Both the position numbers and the translations under genes were made by a program. Below are positions 1 to 64,000 of a DNA stretch of 64,000 nt, piece after piece; positions within the stretch are counted from its first letter, which is position 1; each line of letters begins with the position of its first letter. The stretch is from Rhizobium sp. Q54. GTDB lineage: Bacteria; Pseudomonadota; Alphaproteobacteria; UBA2966; CAIVPW01. The stretch is taken from positions 11,272 through 75,271 of the forward strand of contig CAMDCA010000001.1 in the NCBI GenBank assembly GCA_945889645.1, in the 5' to 3' direction. The notes below the pieces were generated by a model. It made no database searches. It saw only the letters and a list, made by a program, of their open reading frames with translations, and was not told where the DNA came from.

Positions 1-606
1 GACCAGCTCGACCGCACGTTCGCCGCGGTGGCGAACGACTGGCCGAGCATCGACTTCGTCGTGCACGCCATCGCCTACTCCGACAAGGACCAGCTCAAGG
101 GCCGCTACGTCGACACCACGGCCGACAACTTCGCCATCACCCTGGCGGCCAGTTGCTACTCGTTCACCGCCATGGCGCAGCGCGCCGAGAAGATGATGCC
201 GAACGGCGGCAGCCTGCTGACGCTGAGTTACTTCGGCGCCGAGAAGGTGATGCCGCATTACAACGTCATGGGCGTCGCCAAGGCAGCCCTCGAAGCAAGC
301 GTGCGCTACCTCGCCATGGATCTCGGCGGCAGCAACATCCGCGTCAACGCCATCTCGGCGGGACCGATCAAGACGCTGGCGTCGTCGGCGATTGGCGACT
401 TCCGCTACATCATGAAGTGGAACGAGCTCAACTCGCCGCTCAAGCGCAACGTCACCATTGAGGAAATCGGCGGCGCGGCGCTCTACATGTTGAGCGACCT
501 GTCGCGCGGCGTGACCGGTGAAGTGCACCACGTCGATTCCGGCTATCACGTCCAGGGCATGAAGCGCGTTGACGCGCCCGACATCGCCGCGGCCGGCGAC
601 CGCTAG
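1..606 (+). CDS. fabI: enoyl-[acyl-carrier-protein] reductase (NADH) FabI, C-terminal part; the 5' end lies upstream of the window
   Basis: The translation (...VHAIAYSDKDQLKGRYVDTTADNFAITLAASCYSF...YFGAEKVMPHYNVMGVAKAALEASVRYLAMDLG...) matches the SDR-type FabI core including the Tyr/Lys active-site region. The reading frame is open from nt 1. Confidence 0.9.
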   Translation, partial: DQLDRTFAAVANDWPSIDFVVHAIAYSDKDQLKGRYVDTTADNFAITLAASCYSFTAMAQRAEKMMPNGGSLLTLSYFGAEKVMPHYNVMGVAKAALEASVRYLAMDLGGSNIRVNAISAGPIKTLASSAIGDFRYIMKWNELNSPLKRNVTIEEIGGAALYMLSDLSRGVTGEVHHVDSGYHVQGMKRVDAPDIAAAGDR

Positions 607-621
607 AACCCAAGGTCCGCG

Positions 622-1719
622 ATGTCGTTCAACACCTTCGGCCGCCTGTTCCGCTTTACCACGTGGGGCGAGAGTCATGGGCCCGCGCTCGGCGTCGTGG
701 TGGACGGCTGCCCGCCGCGCCTGGCCCTGACTGAAGCCGACATCCAGCCCTATCTGGACAGGCGCATGCCGGGGACGTCGCGCTTTGTCACCCAGCGCAA
801 GGAGCCGGACCAGGTACGCATCCTGTCCGGCACGTTCGAGGGCCAGACCACCGGCACGCCGATCAGCCTGATGATCGACAACGTGGACGCGCGCTCCAAG
901 GACTACGGCGACATCAAAGACAAGTTCCGTCCCGGCCACGCCGACTACACCTACGACCAGAAGTACGGCATCCGCGACTATCGTGGGTCTGGACGAGCGT
1001 CGGCACGCGAGACCGCGGCGCGCGTCGCCGCCGGTGCCGTCGCGCGCAAGGTGCTGGGGACCGGTGTGCGCATCCGCGGTGCGCTGATCCAGGTCGGCGT
1101 GCATACGGTCGATCGCAGCCGCTGGGACTGGGGTCAGGTCGGCAGCAATCCGTTCTTCTGCCCCGACGCCGAGACGGCCACGCGCTGGGAAAGCTACCTC
1201 GACGAAGTGCGCAAGGCCGGCTCGTCCGTCGGCGCGATCATTGAGGTCGTGGCCGATGGCGTGCCGCCCGGCTGGGGCGCACCGATCTACGGCAAGCTCG
1301 ACGCCGACCTCGCCTCCGCCATGATGAGCATCAACGCCGTGAAGGGCGTCGAGATCGGGTCCGGTTTCGCCGCCGCAGCGCTACGCGGCGAGGAGAACGC
1401 GGACGAGATGCGCGTCGCGCCGGGAGGCGCGCATTCGCGCAAGGATGGCAACGGCGTGAAGTTCACGTCCAACCACGCCGGCGGCATTCTCGGCGGCATC
1501 TCCAGCGGTCAGCAAGTTGTGGTGCGCTTCGCCGTCAAGCCGACCTCCAGCATCCTGACCCCGCGCAAGACGGTGAACGCGGCCGGCGAAGAGGTCGAAG
1601 TCTCGACCAAGGGCCGCCACGACCCGTGCGTCGGTATCCGCGCCGTGCCGATCGGCGAAGCGATGATGGCCTGCGTCCTCGCCGACCAGATGCTGCTGCA
1701 CCGCGCCCAGGTCGGCTAG
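622..1719 (+). CDS. aroC: chorismate synthase
   Basis: Full-length protein of 365 aa with the typical chorismate synthase N-terminus ([32 protein letters not shown]). It lies 16 nt after the fabI stop. Confidence 0.95.
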
Positions 1720-2928
1720 CTAGCGCCGCAGGATCGCCACCAGTTCGACGTGGGCCGACCATAGGAACTGGTCCACCGGCACCACCCGCTCCAAGCGATA
1801 GCCGCCGTCCACCAGCGTCCGCGCATCGCGGGCGAAGGTCGCGGGATTGCACGACACGTAGGCGATGGTGGCGACCTTGGAGCGCGCCAGCGCGTCGCAC
1901 TGTTCCTTCGCGCCGGCGCGCGGCGGGTCGAGCACGACCAGATCGATCTTCTTCAACTCGTCGCCTTGCAACGGGCGGCGCGATAGGTCGCGAGCCTCCA
2001 CCGTGACGCGCAGGTTGGCGCGCCGCGCCGCATGCTCCAAGGCATGCGCCGCGGCGGCGTTGCCTTCGACCGCGTGCACCGGCGCAAGCGCGGCGAGTGG
2101 CAGGGCGAACGCGCCGCAGCCGGCGTACAGGTCCGCAACGCGCTTGGCGCCTTTGGCGGCGGCCTTTACCTCGGCAAGCAGCGCGGCTTCGGCGGTGGGG
2201 CTGGCCTGAACGAAGGCGCCCGCCGGCAGATCGACCGCGACTCCGCCGAAGCGCAAGACGGGCGTTGCGAGTTGGGCAAGCAACTCCGGTTCCGCATTGT
2301 CTTCGGAACGCCACGAGACGCGCGCCACGCGATGGATGGCAGCGAAGCGTGCCAGCACGCCGCGCATGGCCGCGTTCGGTTCACTGCGTTGTTCGAGGAT
2401 GAGGTCAGTGCCGCTCTCGGTGTCGGTGATCTCGAAGACCGCGTCGCCCTTGGCGAGGGTGCGCAACGCAGGCACCAGTGCAGCGAGCGGGGGACTGAGC
2501 AGCGGGCAGGCATCGAGATTGACGATGCGATGGCTTTCGCGCGCGCGGAAGCCGAGCAGCACCTGCTCGCCGTCGCGCGTCACCGCGAGGCGGGCGCGGC
2601 GGCGCTCGCCAGCGGGCGTCGCAACGACGGGGGCGACGTCCGTGGTCAGGGCGCGATGCGCCAGGGTCTGCACCACATGCTGGCGCTTCCAGGCCAATAG
2701 TTCATCGGCGCGCCAGGTCTGCAGGTCGCAGCCTCCGCAGTCGCCGAAGTGGGCGCAGGCCGGACCGACACGCGCTGGGCCGGGTTCCAGCACCTCGACG
2801 AGGCGGCCGCCGCTGACGCGCACCAAGTCGCCGGGCACGGTGAAGGGCACGAACACCCGGCCCTGCGGCGTCTCGGCGATGCCGTGGCCCTGGGCGCCGA
2901 TCGACTCGATGCGCACCGTGTCAGCCAC
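1720..2928 (-). CDS. rlmD: 23S rRNA (uracil-5)-methyltransferase RlmD/RumA family (TRAM domain, 4Fe-4S cluster, SAM-dependent methyltransferase)
   Basis: N-terminal TRAM-like domain, a Cys cluster (CAHFGDCGGCDLQ) and a C-terminal class I methyltransferase fold (DLYAGCGAFALPLA). The gene is convergent with aroC and abuts it exactly. Confidence 0.85.
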   Translation of the reverse strand: MADTVRIESIGAQGHGIAETPQGRVFVPFTVPGDLVRVSGGRLVEVLEPGPARVGPACAHFGDCGGCDLQTWRADELLAWKRQHVVQTLAHRALTTDVAPVVATPAGERRRARLAVTRDGEQVLLGFRARESHRIVNLDACPLLSPPLAALVPALRTLAKGDAVFEITDTESGTDLILEQRSEPNAAMRGVLARFAAIHRVARVSWRSEDNAEPELLAQLATPVLRFGGVAVDLPAGAFVQASPTAEAALLAEVKAAAKGAKRVADLYAGCGAFALPLAALAPVHAVEGNAAAAHALEHAARRANLRVTVEARDLSRRPLQGDELKKIDLVVLDPPRAGAKEQCDALARSKVATIAYVSCNPATFARDARTLVDGGYRLERVVPVDQFLWSAHVELVAILRR

Positions 2929-3661
2929 GGCGCCTCGCGGCGATGAGGAACTCGCGGTTGCCGGCGGGGCCGAGCAGCGGGCTCGGGTCGGTGCCGAGGA
3001 CGGACCAGCCTTGCGTCTCCAGCCACGCGGCGATGCGCGCGACGACCTCGGCGTGCAGGGCCTCGTCGCGCACGACGCCGCCCTTCCCTACCCGCTCCGG
3101 TCCGACTTCGAACTGCGGCTTGATGAGGGCGACGAGCGTGCCGTTCGGCTTGGCAAGGCCTAGGGCGGCGGGCAGCACGACTTCGAGTCCGATGAAGCTG
3201 GCGTCGCACACGATTAGGTCGATGGGTTCGGGTACGTCGGCCGCGGTGAGCGCGCGCGCGTTGAGGCCTTCCTTCACCACGACGCGCGGGTCCTGGCGCA
3301 GCTTCCAGTCGAGCTGTCCTTTGCCGACATCGACCGCGTAGACGCGTGTAGCGCCGCCGTGCAGCAGCACGTCAGTGAAGCCACCGGTCGAGGCGCCGAC
3401 GTCGAGACAGATCTTGCCGCTCGCCTGCAGGCCGAAGTGGGCGAGACCGTGGGCGAGCTTGACGCCGCCGCGGCTGACCCACGGATGCGGCGCGCCGCGG
3501 ACCTCGACTTCGAGCGCGGGATCGACCATGCGGCCCGGTTTGTCGAGGCGCTGCTCGCCGCTGAAAACCACGCCGGCCATGACCAGGGCGTGGGCGCGGG
3601 CCTTGCTCTCTGCCAGTCCGCGATCGACCAGCAACTGGTCGAGTCGCGACTTACTCTTCAG
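2921..3661 (-). CDS. tlyA: TlyA family rRNA (cytidine-2'-O)-methyltransferase, also called hemolysin A; the start codon is uncertain
   Basis: S4 domain ([28 protein letters not shown]) followed by an FtsJ-like methyltransferase ([15 protein letters not shown]...IVCDASFI). There is no ATG, GTG or TTG in frame between the homology start and the dxs stop. The only candidate start is CTG at 3661, which overlaps the dxs TGA. Confidence 0.8.
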
Positions 3662-5625
3662 AGGGCGCCCGTGGTTCCGTTGGCGCGGACGGCGCGGGCC
3701 GCCGCGGCACCGATCGCCTCGACCGCCGCGGCACCGATCGCCTCGACCGCGGCGGTGACGATGGCGGGCGCCTGCAGGCCCGCCACCGCGAGCTGGTTGG
3801 CGGGCGCGTCTTGGTCGATGAAGCGGTCGGGCAGGAACAGGGTGCGCAGCTTGAGGCCAACGTCGAGCAGGCCGTTGCATGCCAGCACGTCGAGCACCTG
3901 CGCTGCAAAGCCACCAATCGCGGATTCCTCGACGGTGATGAGGACCGGGTGGTTGCGCGCCAGCGTATGCACCAAAGCGACGTCGATCGGCTTGGCGAAG
4001 CGGGCGTCGGCGACAGTCGCCGGAAAGCCAAGAGCGGCGAGCTCGTCGGCGGCGCGCATGCACTCGGCGAGTCGCGTACCGAGCGACAGGATGGCGACGG
4101 CGCCGCCTTCGCGCACGATGCGGCCGCGGCCGATTTCGAACGGCGCAGGATCGGGGGGAATGGCGATCCCGGTCGCCTCGCCGCGCGGGTAACGGAAGGC
4201 GCTGGGGCGGTCGTCGATGGCGACGGCGGTGGCGATGCTGCGCGCCAGTTCGGCCTCGTCGGACGGCGCCATCACGACGAAATCGGGCAACGCGGCCAAC
4301 ATGCCGACGTCATAAGAGCCGGCGTGGGTGGCACCGTCGGCGCCGACCAGCCCGGCGCGATCGATGGCGAAGCGCACGGGCAGCTTCTGCAATGCGACGT
4401 CGTGCACGACCTGGTCATAGGCGCGCTGCAGGAACGTCGAGTAGATGGCGGCGAACGGCTTGAAGCCTTCTGCGGCGAGGCCGGCGGCGAACGTCACGGC
4501 GTGCTGCTCGGCGATGCCGACGTCGAAGCAGCGATCGGGGAAACGCTCGGCGAACTTGTTTAGGCCGGTGCCGGACGGCATGGCGGCGGTGACGGCGACG
4601 ATGCGCCGGTCTTTCTCGGCCTGGTGGATCAACTGGTCGGCGAAGACAGTGGTGTAGGTCGGCGGCGCCGTCGGCTTGGCCGGCGCCTGGGCGCCGGTGA
4701 CGATGTCGAACTTGCCGACGCCGTGGAACTTGTCGTCCGACTTCTCGGCCGGCTCGTAGCCGTGGCCCTTTTTGGTGCGGACGTGAATCAACACCGGTCC
4801 CGCGGCGCGGAAGTCGCGCACGTTGCGCAACACGGGCAGCAGGCTGTCGATGTTGTGGCCGTCGAGCGGGCCGACGTAATAGAAGCCCAATTCCTCGAAC
4901 AGCGTGCCGCCGGTGGCGAGGCCGCGGGCGTATTCCTCAGCGCGCCGCGCCGTGCTGCGCAGCGAGCGCGGCAGCTTGGCGGCGACGCGCTTGGCCATGC
5001 TGCGGAAGCCGCGGTATTGGCGCGACGAGATCAGGCGCGAGAGATAGGCGCGCATCGAGCCGACGTTGCGCGAGATCGACATGTCGTTGTCGTTGAGGAT
5101 GACGATCAGCCGGCTCGACATGGCGCCGGCGTTGTTCATCGCCTCGTAAGCCATGCCCGCCGTCATGGCGCCGTCGCCGATGACACAGACGACGTTGTGG
5201 TCGCCACCCGACAGATCGCGCGCCACCGACATGCCGAGGCCAGCGGAGATGGAAGTCGAGGAATGCGCGGCGCCGAACGGGTCGTATTCGCTCTCGGCGC
5301 GGTTGGTGAAGCCGGACAGGCCCCCGGCCTGGCGCATGCTGGCGACGCGGTCGCGGCGGCCCGTGAGGATCTTGTGGGCGTGGGCCTGGTGGCCGACGTC
5401 CCAGATCAGGCGGTCGCGCGGCGTATCGAAAACGTAGTGCAGCGCCACGGTGAGTTCGATGACGCCGAGGCCGGCGCCGAGGTGGCCGCCGGTGCGCGAC
5501 ACGGCGCGGATGACCTCGCCGCGCACTTCGTCGGCGAGCGGCTGCAACTGCTCCGGCTTGAGGCCGCGCAAGTCCGCCGGCAGGCGGATGATGTCGAGAA
5601 GTTCGGTGGAGCGCGAATAGGGCAT
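3658..5625 (-). CDS. dxs: 1-deoxy-D-xylulose-5-phosphate synthase
   Basis: 655-aa protein with a TPP-binding transketolase-like fold ([32 protein letters not shown]). It sits downstream of ispA, giving the canonical xseB-ispA-dxs order. Confidence 0.95.
3701..3748. repeat. perfect 24-bp tandem duplication (GCCGCGGCACCGATCGCCTCGACC, two copies) inside the 3' end of dxs
   Basis: Read directly from the sequence. It duplicates eight residues (AAVEAIGA) in the DXS C-terminal tail. Confidence 0.9.
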
Positions 5626-5639
5626 CGGGCTTCTTATTC

Positions 5640-6557
5640 TTAGTGGCTGCGTTGCACGACAAACCGGGCGAGCCGGCGCAAGAAAGCGCCGCGTTCGCCG
5701 AACGCATCCAGGTGCGCCACGGCCTGATCGGCGAGCATGGTCGCCTGGGTGCGGGCGCGTTCGGGTCCCAACAGGGCAACGAACGTCGCCTTGCCGAGAG
5801 TAGCATCCTTGCCGACCTTCTTGCCCGTCGCGGCTTCGGTGCCCTCGACGTCCAACAGATCATCGACGATCTGGAAGGCCAGGCCGAGGTCGCGGGCATA
5901 GGCCTTGAGCGCCTGGCGTGCCGAGGCCGGTGCTTTGCCGAGGACGGCGCCCGCCTCGCAGGCGAATGAGATCAGGGCGCCGGTCTTGAGCTGCTGCATG
6001 CGGGTGATGGTGCCGATGTCGGCCGGCTTGTGCTCGACCACCAGGTCGATCATCTGGCCCCCGACCATGCCGCGCGGGCCGGCCGCCTCGGCCAACGCGC
6101 GCACCAACTCAAGGCGAACCTCGGCGTCGGCGTGGGTTTCCGGGTGCGCCATGACCTCGAAGGCGAGCGGCAGCAATGCGTCACCGGCCAGCACCGCGGT
6201 GGCCTCGTCGTACTGCTTGTGCAGGGACGGCTGGCCGCGGCGCATGTCGTCGTCGTCCATGCAAGGCAGGTCGTCGTGCACCAACGAATAGGTGTGGGCG
6301 AATTCCACGGCGACGGCGACGCGCAATGCGGCGCGGCGCGGCACTGAGAACAACTCGGCGGTGGACAACGCCAGCACCGGACGGAAGCGCTTGCCCGGCG
6401 CCAGCACGGCGTAGCGCATCGCCTCGGCGAGGCGGCGCTCCGGCCCGCTCGGCTCCGGCAGCAGTGTCTGCAGGACGGCGTCGATCTCGGCGGTGGCGGC
6501 GGCCATCGCCTCGGCCACGCCGATCACGCCTTTGCCAGGTTGGGCCGACAAGGTCAT
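5640..6557 (-). CDS. ispA: polyprenyl diphosphate synthase (farnesyl or geranylgeranyl diphosphate synthase)
   Basis: Carries the first and second Asp-rich motifs ([17 protein letters not shown] and FQIVDDLLD). The likely ATG at 6557-6555 overlaps the xseB stop as TGATG. The ORF track extends further upstream to 6650. Confidence 0.9.
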
Positions 6558-6814
6558 CAGTCGGGTTGGATGGGAACAGCGGTGACCGTGCCACCGCGCA
6601 ACTCGATGCGCTCGACCTGCTCGCGCGCCGACTCCAGCTTGGCCTCGCAATGGCGCTTGAGCTGGGTACCGCGCGTATAGGTGGCGATCGATTCCTCCAG
6701 GCTGACCTCGCCGCTTTCCAGCCGGCGCACGATCTCCTCCAGGTCCTCAAGGGCGCGCTCGAAGGTCATGGTGCGGATGTCCGCCGGGATGTCGGATGAG
6801 TCGTCGCGGGGCAT
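6557..6814 (-). CDS. xseB: exodeoxyribonuclease VII small subunit
   Basis: About 85-aa protein (MTFERALEDLEEIVRRLESGEVSLEESIATYTRGTQLKRHCEAKL). It is in the conserved position upstream of ispA. The start is one of two in-frame ATGs at 6829 or 6814. Confidence 0.85.
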   Translation of the reverse strand: MPRDDSSDIPADIRTMTFERALEDLEEIVRRLESGEVSLEESIATYTRGTQLKRHCEAKLESAREQVERIELRGGTVTAVPIQPD

Positions 6815-6972
6815 TTCGGGGCGGGGCATTGCAGGCCTTTGGCCGAGCCTTGGGTTGTGCGGCGCGGGGTCAAGTTTAGGCACCGCTTCCGGCGCCCTTC
6901 AAGCAGGCCGATGCTTGACGGTGACGGGTGTGTCATAGGCTCACGGCAGAATCGCGGCAACCCTAGCGGGCA

Positions 6973-7911
6973 CTAGCGACCCCTGGCCGCCATGAGCTCG
7001 CGCACATGAGCGGCGGCGGATGCGCCCAGGGCGTCCAGGTCATAGCCGCCTTCGAGCAGCGAGACGACGCGGCCACGGGCGTGGCGTGCGGCAACAGCGC
7101 ACAGCGCGCGGGTTACCCAGGCGTAGTCGTCCTCGGTCAGGCCGAGGCCGCCAAGCGGATCGGCGTGATGCGCATCGAAGCCGGCCGAGATCAACACCAA
7201 CTCCGGCGAGAAGGCGTCGAGCTTGGGCAGGATGACGTCCTCGAACGCGCGGCGGAATTCGGCTCCACCGGAGCCGCCGCGCAGCGGGACATTGACGATG
7301 TTGCCCGCCACCCCCTGCTCGTCGGCGTGGCCGGTACCCGGATAGAACGCGTCCTGGTGGGTGCTGGCGTAGAACAAGCCGCGGTCGGATTCGAACATGT
7401 GCTGGGTGCCGTTGCCGTGGTGGACGTCGAAGTCCACGACGGCCACGCGGGCGAGCCCGTGCACCGCGCGCGCCTGCAGCGCGCCGATGGCGGCGTTGTT
7501 GAAGAAGCAGAAGCCCATGGCCCGCGCCCGCTCGGCGTGATGCCCGGGCGGCCGCACGGCGCAGAACGCGTTGGCGACCTCACCCGCCATCACCGCGTCC
7601 ACCGCAGCGGTCGCGGCACCGGCGGCGCGCAGCATGGCAACGCCGGTGCCGGCGCCCAGGGCGGTGTCAGGATCAATGCGGACATAGCCCTCCGTCGGCA
7701 CGGCAGCGAGGACTGTCTGCACGTAGCGCGGATCGTGTACGCGGCCGATCGCGTCGAGCGTGGCCTCGGGCGCGTCGCGCCATGCGAGGGCGGCGAACTC
7801 CGGCTGGCGCAGGGCCGCGAGGACCGCCTGCAGCCGCGCGGGGTTCTCATAGTGCCCCGGCTCCATGCGATGCAGCAGACAGTCCGGATGGGTGAAGACG
7901 GCGGTGGTCAT
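6973..7911 (-). CDS. histone deacetylase / acetoin utilization (AcuC/AphA) family amidohydrolase
   Basis: HDAC-superfamily motifs are present (RPPGHHAERARAMGFCFFNN, DFDVHHGNGTQ, SAGFDAHHADPLGGLGLT). The likely start is MTTAVFTHPD at 7911. The upstream part of ORF 6973..8049 reads as GC-rich junk. Confidence 0.8.
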   Translation of the reverse strand: MTTAVFTHPDCLLHRMEPGHYENPARLQAVLAALRQPEFAALAWRDAPEATLDAIGRVHDPRYVQTVLAAVPTEGYVRIDPDTALGAGTGVAMLRAAGAATAAVDAVMAGEVANAFCAVRPPGHHAERARAMGFCFFNNAAIGALQARAVHGLARVAVVDFDVHHGNGTQHMFESDRGLFYASTHQDAFYPGTGHADEQGVAGNIVNVPLRGGSGGAEFRRAFEDVILPKLDAFSPELVLISAGFDAHHADPLGGLGLTEDDYAWVTRALCAVAARHARGRVVSLLEGGYDLDALGASAAAHVRELMAARGR

Positions 7912-8214
7912 GTCCCGCTCCCGTACCGACACCGTAGGCGCAGACAAGGTACGGCCGCGAACGGGCGCGGCGCCGGAACGGCGGCGAACCGGGCCGAACG
8001 GCGGGCGATGCGGCGGCCAACCGCCGTTCTGGCCCGTTGATCGCCGCATCTACGGGCAGATTCGCCCCTCCGGCCCGACCTCCGCCGGAGCTGCCGTTGT
8101 TCTCCGTAGATACGGGCGTCGGCGCGCTTACGGGCGATCTGGGCAGGCGCGACGTGCGCGCGCGTCCCCGTGGCGGGCGTGGGCCGCGCGGATGCTGGCT
8201 GGGAGCGAGGGTTC

Positions 8215-8246
8215 ATCACAATACGTAATGTATACTACGTATTGTG
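8215..8246. promoter_or_regulatory. perfect 12-bp inverted repeat TCACAATACGTA-N8-TACGTATTGTGA; a candidate operator in the AT-rich region upstream of hipA
   Basis: Read directly from the sequence. The element sits in a roughly 180-bp AT-rich stretch whose composition differs sharply from the flanking DNA. Confidence 0.5.
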
Positions 8247-8314
8247 ACATTTCAAGGGCGCTCTCGCTTTTCCGTCGATCCACGCTTGGAAGAGCTCTGG
8301 GGGTCGTATAAATG

Positions 8315-8357
8315 ATAGTTTATACGTTGACAAAATTGCAACAAACGTATAAACTAT
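8315..8357. promoter_or_regulatory. 14-bp inverted repeat ATAGTTTATACGTT-N15-AACGTATAAACTAT overlapping a sigma70-like promoter (TTGACA at 8327-8332, then TATAAA/TAAACT)
   Basis: Read directly from the sequence. It shares the ACGTATA core with the upstream palindrome and lies about 50-90 bp before the hipA ATG. Confidence 0.5.
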
Positions 8358-8404
8358 AATTTATTAGTGGAAAGATTCGCAGCCAAAGATAAAGTAGATT
8401 TTAT

Positions 8405-9634
8405 ATGGCGGTCGCTCTCTGGGGCAAAGTTTACAACAACAGCTTCGCCGGTGAATTGCGGCAGGAGCCCGGGGGCCGCTGCGTCTTTACGTATGACTCG
8501 ACCTACATCCAGTCAAAGGGAGCGCCCATCGCCTACACCTTGGCCGTTCGGGCCGAGCCCCACATCTGCGAACCGGGGCTCCACCCCTTCTTCGACAACC
8601 TGGTGGCCGAGGGCTGGCTCCGCAATGCCCAGGCGAGAGCCCTCAGGGTTGACACCAGCAACCGCTTCGCGCTGCTTCTGGCCTTCGGCCACGACACCGC
8701 CGGTGCCGTCAGTATCGTTGATCCTGCGCCCGTGCAGGAACCAGTGATCGATCTCGATTCCGTCACTGCCGCCGCTCTCAGCAGCCGCGCCTCAATCTCC
8801 GGAATCCAGAGAAAGCTTCTCGCCGTCCAAGAGGGGAAGCGCTTCCGTCCGGCGAAGCGGGAGGAAACCTCGACCTACATCGCCAAGTTTTCGTCGGGGA
8901 CCCTTACCGACATCGTGGAGAACGAATACCTCACGACAATTTCCAACAAAGCATTGCTGCCCGACCACGACATCGTGGACGTGCAAGTGGGCGTCCTCGA
9001 CGGAATCCAGGAAAAGGCCGTGCTCGTGAAACGCTTCGACCGGTTGTCGAGCGGCAAGAAGCGGCACTTCGAGGAGTTCAACCAACTCATGGGCCGTCGC
9101 TCCGGCGACGACAAGTACGAGGCCGCCTACGAAGACATTGCCTCGTTCCTCCGCGGGGTTCCGGGGCATACAGCGGTCGATCTGCTCCGACTCTTTGAGC
9201 GCATCCTGGTTTGCTTTCTCACCGGCAATACCGATGCGCATCTGAAGAACTTCGCGATGTTCCATACGGCGGACGGCCTGAGATTGACGCCTGCCTACGA
9301 TCTCGTGGCGGCAGCCCTGTACCCCGAATACCAGACGCTGGCCCTCGCGGTGGGCAACGCCGCCAACCTTGGAATCGCCAATCTGAAGCCGAAGCACTTC
9401 CTGTCCCTTGGCGAGGCCTACGGTCTCGACGCCAAGCAAGTTCTGCGCGTCGTAAGCGCACTCGACTCGCGCCGCGCGGCAGCGGCCAAAGCAGTGCTAC
9501 GAGCAGCAAAAAGGATCGAGGCGGAGACGCTCGGTCAGAACCTTGTCGAATTGATGGAGAAAAGATGGAACGGGAGTTTCGCCTCAACTGGGCAGTACTT
9601 GTCGAAGAAGCAATCCGGCGACGACGGAAATTGA
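8405..9634 (+). CDS. hipA: HipA-family serine/threonine kinase toxin (type II toxin-antitoxin system)
   Basis: HipA N-terminal domain (MAVALWGKVYNNSFAGELRQ...CVFTYD), a Gly-rich ATP loop region (SISGIQRKLLAV) and the catalytic DAHLKNFAM motif. The gene has lower GC than the surrounding DNA. Confidence 0.85.
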   Translation: MAVALWGKVYNNSFAGELRQEPGGRCVFTYDSTYIQSKGAPIAYTLAVRAEPHICEPGLHPFFDNLVAEGWLRNAQARALRVDTSNRFALLLAFGHDTAGAVSIVDPAPVQEPVIDLDSVTAAALSSRASISGIQRKLLAVQEGKRFRPAKREETSTYIAKFSSGTLTDIVENEYLTTISNKALLPDHDIVDVQVGVLDGIQEKAVLVKRFDRLSSGKKRHFEEFNQLMGRRSGDDKYEAAYEDIASFLRGVPGHTAVDLLRLFERILVCFLTGNTDAHLKNFAMFHTADGLRLTPAYDLVAAALYPEYQTLALAVGNAANLGIANLKPKHFLSLGEAYGLDAKQVLRVVSALDSRRAAAAKAVLRAAKRIEAETLGQNLVELMEKRWNGSFASTGQYLSKKQSGDDGN

Positions 9635-10038
9635 AGCTGACTCAGAAGCAGCTTGGCGAACTCGCGAAGGTGAGCACGCCGACGATCTCGCGGTTCGAGC
9701 AGGTGGACAAGGACATCCAAATGTCATCCGTCCTCTCGATCCTCGACGTCATTGGAATGACCGACAAACGGACGCTCGTTTTTCGCCACGAGGAGTCCAA
9801 GTACGACTCGGGACGCGAGGCAGTGGCCTTCTGGGGTGAGGAGGCCGGCCGGCCGGTCCTCTGCCGAATCGCGCGCGAGGCATTGGACGATCACTTCTCT
9901 GACAGAGATCGACTCCGTCCGGAGGCAGCCTTCGCAAAACACCGGAAGGAGATCGAATCGCTGGCGCGGCGGAAGTACGTCCTCGATCAGATAGAACCAG
10001 ATGGCTCAATCCTTGTCGGCACCCTCGAGATCGCGTGA
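9565..10038 (+). CDS. XRE-family helix-turn-helix DNA-binding protein (HipB-like) with an extra C-terminal domain of about 90 aa
   Basis: The ATG at 9565 is preceded by GGAGAAAAG. The HTH reads LKLTQKQLGELAKVSTPTISRFEQ. The gene starts 70 nt inside the 3' end of hipA in a different frame. The 9211..10038 ORF upstream of this ATG is overlap noise. Confidence 0.75.
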   Translation: MEREFRLNWAVLVEEAIRRRRKLKLTQKQLGELAKVSTPTISRFEQVDKDIQMSSVLSILDVIGMTDKRTLVFRHEESKYDSGREAVAFWGEEAGRPVLCRIAREALDDHFSDRDRLRPEAAFAKHRKEIESLARRKYVLDQIEPDGSILVGTLEIA

Positions 10039-10080
10039 GGGCGACGACACGCAGAGAGCGTTCACCGTCGCTCCGGCGCC

Positions 10081-11772
10081 TTACGTCGCCATCGCCTTGC
10101 CGGCCTGGAACTTCGCGGCCTCTTCCTCGACCAGCTCTTTCTTAGACAGCTTGCCGACCATGGTCTTGGGGAGTTGGTGGCGGAACTCGACTTCGCGCGG
10201 CAGTTCGTGCTTGCCGATGCGGGCGCGGAGGAAGTCGATCAGCTCGGCCTGGGTGACGTGGGCGCCGTCCCTGCAGCGCACGAAGGCCTTCACCGCCTGG
10301 CCGCGGTGAGCGTCCGGCACGCCGATGACGGTGCATTCGGCGACGGCGGCGTGTTCGTAGATCGCCTCTTCGACGTTGCGCGGGTAGACGTTGAAGCCGC
10401 CGACCAGGATCAGGTCCTTGATGCGGTCGATGAGGAAGACGTAGCCGTCTTCGTCCATCGTGCCGATGTCGCCGGTGCGCAGGCGGCCGTCAACGATCGC
10501 CGAAGCGGTTTCGTGCGGGCGGTTCCAGTAGCCGGCCATCACCTGTGGGCCCTGGATGCAGATCTCGCCACGCTCGCCGGGGCCGACGACGCGGCGCGGA
10601 TCGTCGCGGTCGGTGATGACGATGGTGGTGCCGGGCAGCGGCTGGCCGATCGAGCCGGTCTTGTTGACGCCGTAGAGCGGGTTGCAGGTGGCGACCGGTG
10701 AGGCCTCGGTGAGGCCGTAGCCCTCGACCAGCTTGCAGCCGGTGTGCGCCTCGAAGCTCTGCTTGACCTCGACGGGGAGTGGCGCACCGCCGGAGATGCA
10801 GAACTTGACCGAGCGCAGGTCGAACTGCTTGATCTTGGGCGAGTGATTGATGGCGGCGAACATGGTCGGCACGCCGGGCACCAGGGTCGGACGCTTCTTG
10901 TCGATGTCGCGCAGCACGTCGTCCAAGACGAAGCGCGGGTGCAGGATGATCTCGCCGCCGATGTAGAGCGCGAGGTTCATTGCCACGGTCATGGCGAAGA
11001 CGTGGAAGAACGGCAGCGCGCCGAGCATCTTCTCCTCGCCGGGCCTGCAGCCTTCGAGCCACAGCATCGCCTGGTGCGCGTTGGCGAACAGGTTGGCGTG
11101 GGTCAGCATGGCGCCCTTGGGCGCGCCGGTGGTGCCGCCGGTGTACTGCAGCACCGCGATGTCCTTGGCCGGGTCGATGCCCACCGCCACTGGACGCCCG
11201 GCATTTTGCAACAGGCGCGCGAACGAGATGTCGTTGTCGTTGCGCGCGCCGTGGTAGCGCTGGCGGCGCTTGAACAGCGTGTATAGCGCTGACTTCGGGA
11301 ACGGCAGCACCTCGGGCAGAGTCCCGACCACCAGCTGGCGCAGCGGCGACGTACCGACCAGGCCGGACACCTTGGGGTACAGAACCTCGAGGTCGAGGGT
11401 GACCATCACCTCGGTGCCGGAGTCCTCCACTTGGTGGCGAATCTGCGGCTCGGCATAGAGCGGGCTGTAGTTGACGACCGTGGCGCCGGCGCGCAGGGCA
11501 CCAAAATACGAAATGATCGAGTGCGGCGAGTTGGGCAGGAACAGGCCGACCCGCGCCCCTTTGCGCACGCCAAGCTCCTGGAAGCCGCGGGCGGCCTTTT
11601 CGACCAGGGCGCCGACCTCGGCATAGGTGTAGCGGCGGCCGAGGAAATCGAGGCACGGGTTGTTGGGGAACCGCGCCACCGAATCCGACAGCAGGGTGTA
11701 CAGGGGCCGGGCCGGGATCTCGGCATCCCAGCGAATCTTCGGCGGGTAGCTCTTACTCCAGGCGCAATCCAT
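10081..11772 (-). CDS. fadD: long-chain-fatty-acid--CoA ligase (AMP-binding acyl-CoA synthetase)
   Basis: AMP-binding motifs are present (YTGGTTGAPKGAMLTHANL, GYGLTE, TGDIGTMDEDGYVFLIDRIKD). The real start is at MDCAWSK (ATG 11772). Confidence 0.9.
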   Translation of the reverse strand: MDCAWSKSYPPKIRWDAEIPARPLYTLLSDSVARFPNNPCLDFLGRRYTYAEVGALVEKAARGFQELGVRKGARVGLFLPNSPHSIISYFGALRAGATVVNYSPLYAEPQIRHQVEDSGTEVMVTLDLEVLYPKVSGLVGTSPLRQLVVGTLPEVLPFPKSALYTLFKRRQRYHGARNDNDISFARLLQNAGRPVAVGIDPAKDIAVLQYTGGTTGAPKGAMLTHANLFANAHQAMLWLEGCRPGEEKMLGALPFFHVFAMTVAMNLALYIGGEIILHPRFVLDDVLRDIDKKRPTLVPGVPTMFAAINHSPKIKQFDLRSVKFCISGGAPLPVEVKQSFEAHTGCKLVEGYGLTEASPVATCNPLYGVNKTGSIGQPLPGTTIVITDRDDPRRVVGPGERGEICIQGPQVMAGYWNRPHETASAIVDGRLRTGDIGTMDEDGYVFLIDRIKDLILVGGFNVYPRNVEEAIYEHAAVAECTVIGVPDAHRGQAVKAFVRCRDGAHVTQAELIDFLRARIGKHELPREVEFRHQLPKTMVGKLSKKELVEEEAAKFQAGKAMAT

Positions 11773-11999
11773 GGACTCTTCTTCCCCGCGCCCGCCCAGG
11801 CTTGCAACACCCGGGCGCGGGGCCCCGTGCCTCCCCTTGGGCACATCGTAGCCCGGCCCCCCGCTGGGGGGCCAGGAGAAGGGCCGCTTGCGATTGGGCG
11901 CCACGCGGTCATACTCCCGCTCGAGAACCCACCTTGCCCGCAAGCCCCGACAAGCGCGCCACGGCCGACGTGCCGACTATCGCCGGCACCTCGCTGGCC

Positions 12000-12728
12000 A
12001 TGGCCGACGCCACGGTCAACAAGGCCCGCATCCGGCGCATGCTGGCCGCGTGCGACGTCGACCCGGGGCGCTATGCGGCCAAGGCCGACCCTTCGCTGTT
12101 GGGCATCGACTGCATCCTAGCGATCCGCAAGAGCAAGGTGCGGGCGCCCGACCGCCTCGTACATCTGGAACAGCGCATGCGTATCACCCAGACCTTTGCC
12201 GCCGACGAAAAGCTCGGCGTGCGCGCCAAGGTCGAAACGGTTGAGCAGGCCGACGGCGGCGAGAAGGCGCGCTCATTGTTCGAATTCATGGGCCGCGACG
12301 GCACGCCGGTGGCGACCCTGTGGTCCACCACCATGGTGGCCGAACCATCCTGGCTGCGCGACGTACCGCCGGTCCAAGGCGACCCGCGCGCCGACTGGCG
12401 GCTGGCCGGGCGCAAGCTCCTCAACTCCGCCAAAGTACAGGCGTACTCGGAGGAAACCGGCAACCGGCTGCACTTCGATCCGGCCTATGCGGTGCGCAAC
12501 GGACTGCGCGCGCCGGTCGCCAATCCGCTGATGACCCTGACGTGGGCGGTCGAGGCGATCTCCGTCCAGGGCCTGCCGGCGTCGTTCGAGATGAATGCGC
12601 ATTTCCAGCAACCGCTGCATTGGGACGACGGTGTCGACGTCCTGGTGCACGAGTCCGGCGGCCGCATCCATGCCGTGCGCTGCGTGTCGTCAGCCGGCGC
12701 GCTGGTGTCCGAAATCGAGGTCACGTGA
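12000..12728 (+). CDS. MaoC-like (R)-hydratase / hotdog-fold acyl dehydratase family protein
   Basis: Weak hydratase-2-like motif (SEETGNRLHFDPAYA). The gene is divergent from fadD. The start at 12000 is inferred from the ORF 11802..12728. Confidence 0.45.
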   Translation: MADATVNKARIRRMLAACDVDPGRYAAKADPSLLGIDCILAIRKSKVRAPDRLVHLEQRMRITQTFAADEKLGVRAKVETVEQADGGEKARSLFEFMGRDGTPVATLWSTTMVAEPSWLRDVPPVQGDPRADWRLAGRKLLNSAKVQAYSEETGNRLHFDPAYAVRNGLRAPVANPLMTLTWAVEAISVQGLPASFEMNAHFQQPLHWDDGVDVLVHESGGRIHAVRCVSSAGALVSEIEVT

Positions 12729-13696
12729 ACAGACCCCTGAATGGCGCGCGCATCGTTGCCGCGACCGAATCCGCCATCGCCGAGGCCGTGCGGTTCTTGC
12801 GCGACGGACGGCTGGTGGCCTTTCCGACCGAGACCGTCTACGGCCTGGGCGCCGACGCCAGCAGCGACGACGCCGTCGAGGCGATCTATCGCGCCAAGGG
12901 CCGGCCGCCGGAAAATCCGCTCATCCTCCACGTCGCCACGCTGGCCGAAGCGGAGACCCTGGCGGAATTCAACGACGACGCACGCAAGCTGGCGGCGGCG
13001 TTCTGGCCGGGCGCCGTGACGCTGGTGCTGAAGCGCCGTGCCGGCGCGCGCATCTCGTCGCTGGCGACGGCGGAGCTGGACACCGTGGCGCTGCGTATTC
13101 CGGATCATCCGGTGGCGCTGGCGTTGTTGCGCGCGGCCGGGCGGCCGCTGGCGGCACCGAGCGCCAATCCCTCGGGGCGCGTCAGCCCGACGCTGGCCGA
13201 GCATGTGGCGAGCGGACTGGGACCGGCGGTATCGATGATCCTGGACGGCGGCCAGTGCCGTGTCGGCATCGAGTCCACGGTCGTTGCGCTGGACGGCGAC
13301 CAGCCGCGCATCCTGCGCCCGGGCGGCATCGCTGCCGGCGAGATCGAGCGCGTGCTGGGCAAGTCGGTGCGGACCGGGCCGGACAAGCCGGTGCGCGTCC
13401 AGGCGCCTGGGCAAATGCTCAGTCACTATGCGCCGCGGGCGGGGGTGCGCCTGAACGCAACGAGCGCGGGCGCGAACGAAGGCGTCCTGACGTTCGGCAC
13501 GGCGCAGATCGACGGCGCGCGCATGGCGGTGAACCTGAGCGCCAAGGGCGACCTGGGCGAAGCGGCCGCCAATCTGTACGCCGCCCTGCGCGTGCTCGAC
13601 GACGCCGGCGTGGCCGCCATCGCCGTGGTTCCCATTCCCGAAGACGGCATCGGCGCCGCCATCAACGATCGCCTGCGGCGCGCCGCGGCGCGCTAA
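12725..13696 (+). CDS. tsaC: L-threonylcarbamoyladenylate synthase (Sua5/YwlC/TsaC family; YrdC domain plus Sua5 C-terminal domain)
   Basis: YrdC motif (VAFPTETVYGLGADASSDDAVEAIYRAKGRPPENPLILHV). The GTG start overlaps the upstream stop as GTGA. The ORF track's N-terminal extension to 12320 is overlap noise. Confidence 0.85.
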   Translation: MNRPLNGARIVAATESAIAEAVRFLRDGRLVAFPTETVYGLGADASSDDAVEAIYRAKGRPPENPLILHVATLAEAETLAEFNDDARKLAAAFWPGAVTLVLKRRAGARISSLATAELDTVALRIPDHPVALALLRAAGRPLAAPSANPSGRVSPTLAEHVASGLGPAVSMILDGGQCRVGIESTVVALDGDQPRILRPGGIAAGEIERVLGKSVRTGPDKPVRVQAPGQMLSHYAPRAGVRLNATSAGANEGVLTFGTAQIDGARMAVNLSAKGDLGEAAANLYAALRVLDDAGVAAIAVVPIPEDGIGAAINDRLRRAAAR

Positions 13697-13706
13697 TCTG
13701 GCCGCC

Positions 13707-15137
13707 ATGGCGAGCGCGGCACCAGCAGGAATTCCGGCCTCGGTTGTGGAGCGGTTGCAGGCGGCGGCGGGAGCCGGCGGCTGGATCGCCGACCCCGAGC
13801 GCATCACGCCGTACCTGATCGACCAGCGCAAACGCTATCGCGGGCGCACGCCTCTCGTCCTTCTGCCGGACACGACCGCCAAGGTGGCGGCGATCGTCAA
13901 GGCTTGCGCCGAGACGCGCACGCCTTTAGTGCCGCAGGGCGGCAACACCGGATTGGTCGGCGGTGCGACGCCGTCGGAGCGCGGCGACGCGGTGGTCGTC
14001 AACCTAGGGCGCATGAATCGCATCCGCGCGCTGGACACGGCGGCGGCAACAGTGACCGCCGAGGCGGGCTGCATCCTGGCGTCGGTGCAAAAGGCGGCCG
14101 ACGACGCGGGACTGCTGTTCCCCCTTAGCCTGGGTGCGGAGGGAAGCTGCCAGATCGGCGGCAACCTGGCGACCAACGCTGGCGGACTGCAGGTGCTGCG
14201 CTATGGCAGTGCGCGGGCGCTGACGCTCGGACTCGAAGTCGTACTGGCGGACGGGCGCGTGTGGGACGGCCTGCGCGGCCTGTACAAGGACAATACCGGC
14301 TACGACCTGAAGCAGCTGTTCGTCGGCGCCGAGGGCACGCTGGGCATCATCACCGCCGCGGTGCTGCGCCTGTTCCCGCGGCCGGCCCAGCGCGTCACGG
14401 CGCTGGCCGCGGTGGCCGACGTCGATGCGGCGCAGACGGTCCTGGCGACGATGCGGGCGGCGAGCGGCGACCGCATGAATGCGTGCGAGATCATGTCCGA
14501 ACGTGCGCTGGGGTTTGCGGTGAAGCACGCGGCCAAGGGCGCGGCGCCGTTCGCAGCAAACCACCCGTGGACGCTGTTGCTGGAATTCGAGGCGGGGGCC
14601 GGCGACGAGTTGCGCAGCGTCATCGAGAATGCGCTCGGCGGGCTGATCGACGCGGGCCACGTGCGCGACGCGGTGGTTGCGGCGAGCACCGCGCAGGCCC
14701 AGACGATGTGGCACCTGCGCGAAAGCATCCCCGGCGCCCAGGGGCGCGAGGGCGGCAGCATCAAGCACGACATCGCGGTGCCGCAGGCGCGCATGGCGGA
14801 ATTCGTGCGCAGCGCCGAAGCGGCGGTGACGCGGGCGCTACCGGGCGTGCGGGTGTGCGCCTTCGGGCACCTCGGCGACGGCAACCTGCACTACAACCTG
14901 TCGCAGCCGGTTGGCATGGATGAGGCGCTGTTCCTGGCCGAATGGGACCGATTGGCGCGCATCGTCCACGACCTGACGGTGGCGATGGGCGGCAGCATCA
15001 GCGCCGAGCACGGCATCGGCCAGATGAAGCGCGACGAATTGGTGCGCATCAAGCCGCCGGTCGAGATCGAGATGATGCGCGCGGTGAAGCGCGCCCTGGA
15101 CCCGGACGGCATCATGAATCCGGGCAAGGTGCTGTAG
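13707..15137 (+). CDS. FAD-binding oxidoreductase (FAD-linked oxidase; D-lactate/glycolate oxidase GlcD-like)
   Basis: FAD_binding_4 domain (LVPQGGNTGLVGGATP) and a C-terminal FAD-oxidase domain. The protein is 476 aa. Confidence 0.8.
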   Translation: MASAAPAGIPASVVERLQAAAGAGGWIADPERITPYLIDQRKRYRGRTPLVLLPDTTAKVAAIVKACAETRTPLVPQGGNTGLVGGATPSERGDAVVVNLGRMNRIRALDTAAATVTAEAGCILASVQKAADDAGLLFPLSLGAEGSCQIGGNLATNAGGLQVLRYGSARALTLGLEVVLADGRVWDGLRGLYKDNTGYDLKQLFVGAEGTLGIITAAVLRLFPRPAQRVTALAAVADVDAAQTVLATMRAASGDRMNACEIMSERALGFAVKHAAKGAAPFAANHPWTLLLEFEAGAGDELRSVIENALGGLIDAGHVRDAVVAASTAQAQTMWHLRESIPGAQGREGGSIKHDIAVPQARMAEFVRSAEAAVTRALPGVRVCAFGHLGDGNLHYNLSQPVGMDEALFLAEWDRLARIVHDLTVAMGGSISAEHGIGQMKRDELVRIKPPVEIEMMRAVKRALDPDGIMNPGKVL

Positions 15138-15187
15138 CGCCAACTGGGGAGTCTGGATTGCTTCGCGCGGAACGCGCGCTAGGCGTG

Positions 15188-15730
15188 CTACTTGCGCGCG
15201 AGGTTGTACTCGAACTCCTCGGGCGTCAGCTGGATGCCGACGATGATCTCGTATGCCACCGGGCTCAACCCTGCAGCCGGAGCCAGGGTTTCATAGATCT
15301 CCGGGCGGACGGTGACCGAGCTGACGCCAGCGATGTAGGCGAGCCGCGTCGTGAAGAGCTGCTTGGCGATGATCAGGCCCTGGGAGTCGATGACGGCGAC
15401 GAAATACGGCACGTCGATGGTTCCGGGCAGCGCGGCGTTGCGGCGCACGCCGGCGACCGCGAACGACACCGTCGCAACAGCGTCGCGGCGGGACGTGCGG
15501 CAGTTGTACTGCAGCCCGGACAGCCGTATCTGTGCCGCCATGTTGTCGTCGGTGGCGGCCGCTCCGGGCGCGAACCGCGTCAGCGTCTCGGCGCCGCCGA
15601 GGAACACGGCGCGCGGGCACGTCAGGTTGGTGCCGTCCCGGTATTGCACGCAGCCACCGAGGCCAAGCAGCGTGGCGAGGCCAAGCAGCACCAGAGCGCG
15701 CCGCGCGAAATCGGACTGCAATACGTGCAA
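15188..15730 (-). CDS. hypothetical lipoprotein
   Basis: Signal peptide with a lipobox (LLGLATLLGLGGC). I recognise no catalytic motif. Confidence 0.5.
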   Translation of the reverse strand: MHVLQSDFARRALVLLGLATLLGLGGCVQYRDGTNLTCPRAVFLGGAETLTRFAPGAAATDDNMAAQIRLSGLQYNCRTSRRDAVATVSFAVAGVRRNAALPGTIDVPYFVAVIDSQGLIIAKQLFTTRLAYIAGVSSVTVRPEIYETLAPAAGLSPVAYEIIVGIQLTPEEFEYNLARK

Positions 15731-15945
15731 GGAAGGTCGGTCCCCAGGCCCAGTTCGTGGCCAATTCGTGGTGTGTGGCGTTGGTCAGGCCGACGGGCGG
15801 TGCCGCCAAATACTGTTATCGGGCACCCGCTTCGTCTAGAGTGCGAGCCCTTCCGCCGCGGCCCGAGACTACAGCGCCCCGGCCGCGTGCGGCAACCGCA
15901 ACCGGGCCGCGAACTTGACCTTCGACGCCCTTTGAGCGACGCCCT

Positions 15946-16914
15946 TTGAGCGCCCTGAACCAGACGATGGCGAAACCGGCGGTCCGTATCCTGCTTGCCA
16001 GCCCGCGCGGCTTCTGCGCCGGGGTGGATCGTGCCATCCAGATCGTCGAGATGGCGCTGGGCAAGTATGGCGCGCCGGTCTACGTGCGCCACGAGATCGT
16101 CCACAACCGCACCGTCGTCGAGGACCTGCAGGCCCAGGGCGCCGTGTTCGTCGACGAGCTCGACGAGGTGCCCGAGGGCGCCCCGGTGGTGTTTTCGGCC
16201 CATGGCGTGCCCAAGGCAGTGCCGGTCGATGCCAAGCATCGCAAGCTGATCGCGGTGGATGCAACGTGCCCGCTGGTCAGCAAAGTGCACCGCGAAGCCG
16301 AGCGCCACTGGCGCGACGGCCGCGAGGTGGTGCTGATCGGCCATGCCGGGCACCCCGAAGTGATTGGGACTTTGGGACAACTGCCGCCGGGCAGCATTCA
16401 TCTGATCGAGGATGCCGCGGATGCGGCCGCATTCACGCCGCGCGATGCGAGCCAGCTGGCGTTCGTGACCCAGACCACGCTGTCGGTGGACGAGACCGAG
16501 GCGGTGGTCGCCGTTCTGCGCCAACGCTTTCCGACCATCGCGGCGCCGCCGCGCGACGATATTTGCTACGCCACCACCAACCGCCAGCAGGCGGTGAAGG
16601 AAGTCGCGCCGCGCTGCGACGCCATGGTGGTCTTGGGCGCACCGAATTCGTCCAACTCGGTGCGGCTCGTCGAGGTGGCCAAGCGCGCCGGATGCGGCAA
16701 GGCGTTCCTGGTGCAGCGCGCCAGCGAGATCGACTGGGCGCAACTGGGTACGCCGTGCACGGTCGGCATCACCGCCGGTGCATCGGCGCCGGAGCGCCTG
16801 GTGCAGGAAGTCATCGAAGCGTTCTCGGCGCGGTACTCGGTGACGGTGGACGACATCGTACTGAAGACGGAAGACGTGCGCTTCAAGTTGCCGCGCCTGC
16901 TGGAAAAAGCGTAA
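15946..16914 (+). CDS. ispH: 4-hydroxy-3-methylbut-2-enyl diphosphate reductase
   Basis: LytB family ([22 protein letters not shown]...), 322 aa. Confidence 0.95.
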
Positions 16915-16937
16915 GGCATCCAGGCGGCCGCGCATCG

Positions 16938-17891
16938 ATGGCGTTCTTCACGAAACTCAGCCCGGCTGAGGTCGCCACGTTCCTGGCCGAGCACGATATC
17001 GGCACGCTGGTCGAGTGCGACGGCATCACCGCGGGCTCCGAGAACTCGAACTACCGGCTGCGCACCACCGCCGGACTGTTCATCCTGACGCTCTACGAGA
17101 AGCGCGTGCGGCTCGAAGACCTGCCGTTCTTCCTCGACCTGATGCAGCACCTGGACCGCGCCGGCATCCACTGCCCGAAGCCCATCGCCGGGGCCGACGG
17201 CCAGGCGCTGCGCACGCTGGCCAAGAAGCGCGCGGCGATCTTCAGTTTCCTGGAGGGCCATTCGGTCGCGGTGCCCGAGGCGTGGCACTGCAAGGCGCTG
17301 GGCGCACAGCTGGCCGAGATGCATGCCGCCTGCGCGAACTTCGGCGGAAGACGCGCCAACGACCTGTCGCTAAGGGGCTGGCAGCGCGACTTCGCCAAGT
17401 GCCGCGACGGCGCCGACACGGTGCAGGCGGGCCTGCGCGAGATCATCGAGCACGAGTTGCAGTACCTGAGCGCGCATTGGCCGCAGGGCCTGCCGGCCGG
17501 CGTCATCCACGCCGACCTGTTCCCCGACAACGTGTTCTTCGTCGGCGACCGGGTGTCGGGGGTGATCGACTTCTACTTCGCCTGCAACGACTTCCTCGCC
17601 TACGACATCGCTGTGTGCCTGAACGCATGGTGCTTCGACGACGACCGCACGTTCAACTTCACCAAGGGCGAGCGGCTGCTGGCCGCGTATGGCCAGGTGC
17701 GCGCGCTGACGTCCGAGGAGAAGCAACAGCTGCCCGTGTTGCTGCGCGGCGCGGCGATGCGGTTTCTGCTGACACGGCTGTACGACAAGCTGCATCCCAA
17801 GGGCACCAACCCGAAAGACCCCCTCGCCTACCTGCGGCGCCTGACGGTCCACCAGGGCATCAAATCACCCAAGCTGTACGGGCTGCGCTGA
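16938..17891 (+). CDS. thrB: homoserine kinase type II (APH/ChoK-like fold)
   Basis: Start at [22 protein letters not shown]. Kinase motifs [12 protein letters not shown] and DFYFACND are present. The ORF-track extension to 16266 overlaps ispH and is rejected. Confidence 0.9.
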
Positions 17892-17892
17892 C

Positions 17893-18348
17893 ATGACCGG
17901 CAAGAGCGAAGACGCCGTCGACGTATTCGTGGACGGCGCCTGCCTCGGCAATCCGGGACCGGGCGGTTGGGGCGCGATCCTGCGCTGGCAGGGCAAGGAG
18001 CGCGAGCTGTCGGGCGCCGATGCCGCCACCACCAACAACCGCATGGAGCTGATGGCGGCGATCAGCGCGCTCGAGACACTCAAGCGGCCGAGCGTCGTGC
18101 GCCTGCACACCGACTCCCAGTACGTGAAGAACGGCATCACGACCTGGATCAAGGGCTGGAAGCGCAACGGCTGGCGCACGTCCAGCAAAGAGCCGGTGAA
18201 GAACGTCGACCTGTGGCAGCGCCTGGAGGCCGCCACCGGCACTCACCAGGTCCGCTGGCACTGGGTCAAAGGCCACAGCGGCCACCCCGAGAACGAGCGC
18301 GCCGATCAGCTCGCGGTTACGGCGGCGAAGACGCAGACGGGGATATAG
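17893..18348 (+). CDS. rnhA: ribonuclease HI
   Basis: 151-aa protein ([20 protein letters not shown]...[22 protein letters not shown]...[14 protein letters not shown]) with canonical RNase H motifs. Confidence 0.95.
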
Positions 18349-18352
18349 CGCC

Positions 18353-18400
18353 GCGCTCGTTGCGAGACTGGATTGCGTCGCTTCGCTCGCAATGACGTTC
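18353..18400. repeat. REP-like palindromic element copy A (single arm, CTGGATTGCGTCGCTTCGCTCGCAATGACG)
   Basis: It shares the GTCATTGCGAG...GCAATCCAG core with the elements at 30385-30467 and 38659-38734. It lies immediately 3' of rnhA. Confidence 0.7.
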
Positions 18401-18569
18401 CTGGGGTCGTGGGGCCTTAGCAGGCTGTTGAAAAAGTCAGCGGCGGAATGTTTGCGCGCAACAATAGAATCAGGACGGCCCCAGTCTTGAATCGATCTTG
18501 CGTGAATGGTGCATCTCGCGAATCAAAGTTGCGCACGACCATGGTCCAAAAACCTATTTCAACAGCCTG

Positions 18570-19046
18570 TTAGAGCAGCTTCAGCATCGCTTCGGCGGAG
18601 GAGACGTCGTGGGCGCCGGTGGAGTCTTCGAGCGCCATCTTCGTCACCACGCCGTTATCGACAATGAGGGCGAAGCGCTTGGACCGCACGCCCATGTTGT
18701 CGATGTCGATGTCCATGCCGAGCGCCTTGGTGAACTCCGCCTTGCCGTCGGCCAGCAGGATGACCGCGTCGCCGACGTTCTGGTCTTTGGCCCAGGCGTT
18801 CATCACGTGACGGTCGTTGACCGACAGGCAGACGATGTCCGCAACGCCCTTGGCGTGGATCTTGCCGGCCAGCTCCATGAAGCCGGGCAGATGCTTCTCG
18901 GAGCACACCGGCGTGAAGGCGCCGGGGACGCCGAACAGGATGACCTTCTTGCCGGCGAAAAACTCGCGCGTGTTGAGAAGGCCCGAACCTTGCGCCGCGA
19001 TCTTGGGAACGCGCGCCTCGGGAATCTTGTCACCAACCTTGATCAT
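18570..19046 (-). CDS. peroxiredoxin, Prx5-like (AhpC/TSA family)
   Basis: Start at MIKVGDKIPE. Peroxidatic Cys motif (GVPGAFTPVCS). Confidence 0.9.
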   Translation of the reverse strand: MIKVGDKIPEARVPKIAAQGSGLLNTREFFAGKKVILFGVPGAFTPVCSEKHLPGFMELAGKIHAKGVADIVCLSVNDRHVMNAWAKDQNVGDAVILLADGKAEFTKALGMDIDIDNMGVRSKRFALIVDNGVVTKMALEDSTGAHDVSSAEAMLKLL

Positions 19047-19132
19047 GGATTGCTCCTCCGGGTCTGCCGCCGCGCGGTGCATAGCATGCCGCGCCGCGGG
19101 ACGGGAGGGTGAGACGGAGCCGCCGTGGCCGG

Positions 19133-19993
19133 TTACTCCGGCGGGTAGACCAGCATGATGCGCTCGATGGCGTGGGTGGCATCGAACACGGTCACCACCA
19201 CGGTCTCGCCTTCGCCAATCGCCAGGTTGTTGGGGTGGGTGTATTCGCTGCGCAGCACTAGGCGGCGGCCTTCCATCGTCGCCGCCACGGTCGCCGGCTT
19301 GAAGGCGAATCCCGGTGCCGCCTCGATGATGATCTGCGGATTGACGAATGCGGTGTTCGAGCGCGCCACCACTTCGAGCCGGCGCTTACCGTCGGCATCG
19401 GTGCCGTTGACGCGGTCGATAGCGAGCTCGGGCGTGTTCTCGAGGATCGGCATGCGCGCCTTATTCTTTTCGAACAGCGGCGTGAGCTTGGCGTCCTTCG
19501 CCGACGGCATGACGTCGAGCGCGAGGTCGGCCTCCTCCAGCGTGCACACTTCGCGGCACGCCGCGTAGGTGACCCGCATGCGGAATTTCACCGGCTGCGT
19601 CGCCTCGTGCGGATAGATCGTCACCGGCAGCAGCACCTCGTCCTTGTAGACGTAGGTCGTCATGCCGGCCTGCACCTTGCGCTCGGGCAGCGGCCAATCG
19701 ACGTACAGCTCGTCGACGTTCTCGGTCTCGTCGAAGAAGAAATCGGGCGGTACGCCCGCGTCGCCGGGCGTGCGCCAGTACGTCTCCCAACCGGGCTGCA
19801 GGCGCAGATGGATGCCGAGCACGATGGCGTCCGGCTCATCGGGCGACGGGCCCCACGCGACGACGCGGATGGAGCTTCGCTCATTCATCACCCACGCAGC
19901 TTCGGCGGCGTGCGCACTGCTGCTTGCGCAGACGGCTGCGCCGAAGAATGGGAGGAGCGCGATGCAGGCGCGCGCGACGGCGGCTTTGATCAT
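19133..19993 (-). CDS. periplasmic protein with a DsbD N-terminal-like (DsbD_2) domain
   Basis: Signal peptide followed by the YWRTPGDAG motif typical of DsbD/DsbD-N-domain proteins. It lies adjacent to the peroxiredoxin. Confidence 0.6.
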   Translation of the reverse strand: MIKAAVARACIALLPFFGAAVCASSSAHAAEAAWVMNERSSIRVVAWGPSPDEPDAIVLGIHLRLQPGWETYWRTPGDAGVPPDFFFDETENVDELYVDWPLPERKVQAGMTTYVYKDEVLLPVTIYPHEATQPVKFRMRVTYAACREVCTLEEADLALDVMPSAKDAKLTPLFEKNKARMPILENTPELAIDRVNGTDADGKRRLEVVARSNTAFVNPQIIIEAAPGFAFKPATVAATMEGRRLVLRSEYTHPNNLAIGEGETVVVTVFDATHAIERIMLVYPPE

Positions 19994-20119
19994 GAGCGCA
20001 CCAACTTTGACACAGCAAGGGCGCGGGAAACGAATACTAAACCAGGGGGTCCCATGCTACTTTCACGTTGTTGCGATTCCCAGGGAATCAGCCGCAAACA
20101 GAGCCAAGCGGGCGATCCG

Positions 20120-20686
20120 ATGACAGCAATCATCGACGGGTACCTGACCGGGCAGCTTCTGGTGGCGATGCCCACCATGGATGACCCGCGCTTCGAGCGC
20201 ACGGTCATCTACTTGTGCGCACATTCGCAGGCCGGCGCCCTCGGACTGATCGTCAATCGCCTCGCCGACCACATCTCGTTCAGCGACCTTCTGACGCAGC
20301 TCGGCATCGCCGGGCCGCCGGAGCATGAGATCCGCGTGCATGTCGGCGGACCGGTGGAGCAGGCGCGCGGCTTCGTCCTCCACTCCGCCGACTACGTGCG
20401 CGACACCACGCTGGTGGTGAGCGAGGAAATCGCCCTCACGGCATCCATCGACGTGCTGGCAGCGATCGCGTCGGGCCAGGGCCCACGGCGCAGCCTGCTG
20501 GCGCTCGGCTACGCCGGGTGGGACGCGGGGCAACTTGAATCCGAGATTCAGCAGAACGGCTGGCTGCAGGTGCCGGCCGACGAAGACCTGCTGTTCGGCA
20601 AGAACATTGGCACCAAGTGGACCGGAGCGATGCGCAAGATCGGCCTCGAGCTGTCGGCCCTGTCGTCAACGGCCGGGCACGCTTAG
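20120..20686 (+). CDS. YqgE/AlgH family protein (UPF0301)
   Basis: Start at MTAIIDGYLTGQLLVAMPTMDDPRFERTVIYLCAHS. The ORF track's upstream extension to 19607 is antisense noise. Confidence 0.8.
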   Translation: MTAIIDGYLTGQLLVAMPTMDDPRFERTVIYLCAHSQAGALGLIVNRLADHISFSDLLTQLGIAGPPEHEIRVHVGGPVEQARGFVLHSADYVRDTTLVVSEEIALTASIDVLAAIASGQGPRRSLLALGYAGWDAGQLESEIQQNGWLQVPADEDLLFGKNIGTKWTGAMRKIGLELSALSSTAGHA

Positions 20687-20847
20687 TAGTTCCCACGCGC
20701 GCCGAGCAGTATCGGACGTCACGCCGACGTGCAGCGTTCCGTTCGGTCGAATCGTGACGATGTAGACCCAGCCCCCACGCATCGCGTTAGTGAGGTCCAC
20801 GTGGAAGCGCGGGTCAAGCCCCGCCTGAGGACTGTTCTAGGACCGGA

Positions 20848-21438
20848 TCAGGGCCTTGGGTCGGAGGCCAGCATCGCGAACAGCAGGTGGTCGTGCCAGC
20901 GGCCGTTGATGTTGAGGTATTGCCGGGCGAGGCCTTCGTCGTGGAAGCCGGACTTGCGTAGCAGTCCGGCGCTGGCGAGGTTGCTGGGCACGCAGCCGGC
21001 TTCGATGCGGTGCATGCGCAGCTGGTCGAAGCTGAACGCCACCGCCGTGTGCACCGCATCCGACATGTAGCCATTGCGCGCGTAGCGTTGGCCCACCCAA
21101 TAGCCGATCGAGCACGACTGGCGGATGCCGCGCGTCACGTTCGACAGGTTGAGGCCGCCGAGCAGGCGATCGTCATTCTTGCGGAACAGCAGGAAGGCAT
21201 AGCCTTCGTCGTCGCGCGCGTCGCGGCTGTAGCGCGACAGGCGGCGGCGGAAGGCGTCCCTGGCCAGCGCGTCCTTGGGCCAGGTCGGCTCCCACGGTTC
21301 GAGGAAGGCGCGGCTTTCGGCGCGCAGCTCGGCCCAGTGCAGCCAGTCGCGCGTGTCAGGCGGGCGCAGGTACGTCACCTCGCCGTCATAGACGCGCCAC
21401 AGGGGCGGGCGCGCGATGCGGTCGAGGATCGGGCACAT
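20848..21438 (-). CDS. GNAT family N-acetyltransferase (RimJ/RimL-like)
   Basis: Acetyl-CoA binding region (IGYWVGQRYARNGYMSDAVHTAVAFSFDQLRMHRIEAG). The start is inferred at MCPILDR. Confidence 0.75.
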   Translation of the reverse strand: MCPILDRIARPPLWRVYDGEVTYLRPPDTRDWLHWAELRAESRAFLEPWEPTWPKDALARDAFRRRLSRYSRDARDDEGYAFLLFRKNDDRLLGGLNLSNVTRGIRQSCSIGYWVGQRYARNGYMSDAVHTAVAFSFDQLRMHRIEAGCVPSNLASAGLLRKSGFHDEGLARQYLNINGRWHDHLLFAMLASDPRP

Positions 21439-21454
21439 CAGCGGGCCGAGGGCA

Positions 21455-22711
21455 TCATTGGAAACGCTGGGCGAGTTTGTCGAAGCCCTCCAGCTTGCCC
21501 ACCAGGCCGAGCGCCGCCAATGACAACTTCGACTTGCCGATGCGGGAGGCAACGCGCGCCAGGGCTGCCTGGTCCACGGCGTCGATGCGCGACATGACCT
21601 CGGACGTCGGCATCGAGCGGCCGTAGATGAGGAGTTGGCGCGCCAAGTGCTCGCAGCGAGAGGAGGAGCTCTCCAGAGCCATCATGATCGCCGCTTTGTG
21701 CTGCGCGCGGGCCCGCACGATTTCGGCCTCGCTGATGGTGCCGGCGATGCCCTGCACCTCGTCGGCGATGACCTTGGCGGCCTCCGGCATGTCCTTTCCG
21801 GAGGTGCCGGTGTAGACGCCGAACATGCCGCAATCCAGGTACGAGTGGGCGAACGTGAAGATCGTGTACGCCAGGCCGCGCTTCTCGCGCACTTCCTGGA
21901 ACAGGCGCGAAGACATGCCACCGCCGAGGATGGTCGAGAAGATCTGCGTGGCGAAGTAGTCGTCGTGGCCGTAGGGCACCGACTCGAAGCCCATGATGAG
22001 ATGAGCCTGCTCGAGCTCGCGGCGCTCGCGCGTCTCGCCGCCGACATAGCGCGCCGCCTCGCGCCCCTCGCCGTTGCCGGTGCGCAGTCCGCCGAACTTG
22101 TCGGCGACCAGCGCAACCAGCTTGTCGTGGTTCACAGAACCGGCGGCCGAAACCACCATGCGCGGCCCCAGGTAGTGGGCATCCATGTAGCGCAGTAGAT
22201 CTTCGCGCGAGAACGTCGAGACGCGTTCGGGCGGGCCCAAGATGGTGCGGCCGAGTGCCTGGTCGGGGAACGCCACCGACTGCAGATGGTCGAAGATGAT
22301 GTCGTCCGGCGTGTCGTTGACCTCGCCAATTTCCTGCAGAACCACCGTGCGCTCGCGCGCCAGCTCGTCGTGGGCGAACATCGAATGCTGCAGGATGTCG
22401 CCGAGCATATCGACCGCCAGCGGCAGATCGTTCTTCAGCACGCGGGCGACATAGGCGGTCTGCTCGCGGGTCGTGTAGGCGTCCAGGTGGCCGCCGACGT
22501 CCTCGATTTCCTCGGCAATGCGCAGCGCCGAGCGCCGCTTGGTGCCCTTGAAGGCCATGTGTTCGAGCATGTGCGCGGCGCCGTTGAGATCGGCAGCCTC
22601 GTAACGCGTGCCGGCGCTAACCCACACGCCGACGGCAGTAGTCTCCAGGCCGGCCATGGCGTCGCTGGCCACGGTGAGGCCGTTGGGCAGGCGTGTGATC
22701 TCGACCGTCAT
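21455..22711 (-). CDS. M16 family zinc metallopeptidase (insulinase/pitrilysin-like processing protease)
   Basis: Inverted zinc motif HxxEH (GAAHMLEHMAFKGT) and a downstream Glu. The start is at 22756 or 22711. Confidence 0.85.
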   Translation of the reverse strand: MTVEITRLPNGLTVASDAMAGLETTAVGVWVSAGTRYEAADLNGAAHMLEHMAFKGTKRRSALRIAEEIEDVGGHLDAYTTREQTAYVARVLKNDLPLAVDMLGDILQHSMFAHDELARERTVVLQEIGEVNDTPDDIIFDHLQSVAFPDQALGRTILGPPERVSTFSREDLLRYMDAHYLGPRMVVSAAGSVNHDKLVALVADKFGGLRTGNGEGREAARYVGGETRERRELEQAHLIMGFESVPYGHDDYFATQIFSTILGGGMSSRLFQEVREKRGLAYTIFTFAHSYLDCGMFGVYTGTSGKDMPEAAKVIADEVQGIAGTISEAEIVRARAQHKAAIMMALESSSSRCEHLARQLLIYGRSMPTSEVMSRIDAVDQAALARVASRIGKSKLSLAALGLVGKLEGFDKLAQRFQ

Positions 22712-22730
22712 TGTCGTTCTTGTCCTGACC

Positions 22731-24125
22731 TCAGACGCCGGCGCGTTCTTCGACATAGGCCATCACGCGGCGCAAATCGTTGGGCAACGTGTCGCACCGC
22801 TCCGGCCGCTTGAACAGGTCGGCGAGGTGCGCCGGCAGCGGCGCGTCGCGCGCGATCGCCTGGCGCACCGCGTCCGGGAACTTCGCCGCGTGCGCGGTGG
22901 AAAGGTACACCATCGGCACATCGTTGCGCCGCCGCTTGGCCCGGCCGGCGACGATGCCGACCGCGGTGTGCGGATCGATGACGACGCCGGTGCGGTCGAG
23001 AACCTCGCGCATGGTGCGCAGAGTTTCGTCCTCGCTAACGGCGCGTCCGTCGAACTCGCTGCGCATCTGCGCCAACGCCGAGGCGCTGAGCTGGAACTGG
23101 CCGTGCTTTTCGAACGCCGTCATGCGCGTGCGCAGGGCCGTCGTGTCGTTGCCTTCGAGCTCCAGCAGCAGGCGCTCGAAGTTCGACGACACCTGGATGT
23201 CGATGCTGGGGCTAAGCGAGGCGTATACTGAATCTTTGCGGTACACGCCGGTTTCGAGCAGACGCACCAGGATGTCGTTGCGGTTGGTCGCGATGACCAT
23301 CTGCGGAATGGCGAGGCCCATGCGGCGGGCGACGTGGCCGGCGAAGGCATCGCCGAAGTTTCCGGTGGGAACGGCAAAAGCGGGCACGCGCGCCGGCGCA
23401 CCCAGGGCGACCGCCGCGGTGAAGTAGTAGACGACCTGGGCCATGACGCGTGCCCAGTTGATCGAGTTAACGGCCGTGAGGCGCATGCGGTCGCGGAACG
23501 CGGCATCGCCGAACATCGCCTTCACCAGCGCTTGGCAGTCGTCAAACGTGCCGTCGATGGCGATGTTGAACACGTTGGCCGACGGGACGGTCGTCATCTG
23601 GCGCCGCTGCACCTCGGTGACGCGGCCTTTGGGATGCATGATGAATGCGGTAATCGAATCGCGGTCGCGGCACGCCTCGATGGCGGCAGACCCGGTATCG
23701 CCCGAGGTCGCGCCCACCACGGTCATGTGCAGCTTGCGCTGGCGCAGGACGTGGTCGAACAGACGGCCCACCACGACCAGGGCGTAGTCCTTGAACGAGA
23801 TGGTCGGACCGCGGAACAGCTCGAGCAGGAATTCGCCGGAATCGAGTTGGCGCAGCGGCGCCACCGCCGGGTGATCGAACTGCTCGTACGCGGCCGTGAC
23901 GATCGGCGTGAGTTCCTTGCGCGAGATCGCCGGCTCGGTGAACCGCGCCATAAGGTCGATGGCGACGTCGGCATAGGGGCGGCAAGCGTAGCCGGCGATC
24001 TCCGCCGGCGTAACGGTCGGCCACGACTCCGGCACATAGAGCCCGCCATCGGTGGCAAGGCCCGCCAACAGCACGTCGGAAAAATCGAGCGTGGGCGCCA
24101 GCCCGCGGGTGCTGATGTATCGCAC
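22731..24125 (-). CDS. thrC: threonine synthase
   Basis: PLP motif (LELFRGPTISFKD) and overall ThrC architecture. The likely start is GTG at 24125 (VRYISTRG). The ORF track extends to 24329. Confidence 0.9.
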   Translation of the reverse strand: MRYISTRGLAPTLDFSDVLLAGLATDGGLYVPESWPTVTPAEIAGYACRPYADVAIDLMARFTEPAISRKELTPIVTAAYEQFDHPAVAPLRQLDSGEFLLELFRGPTISFKDYALVVVGRLFDHVLRQRKLHMTVVGATSGDTGSAAIEACRDRDSITAFIMHPKGRVTEVQRRQMTTVPSANVFNIAIDGTFDDCQALVKAMFGDAAFRDRMRLTAVNSINWARVMAQVVYYFTAAVALGAPARVPAFAVPTGNFGDAFAGHVARRMGLAIPQMVIATNRNDILVRLLETGVYRKDSVYASLSPSIDIQVSSNFERLLLELEGNDTTALRTRMTAFEKHGQFQLSASALAQMRSEFDGRAVSEDETLRTMREVLDRTGVVIDPHTAVGIVAGRAKRRRNDVPMVYLSTAHAAKFPDAVRQAIARDAPLPAHLADLFKRPERCDTLPNDLRRVMAYVEERAGV

Positions 24126-24475
24126 GAAGGTCGATGAACCCCTGAAAGTGGCTGAAACGCGGTGGCGGGACGCGGCCGCACAAACTACGGAAGGCGCCCC
24201 CGCGGTGCAATGCGCGCCGCCGCCGCAAGCAGCCCCTGTGCGGAAAGAAGCGCACAGGCCAAGAATTGCCTGGATAAGTCGAAAAACCGTTGGGCCCGCT
24301 GCACATACAGGCCGCCAACGGACGCACAACTTGGGGGTCCAATGTGCATCCCTTTTCCCTTGGCGTGAGGGCCTCGAAGGCTAGGATATCTGCGGGGTGG
24401 CTCCCTGCCTGCACTCGCTGCGGCCGCCGGTGTCCGCCATACGCCCGCACTGCGCCAGCTTTGTAGTACGTATGG

Positions 24476-25696
24476 ATGGCTCCGTCGGCCGCCGCGAGAT
24501 TTTCCCTCCCGCCCGTGTGTCCCGTGAACGAACGCCCTGAGATTCCCGCGACCGATTCGACCGCGCCCGGGGGCCGCCGCCGCGCCAGCGGCATCCTGCC
24601 GTCGCAACAGATCCATGCGCTGATCGCCGACGGCACGATCGCCGCGGACACCGCGGTGACGGACGCTCAAGTTCAGCCGGCGAGCCTCGACCTGCGCCTT
24701 GGCTCCGTGGCGCATCGCGTGCGCGCCAGCTTCCTGCCGGCGTCATCCACCGTGATGGAGAAGGTCAAGGCGCTGGGCATGCACAGCGTCGACCTGAGCC
24801 AGGGGGCGGTGCTGGAGCGCGGCTGCGTCTACATCGTACCGCTGCAGGAGCGGGTGCGGATGCCGCGCGGCTTGTCCGGCGCGGCCAACCCAAAGAGCTC
24901 GACTGGACGGCTCGACGTCTTCACGCGCCTGATCGCCGACCACACCACCGAATTCGATCGCGTGCGCGCGGGCTACGAAGGCCATCTGTATGCGGAAATC
25001 AGCCCGCGCACGTTCAGCGTGCTGGTGCGGACCGGCGACCGCCTGAGCCAGCTGCGCTTCCGGCGCGGCAACCCGCCGACGTCGGATGCCGAGTTGCGCG
25101 CGCTGAACGAGCGCATGCCGCTGGTCCACAGCGACGACGTGGGCGCACAGAAGGCCGACATCGACGGCGGTGTCGGCATCTCGATCGACCTGATGGGCAG
25201 CGGACCGGACGCCCTCCTTGGCTACCGCGCCAAGCATCACGCCGACCTGATCGATTTCAGCAAGATCGCGCACTACGACCCGCGCGAGTTCTGGGAGCCG
25301 ATCACCGCGGCCGGGCGCGCCCACAGCGGCGTGCCGTCGCTGATCCTGAACCCCGACGATTTCTACGTCCTGGCGTCGCGCGAGCGTGTGTCAGTGCCCC
25401 CGGCCTACGCCGCCGAGCTGGTGCCATACGATCCGCTGGTGGGCGAGTTCCGGGTCCACTACGCCGGGTTCTTCGATCCCGGGTTCGGCTATGCCGGCGT
25501 CGCGGGCCAAGGCACCAAGGCGGTCCTCGAAGTCCGGTCGCACGACGTGCCGTTCGTGCTGGAACACGGCCAGGTAGTCGGCCGCCTGGCCTATGAGCGC
25601 CTGACCGAGGAGCCGGACCGACTGTATGGCGCCGCGATCGGGTCGTCCTACGGCCGCCAAGCCCTGACGTTGAGCAAGCACTTCCGCAAAGACTAG
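24476..25696 (+). CDS. dcd: 2'-deoxycytidine 5'-triphosphate deaminase (long alphaproteobacterial form)
   Basis: dCTP deaminase/dUTPase-like fold. The N-terminus GILPSQQIHALIADGTI is typical of the long Dcd form. The start may lie downstream of 24476. Confidence 0.75.
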   Translation: MAPSAAARFSLPPVCPVNERPEIPATDSTAPGGRRRASGILPSQQIHALIADGTIAADTAVTDAQVQPASLDLRLGSVAHRVRASFLPASSTVMEKVKALGMHSVDLSQGAVLERGCVYIVPLQERVRMPRGLSGAANPKSSTGRLDVFTRLIADHTTEFDRVRAGYEGHLYAEISPRTFSVLVRTGDRLSQLRFRRGNPPTSDAELRALNERMPLVHSDDVGAQKADIDGGVGISIDLMGSGPDALLGYRAKHHADLIDFSKIAHYDPREFWEPITAAGRAHSGVPSLILNPDDFYVLASRERVSVPPAYAAELVPYDPLVGEFRVHYAGFFDPGFGYAGVAGQGTKAVLEVRSHDVPFVLEHGQVVGRLAYERLTEEPDRLYGAAIGSSYGRQALTLSKHFRKD

Positions 25697-25728
25697 CGGA
25701 CCCCCCGCGCGACGTGCTGTCTTAGGCC

Positions 25729-26907
25729 ATGCGGTTCCTTTCCTTTGTTGCAGCGGCCCTGCTGGCGCTTGCCGCCGGTCCCGCGATAGCCCAGACCCCG
25801 GCGACGGCCTGCCCGCGCCCAGCGGCCGCATGGAGCGCGCAGGAAGCCAACGTCTGGCAGCTGCTGTGCACCACAGGCAAGGCGGACATCACGCCGCCCT
25901 ATGGGCGATTGGAGCCGCCGGTGGCCGGTGAACCGGCACCGGACTACGTCCTGAGCGCCACGTTCCTGCGCCAGATCCTGACCGAACCGCCGTACAAGGA
26001 CGCGCTGCGCAGCGTCAGCATCAAGGGCGCCTATATCACCGGCCTGCTCGAACTGACCGGCCGCACGATACCCATGCCGGTGACGTTCGAAGAAACCCAA
26101 ATGCCGGACGGCCTGGTCATGGACCAGACCCAGGCGGAGGGCGCACTCGCGTTCCTGAACAGCTACTTCCCCGCCGGCGTCGGATTCCGCAACGGGCGCG
26201 TTGCCGGCAACCTGACGTTCGACAACAGCGTGGTGCTCGGCGCGCTCGACATCACCAACACCACCATCAACGGCAACGTCTCGGCGACCAACGGCAAGTT
26301 CGAGGCCTTTGTCGGCCGCGCCGTGAAGGTGCTGGGATCGCTGAACCTGGACGGCGCCGAGACGACCGAAGTCGTCCTGCCGGCCGCCCGTATCGGCACC
26401 GATGCGAACCTGCGGGTCGCGGGCGACGGCTTGCGCCTCGTCACGCTTTCGGGCGTGCGCATACCGGGACAACTGGCCCTCAACAGTGCCGCACCGTGGC
26501 AAGCCGATGCACGCATGACGCTGTCGGGCGCCAGCGTCGGCACCCTAGTGCCGCCGCGCGTCTGGCCGACCGGCCTGGATACCGCCGACCTGCTGATTGA
26601 GCGCGTCGATACGACGCTGGCTACCTGGCTACTCGACCGGCTGCAGAAGTCCACCCGAGCCACCAACGAGAACTACATGCAGCTGGCAACAGCGGCGCGC
26701 GCCGGCGGCGCTGCCACCGTGGCGCAGCAGATCGACACGATGGTCCGCGAGCGTGTGCGGGCCCGCGCCTCGACCTCCGAGCGCATTGCCATGACCCTGG
26801 AGGACTGGGGCTGGTTCAGCTGGGCCTTGGGCATCGCCATCCTGGCCGGCTTAGGCTGGCTCGGATTGCGGTTCTACCGTCGCAAAGTGGCGGAAGCGGC
26901 CAGCTAG
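25729..26907 (+). CDS. hypothetical exported protein with a single C-terminal transmembrane anchor
   Basis: Sec signal peptide (MRFLSFVAAALLALAAGPAIA). The middle region is rich in N/G/T/L repeats that look like a beta-helix. A C-terminal TM helix (WFSWALGIAILAGLGWLGL) is followed by a basic tail. Confidence 0.5.
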   Translation: MRFLSFVAAALLALAAGPAIAQTPATACPRPAAAWSAQEANVWQLLCTTGKADITPPYGRLEPPVAGEPAPDYVLSATFLRQILTEPPYKDALRSVSIKGAYITGLLELTGRTIPMPVTFEETQMPDGLVMDQTQAEGALAFLNSYFPAGVGFRNGRVAGNLTFDNSVVLGALDITNTTINGNVSATNGKFEAFVGRAVKVLGSLNLDGAETTEVVLPAARIGTDANLRVAGDGLRLVTLSGVRIPGQLALNSAAPWQADARMTLSGASVGTLVPPRVWPTGLDTADLLIERVDTTLATWLLDRLQKSTRATNENYMQLATAARAGGAATVAQQIDTMVRERVRARASTSERIAMTLEDWGWFSWALGIAILAGLGWLGLRFYRRKVAEAAS

Positions 26908-26967
26908 CCGCCTCGCGGCGACCCCGCAAACTACCCCGCCTCCGGTGCGGATTGCGGCCGGCGGGCC

Positions 26968-28815
26968 GTGTATGGGATGACAGTCCCCATGCGCGGCATG
27001 GGACGATTCGACCCTGAGACGATGGACCTGAAGCGGCCCAAGGACATTCACGTCCTGCGCATGGCGCTGCCGTTCCTGTGGCCGCGCGACGATTGGGGAT
27101 TGCGGGCCCGCCTGATGGCGACCCTGGTCCTGCTGGTGGCGACCTCCGCGCTCAACACCCTGACGCCGTACATGATGGCGCGCGTGGTTGACACCCTGGC
27201 GGGCGGACCGCAGAGCCTGTCGAGCCTGACCTATTTGCTGCTGCTGGCGTACGGGGTGGTGTTCACCGTCGGCCGGGTGCTGGACCTGTGGCGCGTCGCC
27301 CTGTACGGCCCGATGGAGCAGAGGCTCAACCGCAGCATGCGCCTGGCCGCGCTGCGCCACGTGCACGAGCTCAGCCTGCATTTCCACCTGACTCGCAAGA
27401 CCGGGCAGCTGTCGCGCATCATCGACAACGGCATGCGCGGCATGGAGCAGATCCTGAACTCGATGGTGTTCATGATCCTGCCGCTGGTGGTCGAGCTCGG
27501 CATCGTCGTCAGCGTTCTGCTGGGCGGCTTCACGCCGGCATACACCGCCATCCTGTTCGTCACCTTTGTCATCTACGGCACGGCGCTGGTGATCGGCTCC
27601 GAGTACCTGCGCAAGCACCAGCGCGCCGCAGTGGCGGAGAGTGCCGCGGCGCACGGCAAGGCGGTGGACAGCCTGCTCAACTACGAGACGGTCAAGTACT
27701 TCGGCAACGAAGGCTATGTGAACGACCGCTACGACGAGGCGTTGCAACGCGTCGAATCGTTGCAGCTCAAGGCGCTGTATTCGCGCAGCATGACGGGCGT
27801 CGTCCAGGTGGTCATCCAGGGTGTCGGCCTGACCGCCATGATCCTGCTGGCCGGGCGCGAGGCGCTGGCCGGGAGCATGACCGTGGGCGGCTTCGTGCTG
27901 GTGAACAGCTACCTGATGCAGGTGCTGCGGCCGCTCGACCGCATGGGCATGCTGTACCGCGGCCTGAAGCAGGCGTTCACCGACGTCGAGCAGATGATGG
28001 CGCTGCTGCTGGAGAGGAACGAGGTCGGCGACGCGCCGGACGCCGTGCCCCTGCCCGCCGGCCGCGGCGGCACCGTGTCGTTCCACGACGTGTCGTTCGC
28101 CTACGACGTGCGGCGGCCGATCCTGGAGCACGTCACCTTCGACGTGCCGGCAGGCCACGCCATCGGCCTGGTCGGCGCCAGCGGGTCGGGCAAGACCACC
28201 ATCGGGCGCCTGCTGTTCCGCTTCTACGACCCTAGTCAAGGCGTAGTGAACGTGGACGGCATGGACCTGCGCGACGCCACCGTCGCCAGCGTGCGCGCCG
28301 CCATCGGCGTGGTGCCGCAGGACGCCGTCCTGTTCAACGATTCTCTGGCCTACAACATCGCCTTCGGCGCGCCCGGCGCCAGCAAGGACGACATCGAACG
28401 CGCCGCCCGCATGGCGCAGCTGCACGAGTTCATCGCCAGCCTGCCGGATGGCTACGACACCGTCGTGGGCGAGCGCGGCCTGAAGCTGTCGGGCGGCGAG
28501 AAGCAGCGCGTCGCCATCGCCCGTGCGGTCCTGAAGCGGCCGCGGATCTTCCTGTTCGATGAGGCGACCAGCGCGCTCGATTCACACACCGAGCGGGCGA
28601 TCCAGGACAACCTGCGCGAGGTTTCGCGCGGCACCACGACCCTGATCATCGCCCATCGGCTATCGACCGTAGTCCACGCCGACCAGATCCTGGTCCTGGA
28701 ACACGGCCACATCGTCGAGCGCGGCACCCACGACGCCCTGCTGCGCGACGGCGGCCGCTACGCCGCCCTTTGGTTGCAACAGCAGAAGAAGCTAGAGTTG
28801 GAGGCAGCCGACTAA
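26968..28815 (+). CDS. ABC transporter fused permease/ATP-binding protein (ABCB/ATM1-HMT-like exporter)
   Basis: Six-helix TMD followed by an NBD with Walker A (GASGSGKTT), the signature LSGGEKQRVAIARA and Walker B (IFLFDEATSALD). Confidence 0.9.
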   Translation: MYGMTVPMRGMGRFDPETMDLKRPKDIHVLRMALPFLWPRDDWGLRARLMATLVLLVATSALNTLTPYMMARVVDTLAGGPQSLSSLTYLLLLAYGVVFTVGRVLDLWRVALYGPMEQRLNRSMRLAALRHVHELSLHFHLTRKTGQLSRIIDNGMRGMEQILNSMVFMILPLVVELGIVVSVLLGGFTPAYTAILFVTFVIYGTALVIGSEYLRKHQRAAVAESAAAHGKAVDSLLNYETVKYFGNEGYVNDRYDEALQRVESLQLKALYSRSMTGVVQVVIQGVGLTAMILLAGREALAGSMTVGGFVLVNSYLMQVLRPLDRMGMLYRGLKQAFTDVEQMMALLLERNEVGDAPDAVPLPAGRGGTVSFHDVSFAYDVRRPILEHVTFDVPAGHAIGLVGASGSGKTTIGRLLFRFYDPSQGVVNVDGMDLRDATVASVRAAIGVVPQDAVLFNDSLAYNIAFGAPGASKDDIERAARMAQLHEFIASLPDGYDTVVGERGLKLSGGEKQRVAIARAVLKRPRIFLFDEATSALDSHTERAIQDNLREVSRGTTTLIIAHRLSTVVHADQILVLEHGHIVERGTHDALLRDGGRYAALWLQQQKKLELEAAD

Positions 28816-28826
28816 CTTCCAGCGGT

Positions 28827-28852
28827 GGCGGCCCTTTTGGGGGAGGGCCGTC
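28827..28852. terminator. candidate bidirectional stem-loop between the convergent ABC transporter and M32 peptidase genes
   Basis: GGCGGCCC-TTTTGGGGGA-GGGCCGTC; the complementarity is imperfect. It lies 12 nt after the ABC transporter stop. Confidence 0.3.
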
Positions 28853-28882
28853 GTGCGAAACGCACACGAAGCGTGCGCACCT

Positions 28883-30370
28883 CTAGAGGTACCGCCGGCG
28901 CAAATGGCGTTCCAAGGCGGTCGCGTCGAACGACCGGCCCGTCGCGCGGGTCAGGATCGCGTCAGCGGACAGAAGCGAGCCGTGGGCGTGGATGTTGGTG
29001 CGCAGCCAGCCCAAGAGGCCGCTGACGTTGCCGTTGGCGAGGGCGCCGGAGAGGTCGCCCAGCTCCGTTTCGGCGGCCTCGACCATCTGCGCCGCGGCGG
29101 CGACGCCCAGGGCGTAGGATGGGAAGTAGCCGAAAGACCCAAGCATCCAGTGGATGTCCTGCAGGCAGCCTTCCGCATGATTGGCTGGACGGATGCCGAG
29201 CAGGCGCTGCATGGCGTCGCTCCACGCGCCGGGCAGGTCGGCGACCGCCAGACGGCCGTCGAACAGCGCCTCTTCAAGTTGGAAGCGCAGCAGGACGTGC
29301 AGCGGATAGGTGCACTCGTCGGCGTCGACGCGGATCATGCCGGGTTCGACGCGCTGGACGATGGCGATGAGGCGCGCGGCGTCGAGCGGTGTGCCAAGGC
29401 GGGCGCTGGCGATCGGCGCCACGGCGGTCAGGAACGCGCGGCCGCGGCCGATCTGCATCTCCCACAGCAGCGCCTGGGCCTCGTGCATCGCCGAACCGGC
29501 GGCATCACCACCCGGCTGCCAGCGCCAGCGTGCCGGCAGGCCGCGCTCGTACAACGCATGACCGGTCTCGTGGATGACGGCCAGCATGCCGGTGACGAAG
29601 TCGCCCTCGTCGGTGCGCATGGTGATGCGCACGTCGTCGCCGGTGCCGCTCATAAACGGGTGGCGGCTCTCGTCGAGGCGGCCGTGGACGAAGTCGAAGC
29701 CCATCAGGCGCATCAGGTCGGCACCCAGGCGCTGCTGCGCGGCGAGGGGCGCGGCCACGCGCATGTTGGCGGGGGGCGGACCCTGGGTGTCGAGGACCTC
29801 CCGCACGAGGCCGGGCAGGAAGCGCTCGACCTGGGCGAAGAAGTCCCGCACCGCGGCTTGGGTCAGGCCGGGGTTGTGCTCGTCGAGCAGAGCTTGATAG
29901 GGCGAGCCACCGAGAACGGCCGCTTTGGTGGCGGCGCGTTCGCGCACCAGCGCGAGGACGGCCTCCAGGTGCGGCTTAAGGGCGGCAAAGTCGCTGGCCG
30001 GCTTGGCGTCGCGCCAGGCCATCTCGCAGCGTGCCGTGGCGCGATTAACCTCCTCGACCAGGCGCGCATCGACGGCGGTGGCGTGCACGTAGCGGTGCCG
30101 CATGGCTCGCAGGTTGCCGCGCTCGGCCTCGCCGAGGTTCTTATCGTCGGCCCGCGCCAATAGATCGCCGATGTCGGGGGCGCACGTCTCGGCATGCACA
30201 ACGGTGGCGATCGCCGCCTGCTGCTCGGCGCGCGCCTCGCCGCCGCCGGACGGCATCATGGTCGCTGTGTCCCAATCGAGCAGCGCCTGCACGCCGCCGA
30301 GAAGGCCGATGCGGCGGAAGCGGGCTTCGAGGGCGGTGTATGCGGAGTGCGAGGCGGCCGGCGCAGTCAT
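28883..30370 (-). CDS. carboxypeptidase Taq-like (M32 family) metallopeptidase
   Basis: HEXXH zinc site (VIHETGHALYERG) and M32 motifs (DIHWMLGSFGYFPSYALG). Confidence 0.9.
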   Translation of the reverse strand: MTAPAASHSAYTALEARFRRIGLLGGVQALLDWDTATMMPSGGGEARAEQQAAIATVVHAETCAPDIGDLLARADDKNLGEAERGNLRAMRHRYVHATAVDARLVEEVNRATARCEMAWRDAKPASDFAALKPHLEAVLALVRERAATKAAVLGGSPYQALLDEHNPGLTQAAVRDFFAQVERFLPGLVREVLDTQGPPPANMRVAAPLAAQQRLGADLMRLMGFDFVHGRLDESRHPFMSGTGDDVRITMRTDEGDFVTGMLAVIHETGHALYERGLPARWRWQPGGDAAGSAMHEAQALLWEMQIGRGRAFLTAVAPIASARLGTPLDAARLIAIVQRVEPGMIRVDADECTYPLHVLLRFQLEEALFDGRLAVADLPGAWSDAMQRLLGIRPANHAEGCLQDIHWMLGSFGYFPSYALGVAAAAQMVEAAETELGDLSGALANGNVSGLLGWLRTNIHAHGSLLSADAILTRATGRSFDATALERHLRRRYL

Positions 30371-30384
30371 TTTCTCTCACCCTG

Positions 30385-30467
30385 CGTCATTGCGAGGAGC
30401 GCGACGACGAAGCAATCCAGCGGGCTGCAGCAGTCTGGATTGGCTCGCCGTCGGCTCGCAATGATGG
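30385..30467. repeat. REP-like palindromic element copy B (two inverted arms forming an extended hairpin)
   Basis: CGTCATTGCGAGGAGCGCGACGACGAAGCAATCCAG ... CTGGATTGGCTCGCCGTCGGCTCGCAATGATGG. It lies between the SURF1 stop and the M32 peptidase start. Confidence 0.7.
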
Positions 30468-30481
30468 CGACGGCTAAACGG

Positions 30482-31207
30482 CTAGGCGCGGAAGTCGGCG
30501 CCCTTGAGCTGTTTGCGCAGCATAAGGCCGAACATCACCACCAGCGTTCCCGCGAGCAGGAACCAAGTCAGTGCGTACGCGAGGTGGCGGTTCGGCAGGA
30601 TCGGAGGCTCGGCGATGCCGATCGGCAGGCCGCCGGGATTGGGATTCGTGTCGGCCACGACGACCAGCGGCCGGATGAACAGCGCGCTCGCGGTGCTCAT
30701 GGCGGCGTAGTCGACGCTGTACCAGATGTTCTTGGCCACATCGTTGCTTGGAGTGACCGGTCCGCGCGCGTCCATGTCGATGCGGACGAAGCCGTCCACC
30801 TCGACGGCGTTCGGGACGGCGCCTTCGGCCCGTGTGGCGATTTCCTTGTGATCGACCGGCACCCAGCCGCGGTCCACCAGAACGACCTGGCCCGGAGCGT
30901 TGTCGGTCCGCGTCATCGGCGTCAGGACCTCGAAGCCCGGCTTGCCGTCGCGCAGGCTCCACAGGTGGAACTCGTGGTTGTGGTCGAAGCGCCCGGTCAC
31001 CTTCACGCGGCGCCAAGCAAGGCTTTGCAAGTTGGAGTCGCGCGGCGTGAGTTCGACCGGCGGCTGCGAGAAGCCGAAGGCGCGCTGCGCCATGAACTCC
31101 TGCTTCTGCTCCAGCCGCTGCAACTGCCAGACGCCGAGTCCGATGAGGACGACGAGCATCGGCAGGGCGATCAGGCTCGACAGAAGCACCGACATGCCGC
31201 GACTCAT
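30482..31207 (-). CDS. SURF1 family cytochrome oxidase assembly protein
   Basis: Start at MSRGMSVLLSSLIALPMLVVLIGLGVWQLQR. C-terminal TM region (LAYALTWFLLAGTLVV). The ORF-track extension to 31549 overlaps the DUF983 gene. Confidence 0.85.
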   Translation of the reverse strand: MSRGMSVLLSSLIALPMLVVLIGLGVWQLQRLEQKQEFMAQRAFGFSQPPVELTPRDSNLQSLAWRRVKVTGRFDHNHEFHLWSLRDGKPGFEVLTPMTRTDNAPGQVVLVDRGWVPVDHKEIATRAEGAVPNAVEVDGFVRIDMDARGPVTPSNDVAKNIWYSVDYAAMSTASALFIRPLVVVADTNPNPGGLPIGIAEPPILPNRHLAYALTWFLLAGTLVVMFGLMLRKQLKGADFRA

Positions 31208-31596
31208 GGCCGAGCCCTCGGATCTGCCGGGGGTGGCGCGCCGATCTGCTCGTGGGCGTCGTAGTGGTAGGTGAGCGCGTAGAACACCGACTTGAATATC
31301 GGCATGAGCGCCAGGGTACCAAGGAGGATCGTGGGCACCCACAGGATCGCGTGCAGCCACAGCGGCGGCGCGTACTTGACCTCGGTGAACAGCGCGGCGC
31401 CCACTACGGCGAAGCCAAGAATCAGGATGATGAAGACCATCGGCGCATCGCCAGAGTCGCCCTGGCCGAGCGTGGCGCCGCATGCCGGGCACTGTTCGTG
31501 CACGACGAGGTACTTGGAAAAGAGTTTCCCCTTTCCGCAGGCCGGGCATCGAAGCGCGATGCCGGCGCGGAAAGGGGAAGGTCGCTGCAGAGCCAT
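31204..31596 (-). CDS. DUF983 domain membrane protein (zinc-ribbon CPACG...CPACG)
   Basis: MALQRPSPFRAGIALRCPACGKGKLF...CPACG, two TM helices. Its stop overlaps the SURF1 start as ATGA. Confidence 0.7.
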   Translation of the reverse strand: MALQRPSPFRAGIALRCPACGKGKLFSKYLVVHEQCPACGATLGQGDSGDAPMVFIILILGFAVVGAALFTEVKYAPPLWLHAILWVPTILLGTLALMPIFKSVFYALTYHYDAHEQIGAPPPADPRARP

Positions 31597-31634
31597 ACTG
31601 CGCGGGCGCCGAACAACGAGCGCCCGGGTACTAG

Positions 31635-32447
31635 TTACTCGCCGTGAATGGTCGCGCCGACGCTGGCCCACCAGTAGACGAAGGTGAACAGGAACAGCCA
31701 CACCACGTCGACGAAGTGCCAGTACCAGGCTGCCGCCTCGAAGCCGAAGTGGTGATCGGGCTTGAAGTGGTCCTTGTACGCACGCACCAAGCAGACGGCG
31801 AGGAAGATCGTGCCGATGATGACGTGGGCGCCGTGGAAGCCGGTCGCCATGAAGAACGTCGTGCCGTAGATGCCGCCGGTGAAGTTGAACGGAGCGTGCA
31901 GGTACTCATACGCCTGCAGCATCGTGAAGACGGCGCCGAGCAGGACCGTCAGCCACAGGCCGCGGATCAGGGTCTGCTTATCACCCGCGCGCAGGCCGTG
32001 GTGCGCCCACGTAACCGTCACGCCGGACGATAGCAGGATGATGGTGTTGACCAGCGGGATGGACCACGGGCTGAACACCTCGGTGCCCTTGGGCGGCCAC
32101 ACGCCACCCATCTCGACCGTCGGGTAGAGGGACGCGTTGAAGAAGGCCCAGAACCACGCGAAGAAGAACATCACCTCGGAGGCGATGAACAACACCATGC
32201 CGTAGCGCAGGCCGATCTGCACGACGGCGGTGTGGGCATTCTGGAACGTCGCCTCGTTGACGACCGTCTTCCACCACAGATACATGGTGTAGAGGACGAC
32301 GAGAAGGCCGAGCGGCAGCAGCCACGGCGTCCCGTCGTGCATGAAGAAGATCAGGCCGAACGCTGTGAGTCCCGCGGCAATGGAGCCGAGGATCGGCAAC
32401 GGACTCGGATCGGATAGATGGTAGGGATGATTTCCCGCTTGTGACAT
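31635..32447 (-). CDS. coxC: cytochrome c oxidase subunit III
   Basis: 270-aa protein with seven TM helices and conserved HPYHL and HHFGFEAAAWYWHFVDVVW motifs. Confidence 0.95.
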   Translation of the reverse strand: MSQAGNHPYHLSDPSPLPILGSIAAGLTAFGLIFFMHDGTPWLLPLGLLVVLYTMYLWWKTVVNEATFQNAHTAVVQIGLRYGMVLFIASEVMFFFAWFWAFFNASLYPTVEMGGVWPPKGTEVFSPWSIPLVNTIILLSSGVTVTWAHHGLRAGDKQTLIRGLWLTVLLGAVFTMLQAYEYLHAPFNFTGGIYGTTFFMATGFHGAHVIIGTIFLAVCLVRAYKDHFKPDHHFGFEAAAWYWHFVDVVWLFLFTFVYWWASVGATIHGE

Positions 32448-32486
32448 ATCGTCGGTCTCCCGCTTGGCTACTTGTTGTCCTCGTCC

Positions 32487-33113
32487 TCAGCGAACCGGCT
32501 GGGGCTCTGCTGCCCGTCCCGGTACCGCTGCCCCCGCGAGGCCGGCTTGTGGGCCGGACACCTCGTAGAACGTGTATGAAAGCGTGATGGTCCGCACGTC
32601 GGCCATGTTGCGATCCTTCAGGATCGACGGGTCGACAAAGAACGCCACGCCCATTTCTTCTGTTTGGCCCGGTGCCAGCACCTGCTCCTCGAAGCAGAAG
32701 CACTGCACCTTGCTGAAATACTTGCCTGCGGTGAGCGGCGTCACGTTGAACGCCGCCTGACCGGCGACCACGCGATCGGTCGGATTGTGCGCGACGTAGA
32801 AGGCGAGGCCTTCTTCGCCCGCCTGCACCGTCACCTGACGCTGCGAGGGATTGAACTCCCACGGCATGTGCTGCGCCACGTTGGCGTCGAAGATGATCGT
32901 GAACGTACGCCCGTCTCCGGCGGCGCCTGGCGCCGCAGCGGCGACCTGGGTGGTGCCGCCGTAGCCGGTGGCCTGGCAGAACAAGCGGTAGAGCGGGACG
33001 GCGGCAAACGACGCCCCGACCATCGCCACGGCAAGCGCGCCGACAATCGCGCCAACGACGCCGTTGCGCCGATCCAGCGACATACGCCCGCTCTGCTGCA
33101 CGTTGTTCTGCAC
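32487..33113 (-). CDS. ctaG: cytochrome c oxidase assembly protein CtaG/Cox11
   Basis: Cox11 copper-binding motif (KVQCFCFEEQ). The start is GTG at 33113 or ATG at 33083. Confidence 0.9.
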   Translation of the reverse strand: MQNNVQQSGRMSLDRRNGVVGAIVGALAVAMVGASFAAVPLYRLFCQATGYGGTTQVAAAAPGAAGDGRTFTIIFDANVAQHMPWEFNPSQRQVTVQAGEEGLAFYVAHNPTDRVVAGQAAFNVTPLTAGKYFSKVQCFCFEEQVLAPGQTEEMGVAFFVDPSILKDRNMADVRTITLSYTFYEVSGPQAGLAGAAVPGRAAEPQPVR

Positions 33114-33115
33114 GG

Positions 33116-33250
33116 TCAGTTCTGCTGTCCCAAACGAACCAGCGTCACGAGAAAGACGAGCACGACGAACGTGCCGAGGGTAAGCGCGACCACTCGGTTC
33201 TTGAGCCGGCGCCGCTTCTCTTTGCCCTCGCCGTCATGACCGACCGTCAC
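33116..33250 (-). CDS. coxF: small CoxF-like membrane protein (44 aa) between ctaB and ctaG
   Basis: The GTG at 33250 overlaps the ctaB TGA as GTGA. The translation is [44 protein letters not shown] with one TM helix. This gene is absent from the ORF track as a separate entry; it appears only as the 3' tail of the spurious ORF 33116..34126. Confidence 0.6.
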
Positions 33251-34185
33251 GACGCCAAAGCCTGCGTGCCGCCTTCGACGAGAAGGAAGGCGAACAACAG
33301 AATCAGGTAGAGGATCGAAAATCCGTACAGGCGCTTCGGCCACACCGGCTCGTCGTGGCGCCAGACCTGGAAGGTCAGCCCCAGGAACGCCAGGCCAAGG
33401 AGGCCCGCGGCGATGCCGTAGAAGATGCTGGCGAGGCCGATGTACCACGGCGCCGCGCCGACGATCGCCAACAGCACGCTGTAAACCATCATCTCGTTCT
33501 TGGTGCGCGCGGGGCCCTTGACGACCGGCATCATCGGAATGCCGTTCTTGGCGTATTCCTCGCTCTTGAGCAGTGCCAGCGCCCAGAAGTGGGGCGGCGT
33601 CCACAGGAAGATGATGAGGAACAGAATCACGGCGCCAAGGTCGATCGAATGGGTCGCGGCGACCCAGCCGATCATCGGCGGGAACGCGCCGGCGGCACCG
33701 CCGATGACGATGTTCTGCGGCGTGCGGCGCTTGAGCCAGGCGGTGTAGATCACGGCGTAGAAGAAGATCGTAAAGGCGAGCAGCGCCGCGGCGGTCCAGT
33801 CGATGGCAAAGCCGAGCACGCCGACGGCGCCTGCCGACAGTCCGAGGCCCATCACCAGCGCGTCGCCGCGCGGCACGCGGCCCGACGGAATGGGCCGGTT
33901 CTTCGTGCGCTCCATGCGTGCGTCGAGGTCGGCGTCGTACCACATGTTCAACGCACCCGAGGCGCCAGCGCCCACGGCGATGCACAGGATGGCAACCAAT
34001 CCCAAGATCGGGTGGATCGAGCCGGGCGCCACGACGAGCCCGGCAACGGCGGTAAACACCACCAAGCTCATGACGCGCGGCTTGAGCAGCGCGAAATAGT
34101 CGCCCACCGAGGCGTCGCCCACCCATCCTTGGGGGGCGACGCCTGGGGCAACAGTCACTCCGGAGATCGGAGCGGTACTCATCAC
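33247..34185 (-). CDS. ctaB: protoheme IX farnesyltransferase (heme O synthase)
   Basis: UbiA-family prenyltransferase motifs ([23 protein letters not shown]). The protein is 312 aa. Confidence 0.95.
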
Positions 34186-34203
34186 ACTACTAACGGATGC
34201 CGG

Positions 34204-35805
34204 TTAATGGATCTGCGGCATCGTCTCGTGGGTGTGGTGCGGAGCGGGCGAGTCGACCGTCCACTCCAGCGTGGTTGCACCCTCACCCCAGTAGTTGGCG
34301 CCGACGCGCTGGCCGCTCGTGATGGTCTTGATCGCGATGTAGACGAACAAGAGAGCCGCGGCGAAGCCAATGTAGGAGCCGATCGACGAGACGTAGTTCC
34401 AGCCCGAGAACGCGTCGGGATAGTCCGGGATGCGACGCGGCATGCCGGCCAGACCCGAGAAGTGCATCGGGAAGAACGTCAGGTTGACGCCGACCATGGT
34501 CAGCCAGAAGTGCCACTTGCCCAACGTCTCGTTGTACTGGCGGCCGCTCATCTTGCCGATCCAGTAGTACCAGCCGGCGAAGATGCCGAAGAGTGCGCCC
34601 ATCGCCATGACGTAGTGGAAGTGACCCACCACGTAGTACGTGTCGTGGAACGCGGTGGTGATTGGCGAGTTCGCCAGCACGACACCCGTCACGCCACCGA
34701 CGGTGAACATGAAGATCATGCCCACGGCCCACAGCATCGGCGTCTTGAACTCGATCGAGCCGCCCCACATGGTGGCCAGCCAGCTGAAGATCTTGACGCC
34801 GGTTGGAACCGCGATGACGAGCGTCGCAGCCAGGAAGTAGGCCTCGGTGTCGACGCTCATGCCGGCCGTATACATGTGGTGCGCCCACACGATGAAGCCG
34901 ACCGCGCCGATGGCGACCATCGCGTAGGCCATGCCGAGGTAGCCGAAGATCGGCTTCTTCGAGAACGTCGAGACGACGTGGCTGATGATGCCGAACGCCG
35001 GCAGCACGAGGACGTACACCTCGGGGTGGCCGAAGAACCAGAACAGGTGCTGGTACAGCAGCACGTCACCACCGCGCGACGCGTCGTAGAACGCCGTGCC
35101 GAAGTTGCGGTCGGTGAGCAGCATGGTGATGGCGCCCGCCAGAACCGGCAGCGACAGCAGCAGCAGGAAGGTCGTCACCAACTGCGACCAGACGAACAGC
35201 GGCATGCGGTGCAGGGTCATGCCCGGCGCGCGCATATTGAAGATCGTCGTGATGAAGTTGATCGACGAAAGGATCGACGAGGCGCCCGCGAGGTGGAGCG
35301 CCAGGATCGCCATATCGACGGACGGTCCAGGCTGACCGACGGTCGACAGCGGCGCATACACGGTCCAACCCGTGCCGGCGCCGTCGCCTACGAGCGCGGA
35401 ACCCACCAGCAGCATCGCGGACGGAATCATGAACCAGAAGCTCATGTTGTTGAGGCGCGGGAACGCCATATCCGGCGCGCCGATCATCAACGGGATCATC
35501 CAGTTGCCGAAGCCACCGATGAGCGCCGGCATAATCAGGAAGAACACCATGATCAGGCCGTGAGCCGTCGTGAAGACGTTGAACTGCTGGTAGTCGCCCT
35601 CGGCGAGAACCTGCATTCCCGGATCCTGCAACTCCATGCGGATCAGCACGGAGATCAGGCCGCCGACGATGCCAAACACCGTGGCGAAGATGAGGTACAT
35701 CGTGCCGATGTCTTTGTGGTTCGTGGAGTACGCCCACCGCTGCCAGCCCGTCGGGCCGTGATGCGCGTGTGCGTCGTCTGCGTGCGCTGCGCCTTGTGCG
35801 CTCAT
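34204..35805 (-). CDS. coxA: cytochrome c oxidase subunit I (aa3-type)
   Basis: 533-aa protein with twelve TM helices and the His ligands ([22 protein letters not shown]). Confidence 0.95.
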
Positions 35806-35839
35806 GATCGTTGTCCCTCGCCCCTAAGTCTCGGTGTCG

Positions 35840-36721
35840 TTAGTTGGCGGCGAACTTGACGCCGCTCTTGGTCTCGATCTCGGCCCGCTTCTGCACAACC
35901 CACTGGTCGTAGCGTGTCTTGGACACGACCTCGACCGTGATCGGCATGAAGCCATGGCCCTGGCCACACAGCTCGGAGCACTGACCGAAGAAGGTGCCCT
36001 CGCGGATGGCGATGAACCAAGTCTCATTGGCGCGGCCCGGCACGGCGTCCTGCTTGACGCCGAACGCCGGCATTGCCCAGGCGTGAATGACGTCCTGTGC
36101 ACCGAGGAGCACGCGAACCAGCGTGTTGACCGGAACGACGACGTGGTTGTCCGTCTCAAGCAGGCGCGGTGAAGTGGGGCTCACCGGATCGCCAGGGAAG
36201 CAGTTGGCGCAGAACGCGTCGAACTTGATGCGCTCGTTGGGATACTCGTATGACCAGTTCCACTGAACGCCGGTGGCCTTGATGTCAAGCGTGCCGGCGA
36301 CGTTCACGTCGGGGTACCACTCGCGCACCTTGGCGGCGTCGGGGATGACATCCATCTTGTAGAGAAGGCGGAACGATGGGATCGCCATGATCACCAGGAT
36401 GGCGACCGGGACCACCGTCCACACCACCTCAAGAACCGTGTTGTGGGTGTTCTTGGAGGGAACCGGGTTGGCCTTCGCGTTGAAGCGCCACATAATGTAG
36501 AGCAGCAGCGCCAGCACGAACACCGAGATGGCCGTGATCAGCCAGGTCAGGAACGTGTGGAAGTTGATCACCTCCGCCATCGTCGGCGTCGCGGCATGCT
36601 GGAAATTCATCTGCCAGGGCACCGGCTGGCCATAAACTTGTGCCGATACCGGCGCAGCCATAGCCAGCATCGCGGCCAGTACGCCGACAACGGCGACTGC
36701 TGCCTTACGAACCATCATCAT
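35840..36721 (-). CDS. coxB: cytochrome c oxidase subunit II
   Basis: CuA site (HAWAMPAFGVKQDAVPGR...CSELCGQGHGFM) with a signal peptide and TM region. The start is taken at the MMMVRKAAV cluster. Confidence 0.9.
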   Translation of the reverse strand: MMMVRKAAVAVVGVLAAMLAMAAPVSAQVYGQPVPWQMNFQHAATPTMAEVINFHTFLTWLITAISVFVLALLLYIMWRFNAKANPVPSKNTHNTVLEVVWTVVPVAILVIMAIPSFRLLYKMDVIPDAAKVREWYPDVNVAGTLDIKATGVQWNWSYEYPNERIKFDAFCANCFPGDPVSPTSPRLLETDNHVVVPVNTLVRVLLGAQDVIHAWAMPAFGVKQDAVPGRANETWFIAIREGTFFGQCSELCGQGHGFMPITVEVVSKTRYDQWVVQKRAEIETKSGVKFAAN

Positions 36722-36994
36722 CAACGCCCCTCTCAAGATTGCTCCGCATCGACCGGCCAAGAATCGGCCGATTGAGCCCCTCGCCGACCGTTCTCGCGGT
36801 CCCCGCCAGGGACCTCACGAACACGTCAACACCCCACCCATAGACGCACCTTTTTTTGGGCGCTCTGCGGATTGTGACGACACTACATCAGGGTTCACAC
36901 TCCTGGCACCACTTTCCCAAATGTCGCAGCGCCGCGGGCCCGCACCGCACCCCCCCCTTGAACGCCGAAAAATTGAGGAGATTCAAAGCATTTA

Positions 36995-37021
36995 CCTTAT
37001 GCGACATAGTGTCGCATAAGG
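36995..37021. promoter_or_regulatory. inverted repeat CCTTATGCGACA-TAG-TGTCGCATAAGG in the coxB/tldD divergent intergenic region
   Basis: Read directly from the sequence. It lies about 130 bp upstream of the tldD ATG and about 270 bp upstream of the coxB start. Confidence 0.4.
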
Positions 37022-37154
37022 CCACGGCGGCGGTTGCACTGCCGGGCTGGCGGTACAACCGCGACTCTGATGCCCGGACGTGGCAACGGCGGCAGCGAAT
37101 GCCTATCTTTGTCGTCAGCATCCACCCCACCCGTAGTTCCAGGAGCCGACAAAC

Positions 37155-38639
37155 ATGGCCGACCTCGCCAAGGCCGAGGACCTGCTGTTCCGCCGCACCG
37201 GCCTCGATCAGGGCAAGGTCCAGGCCATCGTCGATGACTCGCTCAAGGGCACCGACGACGGCGAGCTGTTCCTGGAATACCGCCAGTCGGAGAGCTTCGC
37301 GTGGGACGACGGGCGCCTGAAGGCGGCGACCTTCGACACCTCCCAGGGTTTCGGTCTGCGTGCCGTGGTCGGCGAATCGACCGGCTATGCCCACGCCTCG
37401 GACATGTCCGAAGCGGCGATGAAGCGCGGGGCCGCCGCCATCAACAGCGTCAAGACCGGCCGCAGCGGCTCGTACTCCGACGCGCCGCGCGGCACCAACC
37501 GTGCCATGTACGGCGACAGCAATCCGCTCGACGAAGTCGCATTCGGCGACAAGGTGAAGCTGCTGCAGGACATCGACGCTTACGCACGCGCCAAGGATCC
37601 GCGCGTCAAACAGGTGTCGACCGGTCTGGCGGCGAGCTGGCAGGTGGTCGAGATCGTGCGCGCCGGTGGCCTGCGCGTCGCCGACATTCGCCCGCTGGTG
37701 CGCATCTCGATCTCGATCGTCGTCGAACAGGGCGACCGCCAGGAGACCGGCACCAACGGCGCCGGCGGCCGCGCCGCGTACCTGAAGTTCATCACGCCCA
37801 ACCTGTGGAAGAGCGACGTCGACGAGGCGTTGCGCCAGGCCATCGTCAACCTCGACTCCGAGCCGGCGCCCGCCGGCGAGATGGACGTCGTGCTGGGACC
37901 CGGCTGGTGCGGCGTGCTGCTGCATGAAGCGGTCGGCCACGGCCTGGAAGGCGACTTCAACCGCAAGAAGACCAGCGCGTTCTCCGGCCTGATGGGCCAG
38001 CGCGTGGCAGCCAAGGGCGTCACCGTCGTGGACGACGGCACGCTTCTGAACCAGCGCGGCGCACTGTCGGTGGACGACGAGGGCACACCGACGCAGCGCA
38101 ACGTGCTGATCGACGACGGCATCCTGGTGGGCTACATGCAGGACCGCATGAACGCGCGCCTGATGGGCCTGAAGCCGACCGGCAACGGACGGCGCCAGGA
38201 CTTCGCCTCGATGCCGATGCCGCGCATGACCAACACCTTCATGGAAGGCGGCTCACGCGACCCGGGCGAGATCCTCGAGTCCGTGAAAGACGGCATCTAC
38301 GCCACAGCGTTCGGCGGCGGCCAAGTGGACATCGTGTCGGGCAAGTTCGTGTTCAGCTGCACCGAGGCGTACCGCATCCGTAACGGCAAGGTCGGCGCGC
38401 CGATCAAGGGCGCGACGCTGATCGGCAACGGTCCCGACGTGCTGACGCGCGTCGCCGCCATCGGCAACGACTTCAAGCTCGACCCCGGCATCGGCACCTG
38501 CGGCAAGAGCGGCCAGAGCGTGCCGGTCAACCTCGGCCAGCCTACGCTGCTGATCAACGGCCTGACGGTCGGCGGCACCGCCACGGCACGCGCGGCGGCA
38601 AAGGGAATCGACGCGTCAGCCGGCGGGATGGGGCGGTAG
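37155..38639 (+). CDS. tldD: metalloprotease TldD
   Basis: 494-aa protein with the HEAVGHGLEGDF zinc motif and a PmbA_TldD fold. Confidence 0.9.
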   Translation: MADLAKAEDLLFRRTGLDQGKVQAIVDDSLKGTDDGELFLEYRQSESFAWDDGRLKAATFDTSQGFGLRAVVGESTGYAHASDMSEAAMKRGAAAINSVKTGRSGSYSDAPRGTNRAMYGDSNPLDEVAFGDKVKLLQDIDAYARAKDPRVKQVSTGLAASWQVVEIVRAGGLRVADIRPLVRISISIVVEQGDRQETGTNGAGGRAAYLKFITPNLWKSDVDEALRQAIVNLDSEPAPAGEMDVVLGPGWCGVLLHEAVGHGLEGDFNRKKTSAFSGLMGQRVAAKGVTVVDDGTLLNQRGALSVDDEGTPTQRNVLIDDGILVGYMQDRMNARLMGLKPTGNGRRQDFASMPMPRMTNTFMEGGSRDPGEILESVKDGIYATAFGGGQVDIVSGKFVFSCTEAYRIRNGKVGAPIKGATLIGNGPDVLTRVAAIGNDFKLDPGIGTCGKSGQSVPVNLGQPTLLINGLTVGGTATARAAAKGIDASAGGMGR

Positions 38640-38658
38640 CCAGCGGCGACCGCACCCC

Positions 38659-38734
38659 CTGGATTGCTTCGTCGCTGCGCTCCTCGCAATGACGACTTTT
38701 GTTTCGTCATTGCGAGCGAAGCGACGCAATCCAG
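38659..38734. repeat. REP-like palindromic element copy C (two inverted arms, loop ACTTTTGTTT)
   Basis: CTGGATTGCTTCGTCGCTGCGCTCCTCGCAATGACG ... CGTCATTGCGAGCGAAGCGACGCAATCCAG. It lies between the convergent tldD and methyltransferase genes. Confidence 0.75.
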
Positions 38735-38744
38735 CGTCCGCGAC

Positions 38745-39347
38745 TCAGATCACCCGATAGACCATCGTGTCGCGCAGTTCGCCGCGTTCGAGGTCTACGC
38801 TTGTGGGCACAACGTAGCGCGCGACCTCGTGCAGGCCTTCGCGCGGCAGGTAGTCGCGGCCAGGATCGGCCATGAGCACGGTGGCACCGCCGGCCGCGGC
38901 GCGCTGCAGCCACGGGAAGACGCGATCGGTCATCGGCTTCTCGTAGCAAATGTCGCCGGCCATGATCAGGTTCCACGCGCCGTGGTCGCGATCGGTGACG
39001 TCCTCGATCAACACATCCACTGACACGTGATTGAGTGCAGCGTTCATGGTGATGGCGGCGCCAGCCAAGGCGTCGATGTCGCTGGCGTCAACGCGTTCGG
39101 CGTTGCGCGCGCTGACGATCGCCGAAATGCCGCAGCCCGAAGCAAGGTCAAGCACGCGCTTGCCCTTCGTCACGTGGGCGTGGTCGAGCAGATAGCGCGT
39201 CAGCGCCTGCCCGCCCGGCCAGCAGAACGCCCAGTAGGGGGGCGCAATGTTGGGCTGGCCGAGCCAGGCCTCGATGTCCTGCCATAGCGGCGTGATCTCG
39301 GTCGCCATGTAGAGCTGCACTTCGGGAACTAGCGGCGGATTCGACAC
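38745..39347 (-). CDS. class I SAM-dependent methyltransferase (ETFB lysine methyltransferase / METTL20-like)
   Basis: Motif I (VLDLASGCGISAIV). Similar in size and architecture to small protein-lysine methyltransferases. Confidence 0.6.
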   Translation of the reverse strand: MSNPPLVPEVQLYMATEITPLWQDIEAWLGQPNIAPPYWAFCWPGGQALTRYLLDHAHVTKGKRVLDLASGCGISAIVSARNAERVDASDIDALAGAAITMNAALNHVSVDVLIEDVTDRDHGAWNLIMAGDICYEKPMTDRVFPWLQRAAAGGATVLMADPGRDYLPREGLHEVARYVVPTSVDLERGELRDTMVYRVI

Positions 39348-39382
39348 CAGTGTGTGGGCGCGGATGAACTCGTCGGAGGAGA

Positions 39383-40039
39383 TCAGACTGATACCTGTTG
39401 GCGGGCACGGATGCGGCGCAGCATCTCGGTGAGGATGGCCGCGTAGCCGGACGCGTCGTCCATGGCACGGTGACTATGCGGGTGACCGCCGAACCATTCG
39501 AGCGGGTAGTTGGGACGGCGGCAACGCGCGTACGGCCATCCCATGACGCCCATGATCAGACTGGGCAGGTCAAGACCGGCGCCGAAGAATAGGCGCTCGC
39601 CGCCGTAGGGACCGCGGTCCATGCGCAGGCCCAGGAAGGTGCGCATGTACCAGTCGATCCAGTAGCCGTCGAACACCAGCGGGTGCGAGGTGAACACCGG
39701 CTCGTGCGGCAGTCGGCGCACCCAGTTGGCGAAGGCCGCCATTGCCTCTACGGCGGGGCGCGGGTTGCGCGTCAGATCGGCCCACACGGCCGGCTGGCTC
39801 TTCAACCACGCCAGGGTGTCGGGGTTGGGAGCGGCGCCGTCGAGCGGCGCCAAGCATGCCTCGAATTGATCGAACGCGACACCCTGCTCGTCCACCGCCA
39901 CGCAGGCGAAGCTGAGCATTGAGTTCTTGCCCGGCGCCGGCCCATCCGTCTCGATGTCGGTGACGACGTAGCACACCGAGGCGCCGCGCTTGGCGGTGCC
40001 GTCGCTCGGATCGCTGATCCAGTTCGGCGCGCCGTTCAT
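39383..40039 (-). CDS. DEDD-family 3'-5' exonuclease (DnaQ-like)
   Basis: Exo I motif (YVVTDIETDG) and Exo III-like motif (HRAMDDASGYA). Confidence 0.7.
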   Translation of the reverse strand: MNGAPNWISDPSDGTAKRGASVCYVVTDIETDGPAPGKNSMLSFACVAVDEQGVAFDQFEACLAPLDGAAPNPDTLAWLKSQPAVWADLTRNPRPAVEAMAAFANWVRRLPHEPVFTSHPLVFDGYWIDWYMRTFLGLRMDRGPYGGERLFFGAGLDLPSLIMGVMGWPYARCRRPNYPLEWFGGHPHSHRAMDDASGYAAILTEMLRRIRARQQVSV

Positions 40040-40042
40040 GCG

Positions 40043-41410
40043 CTAGTAGGCGTACTCGCGGAACAGCGGATCGACCGAGCCGCCCCACTCGCCGTGGAAC
40101 TTCTCCAACAGGATGGTGGCGGCGGTGCGCCCCGTTGCGGCGATTTCCTTGAGCGGCTCAAGGTAGATGCACTCGTCGCGGCCCTTGTGGCTGCAGCAGC
40201 CGCGTCCGTGCAGTCCGTCCTCGGCGATCATCACCACTTCGCGCGCCAGATCGAGCACCTTGCGGCCACCGGGCGCCGGCGCGGCGAGCCCATGCTTCGG
40301 CACGGCGCGGTACATCGCCTCGCGCTCCGTCTGGGTCCAGTTCTTGACCAAGTCCCACGCGGCTTCGAGCGCGACCGGGTTGTAGAGAATGCCGGCCCAC
40401 AGGGCGGGCAGCGCGCACAAGCGCGTCCACGGGCCACCGTCGCAGCCGCGCATTTCCAGGTACTGCTTCAAGCGCACCTCGGGGAACAGCGTGGTGAGGT
40501 GCGTCACCCAGTCTTCTTTGGTGGGCCGCTCGCCCGGCAGGATGTCGAGGCGGCCCTGCATGAAGTCGGCGAAGGTCTGCTTGTGCACCGGCATGTAGGT
40601 GCTGTTGCGCACGACAAAGTACATCGGCACGGTCAGCGCCCAATCGGTGTAGCGCTCGAAGCTCATGCCGTCTTCGAAAACGAAGGCAGGAATGCCGGTG
40701 CGGTCGTTGTCGGTGTGCTGCCAGATGTGGGCGCGGAAGCTTTGGTAGCCGTTGGGCTTGCCTTCGGTGAACGGCGAGCTGGCGAACAGCGCCGTCGCTA
40801 CCGGCTGCAGCGCCAACGAGACGCGCAGCTTCTTCACCATGTCGGCTTCCGACTCGAAATCGAGGTTCACCTGCACCGTGCTGGTGCGGAACATCATGTC
40901 GAGGCCGTGGGTGCCCTTGGTCGGCATGTAGTTGCGCATGACGCCGTAGCGTTGCTTCGGCATGACCGGAATGTCGGCGAGCTTCCACTTGGGCTGGAAG
41001 CCGACGCCGAGGAACGCGACGCCAAGGTCGTCGCCGATCGCCTTCACCTGGCGCAGGTGGGTATTCACCTCGACGCAGGTCTCGTGGATGGTTGCGAGCG
41101 GCGAGCCGCCAAGTTCAAGTTGTCCGCCGGGCTCCAGAGTGACGGTTTGTTGTCCGAACGACAGCGCGATGGTGTTGCCGCGCTCGCGCACCGGGCGCCA
41201 ACCGTAGCGCTCTACCAGTCCGTCGAGGATGGCGGAAACGCCGTCGTCCCCTTCATAGGGCAGCGGCGTGAGGTCCTTGGTGCGGAAGGCAAACTTCTCG
41301 TGCTCGGTACCGATGCGCCACTTCTCGCGCGGCTTGGAGCCGGCGGCGAGGTGCTGGACGAGGTCGTCCTTGCTCTCGACGGGCGGCGACAGTGCCTGCA
41401 GGACTCCCAT
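40043..41410 (-). CDS. gshA: glutamate--cysteine ligase, plant/alphaproteobacterial type (GCS2 family)
   Basis: Start at MGVLQALSPP. GCS2 family signatures (IGTEHEKFAF, MRNYMPTKG). The ORF-track extension to 41527 is rejected. Confidence 0.85.
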   Translation of the reverse strand: MGVLQALSPPVESKDDLVQHLAAGSKPREKWRIGTEHEKFAFRTKDLTPLPYEGDDGVSAILDGLVERYGWRPVRERGNTIALSFGQQTVTLEPGGQLELGGSPLATIHETCVEVNTHLRQVKAIGDDLGVAFLGVGFQPKWKLADIPVMPKQRYGVMRNYMPTKGTHGLDMMFRTSTVQVNLDFESEADMVKKLRVSLALQPVATALFASSPFTEGKPNGYQSFRAHIWQHTDNDRTGIPAFVFEDGMSFERYTDWALTVPMYFVVRNSTYMPVHKQTFADFMQGRLDILPGERPTKEDWVTHLTTLFPEVRLKQYLEMRGCDGGPWTRLCALPALWAGILYNPVALEAAWDLVKNWTQTEREAMYRAVPKHGLAAPAPGGRKVLDLAREVVMIAEDGLHGRGCCSHKGRDECIYLEPLKEIAATGRTAATILLEKFHGEWGGSVDPLFREYAY

Positions 41411-41619
41411 ACCGTACTGATCCTTTGGTGCGAGGCACGAAGCGCGGAACGCGCTCCGTCGCAGGCGATGGTGCCGGGAATGGCAGCGGCCCGGCTGTAA
41501 CGTGGGAGCGGGGGCGCCGAATCTCAACCAGGCGCCACGCGTCCCCAGAGCTTCTGCCCCTTTCGCAGGACCACCAGCCTCGTTTGAGGGGCGGGTCCGT
41601 TCCCGCTACACATACCCCC

Positions 41620-42642
41620 ATGGACCGGCAGAAGGAAACCGCCCTGGCCGCGACCCCGCGTGATGCGCCGGCGGTCGACGCCACGGCCGGCAACTGGGTC
41701 GATACGGTCGCGCCACGGCCGGCTCGCCCTTACCTGCGCCTGGCGCGGCTCGATCGGCCCATCGGCGCATGGCTACTGTTGTGGCCGTGCTTCTGGTCGG
41801 TGGCGTTGGCGGCGCGCGAAGCGCCGACCGGTTGGCGCTGGGCGGTGACCGGCGCCGGCGCCAACGGCGAGGGCCTGCCCGACCCGATCCTGCTGGTGCT
41901 GTTCCTGATCGGCGCATTCGCCATGCGCGCGGCGGGCTGCGTGTGGAACGACATCATCGACCGCGACATCGACGCACAGGTCGCCCGCACGGCGACGCGG
42001 CCGCTGGCATCCGGCGCGGTGACGCTGCGCGGCGCCGCGACGCTCCTGTTCGCGCTGCTGCTCGTCGGACTCGCGGTGCTGCTCAGCTTTGACCGCTTCG
42101 CCATCGGCCTCGGCTTCGTGTCGATGGTGATCGTCGCACTCTATCCGTTCGCCAAGCGCGTGACGTTCTGGCCGCAGGCGGTCCTGGGCCTCGCGTTCTC
42201 GTGGGGGGCGCTGATGGGGTGGGCCGCGTTCACCGGCGAGATCGGCTGGGCGCCGCTCGTGCTCTATGCCGGTTGCGTCGCATGGGTGATCGGCTACGAC
42301 ACCATCTACGCGCTTCAGGACGTCGAGGACGACCAGATGCTCGGCCTGAAGTCCACCGCGCTCAAGTTCGGCGCCAACGTGAAGCGCTGGCTCGCCGCGT
42401 TCTACGCCTTCGCGTTCGTGTGCATCTGCCTCGCCGCATGGCTCGCGCGCGTGCCCACCCTGCCCTTCGCCGCGCTGGCCATCGCTGCCGGCATGCACCT
42501 CGCCTGGCAAGTCGCCGACCTCAGACCAAATGACTCCGCCGATGCCCTGTCCAAGTTCCGCTCCAACCACACGTTCGGCATTTTGGTGTTCGCCGCCATC
42601 GTCGTCGCCAACATGTTTGGCGGCTTCATGATGAGCCGGTAG
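41620..42642 (+). CDS. ubiA: 4-hydroxybenzoate polyprenyltransferase
   Basis: Start at MDRQKETAL. UbiA motifs (NDIIDRDIDAQVARTATRPLASG, YDTIYALQDVEDD). Confidence 0.9.
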   Translation: MDRQKETALAATPRDAPAVDATAGNWVDTVAPRPARPYLRLARLDRPIGAWLLLWPCFWSVALAAREAPTGWRWAVTGAGANGEGLPDPILLVLFLIGAFAMRAAGCVWNDIIDRDIDAQVARTATRPLASGAVTLRGAATLLFALLLVGLAVLLSFDRFAIGLGFVSMVIVALYPFAKRVTFWPQAVLGLAFSWGALMGWAAFTGEIGWAPLVLYAGCVAWVIGYDTIYALQDVEDDQMLGLKSTALKFGANVKRWLAAFYAFAFVCICLAAWLARVPTLPFAALAIAAGMHLAWQVADLRPNDSADALSKFRSNHTFGILVFAAIVVANMFGGFMMSR

Positions 42643-42647
42643 CGCGC

Positions 42648-44159
42648 ATGGCCTACGCCTCGCTACGCGACTTCATCGCGCGCCTTGAAAGCACTGGACG
42701 GCTCGTGCGCGTGCGCGAGCCGGTATCCACCGTGCTCGAGATGACCGAGATCCAGACGCGTCTGCTCGCCGAAGGCGGCCCCGCCGTCATGTTCGAAAAC
42801 CCCGTGAAGGCCGACGGCGCGCGGTCTGAGATGCCGGTGCTGGTGAACCTGTTCGGCACCATCGAGCGGGTGGCGTGGGGCATGGAGCGCGAACCCAAAG
42901 ACTTGCGCGCGTTGGGTGAAACACTCGCCTTCCTGCGCCAACCCGAGCCGCCGTCCGGCTGGCGCGAAGCGATCGATATGTTGCCGATCGTGCGCCAGGC
43001 GATGGCGATGCGCCCCAGCACCCGCAAGGGATCGGCACCGTGCCAGGAAGTCGTGCTGACCGGCGACGACATCGATCTACATCGCCTGCCGGTGCAGACC
43101 TGCTGGCCCAACGAACCGGCACCGGTCATCACCTGGCCGCTGGTCGTGACCAAGGGTCCGAGCGATTCGGCAGAGGATTCGTTCAACCTCGGCATCTACC
43201 GCATGCAGCTAGTGGACAAGCGCACAACGATGATGCGCTGGCTCAAGCATCGCGGCGGCGCCCAGCACCACGACCGTTGGAAGCAGGCCAAGCGCGAACC
43301 CCTGCCGGCCGCCGCCGTCATCGGCGCCGATCCGGGCACCATTTTGGCGGCGGTGACGCCGGTGCCCGACACCATGTCCGAATACCAGTTCGCCGGACTG
43401 CTCCGGGGCGCGCGCGTCGACCTGGTGGACTGCAAGACGGTGCCGCTCAAGGTGCCGGCCGAAGCCGAGATCGTAATCGAGGGCCACGTGTCGCTGGAGG
43501 ACTATCGCGACGAAGGTCCGTACGGCGACCACACCGGCTTCTACAACTCGGTCGAGCCGTTCCCGGTGTTCACCGTATCGGCGATCACCATGCGCAAGCA
43601 GCCGATCTACCTGTCCACCTTCACCGGCCGGCCGCCGGATGAGCCCAGCGTGCTGGGCGCCGCGCTGAACGAGGTATTCATTCCGCTGCTGCAGCAGCAG
43701 TTCCCCGACATTATTGACTTCTGGCTGCCACCCGAGGCGTGCAGCTATCGCATCGCCGTCGTCTCGATCAAGAAGCGCTACGCCGGCCAAGCGCGCCGCA
43801 TCATGATGGGCGTGTGGTCATACCTGCGCCAATTCCTCTACACCAAGTGGATCATCGTGGTGGACGAGAGCATCAACGTGCGCGACTGGAAGGACGTCAT
43901 GTGGGCGGTGTCGGTGAACATGGATCCCGCCCGCGACATCATGGTCATCGAGCACACCGCCATCGACTACCTCGACTTCGCCAGCCCTGACTCAGGCCTG
44001 GGCGGCAAGATCGGCCTCGACGCCACCACCAAGCTGCCGCCCGAAACCCACCGCACCTGGGGCACGCCGATCCGCATGGACGAGGCCGTCGTTCGCACCG
44101 TCACGGAGAAGTGGCCGCGCCTGGGACTGCCCGGAAGCGGAACGCCGATCTGGAAATGA
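42648..44159 (+). CDS. ubiD: UbiD family decarboxylase (4-hydroxy-3-polyprenylbenzoate decarboxylase)
   Basis: 503-aa protein with the UbiD N-terminus MAYASLRDFIARLESTGRLVRV. It lies 5 nt after ubiA. Confidence 0.9.
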   Translation: MAYASLRDFIARLESTGRLVRVREPVSTVLEMTEIQTRLLAEGGPAVMFENPVKADGARSEMPVLVNLFGTIERVAWGMEREPKDLRALGETLAFLRQPEPPSGWREAIDMLPIVRQAMAMRPSTRKGSAPCQEVVLTGDDIDLHRLPVQTCWPNEPAPVITWPLVVTKGPSDSAEDSFNLGIYRMQLVDKRTTMMRWLKHRGGAQHHDRWKQAKREPLPAAAVIGADPGTILAAVTPVPDTMSEYQFAGLLRGARVDLVDCKTVPLKVPAEAEIVIEGHVSLEDYRDEGPYGDHTGFYNSVEPFPVFTVSAITMRKQPIYLSTFTGRPPDEPSVLGAALNEVFIPLLQQQFPDIIDFWLPPEACSYRIAVVSIKKRYAGQARRIMMGVWSYLRQFLYTKWIIVVDESINVRDWKDVMWAVSVNMDPARDIMVIEHTAIDYLDFASPDSGLGGKIGLDATTKLPPETHRTWGTPIRMDEAVVRTVTEKWPRLGLPGSGTPIWK

Positions 44160-45013
44160 CCGGCAGCCCCCTCTGGCTCGCGGGCAAGATTGCTGTCGTC
44201 ACGGGGGCATCGGCCGGGATCGGCACGGAGATCGCTCTCGGCCTGGCGCGCTTGGGTGCAAGCGTCGCCGTCGTCGGTCGCAACTTCGAGCGCACCCATG
44301 ACGCGTGTGCGCGCATCGAGCACGGCGGCGGCACGGCCGAGGCGTTTCATGCCGATTTCGCGGTGGTGGCCAACGTGCGGCATCTGGCTGCCGAACTCGC
44401 CGACCGCTACCCGCACGTCGATATTCTGGTGAACAACGCCGGCACTGCCGTGGGGCGGCGGCGTGTCACCCACGACGGCTTCGAGATGACGTTCGCCGTC
44501 AACCACTTGGCGCCGTTCCTGCTGACCCACCTGCTGCTGCCGCGTCTGAAGATGGCGCCGCGCGCGCGCATCGTCACCGTCGCGTCCGGCGCACACTGGC
44601 GCGGACGCATGGACTTCGACGACCGGCAGCATGAGCGCGCGTACTCTGCATGGGAGGCATATTCGCGGTCCAAGCTCGCCAACGTCCTGTTCACACGCGC
44701 ATTGGCGCGACGTCTGATAGGCTCGACCGTGACGGCGACGTGCTGCCACCCCGGTGTTGCCGCCACCGACATCTGGCGCGAGGGTCCCGGCTCTTGGTTC
44801 TACGCACCGCTCCTTCGGCTGTTCCTGCAGACACCGGCGCGTTGTGCCGACACTCCGGTGTGGCTGGCTGCCGCACCCGAGGCGGAGGGTCAGTCGGGCG
44901 GCTACTACAAGCGCCGCCACCTGGCGCCGACCTCGCCCTCGGCGCAGGACGACTCCCTGGCCGAGCGCCTGTGGGAGGTGAGCGCCGCGATGTGCGAACC
45001 GAAGACGAACTAA
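44156..45013 (+). CDS. SDR family NAD(P)-dependent oxidoreductase
   Basis: Start at MTGSPLW, overlapping the ubiD stop as ATGA. Cofactor motif TGASAGIG and catalytic YSRSK. Confidence 0.85.
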   Translation: MTGSPLWLAGKIAVVTGASAGIGTEIALGLARLGASVAVVGRNFERTHDACARIEHGGGTAEAFHADFAVVANVRHLAAELADRYPHVDILVNNAGTAVGRRRVTHDGFEMTFAVNHLAPFLLTHLLLPRLKMAPRARIVTVASGAHWRGRMDFDDRQHERAYSAWEAYSRSKLANVLFTRALARRLIGSTVTATCCHPGVAATDIWREGPGSWFYAPLLRLFLQTPARCADTPVWLAAAPEAEGQSGGYYKRRHLAPTSPSAQDDSLAERLWEVSAAMCEPKTN

Positions 45014-45300
45014 GGGGCCGAACTTAAGGGCGCTGCTGCGGGCGCTGCGGCCAGGAGGTATTCGACCATCCCCGGACGACTCTCCGCGGCAACCGGCGCG
45101 TGACGCGCCAGGATTCGCGTCGAGAGATACTCGGCGCGCTGTCCTACCGGCTGCTTCGCTACCAGGGCAGCAACAGCAGCAGACGTGTGGCACGCGCCGC
45201 AATACAGAGTGAAGGATGCCTCCTGAGCCACGGCCAACTGAGCAACGGCGACGAGGGGCACGGCGGCGAAGAGGACGCGGAGGGCCGGTGTGACTTTCAT
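45010..45300 (-). CDS. small exported c-type cytochrome-like protein (single CXXCH)
   Basis: Signal peptide (MKVTPALRVLFAAVPLVAVAQLAVAQEA) then LYCGACHTS. The start is inferred from the ORF 45010..45429. Confidence 0.45.
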   Translation of the reverse strand: MKVTPALRVLFAAVPLVAVAQLAVAQEASFTLYCGACHTSAAVAALVAKQPVGQRAEYLSTRILARHAPVAAESRPGMVEYLLAAAPAAAPLSSAP

Positions 45301-45440
45301 GCCGGGGACCCTATGCCCCTCGCGGGCTTGACCGCTATCCGGGCGACTACGAAGGCCGGAATCGGGCCGCCACGGCCGTCCTGGCGCCGGTACCCGGGCG
45401 CCCCATATAGTGAGGCAGCGGCACGTCAAACTTCGCGGCC

Positions 45441-46826
45441 TTGGCGGCCGCGTTCCTTCAGGTATCGGTCATGGGCGCAGTCGAGAAATCCGGCACGCAG
45501 GCGGTCGAGGTCCTCACCGAGTTGGTGGCACGGGCCAAGCGCAAAGGTGCGACGGCGGCCGAAGCCATGCTGGTGGACCACGTATCGATGTCGGTCAGCC
45601 AGCGCCTGGGCGAGCGCGAGAACCTCGGCCGCTCCGAGGGCCGCGACGTCGGTCTGCGGGTGTTCGTCGGCCAGCGCCAGGCGATGGTGTCCACCAGCGA
45701 CACGACGCCGGCGACGTTGGAGACGTTGCTCGATCGCGCCCTGTCGATGGCGCGCGCGGCACCTGAGGAGCCGTATTGCGGCCTGGCCGAGCCGATGTTG
45801 CTGGCGCGCCACCTGCCGCGCCTCGACCTGCTCGATCCAACCGAGGTGACCGGCGATCAGTTGTATGAGCGCGCCGCCGAGATCGAAGACGCCGCCCGCG
45901 CGGTGAAGGGCGTCAGCAATTCCGAAGGCGCCGGCGCCAGCTGGCGTCGCGGCGAGAACACGCTGGTGACGTCTGACGGCTTCGTCGGCACCACAGCGGG
46001 CTCGATGTTTTCCGGCGGCGTATCGGTGGTCGCCGGCACCGGCACCGGCATGGAGACCGACCACGCCTCCACCCGCGCGCGCTACGAGGAAGACCTCGAA
46101 GGCAACGCCGACATCGGCAAGGAAGCCGGCGAGCGCGCAGTGAAGCGCCTCAACCCGCGCAAACTCGATTCGATGAGCGTGCCGGTGGTGTTCGAGCCGC
46201 GCCTGTCGAACAGCATCCTGGGCCACCTGATCGGCGCCATCAACGGTCCGTCCATCGCGCGCGGCACCAGCTTTCTGCGCAAGGATCTGGGCAATGAAGT
46301 GTTCGGCAATGACGTGACGATCGTCGACGACCCGCACCGCCTGCGCGGTCTCGGCAGCCGGCCGTTCGACGCCGAGGGTGTCGCAACCAAGAACATGGCG
46401 CTGATCGAAGACGGCGTGCTGAAGACCTGGCTCTTGTCGAGCGCCTCCGCCAAGCAGCTCGGATTGCGCACCACCGGTCACGCGGCGCGCGGCCTCGGCT
46501 CGCCGCCGTCGCCGTCGCCCAGCAACCTGTACATGGAGCCCAGCGAAGTAACGCCGGACGAGCTGATGGCCGATATCAAGCTCGGCGTGTTCCTCACCGA
46601 CCTGATCGGTTTCGGCGTCAACATGGTGACCGGCGACTACAGCCGCGGCGCGTCGGGATTCCTGATCGAGAACGGCAAGCGGACGGCAGCGATCTCCGAG
46701 TTCACCATCGCCGGCAACCTGCGCGATATGTTCCGCGCCGTGCGCCCGGCCAGCGATCTTGAGTTCCGCTACGGCAGCAATGCCCCAACGCTGCGCATCG
46801 ACGGCATGACCGTAGCGGGCAAGTGA
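45441..46826 (+). CDS. pmbA: metalloprotease PmbA/TldE, copy 1
   Basis: PmbA_TldD family over the full length. The start may be the internal ATG at 45471. Confidence 0.85.
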   Translation: MAAAFLQVSVMGAVEKSGTQAVEVLTELVARAKRKGATAAEAMLVDHVSMSVSQRLGERENLGRSEGRDVGLRVFVGQRQAMVSTSDTTPATLETLLDRALSMARAAPEEPYCGLAEPMLLARHLPRLDLLDPTEVTGDQLYERAAEIEDAARAVKGVSNSEGAGASWRRGENTLVTSDGFVGTTAGSMFSGGVSVVAGTGTGMETDHASTRARYEEDLEGNADIGKEAGERAVKRLNPRKLDSMSVPVVFEPRLSNSILGHLIGAINGPSIARGTSFLRKDLGNEVFGNDVTIVDDPHRLRGLGSRPFDAEGVATKNMALIEDGVLKTWLLSSASAKQLGLRTTGHAARGLGSPPSPSPSNLYMEPSEVTPDELMADIKLGVFLTDLIGFGVNMVTGDYSRGASGFLIENGKRTAAISEFTIAGNLRDMFRAVRPASDLEFRYGSNAPTLRIDGMTVAGK

Positions 46827-48178
46827 GCGCCGCCGGACGCGGCAACACGCCGCCCATCGAAGCATTCACCGCCCTGGTGGCGCGGGCCAAGCTACGCGGC
46901 GCCTCCGCGGCTGAGGCGATGCTGGTCGAGGGCGCCTCGATGTCGGTCAGCCAGCGCCTGGGCACACGCGAAGACCTGGTGCGCTCGGAAGGCCGCGAGG
47001 CCGGCCTGCGCGTGTTCTTCGGCAAGCGCCAGGCGATGGCGTCGTCCAACGACCTGTCGCCCGACGCGCTGAACACCCTGCTCGATCGCGTGCTGGCCAT
47101 GGCGCGGGAGACGCCGGAGGAACCGTACTGCGGCCTGGCCGACCCCAACCTGTTGGCGCGCACCTATCCCGACCTCGACCTGCTCGACACGCACGAACCC
47201 GGCGGCGAGGAACTCTATGCCCGCGCCGCCGAGGCCGAGGACGCGGCGCGCGCGGTGGCGGGCGTCACCAATTCGAACGGCGCCAGCGCCAGTTGGGGCC
47301 GCGGCGGACTGGTGCTGGTGACCAGCGACGGATTTGTCGGTCACGCCATGTCCTCCGGCATCGACGTTGGAGTCGCTGTGGTGGCAGGCAGCGGGACATC
47401 CATGGAGACGGACTACGCGTTCTCCACCGCCCGCTACACCAGCGACCTGGAATCGGCCGCCAAGATCGGCCGCGAGGCCGGCGAGCGCGCCGTGCGCCGG
47501 CTCAATCCGCGCAAGCTCGAATCGGATCAGATGCCGGTGGTGTTCGAGCCGCGTGTGTCGAATGGCATGCTCGGCATCCTGTCCGCCGCCATCAACGGCG
47601 CGGCGATCGCCCGCGGCACCAGCTTCCTGCGCAAAGAGATGGGCAACGCCATTTTTTCTGCGGCCGTCACGGTGGTTGACGATCCCCACCGCCTGCGCGG
47701 CATGGGCTCGCGCCCGTTCGACGCCGAAGGCGTGGCGACGCACAAGATGACCTTGGTCGACAAGGGCGTGCTGAAGACCTGGATTCTGTCGACGTCGGAC
47801 GCTCAACAGCTCGGATTGAAGAGCACGGGCCACGCCAATCGCGGCATCGGCTCGCCGCCCGGGCCGGCAACCAGCAATCTGTACATGGAACCGGGCAAAG
47901 TCACGCCGGCCGAGCTGATGGCCGACATTGGCCGCGGCGTCTACGTCACCAACACCTACGGTTCGGGCGTCGACATCATCACCGGCGACTACAGCCTGGG
48001 CGCCGCCGGTTTCCTGATTGAGGACGGCCAGATCACCGCACCGATCGCCGAATTCACCATCGCCGGCAACCTGCGCGACATGTTCCGCACATTGGCGCCC
48101 GCCAACGACCTGGTGTTCCGCTACGGCACCGATGCGCCGACGCTGCGCATCGACGGCATGACCATCGCGGGCCGCTAG
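46823..48178 (+). CDS. pmbA: metalloprotease PmbA/TldE, copy 2 (tandem paralog)
   Basis: The GTG start overlaps the copy 1 stop as GTGA. It is collinear over the whole length and highly similar to copy 1 (for example FTIAGNLRDMFR, APTLRIDGMT). Confidence 0.85.
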   Translation: MSAAGRGNTPPIEAFTALVARAKLRGASAAEAMLVEGASMSVSQRLGTREDLVRSEGREAGLRVFFGKRQAMASSNDLSPDALNTLLDRVLAMARETPEEPYCGLADPNLLARTYPDLDLLDTHEPGGEELYARAAEAEDAARAVAGVTNSNGASASWGRGGLVLVTSDGFVGHAMSSGIDVGVAVVAGSGTSMETDYAFSTARYTSDLESAAKIGREAGERAVRRLNPRKLESDQMPVVFEPRVSNGMLGILSAAINGAAIARGTSFLRKEMGNAIFSAAVTVVDDPHRLRGMGSRPFDAEGVATHKMTLVDKGVLKTWILSTSDAQQLGLKSTGHANRGIGSPPGPATSNLYMEPGKVTPAELMADIGRGVYVTNTYGSGVDIITGDYSLGAAGFLIEDGQITAPIAEFTIAGNLRDMFRTLAPANDLVFRYGTDAPTLRIDGMTIAGR

Positions 48179-48179
48179 C

Positions 48180-48968
48180 ATGCCGTCCCAACGACTGCGC
48201 GAAGACTTTCAGCTGCTGCAGGACTCCGTCGCCGAAGCGGCGGTGATCGCCAAGCGCTACTTCGAGCGCGGCGCCAAGGTGTGGGAGAAGGCACCGGGCA
48301 ATCCGGTGACCGATGCCGACCTTGCGGTCGATGCACTGTTGAAGAAGCGCCTGATGAAGGCCCGCCCCGACTACGGCTGGCTGTCGGAGGAGACACCGGA
48401 CGACGGCAGCCGCCTGACCCACGCCCGCGTGTGGATGGTCGATCCGATCGACGGCACGCGCGCGTTCGTGCGCCACCATCCGGAGTTCGCCATCGCCGCC
48501 GGACTGGTGCAGGACGGCCGGCCCGTGGCCGGTGTCGTCTGCAATCCCGCCACCGGCGAAGTCTTTGCCGCATGCGAGGGCGGCCGCGTGCGGGTCAACG
48601 GCAAGCTGGCACCCAAGCCGAGCGGACGCACCTTGGCCGACGCGCACATCCTGGGCAGCCGCGCCGCCGTCGAGAAGGCGTGCGGGCCGCTGCAGGGCTG
48701 CGAGTTTTTTACGGTCCACTCTATCGCCTACCGCATGGCCCTGGTGGCGGCCGGCCAGTACGACGCCGCGATCGCCATGTCGCCGACCTGCGACTGGGAC
48801 ATCGCCGCCGCCGATGCCCTGGTGCGCGCCGCGGGCGGCCGGGTGACCAACAGCGATGGCAGCGCAATCGCCTACAACCGGCCCACGACCCGCCACCACA
48901 GGGTCATTGCGGCCACGACAACGCTGCACGGTCCCCTGACGGAACGCTTCGCCGCCGGCGCCGGCTGA
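48180..48968 (+). CDS. inositol monophosphatase family protein (CysQ/SuhB-like phosphatase)
   Basis: IMPase metal-binding motifs (WMVDPIDGTRAF, WDIAAADALV). Confidence 0.8.
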   Translation: MPSQRLREDFQLLQDSVAEAAVIAKRYFERGAKVWEKAPGNPVTDADLAVDALLKKRLMKARPDYGWLSEETPDDGSRLTHARVWMVDPIDGTRAFVRHHPEFAIAAGLVQDGRPVAGVVCNPATGEVFAACEGGRVRVNGKLAPKPSGRTLADAHILGSRAAVEKACGPLQGCEFFTVHSIAYRMALVAAGQYDAAIAMSPTCDWDIAAADALVRAAGGRVTNSDGSAIAYNRPTTRHHRVIAATTTLHGPLTERFAAGAG

Positions 48969-49021
48969 GGGCCCACCCCGGCCGCGGCATGACATGCTAG
49001 GATTCGCGCGGCTTTCCCCAC

Positions 49022-50850
<1,829 letters not shown>

Positions 50851-50854
<4 letters not shown>

Positions 50855-51582
50855 GCGTCAAGAAGCGGCTGCTCGACAACGAGTGGGTGCGCGGCTGGCT
50901 CGTCTGCATGGCCGCCGCCTACATGCGCTTCGTCTACCGCACGTCCCGCTGGGAAGTGCGCAATGGCGACATTCCGCAAGGGTACTGGGATCGCGGCGAG
51001 CCGTTCATTCTCGGTTTCTGGCACGGCCGTCTGCTGATGCCGTGCTTCGCCTGGGACAGGCGGCATCCAATGCACGTGCTGATCTCGCGCCACCGCGACG
51101 GCGAGCTCATCACGCGCACAATGGGACAATTCGGCATCGGCACAGTGCGCGGCTCATCGAAGGAAGGGGAAGGCGCCCAGGCGTTGCGCGAGATCGTGCG
51201 CCTGCTGCGCAACGGAGCGTACGTCGCCATCAGCCCTGACGGCCCGCGCGGCCCGCGCATGCGGGGAAGCGAGGGTATCGTGTCGGCCGCGCGTCTCGCC
51301 GGTGTGCCGGTGATCCCGATGGCCGTCGGCACCTCGCGCCGCCGCCTGCTCAACTCGTGGGACCGCTTCCTGCTGCCGCTGCCGTTCGCGCGCGGCGTGT
51401 TCGTGTGGGGCGAACCGATCGTCATTCCGCGCGAGTCGGATCGCGCGGCCTGCGCGGCGGCGCAGCTGCAGATCGAAGCCGCCATCACCGCCGCCACCGA
51501 CACCGCCGACCGCTTGACCGGCCACGCGCCGGTCGAGCCCGATCCGTTGCCCGCAGGGCGCGCCGCCGGAGCCGCCGGCTGA
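50851..51582 (+). CDS. DUF374 domain lysophospholipid acyltransferase-like protein
   Basis: 243-aa protein. Its position between msbA and lpxK is conserved in alphaproteobacteria. Its stop overlaps the lpxK start. Confidence 0.6.
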
Positions 51583-52544
51583 TGCGCGCCCCCGCCTTCT
51601 GGGGTCCGCCCGCTGATCGATTCTCCCTGGCGGCGACTGTGCTGGCTCCGGCCGCCTGGGTCTACGGCACGGCGCATCGCCTGCGTTGGCGGATGGCGAA
51701 GCCGAAGCGTGCGTCCGTTCCCGTCGTTTGCGTCGGCAACTTGGTGGCGGGCGGCGCCGGTAAGACGCCTACCGCCATCGCCGTCGCCCGGTACCTGCGC
51801 GCCCAGGGCGCCGCCGTCCACTTCATCACCCGCGGCTACGGCGGCAGTGCCGTCGGACCGATGCGCGTCGATCTCGGCCACCACGACGCCCGCCTGGTCG
51901 GCGACGAAGCGCTGCTGCTGGCGCGGATCGCGCCGACCTGGGTCGCCCGCGATCGCGCCGCCGCCGCCGAACGGGCCACCGCTGCGGGCGCCTCGATGCT
52001 GGTGCTGGACGATGGCTTCCAGAACCCCGGACTCGCCAAGGACGTTTCCCTGGTCGTGGTCGATGCGGCCTATGGCTTCGGCAACGGGCGCTTGCTGCCC
52101 GCCGGGCCGCTGCGCGAGAGAGCAGCCCACGGCCTTGGGCGGGCGACCGCGGCCGTCGTCATCGGCGGCGCGGCACCCTTCACTGCGTCGATTCCTATCC
52201 TCGCAGCGGAGATAGAGGCGACGCCCGAGTCGCGCGCGCGCCTGGCCAACAGGCCAGTCGTTGCCTTCGCCGGAATTGCCCGGCCGGAGAAGTTCTTCGC
52301 CCTGCTGGCGGCGATCGGATGCAAGGTCGTCGCAACCCACGCGTTTGGCGACCACCACCGCTTTAGCGTCGCCGAGATCGCCGGCCTGCGCGCCGAAGCC
52401 GCTCGCGCCAACGCCACCCTTGTCACGACCGCCAAGGATGCGGTGCGGCTCGACGGCGCCTCCGGCATCGAAGTGCTCGACGTCGCGCTCTCGTTCGGCA
52501 GTCGGGCGGCGCTCGGCCACATCCTGGGAGCGATCGTGCACTGA
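51582..52544 (+). CDS. lpxK: tetraacyldisaccharide 4'-kinase
   Basis: Start at MRAPAFWGPP. P-loop VGNLVAGGAGKTP. The ORF-track extension to 51357 is Arg/His-rich overlap noise. Confidence 0.9.
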   Translation: MRAPAFWGPPADRFSLAATVLAPAAWVYGTAHRLRWRMAKPKRASVPVVCVGNLVAGGAGKTPTAIAVARYLRAQGAAVHFITRGYGGSAVGPMRVDLGHHDARLVGDEALLLARIAPTWVARDRAAAAERATAAGASMLVLDDGFQNPGLAKDVSLVVVDAAYGFGNGRLLPAGPLRERAAHGLGRATAAVVIGGAAPFTASIPILAAEIEATPESRARLANRPVVAFAGIARPEKFFALLAAIGCKVVATHAFGDHHRFSVAEIAGLRAEAARANATLVTTAKDAVRLDGASGIEVLDVALSFGSRAALGHILGAIVH

Positions 52545-53461
52545 TGGGCGACGCCGTCCCCGATTCCGGCCCCGACCGCAAGTACCGGGCCCGCGCCCTG
52601 GTCATCAACTACGCCGAGGCGTGGAGTGCGGCGGTACTGCTGTGGCTGTGCGCGCGCCTGCCGCTGAGCGTTGCGTCCGGCATTGGCGGCGCAGTGGCCC
52701 GCACGATCGGGCCTTACACCGCGCGCTCGCGCATCGCGGTGCGCAACCTCGCGCGGGCGTTTCCCGACAAGTCGCCGCAGGAGGTACGCGCCATCCTGCG
52801 CGCCATGTGGGACCACGTCGGCCGCCTGGCGCTGGAAAGCGCGCACCTGCGCGCCATCGACTGCTACGCCCCCGATAGTCCGGTCGAGGTGGTCGGCGCC
52901 GAGCACATCGACGCCGTCAAGGCGAGCGGGCGCGGCGCCATCTTCTTCGCCGGCCACATCGGCCAGTGGGACATCCCGCCGATGGCGGTGCAGCAGCGCG
53001 GCGTCGACGCGACCATCATCTACCGCGAGATCAACAATCCGGTGCTGAACCGCGTCATGGCGTACTGGCGCGCGCCGATGGGCGCGTTCAAGAACAAGGG
53101 CCGCTCCGCCGCCAAGACCTTGATCGAGGGCCTGCGCGAGGGCCGCCACTTCGCCATGCTGGTTGACCAGAAGATGAACGACGGCATCGCCGTGCCGTTC
53201 TTCGGTCGCCCGGCGATGACCGCGCCGGCCATCGCCCAGTTCGCCGTGCGCGACGACGTGCCGATCGTGCCGGCGCGCTGCGAGCGCCTCGGCGGCACGC
53301 GCTTCCGCGTCACGTTCTATCCGCCGCTCGAAGCCTCGCGCACCGGCGACCGCGCCCGCGACGTCGCCACGACCATGGAACGCGTCAACGCGTTGCTCGA
53401 AGGTTGGATCCGCGAGCACCCCGAGCAATGGCTGTGGGTGCATCGCCGCTGGCCGGAGTAG
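52544..53461 (+). CDS. lpxL: lipid A biosynthesis lauroyl/myristoyl acyltransferase (LpxL/HtrB family)
   Basis: LPLAT fold with the HxxxxD-type motif region (FAGHIGQWD). Its ATG overlaps the lpxK TGA. Confidence 0.75.
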   Translation: MGDAVPDSGPDRKYRARALVINYAEAWSAAVLLWLCARLPLSVASGIGGAVARTIGPYTARSRIAVRNLARAFPDKSPQEVRAILRAMWDHVGRLALESAHLRAIDCYAPDSPVEVVGAEHIDAVKASGRGAIFFAGHIGQWDIPPMAVQQRGVDATIIYREINNPVLNRVMAYWRAPMGAFKNKGRSAAKTLIEGLREGRHFAMLVDQKMNDGIAVPFFGRPAMTAPAIAQFAVRDDVPIVPARCERLGGTRFRVTFYPPLEASRTGDRARDVATTMERVNALLEGWIREHPEQWLWVHRRWPE

Positions 53462-53495
53462 GTACGCAGGCCGGCAAGTCGCGGACCGCGCACGC

Positions 53496-53786
53496 TTACG
53501 GACAGTAGACGCGCTTCAGTACCGAAACGATGCGGCCGACGTTACGATCGGCGACCCGGTAATAGATCGTCTGCGCTGCCCGGCGCGTTGAAACCAGCCC
53601 CTCCTGCCGCATCTTTGCGAGATGCTGCGACAAGGCCGACTGTCCGATTCTGACGGCGGCCGAGAGGTGGCCCACCGAAATCTCGCGCGCCTCCAGCAGC
53701 CTGCACAGGATGAGGAGGCGCCGCTCGTTGGCAAGCAACTTCATGAGCCGCGCCGCCTCGCCAGCATGCCGCTCAAGGAGCGTCAA
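53496..53786 (-). CDS. ArsR/SmtB family transcriptional regulator
   Basis: 96-aa winged HTH (LKLLANERRLLILCRLLEAREISVGHLSAAVRIGQSALSQHLAKM). Confidence 0.85.
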   Translation of the reverse strand: MTLLERHAGEAARLMKLLANERRLLILCRLLEAREISVGHLSAAVRIGQSALSQHLAKMRQEGLVSTRRAAQTIYYRVADRNVGRIVSVLKRVYCP

Positions 53787-53913
53787 TATCGGTCAAGGCC
53801 GCCGCATCCCCCATTTCGTATATTAGACATTGCTAACGTACCAATCGCAAAAATAGACTTGAGCATCGGGCGCTCAAAGCCAATTGGCCGCCCGCATCGG
53901 GAGGGAAGACACC

Positions 53914-55272
53914 ATGAGTGCAACGCGCGAACGCGGACTGACCGAACTCTATCAAGATGATCCTGAGCGGGCCGACGCGCTGACATTCGGCCGACGCACC
54001 GGGATCGAGCGGCGCGGCTTCCTCAAGGGCGCAGGACTGGGCGCCATGGCCGCGGCGGTGGGCGGAGCGATTCCCTTTGCCGCCGACATGCCGGCCGGCC
54101 TGATTCCGGCAGCCCTCGCTCAGGCCGCACCGGCCGCGGCACCAGCGGCCGCGCCAGCAGCCGCCCCGGCCGGACCAAAGCCGCTGCAGATGCCTGGCAA
54201 GGCGGAGATTCTGGTGATCCAGGAGCGTCCGCTGAACGCCGAGACACCGCAACACATGCTCGATGACGACGTAACGCCGACGGCAAAATACTTCGTGCGC
54301 AACAACGGCCTGCCGCCTGACCAACTCGGCGCGCCGGCAAGTTGGCGCATTACTGTCGATGGCGAGGTCAACACGCCACTCACTCTCACCGTCGCCGAGT
54401 TGCAGCAGCGCTTCACGCCGGTAACGCTGAAACTGCAGATGGAATGCGGCGGCAACGGCCGCTCCTTCTTCACTCCCGAGGCACGCGGCAATCAGTGGGG
54501 CAACGGTGCCGCGGGGTGCGCCGAATGGACCGGCGTGCGCCTGCGCGACGTGCTTCAGGCCGCCAGCCTAAAGACGAGCGCGGTGTACACGGGCCACTAT
54601 GGTGCCGACAAGAACCTCCAGGGTACCGACGCGCCGGTCATTTCGCGCGGCATCCGCATCGCCAAAGCGATGGACGAGGACACCCTCATCGCCTTCCGCA
54701 TGAACGGCGAGGCGCTGCCGAACATCCACGGCGGCCCGGCACGCCTGATCGTGCCGGGCTGGGCCGGCTCGACGTCACAGAAGTGGCTGACGCGCATCTG
54801 GATTCGCGACAAGGAACACGACGGTCAAGGCATGGGCGGATTCTCCTACCGCACCATGCGCACACCCATCGTGCCCGGCGGGCAGGCCGCAGAGGCCGAC
54901 ACCCAGATTCTCGAGTCCATGCCCGCGCGCTCGATCATAACCAGCCCGGAACATGGAGCCAAACTGCCTGCCAACACCCGCCAGATCAACCTGCGCGGCG
55001 CCGCGTGGGCCGGCGACAAGACCGTGCAGGCCGTGCAGGTGTCGGTTGATTTCGGCGCCTCCTGGACGGCGGCGCAACTCAGCGCGCCAGCCAACCGCCA
55101 TGCGTGGCAGCGGTGGACAGCGGCCGTGACGCTGCCGAGCGCCGGCTATTTCGAGGTCTGGTCACGCGCCACCGATCAGGACGGCAAGATGCAGCCCCAC
55201 GCGGCGGGCAACTGGAACCCGCAGGGGTACGGCGCCAATCCGGTCAACCGGGTCGCCGTACTCGTCGCGTGA
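53914..55272 (+). CDS. sorA: sulfite dehydrogenase / sulfite-oxidase-family molybdopterin subunit (SorA-like), Tat-exported
   Basis: RBS GGGAGGGAAG then the ATG at 53914. Twin-arginine motif RRGFLKG. Moco-binding and dimerisation domains are present. Confidence 0.8.
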   Translation: MSATRERGLTELYQDDPERADALTFGRRTGIERRGFLKGAGLGAMAAAVGGAIPFAADMPAGLIPAALAQAAPAAAPAAAPAAAPAGPKPLQMPGKAEILVIQERPLNAETPQHMLDDDVTPTAKYFVRNNGLPPDQLGAPASWRITVDGEVNTPLTLTVAELQQRFTPVTLKLQMECGGNGRSFFTPEARGNQWGNGAAGCAEWTGVRLRDVLQAASLKTSAVYTGHYGADKNLQGTDAPVISRGIRIAKAMDEDTLIAFRMNGEALPNIHGGPARLIVPGWAGSTSQKWLTRIWIRDKEHDGQGMGGFSYRTMRTPIVPGGQAAEADTQILESMPARSIITSPEHGAKLPANTRQINLRGAAWAGDKTVQAVQVSVDFGASWTAAQLSAPANRHAWQRWTAAVTLPSAGYFEVWSRATDQDGKMQPHAAGNWNPQGYGANPVNRVAVLVA

Positions 55273-55637
55273 TCCGGACGTGCATTCGGCCGCTGTTTCT
55301 GGTGGCGAGCACAGCGGCGGTGGGCCTAGTGCCCGCCGCCGCGCTGGTGGCGCCCCCCGCATTCGCGCAGGAAGCGGAGGTCGAGACGCCCGATGTCCTG
55401 CCCGGAGGCCCCGGCCGCGACGAGACGTTCTATGTCTGCACCGCGTGTCACGGCAGCGCCATCGTGCGTCAGCAAGGCATGACACGGGAACTGTGGAGCC
55501 AGACCATCGACTACATGGTCGAGCGCCAGAAGATGGAGCCTTTGGAGGCGCAGTTGCGCGCGCTGATTGTCAACTACCTGGGGGAGAACTTCCCGCCTCG
55601 GCGACGCATACCCACCAACCCGTTCCTAGCGCCCTAG
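55269..55637 (+). CDS. sorB: c-type cytochrome subunit (SorB-like) of sulfite dehydrogenase
   Basis: The GTG start overlaps the sorA TGA as GTGA. Signal peptide followed by CTACHGS heme-binding site. Confidence 0.6.
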   Translation: MIRTCIRPLFLVASTAAVGLVPAAALVAPPAFAQEAEVETPDVLPGGPGRDETFYVCTACHGSAIVRQQGMTRELWSQTIDYMVERQKMEPLEAQLRALIVNYLGENFPPRRRIPTNPFLAP

Positions 55638-55733
55638 CGGCAGCGGCGGCACAACGGAATTTCTCAGACAGCCTCAACCTGGAAGTCCGCCGAGGCCCCG
55701 GCATTCTGCAAAAGAACGGCTTAGCCTCCCGGC

Positions 55734-56555
55734 TCAGCCCCCCGGCGCGGGTGAAACCACGAGCGCAGGGTCGATCCGCATGTCGAACCAGTGGATGTTC
55801 CAGTGCAGGTGGGGACCGGTGACCCGGCCGGTGGCGCCGACGGCGCCGATCAGCTCGCCGGCCTGCAGCGTCTGGCCGACCTTCACCGACACCTTGGATA
55901 GGTGCGCGTAGGTCGTCGTCACGCCATAGCCGTGATCGAGGATGATGGTGCCGCCGGTGTAGTAGAGGTCGGTCTCGGCCAGCGTGACGCGGCCGGGGGC
56001 CGGTGCCACCACCGGCGTACCGGTCGGCATGGCGATGTCGAGACCCCAGTGCGGCGCCATCTCCTGGCCGTTGAGGACCCGGCGCGAACCGAATACGCCG
56101 CTGATGCGGCCTCTCACCGGCCACTGGAAGCCACCGGCGAACCACTCTTCCGGAGTCACGCCCGCGCGGGCCCTGGAGATGGCGGCGGCCTCATTGTTGA
56201 TGCGCGCGGTCACTTCGGGCGGCGGGTTGACCATGGCCGGCGGCAGGCCATCGACGCGCTCGATCTTCCATTTCTGCGGCGCGACGGCGAGGGCGCGAGT
56301 CTCCTCGGCGCCATCGGCGAAGCGCACGACCAGCGTCGCAGTAGCTTTGGCGTCCGCGGCGAAACCGAAAACGAACGTGCCATCGGGTGCTACCGATACT
56401 GCGCGACCGTTGAGGGTTGCTGCCGTTGCACCCACCGCGCGGGCCACCACAAGGCCGCCCTGGGTGAACGTGCCGGTGAAGGAGATGTCCTTCGCCCACG
56501 CGCCGCCCGCGCCAACCAGCGCGAGTACGAACACGAGGACGAAGCGCAGGCTCAC
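55734..56555 (-). CDS. M23 family metallopeptidase
   Basis: Start GTG (MSLRFVLVFVLALVGAGGAWA signal peptide). LytM motifs HWGLDIA and HLHWNIHW. Confidence 0.85.
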   Translation of the reverse strand: MSLRFVLVFVLALVGAGGAWAKDISFTGTFTQGGLVVARAVGATAATLNGRAVSVAPDGTFVFGFAADAKATATLVVRFADGAEETRALAVAPQKWKIERVDGLPPAMVNPPPEVTARINNEAAAISRARAGVTPEEWFAGGFQWPVRGRISGVFGSRRVLNGQEMAPHWGLDIAMPTGTPVVAPAPGRVTLAETDLYYTGGTIILDHGYGVTTTYAHLSKVSVKVGQTLQAGELIGAVGATGRVTGPHLHWNIHWFDMRIDPALVVSPAPGG

Positions 56556-56776
56556 TTCTGCTTGGCCTGCTCGGTGTGGCGCTGCGTCGCCGCCGCTGCG
56601 TTGAAATACGGCTCCTGGCGATCGACGTTCCAGTAGCGCAACTGATCGAGCGGGATGGGCCGACCGGTAACCGAGCACACCACATAGGTACCGGGGCGCA
56701 CCACCTGGTAGCCGCCGGGGCCATACAGAAGCTTGGCCTCAGGGCCCTCGAGCCGCGGTTCGGGGATGTCTTTCAC
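56552..56776 (-). CDS. DUF2093-like small conserved protein
   Basis: 74-aa protein sandwiched between xseA and the M23 peptidase gene, with overlapping stops and starts. Confidence 0.5.
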   Translation of the reverse strand: MKDIPEPRLEGPEAKLLYGPGGYQVVRPGTYVVCSVTGRPIPLDQLRYWNVDRQEPYFNAAAATQRHTEQAKQK

Positions 56777-58266
56777 AGCAGGCTCCCTTGTTCGCCGCCG
56801 CCGGCGCCGCGTTTGCGCTTCGGCGAGGTGCGCGGTTGCGGGCGAGCCTCATGGCCCGTCGCGGTTACGGCATCGATGTGGCCGTCTTTGAGCTCGATGT
56901 CCAGACCCATACCCGGCGTGGTGGCCTCAACCGAGGTCAGCGGCTGGCCGGCTTCATCGCGCACCACGGCGTAGCCGCGCTGCAGGACGCTCTTGTGGCT
57001 GACGCTTTCCAGCAGGGTCCCGAGGGCAGCCAGGCGCCGTTGGCGGTCACCGAGGCGGCGCGTCACCTCGCGCCGCAGGGCGGTCCCGGCCCGTTCGACC
57101 CGGCGCGTCGCGTCCTCCAGGGTGCGGGCCAGCACGCCGGGGCGCAGGTGGCGCGCGGCGGTCTTCAGGCGCTGCTCGCCGTTGCCCAGCACCGCGTTGC
57201 CGGCGCGATCGAGGCGCAATCCGGCGTGGTCGAGGCGCTGGGTGGCGAGGTCGATGACCTCGCGCGGTCCGCGCAGGCCACGCGCCAGTCCGGTCAGGCG
57301 CTCGCGGCGCCGATCGACGTTGCGTACGGCTGCACCGAACAGGCGCGCCGACAGCGAACGGGTCGCGGCGATGAGTTCTGCCCGCACCGGCACCGCAAGC
57401 TCCGCCGCTGCGGTCGGCGTCGGCGCACAGACGTCGGCTGCGAAATCGGCCAACGTCGTGTCGGTCTCGTGGCCCACCGCGCTGATGGTCGGAATCTGCG
57501 ACGCGGCAATGGCGCGCACGACGATCTCTTCGTTGAACGCCCACAGGTCTTCGACACTGCCACCGCCGCGCGCCACGATGAGCACGTCGGGGCGCGGCAC
57601 GCTGCCGCCTTCGGCCAGCCGGTTGAAGCCATGGATGGCGGCCGCGATCTCCGGCGCCGCAGCGGCGCCCTGCACCGACACCGGCCACAGCAGCACGTGG
57701 CGCGGGAAACGGTCACGCAGGCGATGCAGGATGTCGCGGAACACCGCGCCGGTCGGCGACGTCACGACGCCGATGACGGTCGGCAGCGACGGCAGCTTGC
57801 GCTTGCGGGCGCGGTCGAACAGCCCTTCGGCGGCAAGTTTCTTGCGCCGGTCCTCCAACTGCTTGAGCAGCGCACCGGCACCGGCGAGTTCGGCGTGGTC
57901 CACCACCAGCTGGTACTGCGAGCGTCCCGGATAGGTCGTCAGCCGCCCCGTGGCGATGACCTCGATGCCGTCTTCCAGATTGGTGCGCAGGCGGATGGCG
58001 GTCGAGCGCCAGCACACCGAGGCGATGACCGAATCGGCGTCCTTCAGGTCGAAGTACCAGTGGCCACTGGACGGGCGTTTGAGGTTGGTGACCTCGCCGC
58101 GCACGCGCAGGCGTCCAAACACGCCCTCCACAGTGCGCCGCACCGCCACGGAAAGTTCGGCGACCGAGTACTCAGGAATCGCCGAGGCTTGGGCACGAGC
58201 CGGCGCCCCGTCGGCGGGGTTCGGATCGAGAAGCCCAGGCGCGGCCTTGTCGGCTGCTTGTGCCAC
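56773..58266 (-). CDS. xseA: exodeoxyribonuclease VII large subunit
   Basis: OB-fold N-terminus (VRGEVTNLKRPSSGHWYFDLKD) followed by the catalytic domain. The protein is 497 aa. Confidence 0.9.
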   Translation of the reverse strand: MAQAADKAAPGLLDPNPADGAPARAQASAIPEYSVAELSVAVRRTVEGVFGRLRVRGEVTNLKRPSSGHWYFDLKDADSVIASVCWRSTAIRLRTNLEDGIEVIATGRLTTYPGRSQYQLVVDHAELAGAGALLKQLEDRRKKLAAEGLFDRARKRKLPSLPTVIGVVTSPTGAVFRDILHRLRDRFPRHVLLWPVSVQGAAAAPEIAAAIHGFNRLAEGGSVPRPDVLIVARGGGSVEDLWAFNEEIVVRAIAASQIPTISAVGHETDTTLADFAADVCAPTPTAAAELAVPVRAELIAATRSLSARLFGAAVRNVDRRRERLTGLARGLRGPREVIDLATQRLDHAGLRLDRAGNAVLGNGEQRLKTAARHLRPGVLARTLEDATRRVERAGTALRREVTRRLGDRQRRLAALGTLLESVSHKSVLQRGYAVVRDEAGQPLTSVEATTPGMGLDIELKDGHIDAVTATGHEARPQPRTSPKRKRGAGGGEQGSLL

Positions 58267-58319
58267 TCCGCCTATGTTACAAGACGGGCAATCCCACTAC
58301 CAACCTCGCCGGTTACATT

Positions 58320-59591
58320 ATGAATGTCCTCGTCGTCGGCGGCGGCGGCCGAGAGCACGCCCTGTGCTGGAGCCTGGCGGCATCGCCGCTGGTCGATACC
58401 CTGTACTGCGCCCCGGGCAACGCAGGGATCGCCCAGGACGCCACGTGCGTGCCCATCGGGGTCGCCGACACGACCGGGCTGATCGCCTTTTGCAAAGAGA
58501 AGAAGGTCGGATTCGTCGTGGTCGGGCCCGATGCGCCCATCGTCGCCGGCCTGGTCGACCACCTCGAGGCGGCCGGCATTCCGGCCTTCGGGCCGTCGGC
58601 CAAGGCTGCGGTCCTGGAAGGCTCCAAGGCCTTCACCAAGGAGTTGTGCGCGCGCCACAACATCCCCACCGCGGCGTTCGTCCGGGTGCGGGACCTGGAC
58701 GCGGCGCGCAAGCACATCGCCGGTACTCGTATGCCGATTGTGGTGAAGGCGGACGGCCTGGCACTCGGCAAGGGCGTGCGCATCTGCGCCACGCGCGAAG
58801 AGGCTGAAACCGCCTGCGCCGAGATGCTCGCGGGCGCGTTCGGCTCCGCCGGCAGCGAGATCGTGCTGGAGGAATTCCTCGCCGGCGAGGAGGCGAGCTT
58901 CTTCGCCCTGGTGCACGGCGAGCAGGTGCTGCCGTTTGCCTCCGCGCAGGATCACAAGAAGGTCGGTGACGGCGATGTCGGCCCAAACACCGGCGGCATG
59001 GGCGCTTACTCGCCACCGCCGGTACTGACGCAGGCGCTGGAGAAGCGCGTGCTGGAGGAGATCGTGCGTCCGACGGCGCGCGCCATGGTCGCCGAAGGGC
59101 GCCCCTATGTCGGAGCTCTGTTCGCCGGCCTGATGATCGTTGACGGCGCGCCCAAGCTGATCGAGTACAACGCGCGCTTCGGCGATCCCGAATGCCAGGT
59201 CATGCTGCCGCGCCTGAAGTCGGACCTGCTGACGCTGTTGATGGCGACGCGCGAAGGCGTGCTGCACAAGGTAGATGCGCGCTGGCGGCCCGAAACGGCG
59301 CTTGGCGTCGTGCTCGCGACCAAGGGCTATCCCGGGACGTACCCCAAGGGTTCGGTCATCGAAGGTTTGGAGGACGCTGCGGGCGTGCCGGAGGTGACGA
59401 TTTTCCATGCCGGTACCACGCGCGAAGGCGGCGTGTGGAAGGCCAACGGCGGCCGCGTGCTGAACGTCGTGGCGCTGGGCAAGGACGTCGCCGAGGCTCA
59501 GGGCCGCGCCTACGCCGCGGTCGATCGCATCCGCTGGCCGCAAGGCTTCTGCCGCCGCGACATCGGCTTCCGCGCCTTCGGCAGGCGGTAG
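58320..59591 (+). CDS. purD: phosphoribosylamine--glycine ligase
   Basis: Start at MNVLVVGGGGREHALCWSL. ATP-grasp fold. Confidence 0.95.
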   Translation: MNVLVVGGGGREHALCWSLAASPLVDTLYCAPGNAGIAQDATCVPIGVADTTGLIAFCKEKKVGFVVVGPDAPIVAGLVDHLEAAGIPAFGPSAKAAVLEGSKAFTKELCARHNIPTAAFVRVRDLDAARKHIAGTRMPIVVKADGLALGKGVRICATREEAETACAEMLAGAFGSAGSEIVLEEFLAGEEASFFALVHGEQVLPFASAQDHKKVGDGDVGPNTGGMGAYSPPPVLTQALEKRVLEEIVRPTARAMVAEGRPYVGALFAGLMIVDGAPKLIEYNARFGDPECQVMLPRLKSDLLTLLMATREGVLHKVDARWRPETALGVVLATKGYPGTYPKGSVIEGLEDAAGVPEVTIFHAGTTREGGVWKANGGRVLNVVALGKDVAEAQGRAYAAVDRIRWPQGFCRRDIGFRAFGRR

Positions 59592-59596
59592 CCGTG

Positions 59597-60058
59597 CTAG
59601 CGCCGGCTTTGAAAAAACGTCCGCAGCAGTTCCGCCGCGCGCGCCTCGCCGACGCCGGCGACGACCTCGGGCCGGTGATGCGTCGTGGGCTGGGCGAAAA
59701 TTCGCGCGCCGTGCTCAACCCCGCCGCCTTTGGGATCGGGCGCGCCGTAGACGACGCGGCGCACGCGCGCAAGTGCCAGCGCGGCTGCACACATCGCACA
59801 GGGTTCCAGCGTGACGTAGAGATCGAGGGTGCCGAGGCGTTCGCTGCCCAGAGCGGCGGACGCCGCGCGCAGCACCAGCATTTCGGCATGCGCCGTGGGA
59901 TCGTGCTGTTCGACGACGCGGTTGCCGTCGGCAGCAACGACGCTGCCGTTGACCGAGTCGACCAGCACCGCACCGATCGGTACCTCGCCGCGCGCCTGGG
60001 CGCGTTCCGCTTCCGCCAGCGCGCGATCCATGTGGGGCGAGGGCTTCATCGCCTGCAC
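59597..60058 (-). CDS. tadA: tRNA adenosine(34) deaminase
   Basis: CDA zinc motifs HAEMLVLR and PCAMCAAAL. Confidence 0.9.
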   Translation of the reverse strand: MQAMKPSPHMDRALAEAERAQARGEVPIGAVLVDSVNGSVVAADGNRVVEQHDPTAHAEMLVLRAASAALGSERLGTLDLYVTLEPCAMCAAALALARVRRVVYGAPDPKGGGVEHGARIFAQPTTHHRPEVVAGVGEARAAELLRTFFQSRR

Positions 60059-60093
60059 GCTGCCGCGCCGCTCCGTTCAAGGCAAGTCATTCC

Positions 60094-60846
60094 ATGAAAA
60101 AGCCCGTCAGCGACGAACCCAAGGGCGAGCGCATCGCCAAGCGAATGGCCGATGCCGGCCTGTGTTCGCGCCGCGAGGCGGAGCGCTGGATCGCGGCAGG
60201 GCGCGTGTCGGTGGACGGCGTCGTGCTGACCAGCCCGGCGCTCACCGTGACCGACACCAACCAAGTCGTGGTTGACGGCCAGTTGGTGGGCGGGCGCGGC
60301 AAGACGCGGCTGTGGCGCTACCACAAGCCCACCGGACTGGTGACGACCCATAGCGATCCGCAGGGCCGCTCGACGGTGTTCTCCAGCCTGCCGCCGGACC
60401 TGCCGCGGGTGATCTCGATCGGCCGTCTGGACTTGAATTCTGAAGGCCTGCTGCTGCTGACCAATTCGGGCGAGCTGGCGCGCAAGCTCGAATCTCCGGC
60501 CACCGGGTGGAAGCGCCTCTACCGCGTGCGCGCCCACGGCCGTCCGCTGCCTGAGGCGCTCGCGAGCTTGGCGAAGGGCATCACGGTGGATGGGATGCGC
60601 TATGGCCCGATCGAGGCGACGCTGGAACGCCAGCAAGGCGCCAACGCCTGGCTCTCTGTCGCGCTGCATGAGGGACGCAACCGCGAAGTGCGCAAGGCAC
60701 TCGAATCGATCAACCTGACCGTCAATCGCCTGATCCGCATCGCCTACGGCCCGTTCCAGCTTGATACGCTTGAACCCGGGGAGGTGCGCGAGGTTCCCAA
60801 CAAGATCCTGCGCGATCAGGTAGGCGTGGTGGAGAACGACCGATGA
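60094..60846 (+). CDS. rluB: pseudouridine synthase, RsuA/RluB family
   Basis: S4 domain plus the catalytic RLDLNSEGLLLLTN motif. Confidence 0.85.
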   Translation: MKKPVSDEPKGERIAKRMADAGLCSRREAERWIAAGRVSVDGVVLTSPALTVTDTNQVVVDGQLVGGRGKTRLWRYHKPTGLVTTHSDPQGRSTVFSSLPPDLPRVISIGRLDLNSEGLLLLTNSGELARKLESPATGWKRLYRVRAHGRPLPEALASLAKGITVDGMRYGPIEATLERQQGANAWLSVALHEGRNREVRKALESINLTVNRLIRIAYGPFQLDTLEPGEVREVPNKILRDQVGVVENDR

Positions 60847-61433
60847 CCAAGGGAGCCGGGTCCGTGCGGATTGCCGGTGGCGTGCATCGCGGCCGCCGCA
60901 TCGCCGTACCGGAGCACACCGACGTGCGCCCGACATCGGACAAGGTGCGCGCCGCGCTGTTCAACATCCTGGGCCACCGCGACTGGGACAACATTGGCCC
61001 GCTGCCGCGCGGCGCGCGTGTGCTCGACGCGTTTGCCGGAACCGGCGCCCTCGGCATCGAGGCATTGTCGCGCGGCGCCGCGGAGGTCCTGTTCCTGGAA
61101 CGCGACACCCGCGTGCGCAAGGCGCTGGAACGCACCCTGGAGACCCTGGACGAGGTGCACCGAGCCTACGTCGTGCCACGCGACGCGACCAAGCCGGGGA
61201 CGCGCCCCGGCGCGCGGCGCTTCGATCTGGTGATGGCCGACGCACTCTACGGTTCGGGCGCAGGGACAACGGCGCTGGCCGAATTCTTGCGCGAAGACTG
61301 GCTGGCACCGTACGCAGTCGCTGTCGTCGAGCTCGATGGCAAGGAGCCGTTCGTACCGCCGGGGGGGCTTACGCTGATCGAGGAGCGCGGCTATGGCAAC
61401 ACGCGCCTCGTGTTCCTGCAAGCCGGCGCCTAG
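60843..61433 (+). CDS. rsmD: 16S rRNA (guanine966-N2)-methyltransferase
   Basis: DFAGTGALGIEALSRGA motif. The ATG overlaps the rluB stop. Confidence 0.85.
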   Translation: MTKGAGSVRIAGGVHRGRRIAVPEHTDVRPTSDKVRAALFNILGHRDWDNIGPLPRGARVLDAFAGTGALGIEALSRGAAEVLFLERDTRVRKALERTLETLDEVHRAYVVPRDATKPGTRPGARRFDLVMADALYGSGAGTTALAEFLREDWLAPYAVAVVELDGKEPFVPPGGLTLIEERGYGNTRLVFLQAGA

Positions 61434-61441
61434 GCGCGCGC

Positions 61442-62410
61442 CTACCGGGGCTCGAAGGTGACGACCTTGTTGCTCACCGGAGCGACGGTGCGCAGGTAGT
61501 CGTAGATGGCGGCGAGGTCTTCGGGCGTCATCGACGCGTACGCCCACCACGGCATGAAGGTGTTGGGCTGCCCCGGCTCCACCCGCATCGTGCGATACTC
61601 GGCTTCGGTGCGCGACTTGAAGCGGGCGATGAACGCCTCTTTGGTCCAAGTGCCGATGCCGGTTGCGGTGTCCGGCGTGATGTTGGCCGGGCGCGCCAGG
61701 AACTTGCGCGGCATCAGCATGTCCTGGCCGCCACCGAACGCGGGGCCGGCCGGGTTGCCCTGGGCGTCGCGCTGGGTGTGGCACTCGGCACAGCCGGCGG
61801 CGGCCACCATGTAGCGGCCGTAGGCGACCGTGTCGCGCGGGTTGGGGCGGGTGTGGAACGTGGGGTCGGCCGGCGTCAGGCGGATCAGCAGGCTGACCGG
61901 AAAGTCGATCTCGGTGTCGGGCACCGCGCGCGTCACTTTTTGGATGACGCGCAGGTAGGCGACGACCGAGTAGATGTCCTCGCGATCGAGGGTGCCGTAG
62001 GTGTGGTACGGCATGACCGGGAACAGCACGCGGCCGTCGCGCGATACGCCCGCAGTGATGGCGCGCACGAATTCGCCGTCGGTCCAGTCCTCCATCACGC
62101 CGGGCGTGATGTTGCGCGACACGATGTTGCCGGGCAGGCCCATCTCGCGCGAGAACACCAGACCGCCGCCGAACTCTGCCGTGCGCACCGGCGGCATCGA
62201 GTAGATGTCTTCCTCGTGGCGCGAGTGGCAATCGACGCAGCCCATCACGGCGTTGGCGAGGTAGGTGCCGCGCTGCACGCGCTCGAGGGTGCGATCGACC
62301 TTGATCGTGCCGGGCTCAGAGACGCGCGGGAACACCAGGTACAGAGACGCGAAGGCGGCGCCCGCCAGCACGACGACGGCGCCCACGACGATTGCGATCC
62401 ACTTGCCCAC
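61442..62410 (-). CDS. membrane-anchored diheme c-type cytochrome
   Basis: GTG start preceded by GAGGGGGGA. N-terminal TM helix. Two CXXCH sites (CVDCHS, CAECHT). Confidence 0.75.
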   Translation of the reverse strand: MGKWIAIVVGAVVVLAGAAFASLYLVFPRVSEPGTIKVDRTLERVQRGTYLANAVMGCVDCHSRHEEDIYSMPPVRTAEFGGGLVFSREMGLPGNIVSRNITPGVMEDWTDGEFVRAITAGVSRDGRVLFPVMPYHTYGTLDREDIYSVVAYLRVIQKVTRAVPDTEIDFPVSLLIRLTPADPTFHTRPNPRDTVAYGRYMVAAAGCAECHTQRDAQGNPAGPAFGGGQDMLMPRKFLARPANITPDTATGIGTWTKEAFIARFKSRTEAEYRTMRVEPGQPNTFMPWWAYASMTPEDLAAIYDYLRTVAPVSNKVVTFEPR

Positions 62411-62433
62411 GATGTCTCCCCCCTCAAGCGGCA

Positions 62434-64000
62434 CTAGCGACGCCCGAACAGACGCTCGATGTCGGCGAGCTTTAGCTCGACGTACGTTGGCCGCCCGTGT
62501 CCACACTGCCCGGCGTGCGGAGTGGCCTCCATCTCGCGCAGCAGGGCGTTCATTTCGGACGGCGAGAGTACGCGACCGGCGCGCACGCTGGAATGGCACG
62601 CCATGGTGGCGCACACCTCCGACAGCCGGTCCTGCAGCGAAAGGGCCTGGTCGTAGCCGGCGAGGTCGTCGGCCAAATCGCGCACCAGGCCTTGGATATC
62701 GGATTCGCCCAACAAGGCTGGCATCTCGCGCACGATTACCGCGCCGTTGCCAAACGCCTCGATCACCAGGCCGAGCGCGGCCAGTTCATCGGCACGGGTC
62801 AGCAGGTGGTCGGCCTCGAACTGGCCAAGCTCGACGACCTCCGGCACCAACAGAAGCTGGCGGGCGACGCCAGACGCGGCCAGGGCCGCCTTGATGCGCT
62901 CGAACACCAAGCGCTCGTGGGCGGCGTGCTGGTCCACAATGACGACGCCGTCGGCCGTCTCGGCCACCACGTAGGTCGTGTGCAGCTGGGCGCGAGCCGC
63001 GCCGAGGGGGTACGCAGTGCCGGCCTGCACATTCGATTCGGCGCGCGCTGCGGGAGCGTCGTAGCCCGCCTGCGGGCCGGCCGACATTCCGCCAACGGGG
63101 CTGCCCGGCGCCTGGAAGCGCATGGCGTCGGCAAGGCGCGGCTGCGACAGGTGCGTCGGGCCATTGGGGTGAAAGAACCCCGGCGCGCGCGCGGCTTCGA
63201 CCGTTGCGATCCCGACCGACGACGAGGCGCGGTGCCCGGCTTCGGCCAGCGCATGGCGCAGGGCGCCGACGATCAGGCCGCGCACCAGGGCACCGTCGCG
63301 GAAGCGCACCTCGGCCTTGGTGGGATGCACGTTGACGTCCACCTCGGCGGGATCGATGTCGAGGAATAGGGCGACCATCGGGTGGCGGTCGCGCGCCAGC
63401 AGGTCCTGATAGGCGCCGCGCACGGCCCCCAGCAGTAGGCGGTCGCGCACCGGGCGGCCGTTGACGAACAGGTACTGCCACGTCGGGTTGGCGCGGTTGA
63501 GCGTCGGCAGAGCGGCAAAGCCGGTCAGCCGCACGCCGGGACGCTCGGCCTCGACGCGCAGCGCGTTCTCGGCGAAATCGCGCCCGAGGATGCGGCCGAG
63601 GCGCTCCAGGCGCCGCTCGTTGTCGTCGCCCAGCGTGGTAGGCAGCGACAGCACCGTGCGGTCCTCGTCCACCAGGGTGAAGGCGACCTCGGGGTGCGCC
63701 ATGGCGAGGCGGCGGATGGCGTCGGCGGCGTGGCCGGATTCAGTGCGCGGGATCTTGAGGAACTTGAGGCGCGCCGGGACCGGATAGAACAGGTCTTCCA
63801 CCTCGACGCGGGTGCCGGCCGGCTGTGCAGCGGGCACCGGCTGCCCGACTGCCCCCGCATCCACCGTCAGGGACCAGGCGTCCGCCGCACCGCGGGCGCG
63901 GCTTTGGATGCACATGCGGGCGACGGAGCCGATCGACGGCAACGCCTCGCCGCGGAAGCCGAGGGTGCGGATGTCCACCAGGTCGTCCTCCGGCAGCTTG
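62434..64000 (-). CDS. mutL: DNA mismatch repair protein MutL; the N-terminal end lies beyond the window
   Basis: GHKL ATPase motif [10 protein letters not shown] near the window edge and a C-terminal dimerisation domain. The frame is open to nt 64000. Confidence 0.9.

Follow-up and report, generated by a model that had tools for sequence, protein, structure and literature searches.

A module of ~1.73 kb (1734 nt) at positions 8305-10038 on the forward strand of the window (the whole 64-kb stretch of DNA that was analysed) contains hipA, which encodes a kinase of the HipA family, followed by an overlapping gene whose product joins an HTH domain to a DUF1488 domain (Table 1). The explanation that best accommodates the data, and one that we consider probable, is that this module is a horizontally acquired, toxin-first type II toxin-antitoxin (TA) cassette of the HipA family, in which the HTH-DUF1488 protein would act as antitoxin and repressor. 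The toxin-first order had been noticed in the original prediction and it holds, since the HTH gene lies downstream of hipA and no antitoxin gene lies upstream, where the nearest gene is a divergent deacetylase gene on the opposite strand that begins 494 nt upstream of hipA.

Table 1. Features of the hipA module, in coordinates of the window
Feature	Position	Strand	Description
Operator O1, CGTATAAA-N6-TTTATACG	8305..8326	+	Core ATAAA-N6-TTTAT at 8308-8323; abuts the -35 hexamer; perfect match to the family consensus
Sigma-70-type promoter	8327..8355	+	TTGACA 8327-8332, 17-nt spacer, TAAACT 8350-8355; 10/12 consensus matches
Operator O2, ATAAACTATAATTTAT	8349..8364	+	Covers the -10 hexamer; position -57/-56 conserved in the family
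Operator O3, ATAAAGTAGATTTTAT	8389..8404	+	Abuts the hipA ATG, at the usual Shine-Dalgarno place; position -16/-14 conserved
hipA, 409-aa HipA-family Ser/Thr kinase, putative toxin	8405..9634	+	Couple_hipA N-terminal subdomain and HipA_C core
Antitoxin RBS, GGAG	9556..9559	+	Within hipA codons (L-M-E-K-R-W); 5 nt before the ATG
Dual-coding overlap, 70 nt	9565..9634	+	HipA residues 387-409; antitoxin residues 1-23 (HTH helix 1) in the +1 frame
Gene for the 157-aa two-domain putative antitoxin/repressor	9565..10038	+	HTH residues ~9-67 (nt 9589-9765); DUF1488 residues ~74-157 (nt 9784-10035)

The hipA product scores far above the Pfam cut-offs for HipA_C (141 bits versus 30.5, E=5e-41) and Couple_hipA (79.9 bits versus 22.5, E=2e-22), and also exceeds that of TIGR03071 (71.9 bits versus 27.8). 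Couple_hipA corresponds to N-terminal subdomain 1, the part that separates HipA, HipE and HipF from HipT and the short kinases. Its motifs comprise the Gly-rich loop RASISGIQRK (S130, K137), K161, RFDR at 210-213, HFEEF at 221-225, the catalytic GNTDAHLKN (D277, N282) and the Mg-binding YD (D299). Among these, RASISGIQRK, GNTDAHLKN and PAYD align with the same motifs of the Shewanella HipA (4pu5) and are invariant in the family, so the proposal of a full-length HipA kinase with the catalytic hallmarks is upheld by both domains and motifs. The relationship to E. coli HipA is only a distant one, with a phmmer E value of about 1e-13, compared with 3e-17 to Shewanella HipA; the AF2 model of the kinase alone is poor (pLDDT 66). 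Judged by its homology with HipA and HipT kinases that have been characterised, the protein is expected to block translation by phosphorylating an aminoacyl-tRNA synthetase.

Two other Hip architectures were compared with this gene pair. A YjjJ-like split, which the original prediction had offered as one reading, was rejected: the NCBIfam YjjJ model, whose cut-off is 401 bits, reaches 22, the kinase begins with Couple_hipA and not with an HTH, and, whereas in YjjJ/HipH the HTH is the N-terminal part of a kinase encoded by a monocistronic gene, the HTH here forms the N-terminus of a separate downstream protein. The module also departs from the HipBST layout, as Couple_hipA lies within the 409-aa kinase and the locus has neither a HipS gene nor an upstream HTH gene.

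The downstream protein was predicted to have two domains, the second of them uncharacterised, and Pfam searches agree on both counts. HTH_3/HTH_31 match residues 18-67 (HTH_3, 25.1 bits versus a cut-off of 23), and the C-terminal region is DUF1488 (PF07369; residues 74-150, 54 bits versus a cut-off of 22, E=1.7e-14), a domain of uncharacterised function. The TIGR03070 couple_hipB model also matches the 157-aa protein (E=2e-9), at 37 bits, which is under its cut-off of 72. XRE folds are built from five helices, and in the AF2 model of this protein (pLDDT 88), four helices of at least 4 residues lie within residues 9-62. The top Foldseek match of the model is the DUF1488 structure 2gpi (Shew_3726; E=2e-5, target-normalised TM-score 0.79, rmsd 2.5 A over 91 columns), and the best matches of the HTH are HipB proteins from Legionella (8ezt), Pseudomonas fluorescens (9u9g), Shewanella (4pu7) and E. 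coli (3dnv). When the DUF1488 domain was searched by sequence against the PDB, no significant match was returned, and it is the Pfam HMM and the structural comparison alone that reveal the relation to 2gpi. DUF1488 has been a structural-genomics orphan fold since 2006.

The composition of the module points to foreign DNA. The low-GC islet described earlier is real: GC dips to 0.38-0.44 at 8206-8499, compared with 0.677 for the whole window, and the module has a GC of 0.588, the lowest or second-lowest value among 1246 sliding windows of 1734 nt (mean 0.677, sd 0.023; minimum 0.584, at the window that starts at 8201). GC3 is also low in both genes (hipA 0.77, downstream gene 0.72), the flanking genes having values of 0.86-0.91. 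As was also predicted, the borders are plain, with no tRNA genes in positions 1-20000 and no direct repeats on either side of the islet, and none of the genes that adjoin the module encodes an integrase. No terminators were found at the locus, and the only Rfam hit is a chance match of a miRNA model to the O1/O2 inverted repeat.

Homologues of the putative antitoxin number 592. The best 120 of these 592 are 133-193 aa long, most of them 155-157, and have the HTH plus DUF1488 architecture, except for truncated calls that contain DUF1488 only. The family is seen almost only in MAGs, and PLSDB plasmids yielded no antitoxin homologue. A copy with 91% identity lies in a different genomic context, and an Abi_C-domain gene comes after one such copy; relatives of the host have other cargo, or nothing, in the slot that the module occupies in the window; and other family copies adjoin integrase genes. 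At the level of sequence comparison, the low GC, the 91%-identical copy elsewhere, the variable slot and the integrase-adjacent copies mark the module as accessory.

DUF1488 is not confined to partners of HipA. It is found at the C-terminus of other enzymes, including DUF4172-Fic proteins, NTP_transf_8 nucleotidyltransferases and a TIR/SEFIR protein, and DUF1488 cassettes are common in Xanthomonas integrons. Its presence on unrelated enzymes (Fic, NTP_transf_8, TIR) argues against a HipA-specific inhibitor and fits a role as sensor or adaptor at least as well. As a tentative proposal, DUF1488 may be a promiscuous, effector-linked regulatory or antitoxin domain that controls nucleotide-using toxins with unrelated folds, HipA in trans and the Fic AMPylase, NTP_transf_8 and TIR proteins in cis, in which case the HipA/HTH-DUF1488 pairs could represent an uncharacterised class of HipA TA systems and their 70-109-nt overlap a functional coupling device by which antitoxin production depends on translation of the toxin.

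The conflict-type nature of these DUF1488-bearing effectors, the frequency of DUF1488 cassettes in Xanthomonas integrons, the Abi_C-domain gene after one 91%-identical copy and the location of copies in variable slots and beside integrases would also suit a function in abortive infection or phage defence. In such a system DUF1488 would sense a phage or stress cue and free or activate HipA, while the HipB-like HTH would both bind DNA and sequester the kinase, as it does in canonical HipBA; where Hip kinases have Stl-like partners, a role in phage defence has been suggested (Gerdes et al., 2021; PMC8262856). We regard this as a rather unlikely account of the module in the window, given that PADLOC models produced only weak, insignificant matches to both proteins, that the flanks consist of housekeeping genes with no defence genes nearby, and that no ligand or partner is known for DUF1488, whose only structure, 2gpi, has no assigned function. 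The same observations are compatible with an ordinary type II TA system, so the two accounts are not fully exclusive.

The two genes are strictly linked. In all 66 intact loci (from MAGs of Alpha-, Gamma- and Deltaproteobacteria, Opitutales and Elusimicrobia), hipA is directly upstream of the HTH-DUF1488 gene and overlaps it by 70-109 nt, so the comparison of gene neighbourhoods finds the toxin-first, overlapping order to be constant. In addition, a relative that is 93% identical and occupies the same site in the chromosome has suffered a deletion that took the promoter and the first ~198 hipA codons and left the antitoxin gene intact; loss of hipA with retention of its partner is a pattern of decay typical of a toxin. 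It could be argued that the two proteins are not a TA pair at all, HipA being a non-toxic signalling kinase and the HTH-DUF1488 protein the transcription factor of the operon and possibly a substrate of the kinase, with no neutralisation involved. Indeed, the toxicity of this family is a prediction from homology, Table 1 of a survey of Hip kinases lists no experimentally analysed module for the reversed-order clades VI, VII and IX (PMC8262856), and YjjJ/HipH is a Hip kinase without a separate antitoxin. Against this stand the invariant linkage and overlap, the decay of the toxin gene alone in a close relative, the patchy and mobile distribution with its foreign composition, the conservation of all catalytic residues of toxic HipA kinases and the fact that another toxin-first hipAB pair is toxic and neutralised in experiment (PMC8978831), which together make a non-TA function improbable.

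The overlap between the two genes is as originally described, with a start codon in another frame of hipA and a good RBS ahead of it. It measures 70, 76, 91, 100 or 109 nt and has the same relative frame in each of the 66 intact loci, and all three codon positions are constrained within it (0.68/0.43/0.91 bits, compared with ~1.6-1.85 at wobble positions outside). ATGGAG precedes the antitoxin ATG in nearly all loci, and a Shine-Dalgarno motif is present in front of 58/65 antitoxin genes versus 10/65 hipA genes. Public gene calls place the start of the protein in the window at TTG 9631, which gives 135 aa, and make the same choice for close relatives. These calls are truncated and ATG 9565 is the supported start, because the first 22 residues are conserved in the family and form HTH helix 1 in the model. 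It is very improbable that the 135-aa product is the real one and the 70-nt overlap an artefact of ORF extension: gene callers did pick the short model for this locus and for close relatives, and its TTGA-type 4-nt overlap with the hipA stop is the commonest layout for coupled genes, but family members with as little as 41% overall identity still conserve the protein sequence of residues 1-22 (MEREFRLNW..LVEEAIRRRR), all 66 loci have the ATG and a GGAG ahead of it, helix 1 is kept (46% identity) in the HTH proteins encoded downstream of the Azospirillum hipA relative, and JGI gene calls take the long form.

This annotation problem has consequences beyond the window. Owing to the long overlap, standard gene callers cut the antitoxin to 92-136 aa and the HTH is lost, so databases show either 'HipA + DUF1488 protein' or an apparently orphan HipA, and TA surveys that build on calls of this kind will overlook the family or put it in the wrong class. 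Stand-alone DUF1488 genes beside HipA would be evidence that DUF1488 by itself is the antitoxin, but this argument was dropped: of three such genes, the two with fully read loci (L084 and L086) are truncated models of a full HTH-DUF1488 ORF, and the third (L085) has the same layout.

Upstream of hipA, the AT-rich stretch at about 8215-8400 that was noted earlier is present, but it consists of two separate elements, a palindrome at 8216-8247 that belongs to the host and the promoter and operators of the cassette at 8305-8404. The first of these was considered as a TA operator and rejected, since it is part of the promoter of the divergent host deacetylase gene; the palindromes at 8215-8357 that had been proposed as EMSA targets are therefore a mixture of host and cassette elements. 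The operator motif ATAAA-N6-TTTAT has 169 matches in 64 upstream regions of the family versus 6.2 +/- 2.6 in shuffled sequences, and occurs at 0.011 per 200 nt in control DNA. The matches cluster at three fixed positions, O1 being found 98 or 97 nt ahead of the hipA ATG (-98/-97) in the majority of the 64 related loci; the three operators of the window are all perfect and follow one another at intervals of ~41 bp. The TTGAC of the promoter is also kept at the same place in related loci. On the evidence of this comparison, a three-operator layout around the promoter and the hipA start is a feature of the family, and the operators are the predicted binding sites of the repressor.

Together, these features suggest how a toxin-first cassette could be controlled. 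The N-terminal HipB-like HTH would bind the three operators and repress the operon, the downstream protein would neutralise HipA by direct binding, and DUF1488 may supply an extra surface for toxin contact or regulation. No internal promoter for the antitoxin gene was detected in the module, so an excess of antitoxin would have to depend on translation signals alone. The ratio of toxin to antitoxin appears to be set at translation, with hipA lacking a Shine-Dalgarno motif and having its start flanked by O3, and the antitoxin gene having a strong GGAG. Because this GGAG is embedded in the 3' end of hipA, the antitoxin is predicted to be translated efficiently and is probably coupled to translation of hipA; what the sequence shows is the layout of these signals.

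The HipA/HTH-DUF1488 family thus provides a first functional context for DUF1488, a domain with a solved structure (2gpi), and it has parts that can be tested, namely three operators, a promoter, a toxin start without a Shine-Dalgarno motif and a strong internal RBS. If DUF1488 is the domain that neutralises HipA or senses a trigger, it would constitute a new antitoxin or sensor module for Hip kinases, and HipA systems would be connected through it with the effectors of the Fic, nucleotidyltransferase and TIR types that share this domain. A DUF1488 antitoxin domain, a conserved dual-coding overlap and the occurrence of DUF1488 on Fic, nucleotidyltransferase and TIR proteins were found in none of the papers searched.

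A parallel to such a domain may be seen in Panacea (PanA), which Kurata et al. in 2022 and Ernits et al. in 2023 reportedly described as a small, hyperpromiscuous antitoxin domain that is often fused to an HTH and paired with many unrelated toxin domains. The parallel is one of analogy only, as DUF1488 and PanA have no kinship in sequence or fold. Apart from its association with HipA, DUF1488 is mostly fused in cis to enzymes, in contrast to a separate antitoxin gene, and neutralisation by DUF1488 is hypothetical.

The canonical hipBA of E. coli K-12 shares with the module the catalytic motifs of the kinase and a HipB-type XRE HTH. It differs in that its antitoxin gene lies upstream, encodes a single-domain protein of 88 aa and is associated with another operator sequence. 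More generally, the module has its antitoxin gene downstream and a two-domain protein of 157 aa, compared with the single-domain antitoxins of ~70-105 aa that define canonical hipBA. A further likeness is that E. coli hipBA has several palindromic upstream operators that serve its autoregulation, as reportedly described by Schumacher et al.

In a plasmid collection that consists mostly of cultured isolates, the nearest relatives of the HipA protein are encoded on plasmids of Azospirillum brasilense and on pSymA of Sinorhizobium meliloti (36-38% identity). These are annotated as 'HipA domain-containing protein' or 'type II toxin-antitoxin system HipA family toxin', followed by a 'hypothetical protein' or 'transcriptional regulator'. 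They are also toxin-first, and the HTH at the N-terminus of their downstream proteins is homologous to that of the putative antitoxin (46% identity over residues 7-65). Unlike the protein in the window, these downstream proteins are ~330 aa long and lack DUF1488, their C-terminal region being larger and of another kind. The two genes overlap by 25 nt in Azospirillum and not at all in Sinorhizobium.

The gene order of the module is not new, because toxin-first pairs have been described and one of them validated. Among 1,239 modules, 8 hipAB and 12 hipEB (20/1,239) have this order (Gerdes, Baerentsen and Brodersen, mBio 2021; PMC8262856), so the reversed order is rare but already on record. The alternative that the downstream protein is a routine HipB in an already described arrangement is right about the order and wrong about the protein, which has the additional DUF1488 domain. 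Like the module in the window, the reversed-order hipAB and hipEB pairs start with a full-length HipA-type kinase that includes N-subdomain 1 and have a putative HTH antitoxin downstream; the main text of that paper mentions neither DUF1488, nor a long conserved overlap, nor operators (PMC8262856). The family in the window may correspond to HipE (clade IX), to one of the hipAB subclades of clades VI/VII or to a group that the survey did not sample. The HipAB pair of genomic island GI21 in Shewanella putrefaciens CN-32 is toxin-first, toxic, neutralised and autoregulated, and resembles the module further in its mobile setting and in its XRE-family HipB, which at ~150 aa is larger than classical ones (PMC8978831). 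In the Shewanella pair, HipA has 448 aa, the genes share only 4 nt and the 152-aa HipB has its HTH towards the C-terminus, whereas in the window the HTH comes first in the protein, DUF1488 makes up the C-terminal part and the genes overlap by 70 nt.

The locus is a real, coherent and horizontally acquired toxin-first HipA toxin-antitoxin (TA) cassette, in which the kinase gene precedes a gene for a putative bipartite HTH-DUF1488 antitoxin/repressor, and belongs to a large family known chiefly from MAGs. Its anatomy and the conservation of that anatomy, its operator layout, its composition, and its patterns of decay and mobility were observed directly. In the proposed mechanism, the HipA kinase would act as a toxin on a target, the HTH-DUF1488 protein would neutralise HipA and bind as a repressor, and antitoxin translation would be coupled to that of hipA.

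Features of the HipA/HTH-DUF1488 cassette, its surroundings and its plasmid relatives (window positions unless stated otherwise)
Feature	Position	Strand	Description
Divergent deacetylase gene	6973-7911	-	
Palindrome	8216-8247		perfect, 12-nt arms, TCACAATACGTA-N8-TACGTATTGTGA; single occurrence in window
Predicted operator O1	8308-8323		perfect ATAAA-N6-TTTAT; abuts -35 hexamer
Predicted hipA promoter	8327-8355		TTGACA-17-TAAACT, 10/12 consensus positions
Predicted operator O2	8349-8364		perfect ATAAA-N6-TTTAT; over -10 hexamer
Predicted operator O3	8389-8404		perfect ATAAA-N6-TTTAT; ends one base before hipA ATG
hipA	8405-9634	+	409-aa product; Couple_hipA E=2e-22, HipA_C E=5e-41
GGAG upstream of antitoxin ATG	9556-9559	+	
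HTH-DUF1488 (putative antitoxin) gene	ATG 9565 to 10038	+	157-aa product; starts 70 nt inside hipA, +1 frame
XRE HTH	antitoxin residues 18-67		Pfam
DUF1488	antitoxin residues 74-150		E=1.7e-14, 54 bits (cut-off 22)
Azospirillum brasilense plasmid NZ_CP059451	L097 1977-4135		downstream protein 334 aa
S. meliloti pSymA CP140933	L098 1501-3680		downstream protein 327 aa

The low-GC islet that had been noticed in the sequence is genuine, as GC content falls to 0.38-0.44 at 8206-8499 in a window whose mean is 67.7%. The cassette (8305-10038, 1734 nt) has a GC of 0.588, the lowest or second-lowest among 1246 sliding windows of the same size (mean 0.677, sd 0.023; minimum 0.584, starting at 8201), and GC3 is 0.72-0.77 in hipA and the antitoxin gene versus 0.86-0.91 in the genes on either side. 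The original prediction of a full-length HipA with kinase hallmarks, followed by a two-domain protein whose gene starts within hipA in another frame, was also confirmed, because both open reading frames, the overlap, the GGAG and the domains were found as described. The hipA motifs RASISGIQRK (Gly-rich loop), K161, RFDR, HFEEF, GNTDAHLKN (catalytic) and YD (Mg-binding) line up with those of solved HipA kinases and are invariant across the family.

The family was surveyed with each species represented by one genome, which yielded 80 loci. In all 66 with both genes intact, hipA (409-425 aa) lies directly 5' of and overlaps the HTH-DUF1488 gene, the relative frame is constant, and the antitoxin start is an ATG behind (AT)GGAG; the overlap is 76 nt (n=29), 70 nt (n=24), 91 nt (n=11), or else 100 or 109 nt. 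Public gene calls at the locus and in its closest relatives instead place the start at TTG 9631, for a product of 135 aa and an overlap of 4 nt. The long form is the real one, because residues 1-22 (MEREFRLNW..LVEEAIRRRR) are kept family-wide, form helix 1 of the HTH (AF2 model, pLDDT 88), and this helix is also kept in the downstream HTH protein of an Azospirillum hipA relative. All three codon positions are constrained inside the overlap (0.68/0.43/0.91 bits, versus 1.6-1.85 bits at wobble positions just outside), which is true dual coding. The long overlap therefore leads to systematic mis-annotation of the antitoxin gene: two of three 'stand-alone DUF1488' calls (91-94 aa, 3' of a kinase gene) were read, and both are truncations of the family's 155-156-aa open reading frame. 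Overall, public models shortened by the overlap give 92-136 aa (L084 1166-1633, L086 2422-2892, L001 7161-7634, L096 2596-3072), lose the HTH and carry a product name of DUF1488 only; JGI calls retain the full-length protein (L087, L088).

The three predicted operators upstream of hipA are spaced by ~41 bp. Across 64 related upstream regions, ATAAA-N6-TTTAT occurs 169 times versus 6.2 +/- 2.6 in shuffled sequences (background in control DNA, 0.011 per 200 nt), at positions that cluster at -98/-97, -57/-56 and -16/-14 relative to the hipA ATG. Because this layout is conserved across related loci, it provides strong comparative evidence for the predicted autoregulation by a dimeric HTH protein. 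A Shine-Dalgarno-like motif precedes hipA in 10 of 65 loci versus 58 of 65 for the antitoxin gene, and a search of the locus detected neither an internal promoter nor a terminator.

The palindromes originally proposed at 8215-8357 have different owners: O1 is the cassette's own, and the TCACAATACGTA-N8-TACGTATTGTGA palindrome lies on the side of the host deacetylase gene. The latter was rejected as a TA element, being kept in a cassette-free relative and missing from a 91%-identical cassette copy at another site, where homology begins at O1. In the cassette-free relative it lies 5' of the deacetylase gene (L094 4866-4897) and overlaps a sigma-70-like promoter, TTGACT-17-TACATT, that matches a minus-strand promoter-like site of the window (8255->8227). 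On these grounds it is probably an operator/promoter element of the divergent deacetylase gene. Between this putative element and the deacetylase start codon lies an unusually long, GC-rich (0.75) non-coding leader of 294 nt (7912-8205), with GC-rich imperfect palindromes at 8148-8175; the part scanned against Rfam gave no match.

Both halves of the antitoxin have structural relatives. The best Foldseek matches of the modelled HTH are HipB of Legionella, Pseudomonas fluorescens, Shewanella and E. coli, and the top match of the antitoxin model is 2gpi (E=2e-5, TM-score 0.79 on target), the sole DUF1488 structure, which is without an assigned function. With the DUF1488 domain as query, an exhaustive phmmer search gave 239 clusters at 50% identity, whose longer members are DUF1488 fused to Fic, NTP_transf_8 nucleotidyltransferases and one TIR/SEFIR domain; P0347, P0353, P0345, P0382 and P0370 have DUF1488 with NTP_transf_8 (PF12281), TIR/SEFIR or a 230-aa N-terminal region lacking Pfam matches. 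The C-terminus of DUF4172-Fic proteins in Caulobacteraceae/Phenylobacterium-type MAGs is 39-45% identical to antitoxin residues 24-157. These proteins have 459-494 aa (L076-L081, e.g. L077 3038-4456 and L078 3029-4444), and no hipA was found near their genes. DUF1488 thus repeatedly accompanies effector enzymes that use nucleotides but have unrelated folds, a pattern that speaks for a regulatory, sensor or adaptor role and against a plug specific to HipA.

Environmental assemblies contain the exact locus in the gene order dxs-ispA-xseB-deacetylase / cassette / acyl-CoA synthetase-Sua5. A relative at the same chromosomal site (L003 1-3436; ENA ERZ1305449 contigs), with a 93%-identical antitoxin, has lost ~1.8 kb that comprised most of the deacetylase gene (its 5' part), ~198 hipA codons and the TA promoter, and its antitoxin gene is intact; a harmful toxin would be expected to decay in this way. 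Relatives with an 81-82%-identical deacetylase have other cargo in the slot or an apparently empty one. In L091-L093 (82% identity; 4080-4865 and 6071-6891), the interval from the acyl-CoA synthetase gene to the deacetylase gene contains a DUF559/MTES_1575 (Vsr-like) gene and a 98-aa open reading frame, and a Phd-PIN TA pair lies one gene further on, with the deacetylase gene on one side and xseB on the other. This region is a hot spot for accessory cassettes of small size. As first reported, the islet borders in the window have no integrase gene among the adjoining genes, and no tRNA or flanking direct repeats were found around the cassette; copies elsewhere do adjoin integrase genes. At the other site of the 91%-identical copy, a gene for a 268-aa Abi_C-domain protein (L096 3035-3841) overlaps the antitoxin 3' end by 38 nt.

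Domain and family-profile searches of both proteins (Pfam/NCBIfam) excluded YjjJ/HipH and HipBST identities, and with them the suggested YjjJ-like split. PADLOC gave no significant match for the cassette proteins, no antitoxin homologue was found among PLSDB plasmids, and among the seven papers found to mention DUF1488, judged by text or title, none was seen to link it to a TA system. In the literature searched, a DUF1488 antitoxin domain, a conserved dual-coding overlap and a three-operator design are not described. The toxin-first order, which had been put forward as a possibly undescribed variant, is already known: 8 hipAB and 12 hipEB modules among 1,239 have it, and the clades that contain them include no experimentally analysed module in Table 1 of that study (Gerdes et al., 2021). 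The toxin-first HipAB of Shewanella putrefaciens CN-32 was toxic, neutralised and autoregulated in experiments; its HipB differs in being a 152-aa protein with a C-terminal HTH, and its genes overlap by 4 nt. The nearest HipA relatives found in a plasmid collection (mostly cultured isolates) are encoded on plasmids of Azospirillum brasilense and on S. meliloti pSymA (36-38% identity) and are also toxin-first. The Azospirillum partner shares the N-terminal HTH with the window antitoxin, but its uncharacterised ~260-aa C-terminal region is not DUF1488. These relatives combine the same gene order and N-terminal HTH with a different C-terminal part, and the window system thus belongs to a wider set of toxin-first 'HipA + HTH-X' systems with a variable X.
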